64,000 bases of DNA from a virus. Its lineage: Duplodnaviria > Caudoviricetes. The stretch covers positions 462 through 64,461 of the IMG/VR virus record IMGVR_UViG_3300032282_005433; one strand, written 5' to 3'. The translations under genes were made by a program, and so were the position numbers. Below, piece after piece: positions 1-64,000 of the stretch (positions within the stretch are counted from its first letter, which is position 1; every line of letters begins with the position of its first letter). The notes under the pieces were generated by a model. That model was not told the origin of the DNA. It ran no database searches and worked only from the letters and a program-made list of their open reading frames with translations.

Positions 1-1
1 T

Positions 2-1090
2 AAAATAATTGATATTCCTTATCAAGAAGCTAAAGGAGTTTGTTGGGCAAGAAACTTGACACAACAACTTTATGATGGAGAAGAATATACACTACAAATA
101 GATTCTCATATGAGATTTGTTAAAGATTGGGATGATATTCTAATCAAGATGATAAAGGGTCTACAAAAGGATGGGTATCAAAAACCTTTACTTACGGGTT
201 ATGTCCCATCCTTTGACCCTGAAAACGACCCTGCAGGACGCTCACAAGAAGCTTGGAGAATGGTGTTTGACAGATTTATTCCTGAAGGGGCTGTATTCTT
301 TTTACCTGAGACAATTCCAGGGTGGAGAGAAATGAAAAAACCGGTAACTGCAAGGTTTTATTCTGCTCACTTTTGTTTTACTTTAGGACAATTTTCAACA
401 GAAGTTCAACATAATCCCGAATATTATTTCCACGGTGAAGAAATTTCTATTGCGGCAAGAGCATATACATGGGGATATGATTTATTTCATCCACATATTC
501 CTGTTGTTTATCACGAGTATACTCGTAAGGGTAGGACAAAACAATGGGATGATGATAAAGGTTGGGGCGAAAGAAATAGAATATCTCATTTAACTAATAG
601 AAAGTTATTTGGTATGGATGGTGAAAAACAAGAAGGTCATGATGGTTTATTTGGATTTGGACCTGTTAGGTCATTAAGGGATTATGAAAAATATTCGGGA
701 TTGCTTTTTGAAAGAAGGGCTATTCAACAATACACTATTGATAAAAAATATCCTCCAAACCCATATAATTATGCGTCAGAGGAAGAATGGAAAGAAGATT
801 TTGCTTCTGTATTTAAACATTGTATTGATGTTGGATATTCTAGTGTTCCTGAAAAGGATTATGATTTTTGGGTTGTTGCATTTCACGGACCAAATGATGA
901 AACTTTATTTAGAAAAGATTCTGATAAAAATGAAATTGATGGATATTTTAGAGACCCAGATAAGTATTGTAAAGTTTGGAGAGAATTTCAAACGGCGATA
1001 TTACCAACATATTGGGTTGTTTGGCCACACTCAGAATCAAAAGGATGGTGTGATAGAATTACAGGTCAATTAAATAATGTCGTAAGTTAA
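2..1090 (+). CDS. GT60-like (Gnt1/Gnt2-type) protein GlcNAc-transferase, 5'-partial
   Basis: The frame is open from base 2 (KIIDIPYQEAKGVCWARNLTQQLY), so the TTG at 56 is probably not the start. Motifs GVCWAR, LQIDSHMRF..DWD, YSAHFCF, F.GEEI..AAR.YT.GYD.F.P match the GT60 family. Confidence 0.75.
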   Translation, partial: KIIDIPYQEAKGVCWARNLTQQLYDGEEYTLQIDSHMRFVKDWDDILIKMIKGLQKDGYQKPLLTGYVPSFDPENDPAGRSQEAWRMVFDRFIPEGAVFFLPETIPGWREMKKPVTARFYSAHFCFTLGQFSTEVQHNPEYYFHGEEISIAARAYTWGYDLFHPHIPVVYHEYTRKGRTKQWDDDKGWGERNRISHLTNRKLFGMDGEKQEGHDGLFGFGPVRSLRDYEKYSGLLFERRAIQQYTIDKKYPPNPYNYASEEEWKEDFASVFKHCIDVGYSSVPEKDYDFWVVAFHGPNDETLFRKDSDKNEIDGYFRDPDKYCKVWREFQTAILPTYWVVWPHSESKGWCDRITGQLNNVVS

Positions 1091-1101
1091 AAACATATAT
1101 A

Positions 1102-1914
1102 ATGAAAATTAAATTAATTGATGAAAATTTAGTAGGTCAAAAAGGATTATCAAAGTACTCTGACCCCGAATCGGGATGGGAAAGAGATATTACTGATTAT
1201 GATGTTGCAATATATACTGACAACATGGGAAACACTCAACCGATAGACATTAGTAAAATAAATTGTGCTTGGATTATTGAGCCCCCTATTATTAACGGAG
1301 AAAATTATATTAAAGTCATTAACAATAAAAATAATTTTAAATATATTTTTACACATATAAAAAACATAGGAGAAAAAACTGAAAACTTTGTTTATATCCC
1401 TCATGGTGGTACTTGGATTGAAGATTCAGATATTTCAATTCATGATAAAACAAAATTAACAAGTTGTATTTTTTCTTGGAAAAATTGGAATTCATATCAT
1501 AGTATGAGATTCAGAGTTTATGATAGATTAAAAAATGATTCAAGAGTAGATTTTTATGGTAGTGGTTGTGATAAACCCATTGATAAAAAAATTAAAGCAT
1601 TAAAAAACTATAGATTTTCTATTGTAATTGAAAATAGTATTGAATCAGATTATTTTACAGAAAAATTGTTAGATTGTTTTTTAACCGGTACAATTCCTAT
1701 TTATGTCGGCTCAAGAACAACTGGCACTTACTTTGATACTAATGGTATTATATACTTTGAGGGGGACGAAGATTTACCAGAAATATTAGATAAATTAACA
1801 GAAGAATTATATTTGGAAAAATTTGAATCGGTTAAACGCAATTTTGATTTAGCAAAAAAATATATGCATCCTGAAAAAATAATTAATAAATTTTTAAAAG
1901 AAAAATTATTATGA
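1102..1914 (+). CDS. GT10-like (alpha-1,3/4-fucosyltransferase family) glycosyltransferase
   Basis: YRFSIVIENSIESDYFTEKLLDCFLTGTIPIYVG is the GT10 signature motif. Confidence 0.8.
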   Translation: MKIKLIDENLVGQKGLSKYSDPESGWERDITDYDVAIYTDNMGNTQPIDISKINCAWIIEPPIINGENYIKVINNKNNFKYIFTHIKNIGEKTENFVYIPHGGTWIEDSDISIHDKTKLTSCIFSWKNWNSYHSMRFRVYDRLKNDSRVDFYGSGCDKPIDKKIKALKNYRFSIVIENSIESDYFTEKLLDCFLTGTIPIYVGSRTTGTYFDTNGIIYFEGDEDLPEILDKLTEELYLEKFESVKRNFDLAKKYMHPEKIINKFLKEKLL

Positions 1915-2549
1915 CATATTGTTCACAATTAGGTCAGGATAGATTTATAGATGAGTTATTTAAAAAGAAGAGAAATGGGGTTTTTGTCGATATAGGGGCA
2001 AATGAAGGTGTTCAAATTTCAAATACATTATTTCTTGAAAAAGAAAGAGGATGGACTGGAATATGTATTGAACCTTTGCCTGTTGAATTTAAAAAATTAA
2101 CAGAAAACAGAAATTCAATAAATTTGAATATATGTGTTTCTGATTTTGAAGGAGAAACCGATTTTACATATGTTGAGGGTTATGCAAACATGTTATCGGG
2201 TATGTCTGACCAATATAATAAAATTCATATGGAAAGAGTTTTGGGAGAGGTAAATCATTATGGAGGTAAAATACATAATATAAGAGTACCGGTTAAAACA
2301 TTACAAAGTGTTCTTGATGAACATAACGTTTTGAATATTGATTTTTGTTCAATTGATACTGAAGGTTCTGAATTTAGTATAGTCAAATCTATTGATTTTG
2401 ATAAAACTAATATAAAAGTTTTTATTATTGAAAATAATTATAAAGAAACTAATATCAAAAATTTTCTTGAGACAAAAGGATATTCTTTGTATAATAAATT
2501 AGAATGGGATGATGTCTTTGTTAAAAATGAAATAATCAGTAATGTATAA
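1911..2549 (+). CDS. FkbM-family SAM-dependent methyltransferase
   Basis: SQLGQD, FVDIGANEG..SNT, W.GICIEP, IDFCSIDTEGSE motifs; ATGA overlap with the upstream gene. Confidence 0.9.
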   Translation: MTYCSQLGQDRFIDELFKKKRNGVFVDIGANEGVQISNTLFLEKERGWTGICIEPLPVEFKKLTENRNSINLNICVSDFEGETDFTYVEGYANMLSGMSDQYNKIHMERVLGEVNHYGGKIHNIRVPVKTLQSVLDEHNVLNIDFCSIDTEGSEFSIVKSIDFDKTNIKVFIIENNYKETNIKNFLETKGYSLYNKLEWDDVFVKNEIISNV

Positions 2550-3300
2550 TAATGTTATTATAACCGCAACAAATAGTCCTTATTTTGAATCTTTATTAAC
2601 ATTGATTAGTAGTATTCATAAAAATGGTTTAAATACGGTGGATAAAATATTGGTATATAATATAGGTTTAACAACAGATGAGATAAATCAATTATCTAAA
2701 TTAAAAAAAGTTGATTTAATCACTTTTACTGATTTTGAAATAAATCAACATCCGTTATTTTTAGAAGGTAAAAGTCATGTATATAAATGTTATTGTTTAT
2801 ACCATGCGTCAAAATTATCAAACAATGTTTTATGGATTGATTCCGGAGCATTTTTTTTAAAAGACTTTAAAATAATCTTTGATATTATTAATAATGATGA
2901 TATATTTTTAGTGGGTGATGTTCATATAAATAAAACTTATACTCATTCAAAATGTATTAAAATAATGGGGGCAACAGAATCTGAATTATCTGATAACCAT
3001 TTATCTTCAGGTGTTATTGGGTTTAAATCAAATGGTAAATATCAAAAACTTATAGATGAATCGTCATACTATTCTTTAATTGAAGGATGTTGCGATGGGG
3101 ATTATGAAAATCATAGACATGACCAAAGCGTCTTATCTATATTGGCTTCAAGATATGATTGTCAAAAACAAGACATAGACACATATGGTTATTGGACAGA
3201 TTTTAAAAGAAATTTAATAACTGCAACAGAAAGGGGTGCAGTTATTTTTGTTCATAGAAATGGACTTAATGATAAAAGTAATTTAATATATGAAGATTAA
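2542..3300 (+). CDS. putative GT-A fold glycosyltransferase (DUF1647-like)
   Basis: VIITA..S.YF, VLWIDSG and HRHDQSVLSIL motifs; lies in an overlapping GT operon. Confidence 0.6.
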   Translation: MYNNVIITATNSPYFESLLTLISSIHKNGLNTVDKILVYNIGLTTDEINQLSKLKKVDLITFTDFEINQHPLFLEGKSHVYKCYCLYHASKLSNNVLWIDSGAFFLKDFKIIFDIINNDDIFLVGDVHINKTYTHSKCIKIMGATESELSDNHLSSGVIGFKSNGKYQKLIDESSYYSLIEGCCDGDYENHRHDQSVLSILASRYDCQKQDIDTYGYWTDFKRNLITATERGAVIFVHRNGLNDKSNLIYED

Positions 3301-4012
3301 TTTTAATGAAATACCTAAGTTTGTTGTAAACTTAAAAAGAAGAGAAGATAGGCTTGAAGAGGTGAAAAAAGAATTTGAATATATGGGTTGGAGCTTTGAA
3401 AGATTTGATGCCATTGATACAAATAGCTATATTGGTTGTGGATTATCACATCAAGAAATTGCAAAAATAATTCTAGAAAGAGGTTATTCACATGCAATAG
3501 TTTTTGAAGATGATATATTTTTTATGCCGTATGCGAAAAAACTTATTGTGGAGATTGAAAAAGAATTAAACAAAATAGATTGGGACTTTTTCCATTTTGC
3601 ACCATCAATACACAGACCTTTAAATAAATTCTCAGAAAATTTAGTTGATTTAACAAATCTACCACCTAAAGACCCTATCAGACACAGAGGCATTTTTGGT
3701 ACTTCAGGATTTATTTTAACACCAAAGGCATGTGAATATATTATCAAGTGGGATACAAATGATATTATTGAAAATAGCCATAGGCAAGTACCTATTGATG
3801 AATTTTTAAATAATGGTGTATATCCAAACATTAAATCTTTTTCCGCTAAATTACCATTAATTGTTCAAAAAACAGGATACTCGGATATTAATGGAACTAT
3901 AGATTCAAACCATTATATAATGACATATAATTGGAATGTTTATTTTCCTGATAAATTAGAAAATGTTTATTTAGATTATAATAATTGTATAAAAATTAGA
4001 AATGAAAGTTAA
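3290..4012 (+). CDS. GT25-family glycosyltransferase
   Basis: FVVNLKRREDR, RFDAID, GCGLSH, AIVFEDD, PID and Q..GYSDI motifs. Confidence 0.85.
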   Translation: MKINFNEIPKFVVNLKRREDRLEEVKKEFEYMGWSFERFDAIDTNSYIGCGLSHQEIAKIILERGYSHAIVFEDDIFFMPYAKKLIVEIEKELNKIDWDFFHFAPSIHRPLNKFSENLVDLTNLPPKDPIRHRGIFGTSGFILTPKACEYIIKWDTNDIIENSHRQVPIDEFLNNGVYPNIKSFSAKLPLIVQKTGYSDINGTIDSNHYIMTYNWNVYFPDKLENVYLDYNNCIKIRNES

Positions 4013-4886
4013 ATTTATCACCGCAATATATAATAATTTGTTTGGTACCGAATTAGGAGGAAGACCAAGTAGAAAAGGACATTACAAATACAGTTTGCTA
4101 TCTTTATTAAAGATGACAGATGCAGACTTTTTATGTTATACAAATGAACAAGAGTTAAATGAGTTGGAAAATTTTTTCTATACTGAACATTTAATTTCAA
4201 AAGAACAATTACAATTTAAAATTTTTAATTTATCCAATACAAAATTTAAAGATATTATAAACAAATATAAAGATACTGAAAGTTCAAAACGTTCTGATAG
4301 ATGTATCGAAATACAATATTCAAAATTTCATTGGTGGTGGAATGAGGATAAATCTTATGATTATTATTATTGGATTGATGCCGGATTATCTCATTGTGGT
4401 TTAATACCAAATGTGTATCTACAAGGTAGTAAACATTCTGAAAGAAAATATTATGAAAGTGAGTTGTTCAACAATACATTTTTAAAAAATTTGATAAAAT
4501 TTTCGTCAGATAAATTTTTTATTATGATGAAAGATAATGTCAGAAATTATTGGTCTGGTACTGTAAACCCAAAATGGTATAATGAGTTTTGTATGGAATA
4601 TCATGTGATTGGCGGAATGTTTGGAGGCAAAAAAGAAAATTGGGATAATTTGGTTAATATATTTGAGAAATACGCCTATGATATAATAACAACAGATTAT
4701 AATATTCCAATGGAAGAAAATATTATGACTTTGATGTATTATAATCATAAGGATTTATTTTCTATAAAAACATTTGATACTTGGTGGTGTAAAGATAATG
4801 GGCCAAAAGATATGGATGAAAATTATTATGAAATAAATAAAAGTTTTTATAAAATTTTAGAAGAACTTAATAGAACATATGAGTAA
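4002..4886 (+). CDS. HtrL/YibB-like glycosyltransferase
   Basis: ITA.Y, IQYSKF.W, YYWIDAGL, IGGMFGG, EENIM motifs; paralogous to the N-terminal half of the next gene. Confidence 0.6.
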   Translation: MKVKFITAIYNNLFGTELGGRPSRKGHYKYSLLSLLKMTDADFLCYTNEQELNELENFFYTEHLISKEQLQFKIFNLSNTKFKDIINKYKDTESSKRSDRCIEIQYSKFHWWWNEDKSYDYYYWIDAGLSHCGLIPNVYLQGSKHSERKYYESELFNNTFLKNLIKFSSDKFFIMMKDNVRNYWSGTVNPKWYNEFCMEYHVIGGMFGGKKENWDNLVNIFEKYAYDIITTDYNIPMEENIMTLMYYNHKDLFSIKTFDTWWCKDNGPKDMDENYYEINKSFYKILEELNRTYE

Positions 4887-6564
4887 TATAACATTAGTAA
4901 CAGGTATTTGGGATATTGGTCGCGGAAATTTAAGCGAAGGATGGTCAAGAAATTATCAACATTATTTAGATAGATTTGAAAAACTTTTAGAAGTTGACAC
5001 AAATATGATAATATTTGGTGATGAAGAATTAAAAACTTTTGTTTCGAGCAGAAGGAATGATTCAAATACTCAATTTATTGTACGACCATTATCATGGTTT
5101 CAAAATAATGAATTTTTTGATAAAGTACAAAAAATAAGAGTGAGGGAAGATTGGTTAAGTAGGTCAGGATGGTTAAGAGATTCTACACAAGCTAAATTGG
5201 AGAATTATAATCCTCTTGTGATGTCTAAAGTATTTTTATTAAATGATGCTAAAATAATGGATAAATTTAATTCTGAATATATGTTCTGGATTGACGGAGG
5301 AATTACAAATACTGTCCATCCAGGGTATTTTACTCATGATAAAGTATTGGATAAATTATCCAAATATATTTCAAAATTTTCTTTTATTTGTTTTCCTTAT
5401 GGAGCTGAAACTGAAATTCATGGTTTTGAATATAATAAATTAAATTCAATTGCCGGAAATAAAGTAAATAAAGTTGCCAGAGGTGGATTTTTTGGAGGTC
5501 CAAAAAATACAATATCTGATATAAATGGAATTTATTATAATCTATTAAAATCTACATTAGATGAAGGTTATATGGGAACTGAAGAAAGTATATTTTCCAT
5601 TATGGTGTATAGGCATTCTGATTTGATAAATTATTTTGAAATAGAATCAAATGGGTTAATTGGTAGGTTTTTTGAAGATTTAAAAAACGATACTTTATTA
5701 GTTAAAAGTGAAAATCAAATTAGTCCCGTTAATGAAGTAACCAATAATTTAGATGTTAATAAATGTGGATTATATGTTATAACATTCAATAGTCCAAAAC
5801 AATTTAGAACTTTAATTGACTCAATGTTGGCTTATGATAAAGATTATATAATAAAAACAAAAAAATTTTTATTAGATAATTCATCTGATTTATCAACCAC
5901 AGAAGAATATTTGGAGATTTGTAAAGAATTTAATTTTGAACATATTAAAAAAGATAATTTAGGTATTTGTGGGGGTAGACAATGGATTGCTGAACATTTT
6001 GAAAATACAGATTTAGATTATTATTTATTTTTTGAAGATGATATGTTTTTTTACCCAACAGAAGGTAAAGTATGTAGAAATGGGTTTAATAGATACACTC
6101 CAAACTTATATACCAAGTCATTAGAAATAATGAAAAAAGAAAATTTTGATTTCCTAAAATTAAATTATTCCGAATTTTTTGGAGATAATGGAACTCAATG
6201 GTCATGGTATAATGTACCACAAAATGTTAGAAGTGAATTTTGGCCAAGTAAAACAAGGTTACCAGAAACAGGATTAGACCCAAATGCGCCAAAAACACAA
6301 TTTAATAAAATATTATCATATAACGGTATACCATATGCGGTTGGTGAAATTTATTATTGTAATTGGCCTCAAATAGTTAGTAGAACAGGAAATAAAAAAA
6401 TGTTTTTAGATATTACATGGGCTCACCCTTTTGAACAAACTTGGATGAGTCATATGTACCAATTGGTTAAAAAAGACGAATTAAACCCTGGAATATTACT
6501 TATGACTCCCACAGAACATAATAGATTTGAACATTACGACAGGGGGCTTAGAAAAGAGTCATAA
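4879..6564 (+). CDS. two-domain glycosyltransferase (HtrL-like N-terminus plus GT2-like C-terminus)
   Basis: N-half: ITLVTG.WDIGR, MSKVFLL, FWIDGG, RGGFFGG, GTEESIF. C-half: YVITFN, LLDNSS, NLGICGGR, YLFFEDD. Confidence 0.65.
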   Translation: MSNITLVTGIWDIGRGNLSEGWSRNYQHYLDRFEKLLEVDTNMIIFGDEELKTFVSSRRNDSNTQFIVRPLSWFQNNEFFDKVQKIRVREDWLSRSGWLRDSTQAKLENYNPLVMSKVFLLNDAKIMDKFNSEYMFWIDGGITNTVHPGYFTHDKVLDKLSKYISKFSFICFPYGAETEIHGFEYNKLNSIAGNKVNKVARGGFFGGPKNTISDINGIYYNLLKSTLDEGYMGTEESIFSIMVYRHSDLINYFEIESNGLIGRFFEDLKNDTLLVKSENQISPVNEVTNNLDVNKCGLYVITFNSPKQFRTLIDSMLAYDKDYIIKTKKFLLDNSSDLSTTEEYLEICKEFNFEHIKKDNLGICGGRQWIAEHFENTDLDYYLFFEDDMFFYPTEGKVCRNGFNRYTPNLYTKSLEIMKKENFDFLKLNYSEFFGDNGTQWSWYNVPQNVRSEFWPSKTRLPETGLDPNAPKTQFNKILSYNGIPYAVGEIYYCNWPQIVSRTGNKKMFLDITWAHPFEQTWMSHMYQLVKKDELNPGILLMTPTEHNRFEHYDRGLRKES

Positions 6565-6569
6565 CAATA

Positions 6570-6576
6570 TATTTAT
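6570..6576 (+). promoter_or_regulatory. TATTTAT upstream motif (candidate phage promoter), 4 nt before ATG
   Basis: TATATTTATTGTT-ATG(6581); the same heptamer precedes many genes in the window. Confidence 0.5.
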
Positions 6577-6580
6577 TGTT

Positions 6581-6958
6581 ATGGAATTTTTTATCAAAAA
6601 GAATGCAACTTTGCCTGTTTTAAAAATGCAAGTTGTTAAAGACGGTAGAAGCGGATATGACCAATTCATGAATGATTTGATAATATCATCAATTTATTTT
6701 TCAATGATTGATGTTCAAACCGGAATACCTAAAATTGTTTCGGCCCCTGCAGATATTGTCGGATTACTTTTACCTGAAGGTTCAACAACTGAATATTACA
6801 TATATTTTAAATTTACAAGTAGAGATACAAATACCCCTGGAAGATACCAAGGTCAATTTTTAATTAAAAATGATGAAGGAAATCTTATATTACCATTAAG
6901 AGAAGAATTGTATATTAATATTCAAGATTCATTTATTTCTGAAACTGCTTGTTGTTAA
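6581..6958 (+). CDS. BppU-N-like Ig-fold virion protein
   Basis: Better start is the ATG at 6581 (MEFFIKKNATLPVL). F.IK...T.P.L and DT..PG.Y.G.F.I patterns resemble BppU N-terminal domains. Confidence 0.5.
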   Translation: MEFFIKKNATLPVLKMQVVKDGRSGYDQFMNDLIISSIYFSMIDVQTGIPKIVSAPADIVGLLLPEGSTTEYYIYFKFTSRDTNTPGRYQGQFLIKNDEGNLILPLREELYINIQDSFISETACC

Positions 6959-6990
6959 TTTGATTAATCAAAATCATTTTTTATATTTAT
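6959..6990 (+). promoter_or_regulatory. candidate host-RNAP promoter of the DNA polymerase gene
   Basis: TTTG(6959)-N19-TATATTTA(6982) fits the Bacteroidota -33/-7 layout; also readable as TTGATT-N16-TATATT. The upstream element lies inside the perfect palindrome TTTGATTAATCAAA (6959-6972). Confidence 0.55.
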
Positions 6991-6997
6991 TTATTAA

Positions 6998-7032
6998 GGT
7001 TAACTTCACTATAATGTGAAAGCTAATGAACC
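6998..7032 (+). promoter_or_regulatory. stem-loop in the DNA polymerase leader
   Basis: GGTT..TTCAC-TATAAT-GTGAA..AACC, ending 17 nt before the ATG. Confidence 0.4.
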
Positions 7033-7049
7033 ATTTTAAATAAACTATT

Positions 7050-9836
7050 ATGATATCTAACGAAGAGATTGAATCATTCCTATTAGGTAATGACCCCGAA
7101 GAATTTATTGTAGCAATCGAATTTGACTACTTATCTAATTCAATTTACAAAATCAAAGAAATTCCTGGTAAAGGAAAAGAAATTAGAAAAGACACATTTA
7201 TCCCATTTGCTTGGGTTGGTGATTTACGCGGACTAAAGTTTTATAATGACTCCAAAGGAGTTCAGAAAGAAGCCATGACTAAGTATGGTATTATGATTGA
7301 GAAATTAGAAACTCATGATAATGAAAGGCTTAATAATGGTATGACTTTTATGGTTAAATCATTAAAAGGTTATAGAGAGTTAATTCAATTTTTTAGGGAT
7401 GGTGGATGTGACCCTTGGGGTGATAGGGCAAAAGATAAAATTATAATTCTACCTCCTGTAGAACAATATTTAATTGCAAGAGAAAAAAGATTATTTAAAG
7501 GATTTGAAGATTACAATCAAATTACTCGACTTGTATTTGACTTGGAAACAACTTCATTAGAACCTGAAAATGGTCAGATATTCATGATTGGTATAAAAAC
7601 CAATAAAGGGTATCATAGGGTTATTGAATGTATTGATGAGGACCAAGAAAAGGGTGCAATTATAGAATTCTTCAAGGTTATTGATGAGTTAAAACCAAGT
7701 ATTATTTCGGGTTATAATTCAGCAAACTTCGACTGGCATTGGATATTTGAAAGATGTAGAATTTTAAAGATTGACCCTAAAAAGATTTGTAAATCTTTAC
7801 ACCCCCAACATTCGTTTACAAGAAAAGATAGTATGTTAAAACTTGCCAACGAGGTTGAAAATTTTGTTCAGACATCGATATGGGGTTATAATAGTATTGA
7901 TATTATTCATGCTGTTCGTAGAGCTCAAGCGATTAATTCAAGTATTAAGAGTGCTGGTTTGAAATACATTACAAAATATATTAAATCGGAATCTGCAGAC
8001 CGAGTTTATATTGAACATGAGAATATTGGTAAAATGTATACTAACAAAGAAGAATATTGGTTGAATGTTACTAATGGTAATTACAAAAAAGCAACAGAGT
8101 ATACTGATTTAGATATAAAGTTCCCTGGAATATATCAGAAAATAACAGGGGATAAGTTGGTTGAAATGTATCTTGATGATGACTTGGATGAAACTTTAAA
8201 AGTTGACCATGAGTTTAATCAGGCATCGTTTTTGTTAGCTTCGATGATTCCAACAACATATGAAAGGGTTTCTACAATGGGTACTGCAACATTATGGAAA
8301 ATGTTAATGTTGGCTTGGTCTTATAAACATAATTTGGCCATTCCCGCAAAACAAGGTAAAACTGATTTTGTCGGTGGTTTATCTAGATTGTTAAAAGTGG
8401 GATACTCAAAGAATGTTTTAAAACTTGACTTTAGTTCACTATATCCATCAATCCAATTGGTTCATGATGTATTTCCTGAATGTGATGTTACGGGGGCGAT
8501 GAAAGGAATGTTAAAGTATTTTAGAGATACCCGTATCAAATACAAAGAACTTGCGGAAAAGTATTATACTACTGACCCTGAAAAGTCTGCGTCATACGGT
8601 AACAAACAATTACCGATTAAGATATTCATTAACTCAATGTTCGGTGCGTTATCGGCACCTCAAGTTTATGCTTGGGGGGATATGTTTATGGGAGAACAAA
8701 TTACCTGTACAGGTAGACAATATCTTCGTCAAATGATTAAATTCTTTATGTCTCGTGGATATACCCCTCTGGTGATGGATACGGATGGTGTAAACTTCTC
8801 ATCTCCTGATAACGTGGATGAACACACGTATATTGGTAGGGGTCTAAATTGGAAGGTTAAAGAGGGTTTAGAATATACTGGTCCTGAAGCGGATGTGGCA
8901 GAATATAACGATATTTTTATGAGAGGTGAAATGGCTCTTGATACTGATGGTGTTTGGCCGTCATGTATTAATTTGGCTCGTAAGAATTATGCGGTAATGG
9001 ATTCAAAAGGAAAAATAAAATTGACAGGTAATAGTATTAAATCAAAAAAACTTCCTTTATATATTGAAGAATTTTTGGATATTGGAATTAAGTTTTTATT
9101 ACAAGGAGACGGGAAATCATTTGTAGAATATTACTACGAGTACCTACAGGTAATATTTGATAAAAAAATACCGTTAAGTAAAATCGCACAAAGAGCTAAA
9201 GTTAAATTAACTCTTGATGATTATAAAAAAAGGTTATCAACTAAGACTAAATCCGGTAATAGTATGAGTAGAATGGCTCATATGGAACTTGCAATACAAA
9301 ATAACTTGAGTGTTAACTTAGGAGATGTTATTATGTATGTTAATAACGGAACTAAAGCATCTCAGGGTGATGTTCAAAAGATGACTGTAAAACAAATAAA
9401 AGATACAAACGCCGTTAATTTATTTAACAATCCAAAATCTAAACCTATCACAGATGGTGTAATGGTTAATTGTTATATGTTAGATAAAGATATTTTGGAT
9501 ACAGACCCTAAGTTAACTGGAGATTATAATGTACCAAGAGCAATTGCAACATTTAATAAAAGAATTGAACCTTTAATGGTTGTTTTTAAAGATGAAGTTA
9601 GAAATGGATTAATTGTTAGTGACCCTGCCGAAAGAGGTATATTTACAACGTCCCAATGTGAACTTATAAATGGACATCCATTAGACGAAGGTTCTCAAGA
9701 TAGTTTAGAAGAAGTTATGACATTATCTGACGGGGAAATATCTTACTGGGAAAAAAGAGGCCTTGATTCAAATTATATGTATAAATTGGCTGAAGAAGGC
9801 TGGGAAGATAAATTAAGATTGCTTCAACCCGTCTGA
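7050..9836 (+). CDS. family B DNA polymerase with 3'-5' exonuclease
   Basis: ExoI FDLETT, ExoII GYNSANFD, motif A DFSSLYPS, motif B KIFINSMFG, motif C MDTDG. Confidence 0.95.
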   Translation: MISNEEIESFLLGNDPEEFIVAIEFDYLSNSIYKIKEIPGKGKEIRKDTFIPFAWVGDLRGLKFYNDSKGVQKEAMTKYGIMIEKLETHDNERLNNGMTFMVKSLKGYRELIQFFRDGGCDPWGDRAKDKIIILPPVEQYLIAREKRLFKGFEDYNQITRLVFDLETTSLEPENGQIFMIGIKTNKGYHRVIECIDEDQEKGAIIEFFKVIDELKPSIISGYNSANFDWHWIFERCRILKIDPKKICKSLHPQHSFTRKDSMLKLANEVENFVQTSIWGYNSIDIIHAVRRAQAINSSIKSAGLKYITKYIKSESADRVYIEHENIGKMYTNKEEYWLNVTNGNYKKATEYTDLDIKFPGIYQKITGDKLVEMYLDDDLDETLKVDHEFNQASFLLASMIPTTYERVSTMGTATLWKMLMLAWSYKHNLAIPAKQGKTDFVGGLSRLLKVGYSKNVLKLDFSSLYPSIQLVHDVFPECDVTGAMKGMLKYFRDTRIKYKELAEKYYTTDPEKSASYGNKQLPIKIFINSMFGALSAPQVYAWGDMFMGEQITCTGRQYLRQMIKFFMSRGYTPLVMDTDGVNFSSPDNVDEHTYIGRGLNWKVKEGLEYTGPEADVAEYNDIFMRGEMALDTDGVWPSCINLARKNYAVMDSKGKIKLTGNSIKSKKLPLYIEEFLDIGIKFLLQGDGKSFVEYYYEYLQVIFDKKIPLSKIAQRAKVKLTLDDYKKRLSTKTKSGNSMSRMAHMELAIQNNLSVNLGDVIMYVNNGTKASQGDVQKMTVKQIKDTNAVNLFNNPKSKPITDGVMVNCYMLDKDILDTDPKLTGDYNVPRAIATFNKRIEPLMVVFKDEVRNGLIVSDPAERGIFTTSQCELINGHPLDEGSQDSLEEVMTLSDGEISYWEKRGLDSNYMYKLAEEGWEDKLRLLQPV

Positions 9837-10148
9837 ACTTAAAATATACCAACTACCTCCACAAAATCTAAATTCAACACAAGCGTATCTGTCCAATAAA
9901 ATTTCATCATAGTCTTCATCAATTCTATTAACATCAGGTCTTATTGTTGTTCTAATCATTGATTTAACAACAATATGGTCTGTTGTTTTTGAATTTAAAA
10001 TAACTATAGATTCCGATACTCCCATCGTTATAATACAATCTTCTCCGTTTGTACTATATTCTAATTCGGAAATTAATGATACTTCTGAAGTGTTAATTAT
10101 TTCTCCGTTAATAATTTTTTGTGCGGGTATTGTTCTTATTATTGCCAT
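9813..10148 (-). CDS. hypothetical protein, probably virion-associated
   Basis: 111-aa ORF immediately downstream of the neck gene on the same strand; 24-nt convergent overlap with the polymerase 3' end. Confidence 0.6.
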   Translation of the reverse strand: MAIIRTIPAQKIINGEIINTSEVSLISELEYSTNGEDCIITMGVSESIVILNSKTTDHIVVKSMIRTTIRPDVNRIDEDYDEILLDRYACVEFRFCGGSWYILSSDGLKQS

Positions 10149-10154
10149 AAATAA

Positions 10155-11270
10155 TTATATTACATATATTTGTCTTGGGAAAGCCCTAAACTTCATTTGT
10201 TTATTTAAATTTTCCGCAATTAAAGCCTCTTTTTCCATTTGTTTTTCAGGCCTTAATCTTTCAAGTCGTAATTTTAATTCTTCTTCTAATTTTGTTTTTT
10301 CATCTTTTCCTTCTGTTAAAAGACTGGTATAATCCATTGTAATTTCGGAATCAGGTGTTTTTAAGTTACCACTATATTTTCCTCTAACTCTACCTAGCGT
10401 TTCTTTAACGTATGCGGTAAACCATCTTCTTACCCATTGTTGTGCCGGCACATTTAAGTCCACCCAATTTAATTCTTCAAGAGGAACATCAGAAGGTAAT
10501 TTTATTACATCTTTATTTTGTTTTAAACACGCTGCTCTATCGTCAGGTCCTACATCATAATACCAATACCAAACAGCCTTTCCTACGTACATACTATAAT
10601 TATTCCAATTAAATCTTCCTCCAGGTGTATTATATAACATAACATTTTTCTTACCATCAGGTAATCCTGTAACTCTATATGTTAATGAGCCACCTAATAT
10701 TCTGTTAAGAATATTGGCTTCTTGCATTCTGATTAAATAATCAAATCCTGACATCATATAATAAGAACCTTGATTACCCATTTGAGCAAATCCTGCTTGG
10801 TCACCACCAAGTCCTATACCACCACCAACACCAGCAAACCCACCCAAACCAAATGCGGTCCAAGCCTGATTACTAAACCAAAGAAGTTCATTTATTTCTC
10901 TACCAGCAGGTATTTCGTAATTCTGTGTGTTGGCACTTAATACAAAATAATCCTTTTTTAAAACCCACGGACCCATTGTTTGTAAACCAACAATTTTTGA
11001 ATATGAATAAGCAAACTGTTGTTCAAAATCCATAGTTCTTGTTATCAACGCATTTGCTACGGATTTTTCAGACATATTTAAGTTAACTAAATTAACCCAT
11101 TGACTTTCTATGAGCCAATCTAAAGTATATTGTTCATAGTCTTGAATAGAAAGTTCCATTAAAGAATCCATCATTTCATCTTCAATTTCAACACTTCTTA
11201 ATGGAGCCCCCAATAAATGTCTAACTCTTGTATATATTTTCGACCTTTCTGGTTCTGGTATTACAGGCAT
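10155..11270 (-). CDS. neck/head-tail adaptor protein (T4 gp13-like)
   Basis: Start reassigned to ATG at 11270 (MPVIPEPERS). LGAP...VEI and W.R.W.TA..KE.LGR.RGKY.G patterns; Gly-rich insert. Confidence 0.7.
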   Translation of the reverse strand: MPVIPEPERSKIYTRVRHLLGAPLRSVEIEDEMMDSLMELSIQDYEQYTLDWLIESQWVNLVNLNMSEKSVANALITRTMDFEQQFAYSYSKIVGLQTMGPWVLKKDYFVLSANTQNYEIPAGREINELLWFSNQAWTAFGLGGFAGVGGGIGLGGDQAGFAQMGNQGSYYMMSGFDYLIRMQEANILNRILGGSLTYRVTGLPDGKKNVMLYNTPGGRFNWNNYSMYVGKAVWYWYYDVGPDDRAACLKQNKDVIKLPSDVPLEELNWVDLNVPAQQWVRRWFTAYVKETLGRVRGKYSGNLKTPDSEITMDYTSLLTEGKDEKTKLEEELKLRLERLRPEKQMEKEALIAENLNKQMKFRAFPRQIYVI

Positions 11271-11283
11271 ATCTTTTTTTATA

Positions 11284-11290
11284 ATAAATA
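11284..11290 (-). promoter_or_regulatory. TATTTAT upstream motif (minus strand)
   Basis: ATAAATA on the plus strand, 13 nt before the neck-gene ATG; shows that the motif follows gene orientation. Confidence 0.55.
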
Positions 11291-11333
11291 TCATCAATAA
11301 TGTTCTATTTCACATATTGACTATGACATATAA

Positions 11334-13091
11334 TTATTGTCTTAACTCATTAATTCTTTGTAATATTTCTTCAGCTGCGTTTGCGGAGTTTTGATTATCC
11401 CCCATTACTGTGGCAATTACTTGTTTTTTATTATTTAATATGTCGTATATGACACCTTCAATTGTATTTTCAAATATCGGGTAGTAAACCAAAACATTAT
11501 TTTTTTGACCGTATCTATAACTACGGTCTTCTGCTTGTGAGTGGTCTGAAGGTAAAAAAGATAAATCATTCATTATGACAGCTTCAGCGGCTGTTAGTGT
11601 AATACCAACACCTGCCGCTTTAATATTACCAACAAATACTTTTATTTTTTCATTTTCTTGAAATTGGTCAACGCTGTTTTGTTTTTCTATTTTTGACATT
11701 GTCCCATTTAACTTAACGGCAATTTTACCAAAGTGTTGGGTTATCTTTTCTAAAGATTCTGTAAAATTACAAAATATGATTACTTTTTTTCCTTGTTCAA
11801 TAATATTTTCAGCCAATTCAATTGTCTGTTCTATTTTTTCATTGGCGATGATTTGTCGTATCTTTGTAAGTTTTGTAAATTGAATTGTTAATGATTTTGA
11901 TTCTTCAGGATTTTTATCATACCAATCATAATATTCACCCATAACTTCTTCATATTCTTTAGATTTTAATCTAAGATAGATTGGTGTGATTATTTTTTCA
12001 GGTAAATCAAGAACATCTTCTTTTAATCTTCTTAAGATTGTTGGAGCTGTCCTATCTCTTAATTCTTCCAAATTTGATGCTCCAACAACGTTCCAAACTT
12101 TTCTACCCCCGACATTAAATTGATATCCTTGACAATATCTAATGGCATAAGCCATCCAATTTTTTGCGGTAGGAGAATCAACCAAACTTAATAAATTAAA
12201 ATAATCAATAGGTCTAGATGTCATCGGTGTACCCGATAATAACCATAACCTGTCAATATTTTTTACAAAATCATTAATTAGTTTTGTTCTTTGTGCTGTA
12301 ACATTTTTGATATAGTGTGCTTCATCAATAATAACCAAATCAAAATTGGCTCTAACAATTTCTGACTTATCTTTCTTTTTAATTTCATGGAAGTTTTTTA
12401 TTATGTCGTAATTTATAATAACAAAATCGTGTTCTGTACTAAAGTTTTTACCTTCAGAAATAAACACCGACTTATCTGTATAATTTTCAATCTCTCTTTT
12501 CCAATTTATTTTTAAAGTTGCCGGACAAATTATCAGAACTTTTTTTACGCCAGACTCTAAAGCCGCAATAATTGTACTGGTGGTTTTTCCAAGACCCATA
12601 TCATCGGCCAAAATAAATTTTTTATTTTCAACTAACTTTTGAATCGCTTCTTTTTGATGTGGTAATGGAGGACGATTAGAATATTTTTCATAATTAATGA
12701 CAACATCTTTTACTGTGTTATCTTTAATAATTGATGCCTTTGGTAACCAAAAATCGTGAAGTTGTTCTGTTTCAAAAACTTTTCCCCAAACATGGTAAGC
12801 CTTTTCTTTATCTGCTAATAATTTTTCAATCCAAACTTTTTCAGGTATTTGTGTATATAATTTATCATCAGCCAATTTTTGTGCAAAATATGTATCTAAT
12901 ATTACCCACTTTTTTGCAACCTTTGGGGGATTGTCGTGAAAATTAATTATATATTCAGACTGACTTCTTGTTGGATAAAACTTTTTATTAATTTGAGATT
13001 TTCTTTTTAATTCAAAGATATAGTTATTACCTCCATCATATGTTTCAAGGATGGACATTGCTTTTGACTCTAAACTTATTTCTTTATTCAT
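11334..13091 (-). CDS. SNF2-family (SMARCAL1/HARP-like) ATPase/helicase
   Basis: LADDMGLGKT, IIDEAH, LSGTP, GVGITL, QAEDR..R.GQ motifs. Confidence 0.9.
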   Translation of the reverse strand: MNKEISLESKAMSILETYDGGNNYIFELKRKSQINKKFYPTRSQSEYIINFHDNPPKVAKKWVILDTYFAQKLADDKLYTQIPEKVWIEKLLADKEKAYHVWGKVFETEQLHDFWLPKASIIKDNTVKDVVINYEKYSNRPPLPHQKEAIQKLVENKKFILADDMGLGKTTSTIIAALESGVKKVLIICPATLKINWKREIENYTDKSVFISEGKNFSTEHDFVIINYDIIKNFHEIKKKDKSEIVRANFDLVIIDEAHYIKNVTAQRTKLINDFVKNIDRLWLLSGTPMTSRPIDYFNLLSLVDSPTAKNWMAYAIRYCQGYQFNVGGRKVWNVVGASNLEELRDRTAPTILRRLKEDVLDLPEKIITPIYLRLKSKEYEEVMGEYYDWYDKNPEESKSLTIQFTKLTKIRQIIANEKIEQTIELAENIIEQGKKVIIFCNFTESLEKITQHFGKIAVKLNGTMSKIEKQNSVDQFQENEKIKVFVGNIKAAGVGITLTAAEAVIMNDLSFLPSDHSQAEDRSYRYGQKNNVLVYYPIFENTIEGVIYDILNNKKQVIATVMGDNQNSANAAEEILQRINELRQ

Positions 13092-13492
13092 TAAATTAAT
13101 TTAGTATGAGGCCTATCTTTCCAATAAAATTCATCACCATAAAAAACAAAAATTTCTTCGTCTGATTGAATGTCTTTAATTGAAAAAAATTCAAGTGTTT
13201 TGTTTATGTAGTTTGCCTTCCACCTTGCACTTGGATTAGTACTATGGTTATAAAGACTACCAAATCCTAAACAAATAACTTGTTCTGTCCATTGATTAGT
13301 TTCTGGAGGCCAATTAAATGTGTAGTCAAATAAAATATTATTATTAATATATTCTTGAGGTGTAACATCTAAACGTATCAAAGGGCATTCTTCTATTAAT
13401 TCTCCTTTTTTTATGAATTTAGATGAAAAAACCCCCAATCCATGTATAGTACTTTTAGATACATATGTTTTATTTGACGGTAAAATCTTCAT
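13091..13492 (-). CDS. SET-domain protein lysine methyltransferase
   Basis: Start reassigned to ATG at 13492 (MKILPSNK). S.IHG.GVF...I.KGE.IE, YNHS..P, I.DI...EEI...YG motifs; TAATG overlap with the SNF2 start. Confidence 0.9.
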   Translation of the reverse strand: MKILPSNKTYVSKSTIHGLGVFSSKFIKKGELIEECPLIRLDVTPQEYINNNILFDYTFNWPPETNQWTEQVICLGFGSLYNHSTNPSARWKANYINKTLEFFSIKDIQSDEEIFVFYGDEFYWKDRPHTKLI

Positions 13493-13522
13493 AAAAAACT
13501 TTGAGTTAATTATAACAATAAT

Positions 13523-13536
13523 TTGAATATTTATCA
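13523..13536 (+). promoter_or_regulatory. TTGAATATTTATCA element containing TATTTAT
   Basis: An identical 14-mer occurs at 15767-15780; both precede tail/neck genes. Confidence 0.6.
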
Positions 13537-13558
13537 ATAAGGAAAAAATAAACATAAT

Positions 13559-14071
13559 ATGCAAAAATTAGTTCCAGTAACACGTCTCGGTAAATTCTTT
13601 GGTGATGAAGATTATAATTTAGATATTAATATGGGTGAAGAATGGTTGTTGGGAGATATGAATTTTACAATAATATTGTATCGTGTTGATAGGTATAAAA
13701 CAAAAACGGATGATGTTTATGGTGAAGCATTAAAAGACGGAATTCAATTTTTGTCCCCTATTGAACTTAAAGGTTATGTTCAGATTATGGCTCCAACAAA
13801 TCAAAAACTTGGAACTTCAAAAGTTCAACAAGATGAGCCAGGAAATTTAAGATTCTCTATTTATCAACAAACCCTTAGTGAAATGGATGTTGATATTCAG
13901 TTTGGAGATTATATTGGATATTATGAAAATGAGAAAAAGGTAAGATACTATAGTGTGTCTGATGATGGTAGGGTGGTTTCAGATAATAAACATAACTATG
14001 GAGGTGTTCGTCCTTTTTATAGAACGGTTATAGCAACTCCTGTAAATGAAAACGAATTTAGAGGAATATAA
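13559..14071 (+). CDS. neck/head-closure protein (T4 gp14-like)
   Basis: I.LYRVD...T..DDVYGEA..., P.EL.G, DI..GD.I pattern; located upstream of the terminator and sheath genes. Confidence 0.55.
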   Translation: MQKLVPVTRLGKFFGDEDYNLDINMGEEWLLGDMNFTIILYRVDRYKTKTDDVYGEALKDGIQFLSPIELKGYVQIMAPTNQKLGTSKVQQDEPGNLRFSIYQQTLSEMDVDIQFGDYIGYYENEKKVRYYSVSDDGRVVSDNKHNYGGVRPFYRTVIATPVNENEFRGI

Positions 14072-14077
14072 AATATT

Positions 14078-14491
14078 ATGAAAATTGTTATTAACGAATC
14101 TCAATTTGATTCTTTATTTATAGGTAAAAAAGTTATGGTTTATTATAATCTACATAAACATACTTTTTCGGTAACATATGACGGTAAAGTTATTATGCAT
14201 GCCGATTATGTTAAACTTGGCGATGTTGAGTTTAGAGTTAGACAAGGGGGTAAAGAAAAAGTTAGGGTTGAAAAAAGTAAAAATGTTCATGCCTTTGTAA
14301 TAGGTAAATTATTAGATTATTGTGAATTTCCTTGTGATGATTTACCTGTAAATACATTTGGAAAAATTGTAACATACAATCCTTATATGTTTGATAGTTT
14401 TGTATATAAAGATAATCAAGAACCAGTTTATTCTGCAAATGAAGTTAATATGATAAATTCTAAAGATAAAATATTTGTAACAAAAAAATAA
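14078..14491 (+). CDS. conserved phage hypothetical protein
   Basis: VYYNLHK..FSV, F.V...G..KV.....KNVHAFV.G and YNPY patterns, behind a short MKIVINESQF leader. Confidence 0.6.
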   Translation: MKIVINESQFDSLFIGKKVMVYYNLHKHTFSVTYDGKVIMHADYVKLGDVEFRVRQGGKEKVRVEKSKNVHAFVIGKLLDYCEFPCDDLPVNTFGKIVTYNPYMFDSFVYKDNQEPVYSANEVNMINSKDKIFVTKK

Positions 14492-14493
14492 TT

Positions 14494-15534
14494 ATGGGGT
14501 TTCCAAAACAAATAAAAAAAACATTGCCGTTAGTTCCAAAAAAAGAACTATCTGAACGCAGACATCAATTATTAGAATATATTAATAAGGATGGAACGTA
14601 TCTACCTAAATCAGTATTGCATGCAGATTTGGATAGAGGAATGTTAGATTTTGTTAAAAACGATTTAGCAGTTGTAAGTGAGGGTGCAATTGTGCCTATG
14701 ATTGATATTATGATTACAACACAAAACTGGTCTCAGTTTGCGGAAACAGGAACTTTTCAAGATAACGATTTAAATGTTAAACTCCCATTTATAACTGTTG
14801 TTAGAAGTCCCGAAGTTAAATACGGAACAAACCCGTCACTTCAATATACAATACCAAATAGAAAACAATTTTATTACGCATCAGTTCCAACTTGGGACGG
14901 AAACAGACAAGGTATGGATATATACACAATACCACAACCTGTACCTGTAGATATTAATTATAGTGTAAAAATTATTTGTAATAGGATGAGAGAATTAAAT
15001 CAACTTAATAAAGTTGTTTTACAAAAATTTTCTTCAAGACAATCATACACTTTTATTAAAGGACAATACGTTCCAATAATAATGAATAATATTTCTGACG
15101 AATCTGTTATGGATTTAGACAAAAGAAAATATTATATACAAAATTATGATTTTACAATGTTGGGATATCTAATTGATGAAGAAGAGTTTCAAGTTAAACC
15201 CGCCATTTCAAGAGTGGTTCAATTATTTGAATTTGATACAAGTACATTAAAAAAGAAACCTTTGAGGTTTCCTGAAAATCCTGACGAATTTAAATTAGAT
15301 TTTTTATTTGTCGTTGGTAATAATATATTAAGCGATGTTACGGATTTTACCGCAAATATGAATTTAGTATCAACAGAGAATGTTGACTCATTTGATGTTT
15401 ATATAAATAACAATTATTATGGTAGTGACGTAGAAATAATTCAAATTACAACAAACGATATTCTAAGAATTGAAGTAACCAAAAATGATGATACAAAAGA
15501 TGCAACAATTATTTATAATTGTAAGTTAGTTTAA
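14494..15534 (+). CDS. tail terminator/sheath stabiliser (T4 gp15-like)
   Basis: LP.ITV.R and P.PV.VDINY.V.I...RM.ELNQL patterns; just upstream of the sheath gene. Confidence 0.55.
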   Translation: MGFPKQIKKTLPLVPKKELSERRHQLLEYINKDGTYLPKSVLHADLDRGMLDFVKNDLAVVSEGAIVPMIDIMITTQNWSQFAETGTFQDNDLNVKLPFITVVRSPEVKYGTNPSLQYTIPNRKQFYYASVPTWDGNRQGMDIYTIPQPVPVDINYSVKIICNRMRELNQLNKVVLQKFSSRQSYTFIKGQYVPIIMNNISDESVMDLDKRKYYIQNYDFTMLGYLIDEEEFQVKPAISRVVQLFEFDTSTLKKKPLRFPENPDEFKLDFLFVVGNNILSDVTDFTANMNLVSTENVDSFDVYINNNYYGSDVEIIQITTNDILRIEVTKNDDTKDATIIYNCKLV

Positions 15535-15692
15535 TTCTCACCATAGATATCTTTCTTCTCTTTACACTTTTCAAAAATCAAATTTTCCAAAAATTTATAA
15601 ATCTTAATACCCCTCTTATCACAGTATTTTTTTAACACATCATGTGATTCTGGGGATATTTTAATGTTCTTTATTTCCTTCTTTACTTTCAT
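15531..15692 (-). CDS. small ribbon-helix-helix-like DNA-binding protein
   Basis: 53 aa from ATG at 15692: alternating strand KNIKIS followed by two amphipathic helices (PESHDVLKKYCDKRG, IYKFLENLIFEKC). Confidence 0.55.
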   Translation of the reverse strand: MKVKKEIKNIKISPESHDVLKKYCDKRGIKIYKFLENLIFEKCKEKKDIYGEN

Positions 15693-15766
15693 AGGTAGAA
15701 AAAAGGCAGAATTTATTCTCACCATTTACAAATATATATTTAAAAGTCAAGTTTTTTCACATTCTA

Positions 15767-15780
15767 TTGAATATTTATCA
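15767..15780 (+). promoter_or_regulatory. TTGAATATTTATCA element upstream of the sheath gene
   Basis: Second copy of the 14-mer at 13523. Confidence 0.6.
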
Positions 15781-15812
15781 TTAAAATAAATCCATAATAG
15801 AATTATTAAATA

Positions 15813-18800
15813 ATGGCAACAGCACAAGCAAATCAAAAAGTATATGTATCACCAGGCGTATACACTTCTGAGACAGATTTATCATTTGTAGCTCAAAGTG
15901 TCGGTGTTACTACGTTAGGTTTAGTAGGGGAAACTATAAAAGGTCCTGCATTCGAACCAATCTTTATCACTAATTACAATGAATTCCAAGCTTACTTTGG
16001 GGGCACAGAGCCCGTTAAGTTTGTGAATACTCAAATTCCTAAATACGAAGCGGCATATATTGCCAAATCTTATTTACAACAATCAAATCAATTATTTGTA
16101 ACCAGGATTTTAGGATTATCTGGTTATGACGCTGGTCCTTCGTGGAGTCTTAGTTTGATTGCTAATGTTGACCCAACAACAATCGATATTGATTCTGCAA
16201 TATCTGTGGATACTTGGACAGCAAATTTTACAGGTAATTCATCGGCAAATACGTTATCATTCACAACTACTTTACCTAATGAAATTTTGGTTAACTTAAA
16301 CAAACAATATAGATTATCTGACGGTAGTGTATCGACACTATCTGAAGATTTTACTAATATAATTAATTCTATCTACGATAGTCCTCAAACATCGGCAACA
16401 ACTGTTGTTATGTATGGTGCAATACCTGAAGACGATTATACTGGACTTACAGCAACATATTCCGCAATTACTAATGTTTATGGATGTGATACAAATGATT
16501 TGGCAACAAATGATTTAACTGCATCTTCTAATGACCCTTGGTTTTACGCTAATTTTGACATTACAAGTGGTAATGATTATACAGGATATTCTTTTGATTA
16601 CGTTGTAACATCTTTAGTTTCTGGCGCATCAAGTACTTTTACCGGTACAATATCAGGAGCAACATATTCTTTCACAGGAACAGCTTATACTAATTTTAAT
16701 AATATGGTTGTTTCAACACTTCGTTCTAGAGGTATATCATTATATTCTAATAATAGTAGTAGTGTTGACCACGGACCTGTTTATGAAGTTAGTGGATTGA
16801 CTGATTTACAATTAGTTTGTAGTGGTCAGTATTCAGGTATAACTCAAAACCCATATGCAACATTTTTACTTTCAGGTATTACTAAAGATAGTAACACTTT
16901 CTCATTTGAAGTTTCAATGTTAGCATCTTCTTCAAAATATATTACAAAAGTTCTTGGCATTGATAACTTCGGTAAAAATAGAACTCAAGTTCCTATTTTT
17001 GTTGAGGAGTACTATCAAGCAACATTAAATTATGCATATAATAAAGGTTATATCCGTGGTTTAAAATGTGATTTAATTGCTCTTCCAGATGCAAGAAGTG
17101 AAAACCCTTCATCAATTGCTTGGAATTTGGAAAAATATCAATCTCCTGAAACACCTTTCTTAGTTTCAGAATTAAGAGGTAATAAGGTTTATAGATTATT
17201 TAAATTTATTTCAATATCTGATGGAGCAGCAGCGAATACAGAAATTAAAGTTTCAATCGCAAATCTATCATTTAATAATATGACATTTGATGTGTTAGTT
17301 AGAAATTTCTATGATACAGATGCAAATCCTGTAGTTATTGAAAAGTTCACAAATTGTACTATGGACCCAGGTTCAAATAGCTTTGTTGCTAAAAAAATAG
17401 GTTCTTCAAATGGTGAATTTGCTTTAATTTCAAAATACATTATGTTGGAAATGGCCGATGATTATCCTATTGATGCACTTCCTTGTGGATTTTATGGATA
17501 TATTCAAAGAGAATATGAGAGTGTTGATAACCCATCTCCATATCCTGTATATAAAACAAAATATTATTATCCTGGTGAAGTAGTATTTGACCCTCCATTT
17601 GGAACAAGTTCAGGAGGTTCTAATGCTGTTGAATCTGGTGGTGATATTGTTAGAAGAACTTATCTAGGATTTTCAAGTCAATTTGGAATTGATGAATCTT
17701 TCTTAGAATACAAGGGTAAACAAAATCCTGTAGTTGGATGGGCAGATGCAACTGATTCATTACCATGGAATTACCTAAGTAAAGGATTCCATATGGACTC
17801 AGGAGCTACTGTAGTTTCAATTTCTAATTCAGCTTTATTGACAAGTGGTGAAACTGCTTTTGAATGTGGAGTTGCCGATTTTAGATTTGACCCAGAAACT
17901 CAAGAAAATCCTTATTATTTTATTTACTCAAGAAAATATACAATATGTTTTGCTGGTGGATTTGACGGATGGGATATCTACAGAGAATATAGAACAAACC
18001 AAGATAGATTCCAATTAGGTGCTTCCGGTTATTTAGCAGGAGCAGCACCTTCAACAAGATACCCAACAGCAACAGGAGACGGAATGTTCAAGAGAATTGT
18101 TGTTCAAAATAATACTCAAGATTTCGCAAACTCTGACTACTACGCTTACTTACTTGGTATTTTAACTTTCGCAAATCCTGAAGCAACAAACATTAATGTT
18201 TTTGCAACTGCAAGTATTGATTATGTTAATAACTCTAATTTAGTAGAAGAGGCAATCAATATGATACAGTATCAAAGAGCGGATTCTGTGTATATTACAA
18301 CAACACCAGATTACAACATGTATACTCCTGATGGAACAAGTCAATATGACGTGATTTATCCACAAGAAGCTGTTGATAACCTCGATAACACAGGAATTGA
18401 TTCAAACTATACAGCAACTTACTATCCTTGGATACTTGTAAGAGATACTGTAAACAATACACAAATATATCTTCCACCAACAGGTGAAGTTTGTAGAAAC
18501 TTAGCATTAACAGATAACATTGCATTCCCTTGGTTCGCATCAGCGGGTTACACAAGAGGTCTTGTAAATTCAATTAAGGCTAGACGTAAGTTAACTCAAG
18601 AAGATAGAGATACACTTTATCAAGGTAGAATTAACCCAATCGCTACTTTCTCCGATGTAGGAACTGTAATTTGGGGTAACAAAACTTTACAAGTAACTGA
18701 ATCAGCATTAAATAGGTTGAATGTAAGAAGATTATTATTACAAGCTCGTAAATTAATATCTGCTGTAGCTGTAAGATTATTGTTTGAACAAAACGACCAA

Positions 18801-19022
18801 ATTGTTAGACAACAATTCTTAGATAGTGTTAATCCTATTTTGGATTCAATCAGAAGAGATAGAGGTCTTTACGATTTCCGTGTAACAGTTTCTTCTTCTC
18901 CAGAAGATTTGGATAGAAATACACTAACAGGTAAAATATATCTTAAACCTACGAAGGCGTTAGAATTCATTGATATTGAGTTCTTCATCACACCAACAGG
19001 TGCTTCGTTTGAAAATATCTAA
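15813..19022 (+). CDS. contractile tail sheath protein
   Basis: SPGVYTSETDLS, GET.KGPAFEP, YYPW, PWFA.AG..RG, INPI, IWG.KT, RLNVRRLL, P..ALEFI.I.F motifs. Confidence 0.95.
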   Translation: MATAQANQKVYVSPGVYTSETDLSFVAQSVGVTTLGLVGETIKGPAFEPIFITNYNEFQAYFGGTEPVKFVNTQIPKYEAAYIAKSYLQQSNQLFVTRILGLSGYDAGPSWSLSLIANVDPTTIDIDSAISVDTWTANFTGNSSANTLSFTTTLPNEILVNLNKQYRLSDGSVSTLSEDFTNIINSIYDSPQTSATTVVMYGAIPEDDYTGLTATYSAITNVYGCDTNDLATNDLTASSNDPWFYANFDITSGNDYTGYSFDYVVTSLVSGASSTFTGTISGATYSFTGTAYTNFNNMVVSTLRSRGISLYSNNSSSVDHGPVYEVSGLTDLQLVCSGQYSGITQNPYATFLLSGITKDSNTFSFEVSMLASSSKYITKVLGIDNFGKNRTQVPIFVEEYYQATLNYAYNKGYIRGLKCDLIALPDARSENPSSIAWNLEKYQSPETPFLVSELRGNKVYRLFKFISISDGAAANTEIKVSIANLSFNNMTFDVLVRNFYDTDANPVVIEKFTNCTMDPGSNSFVAKKIGSSNGEFALISKYIMLEMADDYPIDALPCGFYGYIQREYESVDNPSPYPVYKTKYYYPGEVVFDPPFGTSSGGSNAVESGGDIVRRTYLGFSSQFGIDESFLEYKGKQNPVVGWADATDSLPWNYLSKGFHMDSGATVVSISNSALLTSGETAFECGVADFRFDPETQENPYYFIYSRKYTICFAGGFDGWDIYREYRTNQDRFQLGASGYLAGAAPSTRYPTATGDGMFKRIVVQNNTQDFANSDYYAYLLGILTFANPEATNINVFATASIDYVNNSNLVEEAINMIQYQRADSVYITTTPDYNMYTPDGTSQYDVIYPQEAVDNLDNTGIDSNYTATYYPWILVRDTVNNTQIYLPPTGEVCRNLALTDNIAFPWFASAGYTRGLVNSIKARRKLTQEDRDTLYQGRINPIATFSDVGTVIWGNKTLQVTESALNRLNVRRLLLQARKLISAVAVRLLFEQNDQIVRQQFLDSVNPILDSIRRDRGLYDFRVTVSSSPEDLDRNTLTGKIYLKPTKALEFIDIEFFITPTGASFENI

Positions 19023-19029
19023 TAAAAAT

Positions 19030-19063
19030 AACTGGGGTACATTTTGTATCCCAGTTTTAATTT
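19030..19063 (+). terminator. intrinsic terminator-like hairpin after the sheath gene
   Basis: AACTGGGGTAC-ATTTT-GTATCCCAGTT followed by TTAATTT. Confidence 0.7.
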
Positions 19064-19066
19064 AAC

Positions 19067-19894
19067 ATGAGAAAAGAATTTAAAGAAGGTTTTAAAGAAG
19101 AAGGTACTCCTGATATGAAATATTATGCATTCGATTGGGATGATAATATTGTTCATATGCCAACAAAAATTATTCTAAAAAATGAAGAAGGTGATGAAGT
19201 CGGAATGAGTACTGAAGATTTTGCCGAATATAGAACAATGATTGGTAAAGAACCCTTTAATTATAATGGAGAAAAAATTGTAGGATTTGCTGAAAGTCCT
19301 TTTAGAAACTTTAGAACCGAAGGAGATAAAACTTTTCTGATTGATGCGATGAAAGCAAAACCAGGACCAGCATTTGATGATTTTAAAGAATCAATAAATA
19401 ATGGGTCGATTTTTTCTATAATCACCGCTAGAGGACATAATCCAAACACATTAAAACAAGCAATATACAATTATATTATTACGGGATTTAACGGAATTGA
19501 TAAAAATGAGTTAGTTAAAAACTTAAAAAAATATAGGTCTTTTGTGGATGAAGACGATATGTCAGATAATGAACTTATTAAATCTTATTTAGAACTTAAC
19601 AAATATCATCCTGTAACGTTTGGTGGAGGTTCTAGTGCTAACCCTGAAGAATTAAAGGTTATGGCAATGGATGATTTTGTATCATACATAAAAGGAATGG
19701 CGGCGTTATTAAATAAAAAGGCGTATTTAAAAAAAGATATTAGCAATAAATTTATACCAGATAAACCATTAATTGGATTTTCTGATGATGATATTAGAAA
19801 TGTTGAAGTAATGAATAAACATTTTAAAGATAAACCAGATAAACTAGTTAAGACTTATTCTACTGCCGGAGGAATTAAGAAGGAAGTTAAATAA
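19067..19894 (+). CDS. HAD-superfamily phosphatase
   Basis: Motif I FDWDDNI, motif II IITARG, motif III Lys (ELKV), motif IV GFSDDD. Confidence 0.7.
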   Translation: MRKEFKEGFKEEGTPDMKYYAFDWDDNIVHMPTKIILKNEEGDEVGMSTEDFAEYRTMIGKEPFNYNGEKIVGFAESPFRNFRTEGDKTFLIDAMKAKPGPAFDDFKESINNGSIFSIITARGHNPNTLKQAIYNYIITGFNGIDKNELVKNLKKYRSFVDEDDMSDNELIKSYLELNKYHPVTFGGGSSANPEELKVMAMDDFVSYIKGMAALLNKKAYLKKDISNKFIPDKPLIGFSDDDIRNVEVMNKHFKDKPDKLVKTYSTAGGIKKEVK

Positions 19895-19945
19895 GAAATA
19901 ATTTATTTAAAAATAAAGTAAATAGAAAAATTTTTAAGTACGATA

Positions 19946-19952
19946 TATTTAT
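19946..19952 (+). promoter_or_regulatory. TATTTAT upstream motif
   Basis: GATATATTTATAG upstream of the tube gene, followed by an A-rich leader. Confidence 0.6.
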
Positions 19953-19984
19953 AGAAATAAACAAAAAAACAAAATTATAATAAT

Positions 19985-20473
19985 ATGGCTGATTTACTAA
20001 TGAAAATGCCGATACCGTATGAACCGAAACGCCAGAATCGATTCATTTTAAGATTTCCATCAAGTTTGGGAATAAATGAGTGGTTTGTAGAAACAGCCCA
20101 AAGACCTCACATCACTATCAATCCTGTAGAAATACCTTTTTTAAATACATCAACATATGTTGCTGGTAGATTTCTTTGGCAAACACTTAGCGTGACGTTT
20201 AGGGACCCAATAGGACCTTCAGCATCACAAGCCTTGATGGAATGGGTTCGTCTACACGCTGAGTCTGTTACAGGTAGAATGGGATACGCTGCGGGGTATA
20301 AGAAAGACATTGACTTGGAAATGCTGGACCCAACTGGAGTTGTTGTTGAAAAATGGATATTATATGGTACATTTTTAACAGATGTTAACTTTAATACATT
20401 AGCTTACAATGCAGATGCTTTGGCAACAATCGCAGCAACACTAAGAATGGATAGATGTGTATTAGTTTACTAA
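19985..20473 (+). CDS. tail tube protein (T4 gp19-like)
   Basis: YEPKRQNRF, RP.I, Y.AGR..W..L.VTF.DPI, A..EW, YKKD..L..LDP.G.VVE.W.L.G.F; 162 aa. Confidence 0.9.
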   Translation: MADLLMKMPIPYEPKRQNRFILRFPSSLGINEWFVETAQRPHITINPVEIPFLNTSTYVAGRFLWQTLSVTFRDPIGPSASQALMEWVRLHAESVTGRMGYAAGYKKDIDLEMLDPTGVVVEKWILYGTFLTDVNFNTLAYNADALATIAATLRMDRCVLVY

Positions 20474-20516
20474 TTTTTTAAAGAAAATATTTATTTAAAA
20501 ATAATAACAATTATAC

Positions 20517-20555
20517 TTAACCGTAAAGCACATAAACTTTACGGTTAATTTTTTT
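20517..20555 (+). terminator. intrinsic terminator between tube and chaperone genes
   Basis: 12-bp perfect stem TTAACCGTAAAG/CTTTACGGTTAA plus T7 tract ending 2 nt before the next ATG. Confidence 0.75.
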
Positions 20556-20557
20556 AT

Positions 20558-21301
20558 ATGGATAATCAAACTAGAGACTACGCTCAACAAAATTTTACAT
20601 TACCACACGATGTGGTTCCTTTACCATCACAAGGAGTTTTTTATAAAAATAAAAAAAAGTCAATTAAAGTTGGATACTTAACAGCTTCTGATGAAAATAT
20701 ATTAATGGCTGGAGGAACAGACCTTACATTAAATCTTCTTAGAGCAAAAATATATGAACCGGATGTTAGGGTTGAAGATTTGTTAGAAGGTGATGTTGAA
20801 TCAATCTTAATATTTTTAAGAAATACCGCTTTCGGGCCAGAAATTAATTTAAACTTAACTGACCCCCAAACAAGGAAACCATTCCAAACAACTGTTAGAT
20901 TGGATGAATTACCAATAATTAATGGACAAACTCCATTAGAAGATGGTACGTTTGTAACACCATTACCTAAATCACAATCAACAGTTAAGATAAAACCATT
21001 AAGTTATGGTGAGGTTATGGAAATACAAAAAATGACAGAATCGTACCCTCAAGGAAGGGTTGCCCCAAAAGTAACATGGAGACTACAAAAAGAAATTATT
21101 GAAGTTGACGGAAGTACTGATAGAGCCGAAATTGCAAAGTTTGTAGAACAAATGCCTATTGCGGATTCAAAATATATTAGACAATTTATGGATTCAAACG
21201 AACCAAAATTAGATATGAATAGAACAGTAACAGCCCCATCAGGAGAAAAACTAACATTTAATGTTGGGTTTGGGGTTGATTTCTTTCGCCCTTTCTTCTG
21301 A
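20558..21301 (+). CDS. tail/baseplate-hub assembly chaperone (T4 gp26-like)
   Basis: V.LPS.G.FY, YLTA.DE.IL, L..GD...IL..LR...FG, LP.S, MP..DS..IR patterns and C-terminal FFRP; between tube and tape measure. Confidence 0.7.
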   Translation: MDNQTRDYAQQNFTLPHDVVPLPSQGVFYKNKKKSIKVGYLTASDENILMAGGTDLTLNLLRAKIYEPDVRVEDLLEGDVESILIFLRNTAFGPEINLNLTDPQTRKPFQTTVRLDELPIINGQTPLEDGTFVTPLPKSQSTVKIKPLSYGEVMEIQKMTESYPQGRVAPKVTWRLQKEIIEVDGSTDRAEIAKFVEQMPIADSKYIRQFMDSNEPKLDMNRTVTAPSGEKLTFNVGFGVDFFRPFF

Positions 21302-21440
21302 TTATAGGAAAGGTCAAATAGATGAATTTTACTATTTGAATACATTAATGAAAATAACGTATCAAGATTTCGAAAAGATGCCAATTTTCGTCAGAAAATA
21401 TCTTCTTGATAAATGGATTGAAGAAAACAAGAAGGACTGA
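21261..21440 (+). CDS. small ORF in the +1 frame (chaperone second part, gp51/gpT-like); not in the ORF track
   Basis: Frame open 21255-21440: ...SSDYRKGQIDEFYYLNTLMKITYQDFEKMPIFVRKYLLDKWIEENKKD*. The MP...R.Y pattern is typical of the short chaperone partner. It fills the gap before the tape measure gene. Confidence 0.7.
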   Translation: MLGLGLISFALSSDYRKGQIDEFYYLNTLMKITYQDFEKMPIFVRKYLLDKWIEENKKD

Positions 21441-21456
21441 AAAATCAGTCCTTCTT
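21429..21456 (+). terminator. hairpin at the end of the small chaperone ORF
   Basis: AAGAAGGACTGA-AAAA-TCAGTCCTTCTT, perfect 12-bp stem that includes the TGA stop. Confidence 0.6.
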
Positions 21457-21457
21457 C

Positions 21458-21470
21458 TATTTATAGTATA
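21458..21470 (+). promoter_or_regulatory. TATTTATAGTATA upstream motif
   Basis: Identical 13-mer at 55101-55113; precedes the tape measure gene. Confidence 0.6.
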
Positions 21471-21484
21471 ATAAAAAAAATATT

Positions 21485-23446
21485 ATGGAGAATAATTTTT
21501 CTTTTTCGGAACAAGACCCAAAAAAATTAAGTGAAAATTTAAAAGAGGTTGCAGAAGCTATGTCAAATGCTGTGACTAGAATAAGCGATTTAGTTTATAA
21601 TTTTTCAATTTCTGCCGAGCAAATGATGAATGCTGCTCAACAGTTAGATAGGATTTTTTTACAAAGTGGTTCAAGAATTGAAGAAATGGAATCGGCTTTT
21701 GCCAAATCAATTCCTGTTGTGAGAAGTCTTGGAGGGTCTATAGATGACGTTGGAAACACAATAGCACTAATTGCGCAATCTTCTAGAAGAAATGTTATTG
21801 AGACGGAAGAAGTTGTTGGAAAATTATATGCAACATCAAAAGTTTTGGGTCAAAACGTTGGTACTATTGTTACTTCATTTACTAATGTTGGAATTCAAAC
21901 TGAAAATATTGGTAAAAATGTTGAAGATTCTGTGCATTATGTCCAAAGTATTGGACTTAATGCTAGTACAGTTATGGAAGATGTTGTAAAAAACATGGAA
22001 ATGTTAAATCGATTTAGCTTTAGCGACGGAGTTCAAGGTTTAACAAAAATGGCAGCACAAGCCTCTATGTTAAAATATGATATGAGTAAAACCGCAGATT
22101 TTGCGGATAGAGTTTTAAGTCCTGAGGGAGCTATAGAAGCTGCTTCAGCCTTCCAAAGATTAGGGGTTGCTGTTGGTGACTTAGGCGACCCACTAACAAT
22201 GATGAACGATGCTTTGGTAAACCCCGGTGCGTTACAAGATAGTATTATTAAAGTTGCTGAACAATTTACAGAATTTGATGAAAAAACAAAAACATTTAAA
22301 ATAAATCCACAAGGAATTTTAATGTTTAAAGAATTAAAAGATGTAACAGGTATTAGTGCCGCTGAAATGTCAAAAACAGCAATTGCGTCTGCAGAATTAG
22401 GTAGAAGATTGTCTGATGTTAAATTAGATATACCTGAAGATGATAGAAAATTATTGGCTAATATGGCGGTAATGAAAGACGGCAAATATCAAATTAAACT
22501 TGGTATGGAGGGAGGTGAAGATATATGGGAAGGACTTGAAGACGTTACAAAAGAACAATATCTTAAATTGAAAGAAGTTCAAGAAAATGCTCCAAAAACT
22601 ATGGAAGAAATCTCGTTTCAACAGTTATCAATTGAAAAACAAGGTTTAGCAATGCTTACAACAATAGCCGATAAAATTGGATATGGCTTTGCAGATGTTG
22701 GACTTGTTAGAAGAACGCTTGCGGGTATTCAAAGGATTTCTACTTCAGTAACTAGTTCAGTTAGTAAAGTTAGTAAAGATGTGCCAATTACCAAAGAACT
22801 AGAATCAATAGTAACTGCAGTTAAAAGTTTAGTTGATGGTAAAGGTAAATTGACTGATAAGGAGGCTCAATTAAAATTACAAGAAACTGAAAAAAATCTT
22901 GAAAATAAATTTAAAGGATTACCTCAAAATGTGTTAGACGCGTTAAAAGGAGTGGTTAAGGATATTGATAAAAAAACAACTTCTAGAAGTGAACTTGAAA
23001 AATATCTTAAAAGTGAAGTACTTGAACCCTTATCAACCTATTTAAATAAAGAAAAACCAACAACAAATCAAAAACCAACCACACAAGTAACAAATCCAAA
23101 TACAAGTAAACCACAAACAAAAACAGTACCAGCACAAACAGGAGTTGGCATGCCAGTTACTTATTCAGAAAAACCAAATCAAGTAGAATCAATTGCCGCG
23201 AATAATTATAATAATTTAAAAGGGGTTGGTAATGAATCATTAACAACAGCTATTGACGGACAAATTGATTTTGGTTCTTTAACTATGAATATTAATATTA
23301 ATTCAACATTAGGTGTGGATAAAAAATTACTTGAAGATAGTTTGGGGAGTGTTGAATTTAAAAAAGAATTTAAAGATGGTGTCATTGGTTTTGTTAGAAA
23401 AAGTTTAATTGAGAGCGGTTCAATAAAAGAAACAGGGATGACCTAA
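21485..23446 (+). CDS. tape measure protein
   Basis: 653 aa, helical Ala/Glu/Lys/Met-rich composition, in the canonical position after tube and chaperone. Confidence 0.7.
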   Translation: MENNFSFSEQDPKKLSENLKEVAEAMSNAVTRISDLVYNFSISAEQMMNAAQQLDRIFLQSGSRIEEMESAFAKSIPVVRSLGGSIDDVGNTIALIAQSSRRNVIETEEVVGKLYATSKVLGQNVGTIVTSFTNVGIQTENIGKNVEDSVHYVQSIGLNASTVMEDVVKNMEMLNRFSFSDGVQGLTKMAAQASMLKYDMSKTADFADRVLSPEGAIEAASAFQRLGVAVGDLGDPLTMMNDALVNPGALQDSIIKVAEQFTEFDEKTKTFKINPQGILMFKELKDVTGISAAEMSKTAIASAELGRRLSDVKLDIPEDDRKLLANMAVMKDGKYQIKLGMEGGEDIWEGLEDVTKEQYLKLKEVQENAPKTMEEISFQQLSIEKQGLAMLTTIADKIGYGFADVGLVRRTLAGIQRISTSVTSSVSKVSKDVPITKELESIVTAVKSLVDGKGKLTDKEAQLKLQETEKNLENKFKGLPQNVLDALKGVVKDIDKKTTSRSELEKYLKSEVLEPLSTYLNKEKPTTNQKPTTQVTNPNTSKPQTKTVPAQTGVGMPVTYSEKPNQVESIAANNYNNLKGVGNESLTTAIDGQIDFGSLTMNININSTLGVDKKLLEDSLGSVEFKKEFKDGVIGFVRKSLIESGSIKETGMT

Positions 23447-23469
23447 AATTAAAAAAATTATAGATAATC

Positions 23470-23484
23470 TATTTATTATAAATA
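23470..23484 (+). promoter_or_regulatory. TATTTAT upstream motif within the inverted repeat TATTTAT-T-ATAAATA
   Basis: 8 nt before ATG 23493. Confidence 0.55.
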
Positions 23485-23492
23485 ACGTATAG

Positions 23493-26400
23493 ATGCCAAG
23501 TCCACTACTGATAGATTCTGCGGGGTTTAGAAAAAAATTGATAACAAGGAACTTAGTACCTTATGCCAAGTCCCCCAATAAAGCTGACCCCCCAATTGAT
23601 TACGAAGTAATTCAATCAGATTTATCTGTTATAGATAGTCCGGACCAACTTATTGATGAACCTTCCTTTGCGAATAAATTATTTCCATTAAACCAATATG
23701 GTAATGATGGTGGATATAAACAAGTCCCTGACCCAGGTTCTTTGTTAAATAATAAATCAAATGAAGGTGAATATGGGTTCCAAGATGCCAATATAATTGA
23801 TGAGGGATATGATGCTCCAAGAAATTGGAGACCATTAAATGCTTATGCGGATACAACACAAATTTTTGATGCGGCAAATGCTATAGCATCTTTTGAAACG
23901 GTAAGACCTGACCAAGATAGAACACCAAATAGTCAACCATATCCGGCATCAATAGTTAATTCATCATATTCTCCTGTATCTATTTTATTAACCAAAGACC
24001 CTTTAGGTAGTAATGGTTTATTAAGTCAAGATTCTTTTTTGGCTAGATTAGGTGCTGTAAAATTAAAAGAAGCATTTGAAAACAATATTAATAGGGAAGT
24101 AGCAAAAAATACTATAGGAAGAGCTAACATCTTTAATGTTAGAAGTGGTACTGACGTATTGAATTTAGTTACAGGTAGGGTTCCACTTATAGAGCCTGAC
24201 TATACTATTACGATGCCAGCTAATCCTGTATTGGCAGCAACAAGTTATGCTTTAAGATTGGCCGGAAGTATATTACCCGTATCAACAATACCTGGTTCTT
24301 ATTTTGACACAAGTATTAATCCAGGACAACCAACAACAATACAACAATTACAAAACGCTTTTAGACAATCAAATAATGGTGTTGGTAAATTTTTCAATAG
24401 ATTATTAGGGGGAGATAAAACTGGCTCACAATTATTTTTAAATAATACAGGAGGAGGTCAAAAATCAAGATTATTTGGTAATTTAGATTATAACAAATTT
24501 AAACCTGATTACGACAGAACTCTATTTGATAGAGTAGCTGGAGTTCTTGTAGGGTCAACAACTAACAATAGTGATTTTTATGTTGGCTCAAAAACGTCTG
24601 ACCCATCAAGAATATTTTCACCTGGAGGTGATTTACCTGTTAATGAATTTGGACAAGAAGTTCAATCTCCTGTTTATGGCCCACAAGAAATGGCTCAGTT
24701 ATATGAGGGACCAAGTCAGGATGTAAGGTTGGGTGCTAACGGACCTACATATAGTGACGGAGGTGGAGTTGAAGGAGGATTTACTTGGGTATCTCCAAAG
24801 TATAAAGGAAACGCTGGTAAAAAAGTTGGTATTGGTGGAGAAGTAACAAATCAAAGCGAAGACTTTAAACAAACATCATATGATTCAACAGAATCAACAA
24901 ATAGAACATTTAGAGAAGGTTCAATACTTGATGATACTCAAAGGATTATTGATAGTCAACCAAGCGGAGGAAGAAGGTTACAACACGTAGGTAACGCTAT
25001 TGACCAAGTTAGTAAAGTATTCAATGATGGATATAAAGAATTAACAAAAGGTTCAAGAGTATTAAGTTACGTTGGTTCGATAGGAAACGAAGTTGGAACA
25101 GAATATTGTAGAGTTTTTGCAAAAGACATACCGTATCTTCAATATAATAATTTACAAAAAACAGATGGTATGACAACTGAAGGTAGAAAATTCAGTTATT
25201 CTGTTTTTGACAAAACATATAATCTTAATATTGTACCAAATAAACGAGAAGGTGGACAGGATTCAAGTAATTTAATTGGAGACACAACTCAAATTTATGC
25301 TAAGAAATATATGTTTTCATTGGAAAACTTGGCATGGAGAACAGGCGGTTCACCTGGATATACGGTATCTGATTTGGCAATATGTGAAAGAGGACCAAAT
25401 GGGGGTAGAGTAATGTGGTTTCCTCCGTATGGATTAGTTTTTACTGAAGCCGTTAGTGCGAATTGGAACACCACCGATTTTATTGGAAGACCAGAACCAA
25501 TATACACATACAAAAATACAAGTAGAGGTGGTACTTTACAATGGAAAGTTGTTGTTGACCATCCATCAGTTTTAAATGTTATTGTAAATAAAATATTAAC
25601 AAATGAAACAAACAAAGCAAGAATAGACCAAATGTTAGAATCTTTTTTTGCGGGATGTTTAAAATATGACTTATATGAATTGGCTAAAAAATATTATACA
25701 ATACCACCAAATGATTTACAAAACTTACAAGATGCAATTTCATCAAAAAATTTAACAAAAGAACAATTACAATACTCACTTCAAACAGTACAATCTGGTA
25801 ATAACTCTCCTGGTAATAGCGCTAGTCAACCGATTACCTCAAGTAATGGTGCAAATTCCGCACCAGAAGTAACATTTAAAACTTTTGAAAATTTAGGGTT
25901 TTATTTTGGAAATGATTATCCAAAAACTTTTGGTGTTAATTACGATACTGAATATAGTAGATATACATCATCAAGTAATAAAACATATTATCAACAACAA
26001 TCACCAAGCACTTCAGAACAAACCTCATCATTTTTTAATAGCGTTGTAACATCTAACTATGATAAGTTATATGATTTTATAAATGAACTAGACAAACAAT
26101 TAACTAATAATACAGAAGGAACTGTAACAATAACTATTGATGGAACAACTTCACCTCCAGCATCAAAAACATATAATCAAACACTATCTGAAAAAAGAAT
26201 TGATTCTGCGTTTATATTTTTTTCATCAAATACCACCATCCAAAAGTGGATTAAAACAACAAGATTAATTATTAATAAAGGAAAGGCTTTGGGGGAAAAT
26301 GCTGAGGTATTAAAATATGATGCAAAATCTGCTAAATTTATGCCAGCAGAAAAAGTTAGTTGTAGTGATAATGATGGGGATAATCAAAAAATTTCTAAAG

Positions 26401-28550
26401 AAATTTATACCACAAATGCTATGGCTTGTAGAAGAGCATATATATCATCTATAATATCAACGCTGAAACAACCACCACCACAAGAACCGGTAAATGTAAC
26501 ACAACAAAATCCACCAGATGTTTTAGTTGGAACAAGAGTTCCGGCAACAACAAAACCACAAAATTTAGAACAAAATCCTAAACCTAATGATAATATAACA
26601 AAAAAAGTTTTAAGGGCTTTATTGTCAGAATGTGATTATTTTGAAACAATAAAACAGGATACACCCATGGTGTATGATAATTTAAAAGAAAAATTAAAAT
26701 TCTTTCAACCGGCCTTTCATTCTACAACACCTGAAGGATTAAACTCTAGACTTACTTTTTTACAACAGTGTATGAGACCTGGAGATACAATACCAACAAT
26801 AAAACAAAATTCACCTGACGGTAAACCAGAATTACAATACAACAATGCGACAAATACGGCTTTTGGAACACCACCTGTTTTAGTGTTAAGAGTCGGTGAT
26901 TTTTATAATACCAAAATTATCCCGACAAGTTTAAATATAAGTTATGAAAATTTAGATTTAAATCCTGAAGGAATTGGAATACAACCAATGATTGCAAACA
27001 TTACTTTAGGGTTTAATTTTGTTGGAGGTAGCGGATTAAAAACGGCTGTTGATAAACTTCAAAATGCTTTATCGTTTAATTATTATGCCAATACTGAAAT
27101 GTATGATGATAGAGCGGATGTAACGGATGACAGTTTAAAAATTATAGATAAAAACTTTTCAGATTATCTAAAAACTGTTCCACCAACAACAAATCAAGTT
27201 CAAAACAATAATGGACAATCTAATGGTGATACTATCGGGTCAATAATTTCAACAGTAAAAAATGTAAGTGGAGACACTTCAGGAACAATATCTTATGCAA
27301 CATTTATGGATAATTTTTCCGAAGCATCTCAAAATTATTTTACCAATTTTATTAATAAAAGTAAAGAATCTCTTAAACAATATAATAATGCGTTACTTCA
27401 AAACTGGACGGCTGAAAGGTTATATGTTGATGGAAATTTATTATCAAATACAATCTTTAATGTACAATTAATTGGAAAACCAAATTTAGATAGTAAAAAG
27501 AATGGATTGGCTTATAGAATAGATAAAGTATTTGACGATTTAATATCTAACATTAAAACCGATAATGAAGAAGAACAGGATAGATTTATAAAGTACATGT
27601 CACAAAAAAAACTTGGGTTTTCTGAAAAAGTTATTAGACAGTTAAAACATAATTATGGTAATTTTATTAAAAATAAAAAATCAAGATATCAAAACGATAT
27701 AACACAGATAACACAAAGTATAACAATTGCTCAACAAAATTATATACAGTATCTTAGTAAAGCTAATGTGTTGTTGTATCCACCAACTCCAACGGAAGGG
27801 ACTGACGGGTACCAACAAAAAAATGGTAATACTGTAATATACAATATTAGTGGAACAACAGATGTTTATCAAGGAAGCTCAGGAACAACACTAGACGAAT
27901 TAAATCAAGACATTAAAAAAATTGGAGACGGATTGATTGGATATTATCAATTGGCTCAAAATCCGGTATTGTTTAGATATGAATCAACAGACTATAATGG
28001 TTATTTATTATATGGTGGAAATAGTGAAAATGATAATACGAGCGCAAAAACATTATTAAATGAGGTTTTTAATCCATTTAGTAAATTGAAAGAGTTTACT
28101 AATAAAACTTTCAGACGAATGTATATGATTTTATCAAACGACATCATTGACGATAAAAATTTTCAAACGTTTAAAAAAGCAATTATTGGTGATATTATGA
28201 ATAATTCAACTATACTTGGTAATGGAAATACTGATATAGACAAAGAATTTTCTTTTTATTGGTTAAGTATTGCAAAACCTAAATTTGAAAATGAAAATAA
28301 TATTACAACAGAATTTCTAAATAGTATTGAAAAAGTTGCGTTTAAGGATTTCGTAGTTTATACACCTTTTCCAAAAAACAAAAAAAGAGTGTTTACTTAT
28401 AACATTTCAATCAGTCCACAAAATGAACAAAAAAAATTAATTACCGGTTTGAATAACGCAACACAGGCTGGAAATCAAAATACTAATACAAAAACATGGA
28501 ACACTTCGGTTGGAACAAATGTATATATTTCTAAAATAAAATTAAACTAA
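23493..28550 (+). CDS. large baseplate tube-initiator-like protein with inserted OmpA-like domain
   Basis: W....FIGRPEPIYTY..T.R and PP...LR.GD....K.I..SL.ISY...QPM.A.I.L.F halves of a gp48/gp54-like domain flank FYF.ND.P...G.TS......YN..LS.KR...GE...CRR. Confidence 0.6.
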   Translation: MPSPLLIDSAGFRKKLITRNLVPYAKSPNKADPPIDYEVIQSDLSVIDSPDQLIDEPSFANKLFPLNQYGNDGGYKQVPDPGSLLNNKSNEGEYGFQDANIIDEGYDAPRNWRPLNAYADTTQIFDAANAIASFETVRPDQDRTPNSQPYPASIVNSSYSPVSILLTKDPLGSNGLLSQDSFLARLGAVKLKEAFENNINREVAKNTIGRANIFNVRSGTDVLNLVTGRVPLIEPDYTITMPANPVLAATSYALRLAGSILPVSTIPGSYFDTSINPGQPTTIQQLQNAFRQSNNGVGKFFNRLLGGDKTGSQLFLNNTGGGQKSRLFGNLDYNKFKPDYDRTLFDRVAGVLVGSTTNNSDFYVGSKTSDPSRIFSPGGDLPVNEFGQEVQSPVYGPQEMAQLYEGPSQDVRLGANGPTYSDGGGVEGGFTWVSPKYKGNAGKKVGIGGEVTNQSEDFKQTSYDSTESTNRTFREGSILDDTQRIIDSQPSGGRRLQHVGNAIDQVSKVFNDGYKELTKGSRVLSYVGSIGNEVGTEYCRVFAKDIPYLQYNNLQKTDGMTTEGRKFSYSVFDKTYNLNIVPNKREGGQDSSNLIGDTTQIYAKKYMFSLENLAWRTGGSPGYTVSDLAICERGPNGGRVMWFPPYGLVFTEAVSANWNTTDFIGRPEPIYTYKNTSRGGTLQWKVVVDHPSVLNVIVNKILTNETNKARIDQMLESFFAGCLKYDLYELAKKYYTIPPNDLQNLQDAISSKNLTKEQLQYSLQTVQSGNNSPGNSASQPITSSNGANSAPEVTFKTFENLGFYFGNDYPKTFGVNYDTEYSRYTSSSNKTYYQQQSPSTSEQTSSFFNSVVTSNYDKLYDFINELDKQLTNNTEGTVTITIDGTTSPPASKTYNQTLSEKRIDSAFIFFSSNTTIQKWIKTTRLIINKGKALGENAEVLKYDAKSAKFMPAEKVSCSDNDGDNQKISKEIYTTNAMACRRAYISSIISTLKQPPPQEPVNVTQQNPPDVLVGTRVPATTKPQNLEQNPKPNDNITKKVLRALLSECDYFETIKQDTPMVYDNLKEKLKFFQPAFHSTTPEGLNSRLTFLQQCMRPGDTIPTIKQNSPDGKPELQYNNATNTAFGTPPVLVLRVGDFYNTKIIPTSLNISYENLDLNPEGIGIQPMIANITLGFNFVGGSGLKTAVDKLQNALSFNYYANTEMYDDRADVTDDSLKIIDKNFSDYLKTVPPTTNQVQNNNGQSNGDTIGSIISTVKNVSGDTSGTISYATFMDNFSEASQNYFTNFINKSKESLKQYNNALLQNWTAERLYVDGNLLSNTIFNVQLIGKPNLDSKKNGLAYRIDKVFDDLISNIKTDNEEEQDRFIKYMSQKKLGFSEKVIRQLKHNYGNFIKNKKSRYQNDITQITQSITIAQQNYIQYLSKANVLLYPPTPTEGTDGYQQKNGNTVIYNISGTTDVYQGSSGTTLDELNQDIKKIGDGLIGYYQLAQNPVLFRYESTDYNGYLLYGGNSENDNTSAKTLLNEVFNPFSKLKEFTNKTFRRMYMILSNDIIDDKNFQTFKKAIIGDIMNNSTILGNGNTDIDKEFSFYWLSIAKPKFENENNITTEFLNSIEKVAFKDFVVYTPFPKNKKRVFTYNISISPQNEQKKLITGLNNATQAGNQNTNTKTWNTSVGTNVYISKIKLN

Positions 28551-28873
28551 TGGGATTTCCTTACTATAATAGATATAGCGAATTTTTAATAAATGGAGAA
28601 CAAACAGTGGTTCCTTTTGTTTATTTACCTCAAAAGACAACTGATAAGGCTTATATATATAAAGTTGCTAAAAGTAGGTTGGATAAAGTTTCTCAAGAAT
28701 ATTATAACTCACCTTATTTTGGATGGCTAATTTTGCAAGCAAATCCTCAATTCGGAGGGCTAGAAAATTATATATATGATGGTGCAGTATTGATTATTCC
28801 ATTTCCGCTCATACCATCATTACAGGACTATAAAGCGGCATTAGAAAATCATTTTTATTATTATGGCAGGTAA
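28550..28873 (+). CDS. LysM-like baseplate protein (T4 gp53/P2 gpX-like)
   Basis: RLDKVSQEYY..P..GWLILQANP...G.VL.IP. Confidence 0.75.
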   Translation: MGFPYYNRYSEFLINGEQTVVPFVYLPQKTTDKAYIYKVAKSRLDKVSQEYYNSPYFGWLILQANPQFGGLENYIYDGAVLIIPFPLIPSLQDYKAALENHFYYYGR

Positions 28874-31800
28874 ATATACATCAGATAATAGCGGAAACAT
28901 TCTTGTTGAATTTGACTACAATAATATTATTGTTGTTGACCCAAATAAAACAATTGATGCTTTTGGAAAAGTATCTGAAAGATTAATTGACCATGAAAAT
29001 ATGGTCATGTATGCTAACCTTGAAGCGGAAATAGTGCCAAGAACTAAATTGGCTATTGGAGGTAGTCCTGAAGATAGGTTAAGAACATTATCAATCGCCA
29101 AAATAAATTTTTTAAAACCGTCAAAAAATGGATATTTGGATGATGGTTATTATGATGAACTTACAGGTAAAGATACGTTAAATAAAACTGGTCAAAATCA
29201 AACTAAAGAAGAAACAATTTATCCTAAAAATGGTAGTAAACCTTACATTGTAAATACTGTTGTTGACCCACAAAATGTTATTGATAATGGATTACTTGGT
29301 ATTACAAGCATAATTGTAACCACAAATACATCTTTTATACCATCAGTTACAATTGAACTTGAAGATGTACAAGGAAGAGCATTATTCCAACTTGGAAATA
29401 ATTCACCATATTCGGCGTTTTTTAACATGCCGTTTTGTCCCTTTTATTTAACTTTAAAGGGGTATTATGGACAAGCTATAAGATATCAATTAAATCTTGA
29501 AAGATTCAATGCTAGATTTAATTCACTTAGCGGAAACTACGGAGTTACTTTAACTTTTCATGGATTTAAATTCAATGTATTAAATGAGATTTCAGTGGGT
29601 AACTTGGTCGCCACACCAAACATGTATAGTCAAAGATTTGATGTTACAAAATCAGTAACAGATTTGTCGCAAAACAATACAAATGTGGAAGGGCAAGTAA
29701 AACAATCAGGAAACAATAAACAAGCGTCAAATAGTAAAGACGCTATTGTTGAACAACTATTGACTGAAAAAGGATATCAAAAAATTGTTGAAGTTTATAG
29801 CGAATATAAATCAAAAGGATTACTCGCCCCAAATTTTCCAGAACTTACCTTAATTCAATTATCAGCTAAATTAGATAATTTTGAGAAAACAATTGCCGAT
29901 TCATATAAAAAAGCGGATTTGGAACCACTAACAAATATTCGAACATATAAAGAAAATTTAAAAAAATATTTTGATGAAATAAGAACGGCTCAAAATTCTT
30001 GGTTTAACACATTTTTAAATCCAAGACCAATTATTTTAATCGATAAAACTTTAGTTTATACTTTTAGAGAAAATCTTGATACTGCAGCAAAAAGTGGAGC
30101 GGAAACAAAACTAAAAGAAATTGTTGAGAGATATAATGGACTTTTAGCAAATAACCCAACGTTAGGTAATAAATCAAAAACCGAAATTAAAAATAGTATT
30201 AAATATGATATTTTTAAAAAAGATGTTAATTTTAATTTAATAGATTGGAAAGAAACAACAAAAAGACAAACCGGTGTTACAACGGCAACAATTGAAAGTA
30301 TAAAAAAAATAATAGAAACATATAAAGATTTATTTAAATTAACATTCGATATTAAACTTGAGGATATTGGAATTAACAACATTCAAGTTCCAATACCTGA
30401 AAAAATTGTTCCACCTAGTTTTTTTGTATTTGATGGAGAAGAAAGATTTGATAAGACAATTTCAAGAATGGAAGCCGAAGCAAATAAAAAATTGTCAGAA
30501 TACGAAACATTGTTAACTGCGGATTTAGCTAAAAAAATTGAAAGTTCTACAACAGGAATTGGGTTTAAACCAACAGTAAGAAATATAACAGCGGTTATTA
30601 TGGCATCTGCAGAAGCGTTTATAAGATTGATGGACGATGTTCATACTAATGCTTGGAATGTTAAGTATGACCCTATTAGAAAGAGGGCAATTATGGATAA
30701 TCCATCTTCAGCTCCAAGTACTGAAAATAGAGGGAACATTAAAATTTCTGCCAATGCTCAACAAGCAAATCAAGGATTGAGTACTGCTCAAGAACCAGTT
30801 TATCCTTGGCCACAATTTTTTGTGGAAACACCGGAAGATAAAAAAGGAAGATTTCAATTAAAATATATTGCCGACCCATCAATTGTTGACCAAACACAAG
30901 GATGGAATTATCAAGTATGGCCTGAAGTTGAGTTTGTTGAAGAATTTTTGAGAGGACTTATTAAAAGGTCTGATAATCCAACATCACAACCCACAACAGA
31001 TTCTAATACAGTAACAAATTTAATTAATATAAATGCCATTGAATTTCCACAAACAGGAATTGCTTATCAAAATAAAGAAGAAATTAAGTTTTTTTATGAA
31101 ATTTGGGAAAGACAATTATTAACATCTCATTATTCTGGATTAATAAGAGCAAATCAAAACCAAGTTAGTGATTTAATTACTTTAAACATTGAAACAGAAA
31201 CTAATAATATTGTTACTAGTTTAGGTGTTAGTTCACCTTATTTGGCATTAAAGTTAAAAAACTTTAACTATAATTCGAACGATTATCAATCTTTTTTGAA
31301 AGATATATCAAATCAAGGAACGGGAAGAGCGTATCAAGATTTTATAAAAGATTTTTATGTCACCCCATATATTAAAGGTATTACTGAAAATTCATTTAGT
31401 ATTTTAAATGTTACCGATTTAGGTAAAACACCACAAAATAGTCCGCAATCGCCAGCATTAACTCAATTAGTAAAAAACGCATCAAACGAACCTTTAATTG
31501 TTGATACATATCCGTTTACAAATAATGAATGGGTGACTAAAAATATGAATTTGAGTTCTAATAATCAAAATCAATACGTTTATAATACAAATAAAGTTTT
31601 AACTGTTTTTCAAGATAGAAATGTAATTGCCAATTTTAATGATGTATATAACTATACAGTTAATAGACCTGTTACAAATTTTTCATATTTAAATGTTAGT
31701 ATACCTGCAATAACAAATTCTGAAGAATTAAATGCTTTTTATTTTAAAAGAAAACCAAAAGACTTTATTCCTAGTGAAGGGTATTGTTATTTTGTTTCTC

Positions 31801-34800
31801 CAAATAAAAATACGGGAAATCAGATACCAACAATACTTAATACGAGTAAAAAAACAACGTCAATTTTAAACACACCTTATTTTATAAACGCAATTCAAAA
31901 TGGTGTATATAATGTAAGAGGAAAAGATAAATACCCATATATTCAAGCGGCATATCTTTTCTTAAACTCATTACCATTGGCATCTTTGAGAGAAAGATAC
32001 CAATCTTTAAACAGTGAAAATTTGGATTATATCTCATCATGTTTAAAGAAATTTGGAGCAATACATAAGATGCCATATCCGTGGGTTTTAAAATTTGGTT
32101 CTTTATGGTATAGGTATAAAAAATATAAAGAATCTGGCGTTGATATATTGGATGGAATATGGAGTAATTTTAATTATACTGAAAATTATGACCCGATAAC
32201 AAATTCGATAGATAAAGAATATACTTTTACAAATACAGGAGAAGTTAATGAAACAAATATTGTTTTACAAGAAGAAGTTCAAATAGACGAAGGTCGACCA
32301 ACAATAAAATTACAACCAGGATTTTATCCAAAAGTGGTTAATGATTTTAATGTATTTTATAATGGGTATGATTTATATAGTGGATATACGAGCGAAGAGA
32401 TTCAAAAAAGTGTTAATAATGGGTTAAAAATATTTAACTTACAAGGTTCTAACATTAGTGGGATTCAAGGATACAAGGCATTAAATTTAAAAACTTGGTC
32501 TGTTTTATTACCGGATAAAATAGATGATTACTTAAGTGGTTCAGACTGTGCTCCAAAAGACAATACAAAAGAAGAAAAGTATTTTGTTGTCCCTTCTTTC
32601 GGTTCAATGATTAATCAAACAAAATCAGAATGTTTTATTGGAAATACCACAGTTGTGGATTTAACAAACAACCCTTCAATGTATAATGGTTCGGTTAGAT
32701 TATTATGGGGTTCCTCCAACTACGGTTATTTTGATAATGACCAAACGGTTAAACCAGAACCAGATTCTTATTTAAATTTTATTGACCCTAAAACAACGGA
32801 ACAAACCCCAATGTCTTTATTGTCGGTTAACACATATTCAAAAATAGAAGAAATATTTTCTGTTTTTGATAAAAATGTTTTGGATAAATTTGAACAAGAG
32901 TTTTTAAATTTTTGTAAACCAGTTACAGATATAGATTTAGGGTTGATTACATTTGAACCTATTGACGCTTCTCAAATTGATATGAATAGTGGGTTTAAAA
33001 ATTTCCAACTTTTATTTAGACATTTAATGACAATAAATCCTAAAGACAAAGCAACACCAGAACAAACATATTTTGAAGACACTATAAAAAATCAATTAAC
33101 AAATTATGTAAATATTATAAAATCTTTTTTAGAATATGATGTTATTTTGAGATATGGTAATCCATCAAATTATAATAGAAGGGTTTTTGATTCATTCATT
33201 TCATTAAACACAACACCAATAGTAGATAGTCCGATTCAGTTTAATCCGTATGTTATTGGTAGTTTACCTTCAAAATCAGGGCAAACAACTCTTGAAAGTT
33301 CTAAAATAAAATATCCATCTGAATGGTTGGCTTTAGAAACAGAAGTTGGATTTTCAACTATACCTGAATTAGTATATAAAAATACCGGTTCCTTTATCAC
33401 TGATTTTTTTATTGATAATAACATAGAATTTAGTGTTGAAAATATTGTCATATGTAATCAATTAATTAAAATGTATGCAACACAAAAATTAAATAATACC
33501 TCGCTCAATAGCGTAGAATTTAAGGCGGATTTATATCTGTATTTGAGTGATATGACAAATTTGCAATACAATTTTTTTAATACAACTTTAACCAAAGTAA
33601 GAGCAACATTACCAAATTATCAACAATTACCTGAAAAAACAATACAAAGTGCTGTTGATGGAGAAGTGGGTAAAGTTCAAACTTACGAATCATTTAAAGC
33701 AATAAATGATAAATGGATTGCTGGTTCTGATTTTAAAACAAAAACTTTGTTTGAAGATTTTATGTTTTTGGATAGAGCTTCAAGAAATATTGGAGACACA
33801 ATTTTAGTGGATATTTTTAGTTTAAAAAACACACTAAAGGAAAGTTCTTTAAATATGAAAATGAGTGTGTATACACTCATAAGCGGTATTTTGATAAAAA
33901 ATAATTTTGTAATAATGCCATTACCGGCATATGTTAATTTTTATAATGTACAAGATGTAAATGGACTTATACAAGATAACGCTGAAGGGTCATTAGATTT
34001 TGCAAATAATATGTGGGGAACATTTTTAAATGTTGATTATAGAAACTCAAGCCCAAAAATGGTTTGTTTTTACGCTAGTAAACCATCAGGGTTATTAGAT
34101 TTACCAAAGGGTAATTTTAGATTTAGAGATGATTCTTTTGATATGAGAAGAGCATCTGAAAGTCCATTAATAGAAGATTTTAAAAATAAAAAAGATTGGG
34201 CGGTTTCAAATAAATGTGTTGGGTTTAATGTGGATATTGGTATAAGAAGTCAAAATGTATTTTATTCTTTTAATGTTTCACAAGACAACGGAAAAGCAAC
34301 TTCCGAAACTATTCAAACTTATTTAGACTTGGCCAGCAATTTTACAGGAAAAAATGTTGCAACACAAAATGTAAGTTTATATAATTTATATACACAAAGA
34401 AGTTATCAATGTCAAGTTTTTAGTTTTGGTAATGCAATGATACAACCGATGATGTATTTTAATCTTAGACACGTACCAATGTTTAATGGACCATATGTTA
34501 TTACTGAAGTATCTCACACAATAACACCTGGACAATTTCAAACAAAATTTAGTGGAACTAGACAAGGAATATATGATTTACCGTCAATTGACAATTACCT
34601 CCAAAGTATTAATCAAAATCTATTAACAAAAATAGAAGATATGATTAAAACAAAAAAAGAAGAAGCAATTAACGTAACGATTACTAATGAAAGTAAAACA
34701 GCAAATACATCTCAAAAGTCTGACAATACTAAAAGTACAACTAATAGTTGTACCACTAAATTAGTACCGGCTTATGAAAAATATATTGTTGAAAACGAAG

Positions 34801-35660
34801 TGCAGACTAATTTAACTCCGCAACAATTGGTTGATGCTATTAATAGTAGAACTAATAATGAAATATTAAAAACAATAATATATTCGATGTGTTATATTAG
34901 AACTTTCCCATTTCAAGAAAATGGAGAAGTTTTTAAGGCTTATAATTATAATATTGCTAATATAGAATTAATTCAAGATTATGGTGCGACAAGTGATTAT
35001 TTTTCGCCATCATATTTTTGTATGAGTGTTGGAGGACAAAATAATTCTAATCCACAATCACTTCCAATCGCAACTTTTGCAAGTTTAGATTTCTTTATTA
35101 ATTTTATGATTTCTAGATTATCTAATAATGTTAATAGAATATTGCAAATAGGATTACCAAAATATTACTCATGTTATTGGGTTCCAAATGGAGTTAGTGA
35201 AAGTGCGTATGATGTAAAAAATTATACCACAGCAATATCAAGTTTTAAATCGGCATTAAATTCTGCTAAAAGTGTTGGATTAAATAGTTCTAAAAATAAA
35301 GAATTGTTGGAGGGGTCACTTCCATTAACAGCAACAACAGCAAGTACAATAAATAATTTAAATACAACTATATCCGTAACACCTACCTGCCCACCACCAA
35401 CGATTAATTCTTTTTCACCGTCAACAGGAACTACAGGTACTATTATCACTATTAAAGGTGTTGGATTAGAGTTTACGACAGGTGTCACAATTAATGGTAT
35501 TTTAGTGACAACAGGTGTTAGTATTCTTAGTGGTGAAATGATTGTGGTTTCTATACCTAAACCGGCACAAAACGTTTTACAAGAAAATAATATTGTTATT
35601 AGTAGTTCAAAAAACATAGTGGTGACTAGCGCATCTAAACTTGTGTATGTCCCGAAATAA
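28863..35660 (+). CDS. giant baseplate hub protein (gp27/gpD-like) with C-terminal IPT/TIG domain
   Basis: LGITSI.V...F.P.V.I.L.DV.G near the N-terminus; GN.MIQP..YF.L...PMF.G.Y.I..VSH.I..G.F.T...G.R hub end; PTINSFSP..G..GT.ITI.G at the C-terminus. Confidence 0.65.
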   Translation: MAGKYTSDNSGNILVEFDYNNIIVVDPNKTIDAFGKVSERLIDHENMVMYANLEAEIVPRTKLAIGGSPEDRLRTLSIAKINFLKPSKNGYLDDGYYDELTGKDTLNKTGQNQTKEETIYPKNGSKPYIVNTVVDPQNVIDNGLLGITSIIVTTNTSFIPSVTIELEDVQGRALFQLGNNSPYSAFFNMPFCPFYLTLKGYYGQAIRYQLNLERFNARFNSLSGNYGVTLTFHGFKFNVLNEISVGNLVATPNMYSQRFDVTKSVTDLSQNNTNVEGQVKQSGNNKQASNSKDAIVEQLLTEKGYQKIVEVYSEYKSKGLLAPNFPELTLIQLSAKLDNFEKTIADSYKKADLEPLTNIRTYKENLKKYFDEIRTAQNSWFNTFLNPRPIILIDKTLVYTFRENLDTAAKSGAETKLKEIVERYNGLLANNPTLGNKSKTEIKNSIKYDIFKKDVNFNLIDWKETTKRQTGVTTATIESIKKIIETYKDLFKLTFDIKLEDIGINNIQVPIPEKIVPPSFFVFDGEERFDKTISRMEAEANKKLSEYETLLTADLAKKIESSTTGIGFKPTVRNITAVIMASAEAFIRLMDDVHTNAWNVKYDPIRKRAIMDNPSSAPSTENRGNIKISANAQQANQGLSTAQEPVYPWPQFFVETPEDKKGRFQLKYIADPSIVDQTQGWNYQVWPEVEFVEEFLRGLIKRSDNPTSQPTTDSNTVTNLININAIEFPQTGIAYQNKEEIKFFYEIWERQLLTSHYSGLIRANQNQVSDLITLNIETETNNIVTSLGVSSPYLALKLKNFNYNSNDYQSFLKDISNQGTGRAYQDFIKDFYVTPYIKGITENSFSILNVTDLGKTPQNSPQSPALTQLVKNASNEPLIVDTYPFTNNEWVTKNMNLSSNNQNQYVYNTNKVLTVFQDRNVIANFNDVYNYTVNRPVTNFSYLNVSIPAITNSEELNAFYFKRKPKDFIPSEGYCYFVSPNKNTGNQIPTILNTSKKTTSILNTPYFINAIQNGVYNVRGKDKYPYIQAAYLFLNSLPLASLRERYQSLNSENLDYISSCLKKFGAIHKMPYPWVLKFGSLWYRYKKYKESGVDILDGIWSNFNYTENYDPITNSIDKEYTFTNTGEVNETNIVLQEEVQIDEGRPTIKLQPGFYPKVVNDFNVFYNGYDLYSGYTSEEIQKSVNNGLKIFNLQGSNISGIQGYKALNLKTWSVLLPDKIDDYLSGSDCAPKDNTKEEKYFVVPSFGSMINQTKSECFIGNTTVVDLTNNPSMYNGSVRLLWGSSNYGYFDNDQTVKPEPDSYLNFIDPKTTEQTPMSLLSVNTYSKIEEIFSVFDKNVLDKFEQEFLNFCKPVTDIDLGLITFEPIDASQIDMNSGFKNFQLLFRHLMTINPKDKATPEQTYFEDTIKNQLTNYVNIIKSFLEYDVILRYGNPSNYNRRVFDSFISLNTTPIVDSPIQFNPYVIGSLPSKSGQTTLESSKIKYPSEWLALETEVGFSTIPELVYKNTGSFITDFFIDNNIEFSVENIVICNQLIKMYATQKLNNTSLNSVEFKADLYLYLSDMTNLQYNFFNTTLTKVRATLPNYQQLPEKTIQSAVDGEVGKVQTYESFKAINDKWIAGSDFKTKTLFEDFMFLDRASRNIGDTILVDIFSLKNTLKESSLNMKMSVYTLISGILIKNNFVIMPLPAYVNFYNVQDVNGLIQDNAEGSLDFANNMWGTFLNVDYRNSSPKMVCFYASKPSGLLDLPKGNFRFRDDSFDMRRASESPLIEDFKNKKDWAVSNKCVGFNVDIGIRSQNVFYSFNVSQDNGKATSETIQTYLDLASNFTGKNVATQNVSLYNLYTQRSYQCQVFSFGNAMIQPMMYFNLRHVPMFNGPYVITEVSHTITPGQFQTKFSGTRQGIYDLPSIDNYLQSINQNLLTKIEDMIKTKKEEAINVTITNESKTANTSQKSDNTKSTTNSCTTKLVPAYEKYIVENEVQTNLTPQQLVDAINSRTNNEILKTIIYSMCYIRTFPFQENGEVFKAYNYNIANIELIQDYGATSDYFSPSYFCMSVGGQNNSNPQSLPIATFASLDFFINFMISRLSNNVNRILQIGLPKYYSCYWVPNGVSESAYDVKNYTTAISSFKSALNSAKSVGLNSSKNKELLEGSLPLTATTASTINNLNTTISVTPTCPPPTINSFSPSTGTTGTIITIKGVGLEFTTGVTINGILVTTGVSILSGEMIVVSIPKPAQNVLQENNIVISSSKNIVVTSASKLVYVPK

Positions 35661-35678
35661 TTTAATCCATTAACCGTA

Positions 35679-35685
35679 TATTTAT
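35679..35685 (+). promoter_or_regulatory. TATTTAT upstream motif
   Basis: CGTATATTTATAT, 14 nt before ATG 35700. Confidence 0.55.
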
Positions 35686-35699
35686 ATAAAAAGTATTTT

Positions 35700-35924
35700 A
35701 TGAATTTAAAATCAACATTAGACAATTATCTTGGAAAATCTGTTAGATATTCTGAAGAAGATAATGGAAACGGAACAAAAGAAGTTTGTGATTTAGATAC
35801 AGGAGATTGTTATACAGTAAGAGAAAGAGACGGGCTTATTGAAAGGGCTGGTCATCAAGTTACTACAAACAGAAGAGTTAAAGTTGAAACCGCAAAGGGA
35901 ATAAAACAATTATTAAACGGATAA
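35700..35924 (+). CDS. small hypothetical protein
   Basis: 74-aa ORF with its own upstream motif, filling the gap; VCDLDTGDC motif. Confidence 0.65.
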   Translation: MNLKSTLDNYLGKSVRYSEEDNGNGTKEVCDLDTGDCYTVRERDGLIERAGHQVTTNRRVKVETAKGIKQLLNG

Positions 35925-35928
35925 AAAT

Positions 35929-36606
35929 ATGAGCTTAGATAGAAAAATATTAAACGAAATTGAAAGATACAGAAGTATCAATAATTATATTACAGAACAG
36001 AACGCTCCTTTACCACCAGAAGAACCCGGAGCTGATTTAGGTGCGTTGGCACCAGCACCTGGCGAACAAGGGGCAATTGCTCCACCAGCACCTGGAGGAG
36101 TACCATCCGCAGAAACCGCAACACCACCCCAAGTAATTGATGTTGATGCTGATAAGGATGTTGAAAAAATAGATGACGATGGTGAATCAGAAGAAACTGA
36201 AAGTTCAGAATCTGAAGAACTTGATGTTACTGATTTAGTTGACTCACAAAAAAATATTGAAAAAAAGCAAGATGAATATTTTGAAAACCTTTTTAGTCAA
36301 ATTTCTAAAATGGAAGAAAAATTATCTGAGATGGATGCAATAATGAATAAACTTAATACTCTTGAAAATAAAATTGAAAAGTATAGAGAAAAGACTCCAC
36401 AAGAAAAATTGGAACTTAGAACATACGACTCTTACCCCTTCAATCAAAAGTTAACAGATTTTTTTGACGACAAGCAAGATGAAATGCAAAAAACAGGAAA
36501 AAATGATTATGTGTTAACTTCAGACCAAGTAACCGATATTAATAGTAACGATATTAAAAATTCATTCCAACCTAATAGTGGTGAGGATAATAATTATCAA
36601 CAGTAA
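35929..36606 (+). CDS. acidic, Pro-rich, coiled-coil hypothetical protein
   Basis: Pro/Ala/Gly linker, acidic stretch, heptad coiled coil, and PQEKLE.R..DSYPFNQKL.DFF. Confidence 0.7.
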   Translation: MSLDRKILNEIERYRSINNYITEQNAPLPPEEPGADLGALAPAPGEQGAIAPPAPGGVPSAETATPPQVIDVDADKDVEKIDDDGESEETESSESEELDVTDLVDSQKNIEKKQDEYFENLFSQISKMEEKLSEMDAIMNKLNTLENKIEKYREKTPQEKLELRTYDSYPFNQKLTDFFDDKQDEMQKTGKNDYVLTSDQVTDINSNDIKNSFQPNSGEDNNYQQ

Positions 36607-36625
36607 TAAAAATAATTTTTATTTT

Positions 36626-36653
36626 AAAGGGTCACCAAATGGTGACCTTTTTT
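36626..36653 (+). terminator. intrinsic terminator
   Basis: AAAGGGTCACC-AAAT-GGTGACC-TTTTTT. Confidence 0.85.
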
Positions 36654-36654
36654 A

Positions 36655-36687
36655 TTTGACATAAGCTCAATTATTTACTATATTTAT
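36655..36687 (+). promoter_or_regulatory. candidate promoter of the SSB-recombination-replication operon
   Basis: TTGACA(36656)-N17-TATATT(36679); equally TTTG-N20-TATATTTA; includes TATTTAT at 36681. Confidence 0.7.
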
Positions 36688-36718
36688 TTAATAATATAAA
36701 CAATTTAATTTAAAAATT

Positions 36719-37573
36719 ATGAGTAATGCATTAGACGCCGTATTGGCACAGTATGAAAAATCAAAACAATCATCGGGCGGGGCCCAAGGAAAAATGTCTC
36801 AAGACGAAAGAATGAAAAAGTATTTCGCTCTTATTCTTGGAGATAAAGAAAAAACAGGACAAAGAAAAGTTAGGATTCTCCCAACATCCGATGGTTCTTC
36901 TCCATTTAAAGAAGCTTGGTATCATGAGATTCAAGTTGGTGGACAATGGCAAAAGTTCTATGACCCAGGAAAAAATGACAATGAGCGTTCACCTTTGAAT
37001 GAGGTTTACGAAGAACTAATGTCAACTGGAAAAGAATCTGACAAAGAATTGGCAAAACAATATAAATCTCGTAAGTTTTATATTGTTAAAGTTATCGACA
37101 GAGACCATGAAGAAGACGGACCAAAGTTTTGGCGTTTTAAACACAATTATAAAAATGAGGGTATCCTTGATAAGATTATTCCTATTTGGAGAAATAAAGG
37201 AGATATTACCGACGCTGAAAAAGGAAGAGACCTTGTTATTGAATTAACTAAATCAAAGACAGGCAAAGGTAAAGAATATACTAGCGTATCAACAATAATG
37301 TATGATGACTCAACACCTGTTCATGCAGAACCTGCACAAGCTAAAGAGTGGATTAACAACCTTGAAACTTGGACTGATGTGTATTCTAAAAAACCTGTTG
37401 AATATCTTGAAGCAATTGCTCGTGGAGAAACACCACGTTGGGACATGGATAAGGGTGGATATGTATATGAGAATAACACAGAATCAACAGTATCTGTTGG
37501 TGGTGGAAAATCTAAAGATGGTTATGTTGACCCACAGGCTAATGATGAGCCAGATGAGAATTTACCGTTTTAA
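36719..37573 (+). CDS. single-stranded DNA-binding protein (T4 gp32-like)
   Basis: VRILP, PF.E..YH, Y..KVIDR, DITD...GRD..I...K, acidic tail ending DENLPF. Confidence 0.8.
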   Translation: MSNALDAVLAQYEKSKQSSGGAQGKMSQDERMKKYFALILGDKEKTGQRKVRILPTSDGSSPFKEAWYHEIQVGGQWQKFYDPGKNDNERSPLNEVYEELMSTGKESDKELAKQYKSRKFYIVKVIDRDHEEDGPKFWRFKHNYKNEGILDKIIPIWRNKGDITDAEKGRDLVIELTKSKTGKGKEYTSVSTIMYDDSTPVHAEPAQAKEWINNLETWTDVYSKKPVEYLEAIARGETPRWDMDKGGYVYENNTESTVSVGGGKSKDGYVDPQANDEPDENLPF

Positions 37574-37582
37574 TAAAATTAA

Positions 37583-37620
37583 TATCATGTATGGTATCTT
37601 ATATGGTACCATACATGATA
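37583..37620. terminator. 16-bp hairpin between SSB and recombinase genes (terminator, processing or stability element)
   Basis: TATCATGTATGGTATC-TTATAT-GGTACCATACATGATA, one G-U pair. Confidence 0.6.
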
Positions 37621-37663
37621 ATTTTATTTGTAATAAAAATATCTACGATTAAAAAAATATAAA

Positions 37664-38644
37664 ATGGCAATTAAGAAAAAAGAAAGTGGTGGGTTCAAAG
37701 ACAAATTTTCAACCAAAACAAAATATAAAGAAACAAGTTACTACAATTGTGGTGAAGCGTTTTTAAATGCTTGTGGAATACCTGGACCTGTTATGGGTGG
37801 TATTAATATGTTTTTAGGACATAGTAATAGTTCCAAAACAACTGCCATGATATTAGCAGCAGCAGACGCTCAAAAGAAAGGACATCTACCTGTTTTTATT
37901 ATTACAGAAAAGAAATGGTCATGGGAACATGCGGTAGAGTTAGGATTACAAGCTAATAAGAATGATGACGATGAATGGGATGGTGATTTTATTTTTAATG
38001 ACGGATTTGATTATATTGAACAAGTTACTGATTTCATTAATGAAGTTATTGATGCTCAAGAAAAAGGAGATATTAAACAATCTATTTTATTTCTTTGGGA
38101 TTCAGTTGGTTCGATTCCATGTAAAATGACATTTGATGGTAAGGGTGGTAAACAACATAATGCCGCAACACTTGCAGATAAAATAGGTATGGGAGTTCAC
38201 TCAAGAATTTCTAAATCAAAGAAAGAAGATTATGCATATTATAACACTTTAGTTGTGGTTAACCAACCATGGGTAGCTCTTCCAGATAACCCATTTGGAC
38301 AACCAACAATAAAAGCAAAAGGTGGTGAAGCGTTATGGTTGGCATCATCTTTAGTGTTTCTTTTTGGTAATCAAGCAAGTGCAGGTATTAACCATATCAC
38401 AGCAACTAAAGGCGGGAGAACTGTGAGATATGCAATTAGAACTAAGATTTCAATTTTGAAGAACCACGTAAATGGTTTGGGATATAATGACGGTAAATTA
38501 ATTGCAGTACCTCAAGGGTATATTGAAGATACTAAGGAAGCGTTAGAAACTTATAAGAAAGAATATTCTCAATATTGGAATGGAATTCTTTCTGGTACAG
38601 GTGAAATTGTATTAGAAGAGTCGGGTGATGATATTACAGAATAG
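37664..38644 (+). CDS. RecA/UvsX-like recombinase
   Basis: P-loop GHSNSSKTT, ITE, Walker B LFLWDSVGS, VVVNQ, KGG.A, KNH motifs. Confidence 0.85.
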   Translation: MAIKKKESGGFKDKFSTKTKYKETSYYNCGEAFLNACGIPGPVMGGINMFLGHSNSSKTTAMILAAADAQKKGHLPVFIITEKKWSWEHAVELGLQANKNDDDEWDGDFIFNDGFDYIEQVTDFINEVIDAQEKGDIKQSILFLWDSVGSIPCKMTFDGKGGKQHNAATLADKIGMGVHSRISKSKKEDYAYYNTLVVVNQPWVALPDNPFGQPTIKAKGGEALWLASSLVFLFGNQASAGINHITATKGGRTVRYAIRTKISILKNHVNGLGYNDGKLIAVPQGYIEDTKEALETYKKEYSQYWNGILSGTGEIVLEESGDDITE

Positions 38645-38676
38645 AAACAATTTTATTCACGGATTAAATAAATAAA

Positions 38677-39669
38677 GTGACCAAAACACTTTTAGTAGAC
38701 GGTAACAATCTTTTTAAGATAGGGTTTCACGGAGCTAAGGAACTTTTTTACGATGGTAATCATATTGGTGGAGTATATCACTTCATCAATATACTTCGTA
38801 AATTTTTAGAAGAACATAATCATGATAAAGTGATTGTGATGTGGGATGGAGAAACAAACTCAGTTGCCAGAAAATTAATATATCCACAATACAAGGCAAA
38901 TCGTTTTCAAACAAGTAGTGATGAAAGTTATGAATCATATTTAAAACAACGAGAAAGAGTTAAACAATATTTGGAAGAAGTATTTGTTAGACAAATTGAA
39001 GTTGATGATAATGAAGCTGATGATTTAATTGCTTACTATTGTCAGATTGCTAAAGACGAAAAAATAATTATATTTTCTGCGGACAAAGACCTAACACAAT
39101 TAATTTCCGAAAATGTAACAATATATTCTCCGATATCTAAAACATATTTTAAATATGGAGATATGATTACTATAAATAAAGTTAACATACCACACTATAA
39201 TGTTGCTTTATGTAAAATATTTGTTGGGGATAAATCAGACAACATAGATGGAATTCAAGGGTTAGGGGAAAAAACTTTAGTTAAGTTATTTCCAGATATG
39301 CTTGAAAAATCATGCACTATTGACGAAATTTTAAGTTATGCCCAAAAAATCGAGCAAAAAAAACCTATAAAAAGTTTATCAAATATTTTGACTGGTAAAA
39401 CAAAAAGTGGTATACTTGGAGAAGAGTTTTATAAGACAAATAAAAAAATCGTAGATTTGTCTGAATGTTTGATAACTGATGATGCAAAAGAATTAGTTGA
39501 ACAAATGTTAAACGATACGATTGACCCATCCGATAGAGGATATAAAAATTTAATGAGATTTATGATGGAAGATGGACTTTTTAAGTATCTTCCGAAAAAT
39601 GACGAAGCTTGGATAAATTTTCTAAAGCCATTCATGAAATTAATAAGAAAAGAAAAACGAAAAAAATAA
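38677..39669 (+). CDS. 5'-3' exonuclease/flap endonuclease (T4 RNase H / PolI N-terminal family)
   Basis: LLVDGNNL, WDG, R...YP.YKANR, EADDLIA, SADKDL.QL, GDKSDNI.GI.G.GEKT; GTG start. Confidence 0.9.
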   Translation: MTKTLLVDGNNLFKIGFHGAKELFYDGNHIGGVYHFINILRKFLEEHNHDKVIVMWDGETNSVARKLIYPQYKANRFQTSSDESYESYLKQRERVKQYLEEVFVRQIEVDDNEADDLIAYYCQIAKDEKIIIFSADKDLTQLISENVTIYSPISKTYFKYGDMITINKVNIPHYNVALCKIFVGDKSDNIDGIQGLGEKTLVKLFPDMLEKSCTIDEILSYAQKIEQKKPIKSLSNILTGKTKSGILGEEFYKTNKKIVDLSECLITDDAKELVEQMLNDTIDPSDRGYKNLMRFMMEDGLFKYLPKNDEAWINFLKPFMKLIRKEKRKK

Positions 39670-39672
39670 AAA

Positions 39673-40134
39673 ATGAGCACAATGAAAGAGCAAGAAATCA
39701 CAAAAATGGAATTTCTTTTAACATTAAATGACAACATTATTGTACAAAGATTTTTCAATGTTAGAGGTTATAATCCTAAAGCAAAAAATTCTGTGGATTT
39801 ATATGATTATATCAAATCCCTTAAGGAAGACCTCCAATATTATTTAAAAATGAAGACAGTTGTTTATATGATGGACAATGTCGATTCAATTATGGCAGAC
39901 CCAAACATAATGGAAACATCTTTCACTGAAGGACCTGAGATTTTTAACATTTTTGTTAAGGTTGGAGAACAGACAATTTGTCATAGAATTTTTGATGGTA
40001 AAATGTTTCCGCCAAAAGTTCGTTATACGGTTGACGTAAGACCATTTTTAAAAGATGTACTTAGAGAGTTAACTGACATCTTTTCAGATGACAAATTAAG
40101 TTACAAATATTTGGAATTTGATTTGAGTATGTGA
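39673..40134 (+). CDS. hypothetical protein
   Basis: 153-aa ORF in the operon between exonuclease and helicase; no motif recognised. Confidence 0.7.
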   Translation: MSTMKEQEITKMEFLLTLNDNIIVQRFFNVRGYNPKAKNSVDLYDYIKSLKEDLQYYLKMKTVVYMMDNVDSIMADPNIMETSFTEGPEIFNIFVKVGEQTICHRIFDGKMFPPKVRYTVDVRPFLKDVLRELTDIFSDDKLSYKYLEFDLSM

Positions 40135-40163
40135 GTATTTAATTAATAGGGGTCAATAATATT

Positions 40164-41543
40164 ATGAATAAAAATTTCGATTATTTAGGGAACACTTTCC
40201 AAATACAGTTATTAAATCAGATTATAGTAGATAAAGAATTCTCCTCAACAATAATGGATGTTATCGAGAGTGTTTATTTTGACAACAAATATTTCAAAAT
40301 CATTTTACAAATGACAAAGGAATATTACTCAAAGTACGAATCAACACCAACATTTGATACTCTTGAACAAATTGTAAAATCTGAAATCACCCAAGAACTT
40401 GTTGCTAAAATTGTTTTAGACACATTAAAACAAGTTAAAGAAGCTCCATTTGAAGGAGTAACTTTTGTACAAGAAAAGGCTTTGAAATTTTGTAAACAAC
40501 AGGAATTACAAAAAGCTATGGACAAAGCTCAGAAGATTATAAATGAGGGTGATTTTGAATCTTATGATAAAGTTGAAGGATTAGTTAGAGAAGCTTTGCA
40601 AGTTGGAGAAAGAGACACTGGAATTACAGATATTTTTTCTAATTTGGATACTGTACTTGATGAGGATTTTAGACACCCTATACCGATAGGTATACCAGGA
40701 ATAGACAAACTACTTAAGGGAGGATTGGCTAAGGGAGAGATAGGTGTTATATTAGCTCCTACGGGTGTTGGAAAAACAACCATTCTAACAAAGATTGCCA
40801 ACACAGCATTTAATCTTGGATATAATGTAATTCAAATATTTTTTGAAGACAATCCAAAAATTGTACAAAGAAAACATTTTACTCTTTGGACAGGAATTGC
40901 TCCCGATGAATTAGTAATTCATAAAGAAGAGGTTATGTCTAAGATTAATGATATTCATGATACTATGAAGAATGAATTAATTTTGAAGAAATTAGCTTCT
41001 GATAGTATGACAATGAATCAAATTAAGAATCAAGTTAGGAAGATGATTGCTGACGGTACAAAAATTGATTTAATTCTTTTAGATTATATTGATTGTGTGT
41101 TACCTGAAAGTTCAAGTAAAGATGAATGGAAAGCTGAAGGTTCTGTGATGAGAGGATTTGAATCTATGTGTCATGAATTGAATCTTGTCGGATGGACAGC
41201 AACACAAGGTAATAGGTCATCAATATCGTCAGATGTTGTAACAACAGACCAAATGGGTGGGTCAATTAAAAAGGCTCAGGTAGGTCATGTTATCATAACA
41301 GTCGCTAAATCTTTACAACAAAAAGAAATGAATTTAGCTACAATCGCAATTACTAAATCAAGAATTGGTAAAGACGGTGTAGTATTTGAAAATTGTAAAT
41401 TCAACAATGAGCTTCTTGAAATTGATACTGAAAGTTCAGTAACTTTCTTAGGGTTTGAAGAACAACAAGAAGAAAGAAAAAAAGACAGAGTTAAAGAATT
41501 ATTGGAGAAAAGAAAAGAAAGAGAAGGACAAAAAAATAGGTAA
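40164..41543 (+). CDS. DnaB-like replicative helicase (T4 gp41-like)
   Basis: GI..ID..L.GGL..GE, APTGVGKT, LLDYID, WTATQ.NR, KSR.G motifs. Confidence 0.92.
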   Translation: MNKNFDYLGNTFQIQLLNQIIVDKEFSSTIMDVIESVYFDNKYFKIILQMTKEYYSKYESTPTFDTLEQIVKSEITQELVAKIVLDTLKQVKEAPFEGVTFVQEKALKFCKQQELQKAMDKAQKIINEGDFESYDKVEGLVREALQVGERDTGITDIFSNLDTVLDEDFRHPIPIGIPGIDKLLKGGLAKGEIGVILAPTGVGKTTILTKIANTAFNLGYNVIQIFFEDNPKIVQRKHFTLWTGIAPDELVIHKEEVMSKINDIHDTMKNELILKKLASDSMTMNQIKNQVRKMIADGTKIDLILLDYIDCVLPESSSKDEWKAEGSVMRGFESMCHELNLVGWTATQGNRSSISSDVVTTDQMGGSIKKAQVGHVIITVAKSLQQKEMNLATIAITKSRIGKDGVVFENCKFNNELLEIDTESSVTFLGFEEQQEERKKDRVKELLEKRKEREGQKNR

Positions 41544-41586
41544 ATAAATATCTACTTTTTTTAAAAAAAACTTATTTTTTTTTAAT

Positions 41587-41650
41587 TAAATATGTGGCCG
41601 AATTAAGTACTACCGCATATTTATTATTAAAATCGACGATTTTTTAATAA
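41587..41650 (+). promoter_or_regulatory. tandem hairpins with TATTTAT (41618) upstream of the RNR gene
   Basis: TAAATATGTGG/CCGCATATTTA stem, then TTATTAAAATC/GATTTT(TT)AATAA stem. Confidence 0.4.
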
Positions 41651-41678
41651 AAATTACACTTAAAAATTTAAACAAAAA

Positions 41679-43541
41679 ATGGACATTTCAAACAGAATTC
41701 TTAGTGATATTACCGTATACATGAAATACGCAAAATATTCACCTGAATTAAAAAGAAGAGAAACGTGGCAAGAATTGGTCACAAGAAACATGGAAATGCA
41801 TATCAAACATTATCCTGAATTAGAAAAAGAAATTCGTGAAAATTACATGTATGTTTACAAGAAGCAAGTATTACCCTCAATGAGGTCTATGCAATTTGCT
41901 GGTAAACCTATTGAAATTTCACCTAACAGAATTTATAATTGTGCATTTGCACCAATAGATGATTGGAGAGTTTTTTCTGAAATAATGTTTTTATTATTAG
42001 GAGGAACAGGTGTCGGGTATTCTGTTCAAAAACATCATGTTGAAGTTTTACCTGAAATTCAAAAACCAAACAAAGAAAGAAGTAGAAGATGGTTAGTTGC
42101 CGATTCAATTGAAGGTTGGGCAGATGCTGTAAAAACTTTGGTTAAATCATATTTTTTTGGAGGTTCTCACATTGAATTTGATTTCAGTGATATTAGAGCT
42201 AAAGGAGCTAGACTTGTAACGTCAGGTGGTAAAGCTCCTGGACCTCAACCACTTAAAGAATGTCTTATAAAGTTAGAAGGTATCCTTGACTCTAAGGAAA
42301 ATGGTGAGAAATTGAGACCAATTGAAGTTCACGATATGGTTTGTCATATTGCAGATGCGGTATTGGCTGGAGGTATTAGAAGAGCGGCACTTATCTCATT
42401 GTTCTCAGCAACTGATGATGAAATGATTGGTTGTAAGTCAGGTGCTTGGTGGGAACAAAACGCCCAAAGAGGTAGAGCAAATAATTCGGCTGTGTTGCTC
42501 CGACACAAAATAACAAAAGATTACTTCATGGACCTTTGGAAGAGAATTGAAGCAAGCGGAGCTGGTGAACCCGGTATTTATTTAACAAATGATAAAGATT
42601 GGGGAACCAATCCTTGTTGTGAAATTGCTCTTAGACCATTCCAATTCTGTAATCTTACAGAGGTTAATGTGTCTAATGTTGTATCTCAAGAAGATTATAA
42701 TGATAGAGTTAGAGCGGCTACGTTTATCGGAACATTACAAGCAGGATATACTAACTTCCATTACTTAAGACCAATTTGGCAAAGAACAACTGAAAAAGAT
42801 GCATTGATTGGAATTTCAATGACAGGTATTGGTTCTGGTGCAGTTTTAAAGTTAGATATGAAATCTGCGGCAAAAACAGTTAAGGAAGAAAATAAAAGAG
42901 TTGCGGAACTATTAAATATTAATCCTGCAGCAAGAACAACAACTGTTAAACCAGCAGGAACAACATCATTAACTTTAGGAACATCAAGTGGAATTCATGC
43001 ATGGCATAATGAATATTACATCAGAAGAGTTAGAGTTGGTAAGAATGAGGCAATTTATTCTCATTTAAAAAATAACCACCCTGAATTAGTTGAAGATGAA
43101 TATTTTAGACCACACGATACTGCTGTTATTGGTATTCCACAAAAATCACCTGAAGGTTCTATCTTAAGAAATGAATCTCCAATTCAACTTCTTGAAAGAG
43201 TTAAGAAAGTTCATATGGAATGGATTAAACCTGGACATAGAACGGGAAATAATTCACACAATGTTTCGGCAACAGTTTCAATAAGAGAACATGAATGGCC
43301 AGCAGTTGGTGAGTGGATGTGGAATGAAAGAGAGTCTTATAATGGACTTTCAGTATTACCCTACTCTAATCACAGTTATAAACAAGCTCCGTTTGAGGAT
43401 TGTACAAAAGAAAAATATGAAGAATTAATGAACGCTTTGAAAGATGTTGATTTATCAAAAATTGTAGAAATGGACGATGATACGGATTTAAGTGGAGAAA
43501 TTGCTTGTGGGGCTAATGGTTGTGAAGTTACATTAGTTTAA
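41679..43541 (+). CDS. nrdJ: class II adenosylcobalamin-dependent ribonucleotide reductase
   Basis: RRETW, LPS.R, NCAF, G.GVG, GGIRRAA, R.RANNS, TNPCCEI, CNL.E, VKPAGT.S and C-terminal Cys pair ACGANGCE; no small-subunit gene adjacent. Confidence 0.85.
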   Translation: MDISNRILSDITVYMKYAKYSPELKRRETWQELVTRNMEMHIKHYPELEKEIRENYMYVYKKQVLPSMRSMQFAGKPIEISPNRIYNCAFAPIDDWRVFSEIMFLLLGGTGVGYSVQKHHVEVLPEIQKPNKERSRRWLVADSIEGWADAVKTLVKSYFFGGSHIEFDFSDIRAKGARLVTSGGKAPGPQPLKECLIKLEGILDSKENGEKLRPIEVHDMVCHIADAVLAGGIRRAALISLFSATDDEMIGCKSGAWWEQNAQRGRANNSAVLLRHKITKDYFMDLWKRIEASGAGEPGIYLTNDKDWGTNPCCEIALRPFQFCNLTEVNVSNVVSQEDYNDRVRAATFIGTLQAGYTNFHYLRPIWQRTTEKDALIGISMTGIGSGAVLKLDMKSAAKTVKEENKRVAELLNINPAARTTTVKPAGTTSLTLGTSSGIHAWHNEYYIRRVRVGKNEAIYSHLKNNHPELVEDEYFRPHDTAVIGIPQKSPEGSILRNESPIQLLERVKKVHMEWIKPGHRTGNNSHNVSATVSIREHEWPAVGEWMWNERESYNGLSVLPYSNHSYKQAPFEDCTKEKYEELMNALKDVDLSKIVEMDDDTDLSGEIACGANGCEVTLV

Positions 43542-43563
43542 TTAATAAAAAACTTTATCTTAT

Positions 43564-43594
43564 AAAGGTGAGTAATTAAACATTACTCACCTTT
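43564..43594 (+). terminator. terminator-like hairpin after nrdJ
   Basis: AAAGGTGAGTAAT-TAAAC-ATTACTCACCTTT, perfect 13-bp stem. Confidence 0.7.
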
Positions 43595-43598
43595 CGTA

Positions 43599-43605
43599 TA
43601 TTTAT
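43599..43605 (+). promoter_or_regulatory. TATTTAT upstream motif, 4 nt before ATG
   Basis: CGTATATTTATTAAT-ATG(43610). Confidence 0.55.
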
Positions 43606-43609
43606 TAAT

Positions 43610-44167
43610 ATGGGAAAAAAAGGACAAACAAAATATGAAGGCATGTTTTATAAAAATCAAACATTCAATAAATGGATGGTACTTGACGAAAAAGTAGTCA
43701 TAATTAGAGAAGCTAGGCTTTTATGTAAATGCACAGAATGTAATGTAACTGAAAAATATGTACCAATAATACAACTAATAAATAATGTAACTAAAAGATG
43801 TTATGGTTGTGGATATTCAAGAAAACAAAATGAGAATCCTGCTTGGAAAGGATTTAAAGAAATACCTTTTGCTTGGTTTAGTAAATATTTTCTTAGAAAA
43901 GGTAGAAAAAGAAAAGGTGAAATATCTATAGAAGATGTTTATGATTTATGGATAAAACAAAACAAAAAATGTAAGTTGTCAGGACTTGAAATTGATTTTA
44001 TTAAAACAGAGAAAGGTATTTCAGCATCAATAGATAGGATTGATTCTAATTGTGATTATATATTAGAAAATGTACAAATAGTCCATAAAGATGTTAATCT
44101 TATGAAAAATTCATTTCCGCAAGAATATTTTATCGAATTATGTAAAAAAATTGCTTATGGAAAATGA
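43610..44167 (+). CDS. free-standing HNH-type (His-Me finger) endonuclease
   Basis: CKC.EC, C.GCG, NP.WKG, C.LSG, SIDRIDS...Y...NVQ.VH..VN.MK. Confidence 0.75.
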   Translation: MGKKGQTKYEGMFYKNQTFNKWMVLDEKVVIIREARLLCKCTECNVTEKYVPIIQLINNVTKRCYGCGYSRKQNENPAWKGFKEIPFAWFSKYFLRKGRKRKGEISIEDVYDLWIKQNKKCKLSGLEIDFIKTEKGISASIDRIDSNCDYILENVQIVHKDVNLMKNSFPQEYFIELCKKIAYGK

Positions 44168-44345
44168 AAAAAAGAATCAAGATAAGATTCTCCCTTCTTA
44201 TTATTACATAGAAGGAAAAAGTATTGTATTTACAGAACAATATCATTTAGATAGAGGTCATTGTTGTGGTTCTGTTAATGGATGTCGACATTGCCCGTAT
44301 GAGCCAAAAGGAATAAAAGGGAATAGTTGTTTAATAAAAAAATAA
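44157..44345 (+). CDS. small Cys-rich protein (DUF5522-like)
   Basis: YY......VFTE.YHL.RG.CCG...GCRHCPY; ATG at 44157. Confidence 0.7.
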   Translation: MENEKKNQDKILPSYYYIEGKSIVFTEQYHLDRGHCCGSVNGCRHCPYEPKGIKGNSCLIKK

Positions 44346-44353
44346 TCAAAGTA

Positions 44354-44360
44354 TATTTAT
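44354..44360 (+). promoter_or_regulatory. TATTTAT upstream motif, 5 nt before ATG
   Basis: GTATATTTATAACGT-ATG(44366). Confidence 0.55.
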
Positions 44361-44365
44361 AACGT

Positions 44366-44836
44366 ATGGCAGATGGAACTACATATGGTTTAAATTTTCC
44401 CTTTAGAGATTCTATGAGAGGAGATTATTTAGAATTAACTCAATTTGAATCTCAAGAAGTTAAAGCAGATTTAATACATTTATTACTAACGAGAAAAGGT
44501 TCTAGATATTTTTTACCAGATTTTGGAACAAGATTATATGAATATATATTTGAACCTTATGACGGATTAACATTTGATGCAATAGAATCTGATATTAGAG
44601 ACTCGATTCAAAAATACATGCCAAATTTATTGGTTAATAAAATAACAATAGAACCTGCAGATATTAATGATGAAGTTAGTCCTACAAATAGTAGGGATAT
44701 TGAAGGAGACCAAATGTGGTCCATATATAGAGTTCCTGGTAAAGGAACTGCAGAATACACCGCTAAAGTTAAAATAGATTATGCAACAAACGCATCAACT
44801 TTCGCTCAAAGTGATTTCATTATTCTTAATATTTAA
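44366..44836 (+). CDS. baseplate wedge/sheath initiator (T4 gp25-like)
   Basis: GLNFPF, LI.LLLTRKG.R...PDFGT.L...IFEP, I...I..Y.P. Confidence 0.9.
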   Translation: MADGTTYGLNFPFRDSMRGDYLELTQFESQEVKADLIHLLLTRKGSRYFLPDFGTRLYEYIFEPYDGLTFDAIESDIRDSIQKYMPNLLVNKITIEPADINDEVSPTNSRDIEGDQMWSIYRVPGKGTAEYTAKVKIDYATNASTFAQSDFIILNI

Positions 44837-44841
44837 TATAA

Positions 44842-46680
44842 ATGGCAAATCGTAAAATATCGTATACAACCAGAGATTTTCAGGCAATTAGAACTGAACT
44901 TTTAAATTATGCTAAAACATATTATCCTGATTTAATTCAAGATTTTAATGATGCTTCTGTATTTTCTATATTTTTGGATATGAACTCCGCTGTTGCAGAT
45001 AATCTACATTATCATATTGATAGAAGTATTCAAGAAACTGTTTTACAATATGCTCAACAAAGGTCATCAATATATAACATAGCAAGAACTTATGGATTAA
45101 AACTCCCTGGACAAAGACCATCAGTTTCATTAGTTGATTTTTCAATAACAGTTCCCGCTTATGGAGATAAAGAAGATGAGAGATATCTTGGAACATTAAT
45201 AAGAGGTTCACAAATTATTGGAGCTGGTATTGTGTTTGAAAACATTTATGATATTGATTTTGCTTCTCCATATAATGCGCAAGGTTTTCCAAACAGATTA
45301 AAAATTCCTAATTTTAATGCAAATAATGTTTTAATAAATTATACAATAACTAAAAGAGAAATTGTTGTTAATGGTATTACAAAAGTGTTTAAAAGAGTTA
45401 TTGGGGCAAATGATGTTAAACCATTTTTTGAATTATTTTTACCTGAAAAAAATGTTTTAGGTATAACAAGTGTTTTATTAAAAAATGGAACTGAATATAC
45501 AAACGTACCAACAACTGCAGAATTTTTAGGATTAAGTAATAGATGGTATGAAGTTGACGCTTTGGCGGAAGACAGGGTCTTTATTGAAGACCCAACAAAA
45601 GTATCAGACCAACCAGGGATTAAAGTGGGAAAATATATACAAACTCAAAATAGATTTATGACAGAGTATACACCTGAAGGATTCAAAAAAATGACATTTG
45701 GAGGAGGAACAAATACTGCTCAGGATGCTTTAAATGAATTTACAACATTAGGTACGACTTTAGAGTTACAAAAATATTCAAATAACTTTTCTTTAGGTTC
45801 TACTTTAACACCAAATTCAACTTTGTTTATTCAATATAGAGTTGGTGGTGGATTGGCAACAAACTTAGGTACAAATGTTATAAATCAAGTTGGAACTGTT
45901 TCTTTTTTTGTTAACGGACCTTCAGAGGTAACAAACTCATCTGTAGTTAATTCTCTTAGATGTGTTAACGTAACTGCAGCAGTTGGAGGTGCGGGAGTAC
46001 CATCTTTGGAAGAAATAAGAAATTATGTTTCGTTTAATTTTTCGGCACAAAAAAGAGCTGTTACAGTTCAAGATTATGAATCATTAATAAGAAATATGCC
46101 AGCACAATTTGGGGCACCGGCAAAAGTTTCAATTACTGAAAATGATAATAAAATTTTGATTCAAATATTATCATATGATACGTCAGGTAAATTGACAAAT
46201 ATTGTGTCAAACACTTTAAAACAAAATATTGCAAATTATTTGTCTAACTACAGAATGATGAATGATTATATATCAATCTTTACTGCTGAAGTAATTGATT
46301 TGAGTGTTGATGTTGCAATTGTTTTAGATTCTGCACAAAACTCAGGACAAGTAATATCTGAAGTTATTGATAGAGTATCCACATATTTCAACCCACAAAC
46401 AAGACAATTAGGTCAAAATGTTTATTTGTCTGAATTAAGAAGTTTAATACAAAATCAAAATGGTATTTTAGCTGTTGCTAGTTTAAATATTTACAATGAA
46501 GTCGGTGGACAATATTCTTCGGCTGAAACATCTATGGAGTATTCTAATCCTGAAACAAAATTAATTGGGCCAGTTGATGATACAATATTTGCACAACCAT
46601 CTCAGGTTTATCAAATAAGATATCCTAATAAAGATATTAGAGTATCTGTTAAAAATTTCCAATCGATTACTTTTTCCTAA
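44842..46680 (+). CDS. baseplate wedge protein (T4 gp6 / baseplate J-like)
   Basis: Y..RDF..IR..L, AQ.R.S..NIA...G, FG.G, YRVGGG...N, A.GG....S.EEIR, Q.RAVT..DY. Confidence 0.9.
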   Translation: MANRKISYTTRDFQAIRTELLNYAKTYYPDLIQDFNDASVFSIFLDMNSAVADNLHYHIDRSIQETVLQYAQQRSSIYNIARTYGLKLPGQRPSVSLVDFSITVPAYGDKEDERYLGTLIRGSQIIGAGIVFENIYDIDFASPYNAQGFPNRLKIPNFNANNVLINYTITKREIVVNGITKVFKRVIGANDVKPFFELFLPEKNVLGITSVLLKNGTEYTNVPTTAEFLGLSNRWYEVDALAEDRVFIEDPTKVSDQPGIKVGKYIQTQNRFMTEYTPEGFKKMTFGGGTNTAQDALNEFTTLGTTLELQKYSNNFSLGSTLTPNSTLFIQYRVGGGLATNLGTNVINQVGTVSFFVNGPSEVTNSSVVNSLRCVNVTAAVGGAGVPSLEEIRNYVSFNFSAQKRAVTVQDYESLIRNMPAQFGAPAKVSITENDNKILIQILSYDTSGKLTNIVSNTLKQNIANYLSNYRMMNDYISIFTAEVIDLSVDVAIVLDSAQNSGQVISEVIDRVSTYFNPQTRQLGQNVYLSELRSLIQNQNGILAVASLNIYNEVGGQYSSAETSMEYSNPETKLIGPVDDTIFAQPSQVYQIRYPNKDIRVSVKNFQSITFS

Positions 46681-46758
46681 CAAGTTTATTTATACGTTTA
46701 TTGTTTTATAATTTATAATGTGGGCAATTGATTTTTCCCTGAAAAATTACACATAAAC

Positions 46759-46765
46759 TATTTAT
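46759..46765 (+). promoter_or_regulatory. TATTTAT upstream motif
   Basis: 16 nt before ATG 46782; another copy at 46687. Confidence 0.55.
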
Positions 46766-46781
46766 AAATTAAAGGTGTCTA

Positions 46782-49700
46782 ATGGGACAATCGTATAGAA
46801 TAAGAACGGAACAAGGAATTAATAAAACAATTACAGTTCAAATAGACCAAGAGTTTGAATTTTTAGAGATTTTATCTTTAAAGATTCAACAGGCAGACAT
46901 CTATTTAAGAAATTGTTCTGATTATGGAGTTGTTGTTGGTAGAGTCACTGCAAATAATGGATTTGGTGTTCCAAACGCTAGAATATCCGTATTCATTCCT
47001 ATCGACGCTGTAGACCAATCAAATCCAATAATCACCAGCATTTATCCCTATAAGTCTCCTACAGATAAAAATGAAGATGGTTATAGATATAATCTATTAC
47101 CATATGAAAAATCATATTCAAAACATGCCGCAACAGGAACATTACCTTCAAGATTAGATGTACTAACAGGACAAACGGCTATTGAAATTTATGACAAGTA
47201 TTATAAGTATACCGCAAAAACAAATGAAAGCGGTGATTATATGATTATGGGAGTACCATTAGGTGCTCAAACATTATTCATGGATATTGATTTATCAGAT
47301 ATTGGTGAATTTTCATTAACACCACAAGATTTAATTAGAATGGGATTGGCAACAGAAACCCAAGTTGAGGGGAATCAATTTAGTACTTCAAATGATTTAA
47401 ATTCACTACCACAAATAATATCAATAACAAAAACTTTAGAAGTCGCACCGTTATGGGGAGACCCATCTATTTGTCAATTAGCTATTAATAGAGTTGATTT
47501 TGATTTAAGAGATGATGCAAATATTAACATACAACCGACCGCTGTTTTTATGGGGTCTATGTTTACATCACCTGATAAATTTAGAATTAGAAATAATTGT
47601 AAGCCAAAAGATAACATGGGCAACCTATGTAATTTAGACACAGGTCCGGGACAAATATTAGCAATAAGACAGACTATAAATCAAGATTCAGATGGTAATC
47701 CAGTATTAGAACAATATCAGTTAGAACAATCCGGAAATATTATAGACGGAAATGGGGTATGGTTAACTGAATTACCTATGAATTTAGAATATGTTATAAC
47801 AAATGAGTTTGGTGAAAAAGTAGTGTCACATGACCCATCAATTGGAATTCCGACTAAAGGAAAATATAGATTCAAAATTAAATGGCAACAACCTGCAACG
47901 TTAACAGAACAAACCAGGAGAGCGTATTATCTTGTCCCAAATGTTAGAGAGTATGGATGGACAAATAGTTCAGAAGACCCGAATGATGACACTAATGGAA
48001 ATATAACAATAGGACAACGAAATCAATTATCTAGTTCTTATTATTTTGGGTTAAATTGGAGTGGATATACTGATGGATTATCAAATAACACAGAAAAAAA
48101 TAATAAACTAGATGAAATTATTGATTGTCAAGATACTTTTTACGAATTTAATTTTAATAAAGTTTATACTGTTGCAAGTTTGATTGATGAATATAAAAAT
48201 GGAGGAAGAGGTAGATTTGTCGGAATTAAAGAAATTGATAATGACGATTGTTCAAGCACGGTCAATAAATTTCCAACAAATGATGGGTTTAGAAATTTTG
48301 ATTTTTTATTTTTTATTTTTTCGTTATTACTTCAATTGTTTCAAGTAATTGGAATTCCTATTTTAATAGTTGCACATATAGTACTTTTTATTTATGCTAT
48401 ATTAATTTTTTTATTATGTAAATTATGTGGAATTAAAATACCTGTTATAAATGTAAGGCCATTTCAATTTATTTGTAACTTGTTAAATATTAAATGCCAA
48501 ACACAAAATTTTACGGTAAGATTACCAATGATAACATATCCTGAATGTGAGGCGTGTCAATGTAAAGATACAAATTTAATTTCTCAAGCTGTTGGAAATG
48601 GTGGAGATGGGGTACTATCTTATTTTTCGTATTCTTCAGATTATTATGTAAATTTACAAAGTATAATAGCAGTAAACGAACCAGACCAAGAAAATGTAAT
48701 AAACAAAGCACTAATGTATTCTCAAGCAATTGCTGGAAATGGAGATAATGTTTCTGATTTGAATTTATTCAAAATGCCAAAATCTCAAGTTTTAAACCTT
48801 CCAAGTGACGATAATAGATATTTTGTACATTCAGTTGATTTACCGTTAGGAGAAAGGATTAACATTTTTAATACAAGGGATTCTTATTTTAGTAATGAAA
48901 TTAATAAAATTCAAGTTACTTTTGCAAAAGATTCCAATAACGGTAAAATACATTTTGATAATACAATTACTGTTATTGCAAATGCTCCATTTACTTCAGG
49001 AGATTTGTTAACTTCGGTTGACCCCGCAACATCTTCCGATTTAAATTTTTTATATACAGCAGTAACAGATAATGGTGTAGTACAGGGAATTACAGGTATT
49101 ACACAAACACTTCCATTTCAATTACCTGTTGAATATGCCACATCACAATCTTCAAATTCAATACCGGTATTGTATCAAATGCCAACAGGAACAACAATTA
49201 ATAGGCAACTTTATCCTATGGATAGAGAATATTTTCAAGTTATAACAGCAATTACAATATCTGAAGCGTCTAAAATTTGGACAACATCGTCCGCACAATC
49301 TTTACCTGATATTTTAAATTCTAGTGTTAGTGTTATAATGAGGAGACATACAAATTTAGGAGGTAAATATAAATACCACCGCACAGACACTTATAAGTAT
49401 AGTGATGTGTTTGCTGATTTCGGGTCTCAGTATATTGTTATATTACAAAGAGGCGTTGACCCATATTCACCAAAATTTAATAATGAATATGGGATAGGTA
49501 AAATTTTAGGAAAAACAAACGCATCCGATATAACAATTACAGCATCAACAAGAGTTAATATACCAATACAAAAACTTAATTCAACAACTAAATCCGTTCA
49601 AACTTTTACTCAAAATAATGTTTTTTATCAATCAAAATTTTTTACACCTGGAAATGGATTTTCAGGATTTACAAGTTCTAGTGTTGGTTATTATGGGGCT

Positions 49701-51524
49701 CTTGATTCATCTTACCCAGCAGGAAGTCCTGCGGCTTTTATTCCTACTTCTGTTAATGGAGCATTAGGAGTTGTCACATCAACAGCAAATAATTTTTATA
49801 ATAGTAGTATAAACGCCGCTAAGTATGATATATCTGAAGACGTATCTGGAGGTTCTTATATTTATACGGATTTTGATAACGATAATCAAGTCACATATTA
49901 TGAGGTTGAATTTAGATATTTTACTCCAAACTTATATCCATCATTAAATGGCTCACCAATGTCAATTGAAAATAAAGTGACAAATGTAATGAGAAACGAT
50001 AGATTGCCATCGTCCGATGCTCTTAATGGACAAAGTTGGAATACCAATCCTGCATTATTACAACAAAATAATAATTTTAAATTTTATATAGTACCTGAGT
50101 TAGAACCTAATGCGACTGCTCCGGGATATGCGACAGGTGCGTCACAAGTGCAACCTGACCTTGAAGGACAACCATTGTCCGGTACTGTAATATCAAGTTT
50201 TTCTTGTGAAAATATGGTTGGTCTTAATTGTTATTCTGGTGATGGATATACTTTTGGTATTGAAGATAATTGTCCTGAAACTGATTCACTTGAGAGAGGA
50301 TGTTATGTATTTTTAAGGGACCCAATTAGTTTAATTAAAGATACTGTTAGAGATTTAAAGGCGTTTTCTGAGTGGGGATATAGATTTAGATTTTTTTATG
50401 GGTTATGTAGAGGTGTTCTTGCACAATCATTTATGAATAATTGGGTTAATGGAACATTGTATGCATTTCCAATACAGACAAATACATGGTATAATAAACA
50501 AAATCAACCATATACAACATATTGTACTGATTTAATTTATTTTGACAGTAAAACAACCAATTTTTATTATCGAAGTAGCCCGTATAAGTATTCTACAAAT
50601 GAATTTATTGGAAAAGAAGCTTTAGATTTTCGAGCAGTAAATAAAAAAAATCTTTTATTTCCAACAACAATTGTAAATTTAGGCGTAAAAGATTCGTTCT
50701 ATCAAGAAATAACTTTTGACCCATCAAATAAAGCTTATATTGTAGATAAACTAAATCCAACTAGTTATGGAGATAATTCTGATATTGTAAATTTATTTGT
50801 AACTTCAAGAATAGCAAATAGTTCATTTTTAAAAGAATTATTTGGTGCAGCAGACAATGCATTAAATCAATTATTTAGTAGAGATAATGTAAGTTTATTT
50901 AATCAATCAAGAAGAATTGATGGTGATTTGGCACAATTAATGTCTATAAATTCTGAAGTAGGTGTTATAAATTTTTCACCAGAATTTTATACAGGAAATA
51001 CTATGTATGTGGGTAGCAACGGAAATAGTGCTGTTATAGGTATTTACTTTTCATCAACAACAGAAAATCTACAACTTAAAGATTATTTAACACCAGGAAT
51101 AATAGATTTTAGAGGTGTTAATGGAACAGATTATTATCCATACCCATATGGAATTAAATCACAAGTAGTCCCTTTTTACAAATGGCAACTTGCCAATACC
51201 GCTACTCCTAAAATTTTTGGAACAGAATTAAATAATTGGGCAACAGATACTTTGGATATTGCAAAAGGAAAACAATATCAATCTTTAGATAGAACAATGG
51301 AACCGTACTTTTTAAGTAGTACAGTGCCAAATGAAACGTATAGAAGAGGGTATATTTTTAGTGTTGATAGTAACGGTAATTATAATGGTTACGCACCAGG
51401 TTCAAATAATGTTGTGATAAATTCTATATTTTTAGTTGGTGCTCCGTTTCATTTTTATTTTGGTGTAATAAAAGGAGAAAGTGCATTAGATAAATTTAAA
51501 ACAAAATATTCTATAGGTGAATAA
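46782..51524 (+). CDS. large baseplate-region protein with N-terminal prealbumin-like fold and internal hydrophobic segment
   Basis: GVVVGRV....G.GVPNA.ISVF...TN.SGDY.I.GVP.G; about 40 uncharged hydrophobic residues near aa 505-545; Cys clusters. Confidence 0.65.
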   Translation: MGQSYRIRTEQGINKTITVQIDQEFEFLEILSLKIQQADIYLRNCSDYGVVVGRVTANNGFGVPNARISVFIPIDAVDQSNPIITSIYPYKSPTDKNEDGYRYNLLPYEKSYSKHAATGTLPSRLDVLTGQTAIEIYDKYYKYTAKTNESGDYMIMGVPLGAQTLFMDIDLSDIGEFSLTPQDLIRMGLATETQVEGNQFSTSNDLNSLPQIISITKTLEVAPLWGDPSICQLAINRVDFDLRDDANINIQPTAVFMGSMFTSPDKFRIRNNCKPKDNMGNLCNLDTGPGQILAIRQTINQDSDGNPVLEQYQLEQSGNIIDGNGVWLTELPMNLEYVITNEFGEKVVSHDPSIGIPTKGKYRFKIKWQQPATLTEQTRRAYYLVPNVREYGWTNSSEDPNDDTNGNITIGQRNQLSSSYYFGLNWSGYTDGLSNNTEKNNKLDEIIDCQDTFYEFNFNKVYTVASLIDEYKNGGRGRFVGIKEIDNDDCSSTVNKFPTNDGFRNFDFLFFIFSLLLQLFQVIGIPILIVAHIVLFIYAILIFLLCKLCGIKIPVINVRPFQFICNLLNIKCQTQNFTVRLPMITYPECEACQCKDTNLISQAVGNGGDGVLSYFSYSSDYYVNLQSIIAVNEPDQENVINKALMYSQAIAGNGDNVSDLNLFKMPKSQVLNLPSDDNRYFVHSVDLPLGERINIFNTRDSYFSNEINKIQVTFAKDSNNGKIHFDNTITVIANAPFTSGDLLTSVDPATSSDLNFLYTAVTDNGVVQGITGITQTLPFQLPVEYATSQSSNSIPVLYQMPTGTTINRQLYPMDREYFQVITAITISEASKIWTTSSAQSLPDILNSSVSVIMRRHTNLGGKYKYHRTDTYKYSDVFADFGSQYIVILQRGVDPYSPKFNNEYGIGKILGKTNASDITITASTRVNIPIQKLNSTTKSVQTFTQNNVFYQSKFFTPGNGFSGFTSSSVGYYGALDSSYPAGSPAAFIPTSVNGALGVVTSTANNFYNSSINAAKYDISEDVSGGSYIYTDFDNDNQVTYYEVEFRYFTPNLYPSLNGSPMSIENKVTNVMRNDRLPSSDALNGQSWNTNPALLQQNNNFKFYIVPELEPNATAPGYATGASQVQPDLEGQPLSGTVISSFSCENMVGLNCYSGDGYTFGIEDNCPETDSLERGCYVFLRDPISLIKDTVRDLKAFSEWGYRFRFFYGLCRGVLAQSFMNNWVNGTLYAFPIQTNTWYNKQNQPYTTYCTDLIYFDSKTTNFYYRSSPYKYSTNEFIGKEALDFRAVNKKNLLFPTTIVNLGVKDSFYQEITFDPSNKAYIVDKLNPTSYGDNSDIVNLFVTSRIANSSFLKELFGAADNALNQLFSRDNVSLFNQSRRIDGDLAQLMSINSEVGVINFSPEFYTGNTMYVGSNGNSAVIGIYFSSTTENLQLKDYLTPGIIDFRGVNGTDYYPYPYGIKSQVVPFYKWQLANTATPKIFGTELNNWATDTLDIAKGKQYQSLDRTMEPYFLSSTVPNETYRRGYIFSVDSNGNYNGYAPGSNNVVINSIFLVGAPFHFYFGVIKGESALDKFKTKYSIGE

Positions 51525-53208
51525 CTATACAATCATACCGAGTAGTCTTAAATACAAAGCGGCACCATCTGTCGACCAAGAAATTTCAATTTCATTGGAA
51601 GAGAAAAGTCAGCAGATGATTGAGTATGATAGGAGTTCTACAGTTAGTTTGGCGCAAGTATTTGATGATGAAAGACAAGGGTCTATGATGTTTAGGCCAA
51701 CATTTAAAATAACATATTTATATGATAATGTTTATACTGGAACAACCAACTATCTACCATTCCAATATAATCTATATTATGTTAATCCTGAAACATCTAA
51801 GTCTAGTGGTACTTGGAAAGGATATCCGCAGTATTATGAGTTTGATTTTTTTAGACCCGATATAAAAGACCAGCATATTGTGTATAAGGCTAAAAGCGCT
51901 TATACGTATAATTGGACATATTACTTAAGTTATCCTTATAAAAATAATTACGATAAAAAATTATTTACCGTAATTAATAGTATTGGTCAATGGACAGCAT
52001 CGGAAGGAATTCCATTTTCAATAAATAACTCAACTCAAAATGGGAATGGGTTAATATCGTTTGAATGTATTTCTCCTCACGGTCTTAGTGTTGGTGAGTA
52101 TGTTGAATTATCAATATTTTATAATACAACTAATTTATTTCAAGTTAACTCGTTAGGTAATGATAGTTTTGGTAGTGGTGTGTATGTGTTTAATATTTTT
52201 AATATTGGATATACAGGAACCACATTTTCAAATGGTGTTACAGGTACATTTAAAAGGGTAATAAATCCTGACAATTTGATTGAGACAAAATCTAAATATT
52301 ATGTTAGAGAACATAAGATTTTAACAAACGCTAATGATGTTGTAATGACTAAAGACGGGTTTGAAAAAAATGTGTTTAATGAAAGTAAAAAATTTGAATA
52401 TAGTTCTATAACACCAAATAACATATCTAGAATATCTCAAAAAAATAGTAGTAATGCGTATAATATAACAACAAACTATGATGTTAATTTAAAGGGGATT
52501 ATAGATAATCAAAAAAGACCAATAAGCGAATTATTTCTTACAATAATAAATAAAGGATATTCAGGATATTTTAATAACCCAAATCATGGTGTTGGTATTA
52601 AACAAGGGTGGGAATTTAATCTTGGAAAAACAACAAATTCTTGGTGGGATTCTAATACTGAAGGTTCCAATACCAATATACCCGTATCATCATATATTTT
52701 AACGAGTGGAGTAACACAAACTTTTTATTATAATAATGATTTAAAAATCGGAGATGTTGTTGATGGGGACTTTTGTGAGTGGAATGATTACGAACAAATT
52801 GAAAGAGTGGTTTCACCATATTATCAAAAAATAAAATATAACCAATTAGTATTTCAAACAAGTGATGCAAATGATACTAATTCGCCAGGGTATTATTATG
52901 AACCGCATCATCCAATGACTATAAGAGTTTTTTCTGATTATATAGAAACTGGTGATGTAGGGTTTGTTGATGAAATTCCTAGTTGGTCTTATTACTCAAG
53001 TTCGGACCAACAATTTAGATGGAGAGATTTATATACATATGGATTTATTGATAATTTAGGTAGAGGTGTTGATTATCCATTTTTGAATGGTGCTCAATAT
53101 CCTTATGAAAATGCGTTTTTTAGATTAATACCTGAAGGAATAAACTACAATTCCAATTTACTTGGAACTGGAATACCTGTTAAACCACTTATCGATGGAT
53201 GCGATTAA
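51517..53208 (+). CDS. putative virion structural protein
   Basis: 563 aa, GTG start overlapping the upstream stop; Asn/Tyr/Ser/Thr-rich; WRDLY.YGF.D..G.GVDYPF.NG near the C-terminus. Confidence 0.6.
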   Translation: MNNYTIIPSSLKYKAAPSVDQEISISLEEKSQQMIEYDRSSTVSLAQVFDDERQGSMMFRPTFKITYLYDNVYTGTTNYLPFQYNLYYVNPETSKSSGTWKGYPQYYEFDFFRPDIKDQHIVYKAKSAYTYNWTYYLSYPYKNNYDKKLFTVINSIGQWTASEGIPFSINNSTQNGNGLISFECISPHGLSVGEYVELSIFYNTTNLFQVNSLGNDSFGSGVYVFNIFNIGYTGTTFSNGVTGTFKRVINPDNLIETKSKYYVREHKILTNANDVVMTKDGFEKNVFNESKKFEYSSITPNNISRISQKNSSNAYNITTNYDVNLKGIIDNQKRPISELFLTIINKGYSGYFNNPNHGVGIKQGWEFNLGKTTNSWWDSNTEGSNTNIPVSSYILTSGVTQTFYYNNDLKIGDVVDGDFCEWNDYEQIERVVSPYYQKIKYNQLVFQTSDANDTNSPGYYYEPHHPMTIRVFSDYIETGDVGFVDEIPSWSYYSSSDQQFRWRDLYTYGFIDNLGRGVDYPFLNGAQYPYENAFFRLIPEGINYNSNLLGTGIPVKPLIDGCD

Positions 53209-54019
53209 TTTTGTAATAAAAAAAGATGCTTTTGTTAATAAACAAGTTAACATACCAATAAATTTAAGTTGGGATTATCTTGGAATAGAACAAAGTATTA
53301 ATGAATATGAAACTGAGGTTATTAAAGATGTTGTTGGTATTGGAAGAGATTTCGAGGTCGATAGATTTGCGAATGCCCCCTCAACAGGAATTACAGAATC
53401 AACAGAATTAAATTATGAATTTTATTTTTATTCTGGTGGTTCATTAGACGACAGAGCAAATTGGAGAAATGATTATCGAAGTGAAGGATTTACAACTCAA
53501 GAAGTTTTTTATTATACCAATAATTTTTCTAATTCTTTTTTTAAGTTAGACTTATATGATACTGTTGATGATAAAAAACAAACAAATTATATAACTCTTA
53601 TAATACCAACACAACAAGGATTGAAGATGGATACAATGATGCAAAGAACTCCAGTTTCAATAAACAAACCAAAATTTGTATTAAATTATGTTGGAGATAA
53701 AGAAGGGTTTTTTATTTATTGGTTAAAGAAAAGAACTTTTTTGGATATTAAAACTTTTTACATGACAGCTAAGTTTTATAATGCAAAAGACGGAACATTT
53801 ATAAAAATGATGAACACGCCACAATCTGAAATTTCTGGCAACAAATATTCTTTTGATAGTAGTTCTTATTTTTATTATCAAGTTGATTTGGATTATGATA
53901 ATCGTGAATATCAAGTTTTAAATATAAATCCCTATACTGCGGATTATCACCAATTTGGTGAAAGGGCTGGAACACCAGAACCCATAAAATGGTATGAATA
54001 TGTTAACCCCCCACGATAA
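53195..54019 (+). CDS. putative virion structural protein
   Basis: ATG at 53195 (MDAINFVIK) preferred over the TTG at 53162; in the baseplate operon. Confidence 0.6.
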   Translation: MDAINFVIKKDAFVNKQVNIPINLSWDYLGIEQSINEYETEVIKDVVGIGRDFEVDRFANAPSTGITESTELNYEFYFYSGGSLDDRANWRNDYRSEGFTTQEVFYYTNNFSNSFFKLDLYDTVDDKKQTNYITLIIPTQQGLKMDTMMQRTPVSINKPKFVLNYVGDKEGFFIYWLKKRTFLDIKTFYMTAKFYNAKDGTFIKMMNTPQSEISGNKYSFDSSSYFYYQVDLDYDNREYQVLNINPYTADYHQFGERAGTPEPIKWYEYVNPPR

Positions 54020-55098
54020 TGGATTATTATAATATTATAGTATCGCCAGAAAATATTGCAGGAGATTTATTTCTTGTTGATTATAATGGAACTGAAGTAG
54101 GTGTTTATTCTGCCATGACGCAAGTATTAACGGGTGGACCAAATGGTAGTTCATTATTAACAGGATTAACTGTGCCGATATTGATAACTCAAACGGCAAT
54201 TGATGCTGGGTATTATAGTCCTTTTGATGGTGCGGTATTACAAAAAGATGTTGTCGCCAATTTTATATTTTCTGCAACAACGGGAGACCCATACACTTAT
54301 TATGTATATAACACGTCAAGTGATTTTCAAAAGTTTCTTGACTTGTCGGCATATTTTATTGATTGGGGAGATGGTACTCCTAAAGAAGCTATTACAACGT
54401 ATGCCCCTAATTCAATCAGTCATTCATATTCTCAATCGTCTACACAATATACTATAACATTAGAACAGACAAATCCTTGGGGAGTGACTAGGGTGTCAAA
54501 AACGGTACCAACACCATTTGAGAATGTTGTCATATATAATCCTAATGGTGAAGCCCTTTTTGTTCCTGCGGGTGGTAATTGGTCTGGTACTCCGGTATCA
54601 TACGATTATATTTTTTCTGGGGATGCTGTTAATGAGGTCGCACCTCAAACATCAATAAATTATGTTTCGGTTCCATTTACTATATCAGGAATAACAAAAT
54701 CAAGAATAACTGAATTAGCTCTTTATGGAACACCAAAATATCAAGTCGGAACTCCTGTTATTGCAAACAATCAAATATGGGGAACTATTACTGACATGTC
54801 ACCAATTTTTACTGCGTATACAATTACTGGTATTGATTACTATGATTATGTTGACGGTATAACAATATTTTTCCAACAATCTTCAGGATTAACTGATAAT
54901 AATTTAACTGCGGTACCAATCACAAAGGAAGAGGTTTTATTGAAAGTAATGGACCAGCCACAGATACAGACAAATGTTTATATAGAAAGAGGTAAGAATT
55001 CTGCTTATGAAAGAATAATGAGATTGGGTGAAGTTGATAATTTGGGAGATATGGTAAACTACGGGTATGGTTTTTTTAATGTTGAAAAAAGGAACTAA
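54019..55098 (+). CDS. putative virion protein with PKD-like domain
   Basis: IDWGDGT....H.Y....QYTITL...N.WG; TAATG coupling to the upstream gene. Confidence 0.65.
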   Translation: MDYYNIIVSPENIAGDLFLVDYNGTEVGVYSAMTQVLTGGPNGSSLLTGLTVPILITQTAIDAGYYSPFDGAVLQKDVVANFIFSATTGDPYTYYVYNTSSDFQKFLDLSAYFIDWGDGTPKEAITTYAPNSISHSYSQSSTQYTITLEQTNPWGVTRVSKTVPTPFENVVIYNPNGEALFVPAGGNWSGTPVSYDYIFSGDAVNEVAPQTSINYVSVPFTISGITKSRITELALYGTPKYQVGTPVIANNQIWGTITDMSPIFTAYTITGIDYYDYVDGITIFFQQSSGLTDNNLTAVPITKEEVLLKVMDQPQIQTNVYIERGKNSAYERIMRLGEVDNLGDMVNYGYGFFNVEKRN

Positions 55099-55100
55099 AG

Positions 55101-55113
55101 TATTTATAGTATA
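55101..55113 (+). promoter_or_regulatory. TATTTATAGTATA upstream motif
   Basis: Identical to 21458-21470. Confidence 0.6.
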
Positions 55114-55147
55114 TAATAAAAAAATAATAGAAATTAAATTATAAAAA

Positions 55148-56056
55148 ATGGCAATTGGAGCATACGGAACGATAAGACCATCAGATGTTAGTCCTGCTGA
55201 TGTTGAGATTATAATGAATTATACTCCAACAAGGGACGTTACTGATGCATTTGTATTAACTAAATTAGATTCTCAAACAATTTTAAAACCGTATTTCAAT
55301 AATACTGAAACAGGTGGAAATGCTGGTGTGGAAGTTTTGGGAGGATTGTATAATTTAACATTACCTGCAGAACAATTTAACGCTCTTGGAATATACACAC
55401 TATATTTAAGACCAGCACAAATAAGGACGATAATTACGGATTGTGGAGTTTTGAGTGCATTACCAAATGTAAAAGGAATTGTTATTGATTTAACTAATGT
55501 TCCTGTTGAATATCAAAATAAATTTGTTCCTCAGGGATTGGTTGGATTTAGAATTGAGTATTTGAATACTGACGGGTCAAAGATACCAAATTTCTTTAGA
55601 GTTGTTACATCTTGTTTCTATTGTGAGCCAGTGGTTACCAATGAAGTTAACACAACACAGAAAGCCATAAGATATAGATATATTGATGGAAATTCTAATT
55701 TATTGTTTTTAACATTATCACCATCTTCATCACCAACAAACAAACCTAACGCAACTCCATATATTGGGCAACCTAGCCAAAGTATAATAATATCAAACAC
55801 ATATTTTAATCCAATTACTTTGGAAATTGAAATGGTTGAAAATGATATTTCAACATTGGCAATCGCTCTTTACGGTAACCAAACTAAATCTATTGATGAC
55901 GGAATATATACAATTTATGACGCTCAAGATAACATTTACAAACAATACAACTTGTATGAAATCAGAGACCAATTTAATGCATTATTATATGAGGTTAGAC
56001 AAAGCAGAGGCAATAATATAGATTTTAGTAAGAACTTTACAAACATAACAAGTTAA
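55148..56056 (+). CDS. putative baseplate structural protein
   Basis: 302-aa beta-rich ORF coupled (TAATG) to the next gene. Confidence 0.6.
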   Translation: MAIGAYGTIRPSDVSPADVEIIMNYTPTRDVTDAFVLTKLDSQTILKPYFNNTETGGNAGVEVLGGLYNLTLPAEQFNALGIYTLYLRPAQIRTIITDCGVLSALPNVKGIVIDLTNVPVEYQNKFVPQGLVGFRIEYLNTDGSKIPNFFRVVTSCFYCEPVVTNEVNTTQKAIRYRYIDGNSNLLFLTLSPSSSPTNKPNATPYIGQPSQSIIISNTYFNPITLEIEMVENDISTLAIALYGNQTKSIDDGIYTIYDAQDNIYKQYNLYEIRDQFNALLYEVRQSRGNNIDFSKNFTNITS

Positions 56057-59034
56057 TGGCAACATCAAGAAGTAAATATTTTTATCCGCCGAGACCAGGA
56101 AGTGGTGCCGGAACATTTTCCGACAACATAGTTGGTTTACAAACTGTTGAGGGTGGTGGACTTACGCAGGGTAATTTTGAATTTACTACAGGAGTAACTG
56201 AAAAAGTTAATAGACATTTTAATGTTGGGGCTTTTTCTGAGCCAATGACTTTAGATGGAATGAACATTGAAGACTTGGCGGAAAGTCGAAGAATAATGGC
56301 AACACAGTTTAGGGTTTATCCAAACTATGATGTATCACAAGTTCTTAACTTTTCAATGTATGGTTCGTTATCTAAAAGATTTAGCGTATCAGTAACAAAA
56401 ATAATAAATTTTTTTCCAGCATCATTAGATGTTGTTTATAGTAGTCTTGATTATACAACAGGAAACACCGCAACAAACATAGTATACAATAGTAATTTAG
56501 ATGAAACATATTTTGAAATAAATGTTAGCAGGATTCTTAATCCGTTTGACATTGATTATTCAGTTAGTGCAACAACTAATTTATCAATCAGAGAAATTAC
56601 AACATCACCTTATAGAAATTTATATAACACTTATTTGGATTATTGTATTAGTATTGACGATAACATATTTAAAGTATTATCGTTTCAACCATCAGAAACA
56701 TTAAGTAGTGGATATATTGCTTTTTATGTTTCAGGTGCTCCGTTTGGAACATCTGCAACAACATCCAGTGATGATTATCAAGTAAGACCAAATGATTTTG
56801 TAGTTGATAGAGTATTTTCTGAAGATTTTGATGAGGTTGAAAAATTTTTGGTAAACAGGTTAGTAAGACCTGAATATACTGCGGTTTTTCAAATTCCACA
56901 ACAAAACGAATATGGTCAATTCTATACAGAATATGCGCAAGTTACATGGCCTAAAGACGGTACGTGGAATTTAGATATTAGGTCATTTTTATTTGACGAC
57001 TATTTAACACAATTACAAGATATTGCAGAAAATCTCGATTCATTTAAAACAAATTTAATTTCAAGATTTTTAATAACTGGCGCTTTAAAAGATTTTGACA
57101 CATTAGGACAAAAAGCTGAAAAGATATTTCAAATATATGGTAGAAGTTTTGACCAAATAAAACAATTTATTGATGGGTTAGCTTACATGAATTCAGTAAA
57201 CTATAATCCGTCTAATGATATTCCATCACAACTGCTTGCCAATTTATCTCAAACATTAGGATGGAGTTCTAATTTTTCTCCAATAACAAATGACGACTTT
57301 TTAAGTTCTGTTTTTGGAAATACCTCAACACCAACATATCCGGGATATGCAAGAGCTTTAACACCAACAGAATTAAATTATCAATATTATAGAAACTTAA
57401 TATTGAATTCGGCATATTTGTTTAAATCTAAAGGAACAAGAAGGTCAATAGAGTTTCTTATGAGACTTATTGGGGCTCCCGATTCTTTAATTGAATATAA
57501 TGAACACATTTATTTGGCCGACCAAAAAATAAATTTAGACCAATTTTATACACAATATGCACAAATATCGGGAGGGACTTACGTAGACGAATCCCCAAGT
57601 TATTTACAAAATGACACATTTAAAGTTAAAGGTCAATTATTTACGGCATTTACGTCTACATCAGTTTATCAAAACGTAACAATAAGACTTCCTGATTATC
57701 CAATGGATGCCGAAGGATATCCAAAGGCTCCATTAAATACAGAAACGTATTTTTTCCAAATAGGTGCAGGTTGGTATGAAACAACTCCATCACACAGAAG
57801 TCCAGATGAAGTCCAATTAACCGGACTTGTATATACAGGACAAAATTATAGTATACAAACACAATTAACACCTTTCACATATGGTCAAACTTATCTAAAT
57901 AGGTATAGATATTTTCCATACATGACAGAAGGGTTTAAATTAAGAAAAATTGTTGATAACAATAAATCTTGGTTAGCAACAGATGATAAAATAAGAGTAT
58001 CAACACAAGGTGATTATAACGCATATTATTTTGTGGATAATGAAAAGTTAGTATTAAATGTTAAAAATATTGATTTGTTTTTAAATCCGGCTCAAGGTCT
58101 TGTATATGACGTTTGGGATGAATCGAGAAGATATGATTATCCAATACCTGAAAGTGGACTTACGGTTAACTACCCAGTTCCTGGAGGAGTTGATTCTACA
58201 TATATTAAACCAAACCCTAAGAAAAAAACATTTTTTGAATTTACCCAAACTTTTTGGGAGAATATGATTAATGTTAGAAATCGTCAATATATTACTGATG
58301 GTAAAACTGGAGGATATCCAACCCTACAATCTATTTTTTGGAAATACATTCAATCCGAAGAAACAGTTGGATTACCTAATAACAAATACACTTATCAAAA
58401 ATTAATTGATTATGTGAATGGTATTGGTCCATATTGGATGAAGTTGGTAGAACAAATGATACCAGCAACAACAATATGGAATGGAGGAGTAAAGTTTGAA
58501 AATTCAATTTTTCATAGACAAAAATTTGTTTATAGAAGACAAAGAGGATGTCAGTTTATTCCGGTTCCTGTCGACCCTTGTTATATAATATCAAACATTT
58601 TTGACTATGCATGTTCTACTGAATATGTTGATTTTAATATATATCCTTGGTTAAATGGGGATGTTACTGTTTCAAATTTCAGTAGTATCTTATACAATAG
58701 AGTTAATAATTTATTAACATCTAGTGGGTTAACATTAAACCAATGTAATCAAAATTCTGTGGCAACTGATTGGTATGTTGATTTGAGAATTGATAATGAA
58801 ATTATAATTCAACAACAATTTTATACAGGATATGGGATTAACGATGTCCCAACAAACATACAATGGAGAACGGCTTTGATTAATTATTTACCAAATTTAT
58901 ATGAGTATGGTTTTACTTATTTCCTTAATGGTAATATGTTAACTATAACTAGCCTAACATGTGACCCAAGGTACATTAATGAAACACTTTGTTTAAATGT
59001 TGGAATAAATATAGATATAAATTGTAACAAATAA
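56056..59034 (+). CDS. baseplate wedge protein (T4 gp7/P2 gpI-like motif)
   Basis: YGR.FD....ID, P..LL..L...LGW and YLFKSKGTR.SIEFL.RLIG patterns. Confidence 0.6.
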   Translation: MATSRSKYFYPPRPGSGAGTFSDNIVGLQTVEGGGLTQGNFEFTTGVTEKVNRHFNVGAFSEPMTLDGMNIEDLAESRRIMATQFRVYPNYDVSQVLNFSMYGSLSKRFSVSVTKIINFFPASLDVVYSSLDYTTGNTATNIVYNSNLDETYFEINVSRILNPFDIDYSVSATTNLSIREITTSPYRNLYNTYLDYCISIDDNIFKVLSFQPSETLSSGYIAFYVSGAPFGTSATTSSDDYQVRPNDFVVDRVFSEDFDEVEKFLVNRLVRPEYTAVFQIPQQNEYGQFYTEYAQVTWPKDGTWNLDIRSFLFDDYLTQLQDIAENLDSFKTNLISRFLITGALKDFDTLGQKAEKIFQIYGRSFDQIKQFIDGLAYMNSVNYNPSNDIPSQLLANLSQTLGWSSNFSPITNDDFLSSVFGNTSTPTYPGYARALTPTELNYQYYRNLILNSAYLFKSKGTRRSIEFLMRLIGAPDSLIEYNEHIYLADQKINLDQFYTQYAQISGGTYVDESPSYLQNDTFKVKGQLFTAFTSTSVYQNVTIRLPDYPMDAEGYPKAPLNTETYFFQIGAGWYETTPSHRSPDEVQLTGLVYTGQNYSIQTQLTPFTYGQTYLNRYRYFPYMTEGFKLRKIVDNNKSWLATDDKIRVSTQGDYNAYYFVDNEKLVLNVKNIDLFLNPAQGLVYDVWDESRRYDYPIPESGLTVNYPVPGGVDSTYIKPNPKKKTFFEFTQTFWENMINVRNRQYITDGKTGGYPTLQSIFWKYIQSEETVGLPNNKYTYQKLIDYVNGIGPYWMKLVEQMIPATTIWNGGVKFENSIFHRQKFVYRRQRGCQFIPVPVDPCYIISNIFDYACSTEYVDFNIYPWLNGDVTVSNFSSILYNRVNNLLTSSGLTLNQCNQNSVATDWYVDLRIDNEIIIQQQFYTGYGINDVPTNIQWRTALINYLPNLYEYGFTYFLNGNMLTITSLTCDPRYINETLCLNVGINIDINCNK

Positions 59035-59036
59035 AA

Positions 59037-61172
59037 ATGGCGGCATTTAATTATCAAATATCAACAACAGGAGATTGTTCAAATTCTTTAACAGGAATAA
59101 TATCAATATTACCGTATGGAGGAACTCCACCATATACGGTAGATTGGCAAAGTCCTAATTTAGGTGTAGATACAACTACTTTAGTACCTTCAGTTAGAAC
59201 AGGATTAAGTGGAGGAACATATGCACTTCGTTTAAATGATAGTACTATACCGGTTAACCAACAATTTTATGTGAATATACCGGTGTCTGATGGAGTTTGC
59301 TGTAACATACTTGGTGTGAATAGTACTTCTTGTAGTTTAGATAATGGCTCAGTAACAGGAACATCAACTTCAAATTATTCTTCTACTAATTTTTATTTAT
59401 TTGATTATACTGATACATATATCACATCAGGAGTAACAAATACCTCAACAATTATTTTTGGAAATTTAAGTGCTTCAACATATTATTTAATTGCTGAAGA
59501 TTTGGGAGGATGTACTGGACAAAGCCAAACATTTATAATTGAAGAATCGGAACCTTTTGATTTTGGATTATATGTTGTACCAAACTCAAGTTGTGGAGGA
59601 ACACCAATAGGTAAAATATATGTTACAGGTCAAACAGGTGTTTCACCATATTCGTATTATTGGAGTAATGGAGAAACAGGTAGTACAATAACCGGATTAA
59701 CTTCTGGAAATTATTCAGTTCAAGTAATTGATGGTTTGGGATGTTCTAAAACTGAAAGTGCTCTTATAGAAGATGTACCTAGTGTGGGTTTTGGTCTTTT
59801 TACGGTAACACCACCTACTTGTTTTGCAAGCGACGGTGTTATTAATCTAACAATAACAGGAGGAACTGCTCCATATTACTATTCAGCCTCAACAGGATAT
59901 TTTGAAATTTCATATAGTAAAACGTTTACTTTAGGTGGATTGTCTTCGGGACAATATGATTTTTTAGTAACAGATTCAGGTCTTTGTACTTTCCAAGTTG
60001 GAACAACATTAAATACACCACAAGGAATTACTTCAGTTAATGTTACTACTCAAAATTCTACGTGTTCAAGTACTGATGGTTCTATAACGGCAGTAGTTAT
60101 TGGAGGTACAACACCATACACATACACATTAATTAATCCTGAGGGAAACACATTAGTGATTAGTACTTCTCAAGCTACACAAGTATTTTCAAATTTAGAG
60201 TCTGGAACATATACAATTTCAGTTCAAGATGCTAACGGTTGTGTTTTTATACAGGAAACCACAATAATAGCTGAAAATAAATTTACAATTTCAACATCAA
60301 CCACACCAACAACTTGTGCACAAAATAATGGTATTATTGATGTAACTAGAACAACAGGAGGTACTGCACCTTTTGATTTTTCTTTAGATGGTGTAATTAA
60401 TATTATTGATACCAATCTTTATACGGTATCATTTACAAATGTCGCATCTGGTCAGCACACAATAACAGTAACAGACGCTGTTGGATGTGCACAGACATCT
60501 CAAGTATATGTGAGCGGAAGTTCACTTGTTGACTTTACATTATATAGTACTTCTTGTGGTAATGGTTCTGATGGTACAATTACCGCTCTTATTACTTCTG
60601 GAGTGCCACCATTTAGTTTTGATTGGTCGGATAATGTTGATTCAAATCCACAACAAATACAAGTATCAAATCTTACTGCAGGGACATACAGTTTGACTGT
60701 TATGGATAGTAATTCATGTTCATTATATAGAACAGTTTCAATTGATTGTTCTGCTTTATATACATCTTATCAAACATATGCAATGGGATGTGAAGTATTT
60801 CAAGTGGAATCACCAAGTAAATACGGATTACCACAAATGTTAAATGAAGGATTTTTTGATTTAACATCAGGTAATACAAACTGTGATTTAATTTCTGCAA
60901 TTTTTATTGCAAAAGTTTCAGTACAACCATTGGGAACTATTGTGACTCAACCTTTTTATACGGCAACTACACTATCATCAGCACCTAGCGATAACTTATG
61001 GTATGATGAAATACAAAATCTATTACTTGGAATTCCAGGGATTGGTTCTGTAACTATAGATGCTCTTAATAATCAAATAACAATAACAACAAGTACAATA
61101 AATCCTATTCTTAATAATCAAGAAATAATTATAGAATTAATTATTGTATATGATATTATGTGTTTAACATGA
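59037..61172 (+). CDS. SprB-repeat Ig-like fibre/adhesin protein
   Basis: About seven repeats of C....G.I.....GG..PY.Y.......L..G.Y...V.D..GC; no signal peptide. Confidence 0.8.
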   Translation: MAAFNYQISTTGDCSNSLTGIISILPYGGTPPYTVDWQSPNLGVDTTTLVPSVRTGLSGGTYALRLNDSTIPVNQQFYVNIPVSDGVCCNILGVNSTSCSLDNGSVTGTSTSNYSSTNFYLFDYTDTYITSGVTNTSTIIFGNLSASTYYLIAEDLGGCTGQSQTFIIEESEPFDFGLYVVPNSSCGGTPIGKIYVTGQTGVSPYSYYWSNGETGSTITGLTSGNYSVQVIDGLGCSKTESALIEDVPSVGFGLFTVTPPTCFASDGVINLTITGGTAPYYYSASTGYFEISYSKTFTLGGLSSGQYDFLVTDSGLCTFQVGTTLNTPQGITSVNVTTQNSTCSSTDGSITAVVIGGTTPYTYTLINPEGNTLVISTSQATQVFSNLESGTYTISVQDANGCVFIQETTIIAENKFTISTSTTPTTCAQNNGIIDVTRTTGGTAPFDFSLDGVINIIDTNLYTVSFTNVASGQHTITVTDAVGCAQTSQVYVSGSSLVDFTLYSTSCGNGSDGTITALITSGVPPFSFDWSDNVDSNPQQIQVSNLTAGTYSLTVMDSNSCSLYRTVSIDCSALYTSYQTYAMGCEVFQVESPSKYGLPQMLNEGFFDLTSGNTNCDLISAIFIAKVSVQPLGTIVTQPFYTATTLSSAPSDNLWYDEIQNLLLGIPGIGSVTIDALNNQITITTSTINPILNNQEIIIELIIVYDIMCLT

Positions 61173-61561
61173 GACAGATAAGAATAACAGAAATATCGGG
61201 TGGTAAATATCCTGTATCGGTTTATATTGCGGATATTTATGGTAACAATCAAACATTGATTGGGGCCGTACCTTCTGGGCCAGTACCACCAACAATAACA
61301 TATAATACTACCATTCCAACTATTTTTGAAACAGCATCAGAAGTGATGCTTTTATTAATTGATGGGGATGGATGTCAAGTTTTTCGAATTTTAGAGTGTA
61401 CATCATTTTGTTCTTTTGCAATCACAATTGAATTGGCTACGTGTACAATGGAAATTATTATTGGACCAAATCCGACACCAACTCCGACACCAACGCCAAC
61501 ACTAACTTCAACACCAATGCCAACACCGGACAATACTCCAACGCCAACGCCAACTATTTAA
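61169..61561 (+). CDS. small virion protein with C-terminal Pro-Thr tract
   Basis: ATG at 61169 overlaps the upstream TGA (ATGA); ends PNPTPTPTPTPTLTSTPMPTPDNTPTPTPTI. Confidence 0.7.
   Translation: MRQIRITEISGGKYPVSVYIADIYGNNQTLIGAVPSGPVPPTITYNTTIPTIFETASEVMLLLIDGDGCQVFRILECTSFCSFAITIELATCTMEIIIGPNPTPTPTPTPTLTSTPMPTPDNTPTPTPTI
61466..61555 (+). repeat. (Pro-Thr)n coding repeat
   Basis: Degenerate CCNACN hexamer array. Confidence 0.9.
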
Positions 61562-61671
61562 AATGGGTGTAAAATTAGAATAATTAATACTCCATTAATA
61601 GTCATATAAACTTATCTTAATTAATTTAAACCTTTTTAGTGTAAAGTTATAATGAAACAGAATGACTGTGG

Positions 61672-61678
61672 TATTTAT
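61672..61678 (+). promoter_or_regulatory. TATTTAT upstream motif
   Basis: 17 nt before ATG 61696. Confidence 0.55.
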
Positions 61679-61695
61679 TTAATAAAACTCAGTGG

Positions 61696-62712
61696 ATGAC
61701 AACATACATTATAACAGTCGTAAATAATACACCAGGTTGTGCTAATACAGTAGAACAAGAAGTTACTGTAGATTGTTGTTCAACATACATTGTCAGACTT
61801 GACCCAGCGTCAAATGCAATCGGTCCATTTAGTGTTTATATTGATGATGTCCTTTTTGGTTCTGGATATTCAAGAACTGAAATGATTGACGGTGTTGTTA
61901 TTACTTTACAATGTGTAACACCAAGTCCAACACCAACACCAACAGTAACACCTGAAACTCCAACACCAACACCTACTGAAACTATTACTCCAACACCAAC
62001 TGTTACAATAGGATTAACTCCAACACCAACCGAAACTGTTCCAGCAACTCCAACTCCAACACCTACGATAACTAATACACCAACTCCTAGCGGTTCTATG
62101 TATAGTGCTTATATCTTCCCTGAACCACAAGACAGTACTTCTCAAAATGATTTAGGTCAATATATGTATGACGGTGGGTCAAATAATTATTATGGATATA
62201 CAAATAGTGGTGGACCTGCTGGGGGACCAAGTTATAGTTCTGATTTAGCAATATATGTTCAATATCCTGGATGGTCAGGTTCAAGTGGTAGTTTTGTTAC
62301 AAATGTTGCAACTCTGGCAGGTAGTATTAAACAATCTCCTGGCGTTGGAACTGACACTTATGGATGTGTTCAAAATCAGTATGCATTCGGTAGCATTCCA
62401 ATAACAACTTCAAATGTAAATGTTAATATACAATATGTTTATACTGTTTGGGTTCCACTTGATGGAGTCGGAGGAACATTAAATAATATGACACTTAATG
62501 TTGGTAGTGGTGGACCTTGTATATCTACAATAGTTGATGGTGGAATACCTGATACAACAAATGCGGGAATTAATGTTTCAGTTCCTTCAGGATGTGCAAT
62601 ACCTTCAGGAAACTATAGAGTTCTATGGATACTTGAATTGTATTTACTTCCCGCATTGGCAAATATACCATTTAATTCTACTTTATGGATAAAAGGTAAT
62701 ACAAAATCATAA
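61696..62712 (+). CDS. virion protein with mucin-like Pro-Thr linker
   Basis: A 58-aa TPSPTPTPTVTPETPTPTP... linker separates two Cys-containing beta-rich domains. Confidence 0.75.
   Translation: MTTYIITVVNNTPGCANTVEQEVTVDCCSTYIVRLDPASNAIGPFSVYIDDVLFGSGYSRTEMIDGVVITLQCVTPSPTPTPTVTPETPTPTPTETITPTPTVTIGLTPTPTETVPATPTPTPTITNTPTPSGSMYSAYIFPEPQDSTSQNDLGQYMYDGGSNNYYGYTNSGGPAGGPSYSSDLAIYVQYPGWSGSSGSFVTNVATLAGSIKQSPGVGTDTYGCVQNQYAFGSIPITTSNVNVNIQYVYTVWVPLDGVGGTLNNMTLNVGSGGPCISTIVDGGIPDTTNAGINVSVPSGCAIPSGNYRVLWILELYLLPALANIPFNSTLWIKGNTKS
61918..62091 (+). repeat. (Thr-Pro)n coding repeat
   Basis: ACACCA/ACTCCA hexamer array. Confidence 0.9.
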
Positions 62713-62736
62713 AATAATAAAAATATATAATATAAA

Positions 62737-64000
62737 ATGTCATTTCCATATAAAAATCCATTAACATCCTATCAATTAGGGGCTTCAAATAGTGTATCAA
62801 GAACTAGTACTTTTGGTACTAATTTTTCTATATTAAGTACTGGTGGATATATGGAGGTTTACTATCTAAGTGACCTTTTGTTGACATTGACGGCAACAAC
62901 ATACCCGTCAATAATACAGTTATCCGCAAATACAATACCAATCGCATTTACTAAAGGAACTGGCTCGGCCTTTTCTCCAGATGTTATTAATTTAAATTCG
63001 GATAATATTTCAAGTGGAAGAAGAAGATTAGGAATGCAAGTTTATGTCCAGGAAACCGATACGGTATATCAATATGTTATAACAAATTATCAAGAATTAT
63101 GGAATAATTTATCTGGTCTTACAGGTAATTCTGGAGTAACAATGACAGACTATTCTACAGTAGTTAATAGTCGTTCACAAGAAGGGGAGGATTTTATTAG
63201 TGCTTGGACAGCTTCAACAATTGAAGGATATAATGGTGTAGAAAGAAATAACGCTAGATGGAGAATAGTTCAAGGGACTGATATTCAAATTACAGGAGGA
63301 ACGTATTTTTCGGGAACTCAAATTTTAGATTTATATAATAGTACAGGAGGAACTATTGTAATTACTGGATTTACAGGTACGGTTACAGGAGGAACTTATG
63401 ATAGTGGAACTTCAACTTTAACATTAAATAATAGTGATGGTACTCAGGTTTCTGTTACAGGTATTACATCAGGAGGAAGTCCTCTTACAGTATACGACTC
63501 TACATCTGGAGTAACAGCAACAAGTGTTACAGGTATAACATTTGATGGTGCTTCTGTTGTTGATAATGGAAATGGAAATATTACAGTAACAATGACTGGT
63601 GGAACTTCAGGTAGTTCTGGTTCATCAGGAACTAGCGGAACGGACGGCACTTCAGGTTCTTCAGGAACTAGCGGAACGGACGGCACATCAGGTTCTTCAG
63701 GAACAAGTGGTACGGATGGTACATCAGGTTCATCAGGAACTTCTGGTTCATCAGGAACATCAGGTACAGATGGTACTTCAGGTACTTCAGGTTCTTCAGG
63801 TACTAGTGGAACAGAAGGCACTTCAGGTTCTTCAGGAACTAGCGGAACAGATGGTACAAGTGGTTCTTCAGGAACTAGTGGAACAGACGGCACTTCAGGT
63901 TCTTCAGGAACTAGTGGAACAGATGGTACAAGTGGTTCTTCAGGAACTAGTGGAACAGATGGTACAAGTGGTTCTTCAGGAACTAGTGGAACAGATGGTA
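62737..64000 (+). CDS. fibre-like protein with Gly-X-Y (Ser/Thr) repeat, 3'-partial; not in the ORF track
   Basis: Translated manually from ATG 62737 (MSFPYKNPLTSYQLG...RRRLGMQVYVQET...) with no stop to the window end; from 63601 reads GTS GSS GSS GTS GTD GTS GSS... Confidence 0.9.
   Translation, partial: MSFPYKNPLTSYQLGASNSVSRTSTFGTNFSILSTGGYMEVYYLSDLLLTLTATTYPSIIQLSANTIPIAFTKGTGSAFSPDVINLNSDNISSGRRRLGMQVYVQETDTVYQYVITNYQELWNNLSGLTGNSGVTMTDYSTVVNSRSQEGEDFISAWTASTIEGYNGVERNNARWRIVQGTDIQITGGTYFSGTQILDLYNSTGGTIVITGFTGTVTGGTYDSGTSTLTLNNSDGTQVSVTGITSGGSPLTVYDSTSGVTATSVTGITFDGASVVDNGNGNITVTMTGGTSGSSGSSGTSGTDGTSGSSGTSGTDGTSGSSGTSGTDGTSGSSGTSGSSGTSGTDGTSGTSGSSGTSGTEGTSGSSGTSGTDGTSGSSGTSGTDGTSGSSGTSGTDGTSGSSGTSGTDGTSGSSGTSGTDG
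63601..64000 (+). repeat. 9-bp/36-bp tandem repeat encoding GTSGTDGTSGSS
   Basis: GGAACTAGTGGAACAGATGGTACAAGTGGTTCTTCA is exact at 63907-63942 and 63943-63978 and partial from 63979; earlier copies are synonymous variants. Confidence 0.95.

Follow-up and report, generated by a model that had tools for sequence, protein, structure and literature searches.

A candidate cytoplasmic protein O-glycosylation island in a freshwater jumbo myovirus and its association with threonine-proline-rich proteins

In a 64-kb stretch of DNA (the window) from an uncultured freshwater phage—a fragment of a T4-like jumbo myovirus of ~320 kb whose host is probably a member of the Bacteroidota—we find a seven-gene island that we favor reading as a cytoplasmic, mucin-type protein O-glycosylation system, one whose most likely substrates are the phage's own threonine-proline-rich proteins, which it would coat with sugar (Table 1). 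According to this model, a soluble GT60 enzyme would move the first sugar, probably a HexNAc by analogy with its family, from a UDP-sugar to threonine (or serine) within long Pro-Thr tracts of modular proteins that the phage itself encodes. The HtrL-like protein and a two-domain HtrL fusion would then extend this sugar, and a strain-variable cassette would complete the chain, in this strain through GT10 (probably adding fucose), an FkbM O-methyltransferase, a GT8-like enzyme and GT25. Because the finishing cassette varies, the glycans would differ from one related strain to another while the underlying protein scaffold stayed the same. The order of steps, including the initiate-extend-cap-methylate succession of the initial annotation, is one that we infer, and the glycoproteins would probably belong to the particle as appendage or decoration proteins.

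Table 1. Features of the island and candidate acceptor genes in the window
Feature	Position	Strand	Evidence
GT60-like putative initiating glycosyltransferase, 3' 363 codons	1..1090 (ORF 2-1090)	+	PF11397, phrog_24687
GT10-type (alpha-1,3/4-fucosyltransferase family), strain-specific accessory	1102..1914	+	PF00852
FkbM-family methyltransferase, strain-specific accessory	1911..2549	+	PF05050, TIGR01444
Probable GT-A glycosyltransferase (DUF1647/GT8-like), strain-specific accessory	2542..3300	+	PF07801
GT25-family glycosyltransferase, frequent in the cassette but diverged	3290..4012	+	PF01755
HtrL-like putative glycosyltransferase (orf6)	4002..4886	+	BLASTP, Atlas HtrL_YibB cluster
Two-domain HtrL_YibB + GT-A-like fusion (HtrL2)	4879..6564	+	PF09612
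Small conserved ORF, 124 aa	6584..6958	+	conservation in relatives
Candidate acceptor, 133 aa, C-terminal ~30-residue Pro-Thr tract	61160..61561	+	sequence
Candidate acceptor, 338 aa, ~60-residue Pro-Thr tract after small Cys-containing module	61696..62712	+	sequence
Collagen-like (GTS/GSS) tail-fibre gene, open at window end	62737..63999	+	PF01391 7.6e-18, tail-fibre PHROGs

The island is a real block, as first described: seven plus-strand ORFs follow one another at spacings of 11, -4, -8, -11, -11 and -8 nt, with five of six junctions overlapping. The reported lack of signal peptides and membrane anchors also stands. A Kyte-Doolittle scan in 19-residue windows never exceeded 1.18 across all seven products; hence no such segment is apparent, and judging from sequence all seven look soluble. 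A BppU-like structural gene had been placed next in line, a label that we could not confirm: the small ORF there is 67-96% identical in relatives wherever their DNA reaches, has no match in Pfam, PHROG or NCBIfam, had no counterpart in the loci of the Xanthomonas/Stenotrophomonas phages, and is linked weakly to BppU by a single Atlas cluster, with low recognition, where BppU_N occurs in 16% of the members. The next large gene 3' of the island encodes a family B DNA polymerase (7050-9836).

By profile match the lead enzyme is a member of PF11397/GT60, in agreement with its first assignment. Specifically, the ORF in the window matches PF11397 ('GlcNAc') in Pfam at E 8.6e-54 and phrog_24687 at 1.4e-136, and the full-length orthologue from G001, a complete relative, matches PF11397 at E 4.6e-66; the full gene encodes 420 aa (L002:289-1551) and starts 173 nt upstream of the window. 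The predicted GT-A fold, taken from an AlphaFold model with a pLDDT of 94.7, is closest to the mucin-type polypeptide GalNAc-transferases, which make up all of the best 29 PDB entries (Z 19.3-22.0, ~270 residues aligned), with generic GT-A enzymes ranking behind them (Z <= 16.9). The DxH motif (D92-x-H94) and H229 are invariant across 41 homologues, and identity across 80 related loci is 83-96%.

All 80 related loci encode both GT60 and HtrL2, the latter at 51-83% identity. HtrL2 matches PF09612 (HtrL_YibB) over residues 3-252 (7.8e-18), and its second half, in a poor model (pLDDT 66), folds into a Rossmann-like unit that bears an EDD motif; this low-confidence model resembles enzymes with two GT-A domains. 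The product of orf6 has no Pfam match; we call it HtrL-like because BLASTP aligns it with the product of the next gene (E 1e-4) and because it falls in the Atlas HtrL_YibB cluster (score 0.97). It was found in 66 of the 80 relatives. The whole trio is also present in one further viral contig and in the Xanthomonas/Stenotrophomonas jumbo phages XacN1, Xoo-sp13 and RAS14, with 26-31% identity for orf6 and 40-41%, over the full length, for HtrL2. Among bacterial GT60 loci, 25 of 78 have a full-length HtrL2 homologue within 2.5 kb, on the same strand in 24 cases. On this comparative evidence, the conserved system is GT60 with the HtrL-like protein and the HtrL fusion, recurring in distant jumbo phages; to our knowledge, HtrL proteins have no established activity.

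Between GT60 and the HtrL genes lies what is, judging by these loci, a hypervariable glycosyltransferase/methyltransferase cassette. Across the 80 related loci the GT60-to-HtrL2 spacer ranges between 1.55 and 6.8 kb, with 16 size classes, and in relatives it encodes GT10, GT11, GT25, PLOD-GT, GT34, GT7C, RXYLT1-like and GT2 glycosyltransferases along with several sugar O-methyltransferase families. In the window, the GT10 gene matches the GT10 C-terminal domain PF00852 in Pfam (2e-13), the solved FUT9 (3.2e-11) and H. pylori FucT (8.3e-6), and finds only weak matches (28-38%) in 7 of the 80 relatives. The FkbM gene (PF05050, 1.4e-19; TIGR01444, 3.1e-17) and the DUF1647-like gene (PF07801, 4.3e-5, 23.7 bits, below the 25.7 cut-off; GT8, 0.03; no match in a PDB sequence search) have no match at E <= 1e-5 in any of the 80. 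GT25 (PF01755, 3.8e-18; COLGALT1, 7.3e-8; mimivirus R655, 5.1e-4) recurs in 60 of them at 33-42% identity. Contigs in two runs, drawn from two studies, connect position 1073/1074 with 3302-3314; they come from co-occurring relatives that lack the three-gene insert. Of the seven genes proposed initially as one pathway, three (FkbM, DUF1647-like and GT10) fall outside the conserved system of GT60, HtrL-like and HtrL2 genes.

Conserved flanks around a variable middle are typical of O-antigen loci; LPS and O-antigen loci are also where the GT25, HtrL and GT10 families are most familiar, and HtrL takes its name from the E. coli LPS-core region. All this would suit an island whose enzymes, in the course of infection, remodel a glycan of the host envelope (LPS, capsule or host glycoproteins), for instance to shut out superinfecting phages or alter adsorption. 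We regard such a role as distinctly unlikely: membrane segments are missing from all seven products, the complete relative G001 is without lipid-carrier machinery (polyprenyl-phosphate transferase, flippase, polymerase and ligase families are absent from the Pfam matches of all 338 ORFs), the modeled lead enzyme is nearest to polypeptide transferases rather than to lipid- or glycan-acting GT-A enzymes, and the Pro-Thr association described below would be left unexplained.

Hypermodification of phage DNA with sugars to escape restriction, on the model of the T4, RB69 or 5hmC glycosyltransferase clusters, appears highly improbable. It would fit the position of the island beside DNA polymerase, in the window and in XacN1, a weak phrog_842 match (7.6e-4) on the fusion protein, the carbamoyltransferases and UDP-galactopyranose mutase of relatives, and the recruitment of phage DNA glycosyltransferases from LPS-type families described in bioRxiv 10.1101/2023.12.21.572611. 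However, three complete relatives, searched in place of the 21%-complete source contig, are without known routes to glycosylated DNA bases. Their sole ThyA homologue is a thymidylate-synthase equivalog (302.8 bits vs a cut-off of 108) that retains D169 and N177 (SVD...PFNIASY), and is thus neither of the D169N type, a 5-hydroxy-dCMP synthase (PMC13326640), nor an N177D dCMP enzyme. C5-cytosine methylase was found in none of the three, nor was Tet/JBP, in a search whose positive control also matched nowhere. The GT60 fold and the Pro-Thr association point instead to protein. The initial annotation had set action on DNA or host glycans against its own proposal, and the parts needed for either are lacking in the complete relatives.

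Pro-Thr-tract genes show a genomic association with the island. A Pro-Thr-tract ORF lies upstream of GT60 on the same strand in 76 of the 80 related phage loci (57/57 where at least 3 kb of upstream DNA is present) and downstream in none of the 80; the gap between the end of the closest such ORF and GT60 is usually 64-97 nt. Such genes also occur near the GT60 homologue in the three Xanthomonas/Stenotrophomonas phages and the further viral contig. In the source contig, GT60 is immediately preceded by an ORF for a 69-aa module that terminates at the point where the tract starts in relatives; the Pro-Thr genes of the window itself are ~55 kb away from GT60. Both encoded proteins reach 83% S/T/P in one 30-residue window; no signal peptide was seen in the sequence of the shorter one, and the G001 homologue of the longer one has 208 tract residues. 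In G001, 9 of 338 ORFs carry tracts (48-397 residues), of which two directly precede GT60 and three more adjoin a second glycosyltransferase/methyltransferase island; eight of the nine match phrog_15511 only, a family of unknown function. The window had been credited with plausible acceptors of two kinds, and both Pro-Thr tracts and GTS/GSS repeats are present, but nothing ties the latter to the enzymes, which makes the collagen-like protein a possible acceptor without a link to the island.

Adjacency inherited within a phage lineage amounts to one event. Secreted proteins of Bacteroidota often contain Pro-Thr linkers, and the tracts may be plain linkers. The bacterial loci add a matched comparison: 18 of 39 GT60 loci contain a Pro-Thr-tract ORF vs 2 of 39 recA-centred control windows from the same genomes (Fisher p = 4.9e-5; by ORF, 21/633 vs 2/709). 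With the phage loci, this enrichment answers the earlier call for a co-occurrence check in the affirmative. Such an ORF lies within ~600 nt of GT60 in 17 of 78 bacterial loci, spanning at least ten taxonomic groups. Nine of 37 bacterial partners represent a single VgrG arrangement of Burkholderiales, which is convergent to GT60 and lies outside its operon. One partner carries a T9SS sorting domain and is therefore exported, which suits a cytoplasmic enzyme poorly.

The Pro-Thr genes would be bystanders if GT60 modified a host cytoplasmic protein during takeover, or built a free oligosaccharide or small-molecule glycoside. Dictyostelium offers the precedent of Gnt1, a cytoplasmic GT60 that modifies a single regulatory protein, Skp1, and G001 encodes three P4H-type oxygenases. 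Nevertheless, P4H-like genes occur near GT60 in 0/80 phage and 1/78 bacterial loci, the multi-transferase/methyltransferase cassette points to a long glycan displayed on a surface that is exposed, and the Pro-Thr enrichment would go unexplained; we consider this very unlikely.

A different question is where the modified proteins would reside. The same enzymes could glycosylate them as non-virion products, soluble or cell-bound and released at lysis, such as mucin-like proteins that serve as adhesins or decoys or bind a matrix. The Pro-Thr proteins are without a match among annotated structural families, which makes a virion location a guess; they consist of small Cys-containing modules and linkers, and their genes occupy six places in G001, beyond tail modules too. 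We still think this unlikely, given that the window's Pro-Thr genes lie at the end of the baseplate/fibre module and adjoin a SprB-repeat protein with Hoc-like matches, that one G001 Pro-Thr protein bears a SprB repeat, that GT60 is accompanied on one phage-like contig by a Pro-Thr protein carrying a crAss muzzle domain, and that glycoproteins were observed in purified XacN1 virions (PMC5852040).

Two known systems bear on glycosylation of the particle, our preferred reading. Against it, the tail tube and sheath of this phage have no S/T/P-rich tails, in contrast to the mycobacteriophage case. In its favor, XacN1 virions yielded at least two Schiff-stained glycoprotein bands, credited by the authors to glycosyltransferases ORF328 and ORF334 (PMC5852040, Suppl. 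Fig. S4). ORF334 is the GT60 homologue; XacN1 has the same GT60/HtrL core as this phage, and the stained glycoproteins are those of XacN1's own virions.

The seven plus-strand ORFs of the island are closely packed, with successive spacings of 11, -4, -8, -11, -11 and -8 nt, and Pfam searches bore out the assignments to GT60 (PF11397, 8.6e-54), FkbM (1.4e-19), GT25 (3.8e-18) and GT10 (2e-13) that the initial annotation had proposed. Others stood in part. The ORF described as DUF1647-like has a Pfam match (4.3e-5) that falls under the cut-off, and the HtrL-like ORF (orf6) has no Pfam match but does have a local match to its neighbor (E 1e-4) and an Atlas cluster value of 0.97. That neighbor, a 561-aa protein read as HtrL plus GT2 and hereafter called the HtrL fusion, matches HtrL_YibB over its first half (PF09612, 7.8e-18; 65.5 bits against a cut-off of 24.1) while scoring below the NCBIfam YibB equivalog cut-off (70.1 versus 264.9); its second half appears GT-A-like from a poor model. 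The supposed BppU-like structural gene is not confirmed: the 124-aa ORF between the island and the DNA polymerase gene has no Pfam match at E <= 0.1, PF10651 (BppU_N) included, and its Atlas cluster (0.95), in which 16% of members carry BppU_N, is a weak lead with recognition below the usual level. The Pro-Thr tracts and GTS/GSS collagen-like repeats claimed at 61-64 kb are present. Overall, the earlier observation was largely right, and its interpretation appears, as far as sequence goes, to be the best available.

The GT60 gene, which encodes 420 aa in full, begins upstream of the window and is preceded by a 69-aa ORF and then a terminator-like hairpin. Against PF11397 (cut-off 21 bits), the window part scores 183.8 bits, the whole gene 186 + 33.7, and the orthologue in G001, a complete related phage genome of 338 ORFs, 224.1. 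Across 41 aligned homologues (36-89% identity), six residues never vary (D92, H94, E204, E205, R211 and H229), and D92, H94 and H229 presumably have, by analogy, a metal-binding role. Searches of PDB by sequence returned nothing for GT60 with either a single sequence or a profile. Using Foldseek with VIA re-alignment, the predicted model (pLDDT 94.7) retrieved polypeptide GalNAc-transferases (GT27) at all of ranks 1-29 (Z 19.3-22.0), with alignments of ~270 residues, 10-15% sequence identity and rmsd of 3.3-6.0, 28 entries lying at 3.3-4.0; generic GT-A enzymes came next (Z <= 16.9). Because its nearest structures are ppGalNAc-Ts, the lead enzyme is, on this predicted model, a GT60 member with the build of the initiators of mucin-type O-glycosylation. 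The model additionally contains a beta-rich C-terminal domain of ~90 residues (326-414). At E <= 1e-3 the PF11397-type family comprises 4,442 clusters, some proteins carrying two to four tandem copies, and GT60-like proteins are also found in uncultured tailed phages and, together with HtrL-like proteins, in the Megaviridae and Pandoravirus sets.

IMG/VR yielded 449 GT60 relatives, and in the protein collection the homologues number over 7,000. Across the best 80 of the 449 (83-96% identical), the HtrL fusion is present in every locus (51-83% identity), and the 124-aa ORF and the DNA polymerase gene come next wherever the DNA reaches. The spacer from GT60 to the fusion changes among these best 80 loci: it is ~1.6 kb, consisting of a GT25-like gene and orf6, in 54, extends up to 6.8 kb, and falls into 16 size classes. 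The window FkbM and DUF1647-like genes match none of these 80 relatives, and its GT10 gene has weak matches only, in seven. Glycosyltransferases occupying the cassette in relatives include GT10, GT11, GT25, PLOD-type, GT34, GT7C, RXYLT1-like and GT2 members, accompanied by a HAD-nucleotidyltransferase and by FkbM, TylF, CmcI and other methyltransferases. Contigs in two runs from two studies join window position 1073/1074 to 3302-3314 with 24-37 other letters between, indicating that relatives without the three-gene insert co-occur with the window strain; contigs from four DNA runs have low depth over 1321-4290, which was left out of the evidence, and the joints alone were used. Farther afield, the phages XacN1 (a Xanthomonas jumbo phage), Xoo-sp13 and RAS14 retain a trio of GT60 (45-49%), orf6 (26-31%) and the fusion (40-41%, full length), with a carbamoyltransferase inside it, and another viral contig places the fusion directly before GT60. 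In bacteria, a full-length fusion homologue lies <2.5 kb from GT60 in 25 of 78 loci from several phyla; the two genes share a strand in 24 of these 25 pairs, and roughly a dozen pairs are separated by <50 nt. The recurrence of this core around a changing spacer indicates a system composed of GT60 and HtrL-type partners with a strain-specific middle. Scans of distant viral lineages returned no locus with query P0142 and one with query P0176.

Sequence searches of PDB gave nothing for the HtrL fusion, the DUF1647-like ORF or orf6. The fusion model (pLDDT 66, poor past residue ~390) retrieved LH3, LARGE1, mimivirus R699, K4CP and PmHS2 with Foldseek, all at TM ~0.2, and this low-confidence model suggests two GT-A-like domains; a polymerase-like reading of the fusion was dropped as unsupported at these values. 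Glycan genes are also abundant in G001, which has about twenty in four islands, the GT60 island and three others. Island A combines a GT2_5+GT4 fusion, GT2, FkbM, GT11, TylF, GT10, two SDR NDP-sugar enzymes, GT1 and GT2; island B, a UDP-galactopyranose mutase and GT2; and island C, GT9, a 1,229-aa FkbM-GT1-GT9 fusion and FkbM. Two carbamoyltransferases, a sulfotransferase-like gene and an APS kinase are further extras.

The case for a polypeptide acceptor of GT60 is one of genomic association, in phage and bacterial loci alike. The co-occurrence of GT60 with Pro-Thr-tract genes, which the initial annotation had put forward as a check, was found among relatives: 76 of the best 80 of the 449 loci have one to four such ORFs upstream on the same strand, the nearest usually ending 64-97 nt 5' of GT60. 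Within the same 80, all 57 loci with >= 3 kb of upstream DNA have a tract ORF, the four loci without one all have <1 kb of upstream DNA, and none has a tract ORF in the downstream flank of GT60. In the window contig and its closest relative, the 69-aa ORF adjoining GT60 equals the first module of the tract proteins and stops at the point where the Pro-Thr tract of relatives begins, which is where the window contig ends. Nine of the 338 G001 ORFs bear tracts of 48-397 residues, ~1,700 residues in total; two precede GT60 and three adjoin the GT9/FkbM-GT1-GT9/FkbM island, and the genome also encodes three collagen-like fibers. In each of the three Xanthomonas/Stenotrophomonas phages (XacN1, Xoo-sp13 and RAS14), a giant ORF carrying a Pro/Thr/Ser tract is encoded 8-9 kb away from GT60. 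None of the known structural families is matched by the Pro-Thr proteins, and a PHROG search returned phrog_15511 only, an entry with no assigned function that was probably matched via the low-complexity tract. Neither the tail tube nor the sheath has an S/T/P-rich tail (peaks of 0.33 and 0.47 in 30-residue windows), and the capsid protein is absent from the nine tract-bearing ORFs of G001. Directly before two Pro-Thr-tract genes of the window lies an SprB-repeat protein with 27% Ser+Thr and weak matches to Hoc-like head-decoration proteins, possibly a decoration or adhesin protein and another acceptor candidate.

Among the 78 bacterial GT60 loci, 32 contain a tract-bearing ORF, within ~600 nt of GT60 in 17 loci from at least ten taxonomic groups. 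As a matched control, we used 20-kb windows around recA from the same genomes; 42 genomes were requested and 39 pairs obtained, the three pairs left out being a genome with no recA match, one with recA at a contig end and one whose control overlapped the test locus. Tract ORFs were present in 18 of 39 GT60 loci versus 2 of 39 controls (Fisher p = 4.9e-5, which overstates the case because the loci are not phylogenetically independent), or 21/633 versus 2/709 at the ORF level; the spread of the association over phyla is independent of the p-value. Of the 37 bacterial tract ORFs, nine are T6SS VgrG spikes (Burkholderiales), five carry an Rv2525c-like glycoside-hydrolase-like domain (Sphingomonadaceae, Actinomycetota), three are PqqD-like (Gemmatimonadota), two are kumamolisin-type proteases, and one each has a T9SS sorting domain, a crAss muzzle domain, a laminin-G-type lectin domain or an MFS transporter assignment; the other 14 have no family assignment. 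VgrG genes occur at a distance of 4-6 kb from GT60 in 15/78 loci versus 0/40 control windows, and in Burkholderiales VgrG with a Pro-Thr tail is convergent to a short GT60 homologue, probably one inherited arrangement. One such VgrG ends in a tract of ~100 residues of pure (PT)n, and these tails may be glycosylated. Among the papers listed in a literature search on VgrG glycosylation in type VI secretion, none was relevant by title or abstract. In Gemmatimonadota, a ~240-aa protein combining a PqqD-like (peptide-recognition) domain with a Pro-Thr tract directly precedes GT60 and the HtrL fusion, a set that may form a glycosylated peptide or RiPP-like system.

As the window contig represents a fifth of the genome, rival routes were weighed on complete relatives. 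If the island enzymes served DNA hypermodification by the 5hmC, 5hmU or 5hoC routes, DNA glycosylation would call for a maker of hydroxylated pyrimidine, namely a ThyA-type hydroxymethylase or hydroxylase, or a C5-methylase with TET. Each of the three complete relatives has a single ThyA homologue; that of G001 passes the thymidylate synthase equivalog, and ThyA keeps D169 and N177, whereas the 5-hydroxy-dCMP synthases described in the available part of one report are of the D169N ThyA type (PMC13326640). C5-cytosine methylase (PF00145) was found in 0/3 of these genomes, which likewise speaks against a DNA target; PF12851 (Tet/JBP) was also found in 0/3, a blank not counted because its control was silent too. 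Remodeling of host glycans through a lipid carrier, of the Wzx-Wzy or Gtr seroconversion type, is opposed by the products themselves: consistent with the initial claim that signal peptides and membrane anchors are lacking, none of the seven island proteins has a hydrophobic segment, and the 338 G001 ORFs include no membrane initiating transferase, flippase or polymerase family at Pfam E <= 1e-4. A Skp1-type hydroxyproline route lacks synteny support and was not retained, as tblastn around GT60 detected P4H in 0 of the best 80 of the 449 phage loci and 1 of 78 bacterial GT60 loci; P4H-like genes (PF13640) do occur elsewhere in G001.

Possible promoter and terminator signals around the genes were also surveyed. 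The T4 late motif TATAAATA occurs 16 times versus 17.6 expected, showing no enrichment. TATTTAT(A/T) is found repeatedly at 10-40 nt ahead of many start codons of structural and replication genes alike; copies ending in A mostly precede structural genes and copies ending in T mostly replication genes, and the two forms may be phage promoter classes. No clear copy of the motif precedes GT60. G001 has a sigma factor gene of its own. Between the 69-aa ORF and GT60, about 200-230 nt upstream of window base 1, lies a GC-containing hairpin with a T run (AAACCCTTCAAATTTTGAAGGGTTT + T7), so the island may start its own transcript.

The window (GC ~30%) spans bases 462-64461 of an IMG/VR virus record (64,461 bp; CheckV completeness 21%). 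A megablast of 20 kb against cultured phages gave no match. DNA runs containing parts of the window are labeled freshwater, lake or river metagenomes, and for positions 1-9900 the listing of runs has no RNA entry. The window encodes tail sheath, tube and baseplate proteins (gp25-, J- and hub-like) together with gp32, a UvsX-like recombinase, RNase H, a DnaB-like helicase, a class II ribonucleotide reductase and a family B DNA polymerase, and the complete relatives (317-326 kb, one with terminal repeats) have genes of T4 type for capsid, portal and terminase. Features pointing to a Bacteroidota host are SprB repeats and, in G001, a T9SS sorting domain and a SusC-like barrel. Host-like genes of G001 encode a T9SS C-terminal sorting protein, a SusC/TonB-type outer-membrane barrel, ClpB-like AAA, DnaJ and ClpP, a set resembling that of the 'moraphages' as described in the available part of that report (PMC12619734). 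A SET-domain protein (PF00856, 8.4e-15) right after a SNF2-family helicase forms a chromatin-type pair that is unusual for a phage and is also found in G001. Three giant ORFs in the tail and baseplate region had no match in Pfam and PHROG searches; the largest of them (2,265 aa) is rich in S/T/P around residue 2168.

Coordinates of features in the window, the related genome G001 and bacterial GT60 loci
Feature	Sequence	Position	Strand
Proposed glycosylation island	window	2-6564	+
DUF1647-like ORF	window	2542-3300	+
HtrL-like ORF (orf6)	window	4002-4886	+
HtrL fusion	window	4879-6564	+
124-aa ORF	window	6584-6958	
SNF2-family helicase	window	11334-13091	-
SET-domain protein	window	13091-13564	-
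Giant ORF, 1,685 aa	window	23493-28550	
Giant ORF, 2,265 aa	window	28863-35660	
Giant ORF, 1,580 aa	window	46782-51524	
SprB-repeat protein	window	59037-61172	
Pro-Thr-tract proteins	window	61160-61561; 61696-62712	
Collagen-like gene	window	62737-63999	
Genes downstream of TATTTATA	window	19985, 21485, 44366, 46782, 55148	
Genes downstream of TATTTATT	window	7050, 36719, 41679, 43610, 61696	
Hairpin + T run	contig around window start	L002:232-262	
Non-GT60 glyco-regions	G001	L091:2112-14515; L098:11800-15297; L102:14422-19717; L094:3465-6729	
Host-like genes	G001	L095:7239-9146; L093:6060-9335; L093:795-2810; L101:2227-3147; L094:7387-8064	
VgrG with pure (PT)n tract	Burkholderiales	L167:15075-17564	-
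VgrG + Pro-Thr tract loci	Burkholderiales	L120, L141, L149, L151, L154, L162, L165, L167, L178	
PqqD-like genes	Gemmatimonadota	L115:8510-9235; L118:9230-9955; L123:9155-9874	

In the mechanism we propose, soluble GT60 would work in the cytoplasm, starting chains that are O-linked to Thr/Ser within Pro-Thr tracts; orf6 and the two-domain HtrL fusion would extend them, and the cassette (GT25, GT8-like, GT10 and FkbM in the window) would add sugars that differ by strain, fucose and O-methyl groups being the probable ones; we infer the acceptor, the sugars, the order of steps and the virion location alike. Elsewhere in their genomes, relatives encode SDR-type NDP-sugar enzymes, GT11, UDP-galactopyranose mutase and carbamoyltransferases. 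A broader reading, which we offer tentatively and consider rather less probable than its negation, is that GT60 and the two-domain HtrL fusion constitute a widespread, undescribed module of prokaryotes and phages that builds, in the cytoplasm, mucin-like O-glycans along Pro-Thr tracts. It would act on components of extracellular structures whose assembly takes place inside the cell, such as phage fiber or decoration proteins and the long (PT)n tails of Burkholderiales VgrG, and the cassette of freshwater jumbo phages would set a strain glycan 'serotype', kept varied through an arms race on the surface of the particle. Our literature search found no description of a GT60 phage system, one virome paper naming GT60 among CAZy hits, and among publications on jumbo phage glycosyltransferases and glycoproteins XacN1 alone was relevant. 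The window lineage is very abundant and appears to invest heavily in glycosylation, given 449 loci, over 7,000 homologous proteins, four G001 glyco-islands and ~1,700 tract residues in G001. Should the interpretation hold, mucin-type O-glycosylation with a ppGalNAc-T-like initiator would exist in bacteria and their viruses, lake phage particles would wear glycan coats that differ from strain to strain and might influence adsorption, aggregation, grazing and decay, and the Pro-Thr 'linkers' of many bacterial proteins, VgrG tails included, may carry glycans.

Dictyostelium Gnt1 is a GT60 alpha-GlcNAc-transferase acting on Skp1 hydroxyproline, and Dictyostelium GntB and the Trypanosoma cruzi GT60 enzymes act on mucin Thr/Ser. 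The window enzyme shares with these protist enzymes PF11397 membership and, in its predicted model, a GT-A fold with DxH; it is soluble like cytoplasmic Gnt1, and window-type GT60s are similarly associated with Thr/Pro-rich candidate acceptors. Unlike them, they are encoded by phages and many bacteria, and the window enzyme has the predicted extra C-terminal beta domain; unlike in the Skp1 pathway, it is partnered with an HtrL fusion, and a prolyl hydroxylase is not adjacent. The metazoan and apicomplexan GT27 ppGalNAc-Ts resemble the window model in conserving DxH and a distal His and in having an extra domain after the catalytic one, as predicted here; they differ in that the window GT60 lacks a membrane anchor, Golgi context and any sequence-level PDB match. 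Serine-rich-repeat adhesins of Gram-positive bacteria rely on GtfA/GtfB initiators and variable extending transferases. By analogy, the window system would share with them a cytoplasmic O-HexNAc start on a low-complexity Ser/Thr tract and strain-variable extension, whereas a GT-B (GT4) pair and accessory Sec operate there and a GT-A GT60 with no export system here.

Glycosylation of viral proteins by virus-encoded enzymes is established for chloroviruses and some mycobacteriophages and is treated as rare in phages. As far as the available accounts of giant viruses (chloroviruses and mimiviruses) go, they too have soluble transferases, sugar methyltransferases and nucleotide-sugar enzymes independent of the secretory pathway, and G001 likewise has SDR-type NDP-sugar enzymes, GT10/GT11 and UDP-Galp mutase; the window phage differs in its prokaryotic host and in candidate acceptors that are Pro-Thr tracts rather than the major capsid protein. 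Glycosylated mycobacteriophages have their glycans at the C-terminal ends of the capsid and tail-tube subunits (Freeman et al. 2023, cited in PMC12619734) and, in the available part of the citing report, resemble the proposed system in that phage-encoded glycosyltransferases modify phage proteins within the cytoplasm, with a shielding role proposed (PMC12619734); the window candidates differ from what is described there, being long stretches of Pro-Thr that belong to separate modular proteins. XacN1, whose relatives are Xoo-sp13, RAS14 and CM1, shares the core of GT60, HtrL-like ORF and HtrL fusion adjoining the DNA polymerase gene; it differs in a carbamoyltransferase in the cassette, versus GT10, FkbM, GT8-like and GT25 in the window, and the hosts of its group are Gammaproteobacteria. 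Schiff staining of purified XacN1 virions revealed at least two glycoprotein bands (PMC5852040, Suppl. Fig. S4), which its authors suggest are made by the glycosyltransferases ORF328 and ORF334 (PMC5852040), the latter being a homologue of the window GT60; the available part of that paper does not match the bands to proteins, nor does it name GT60 for ORF334 or any acceptors (PMC5852040). Virus-encoded glycosylation of virus proteins is thus of an already known kind, as in chloroviruses, mycobacteriophages and XacN1; what differs here is a GT60 enzyme of ppGalNAc-T-like build, candidate mucin-like Pro-Thr acceptors, a GT60-HtrL module in common with bacteria and a hypervariable cassette.
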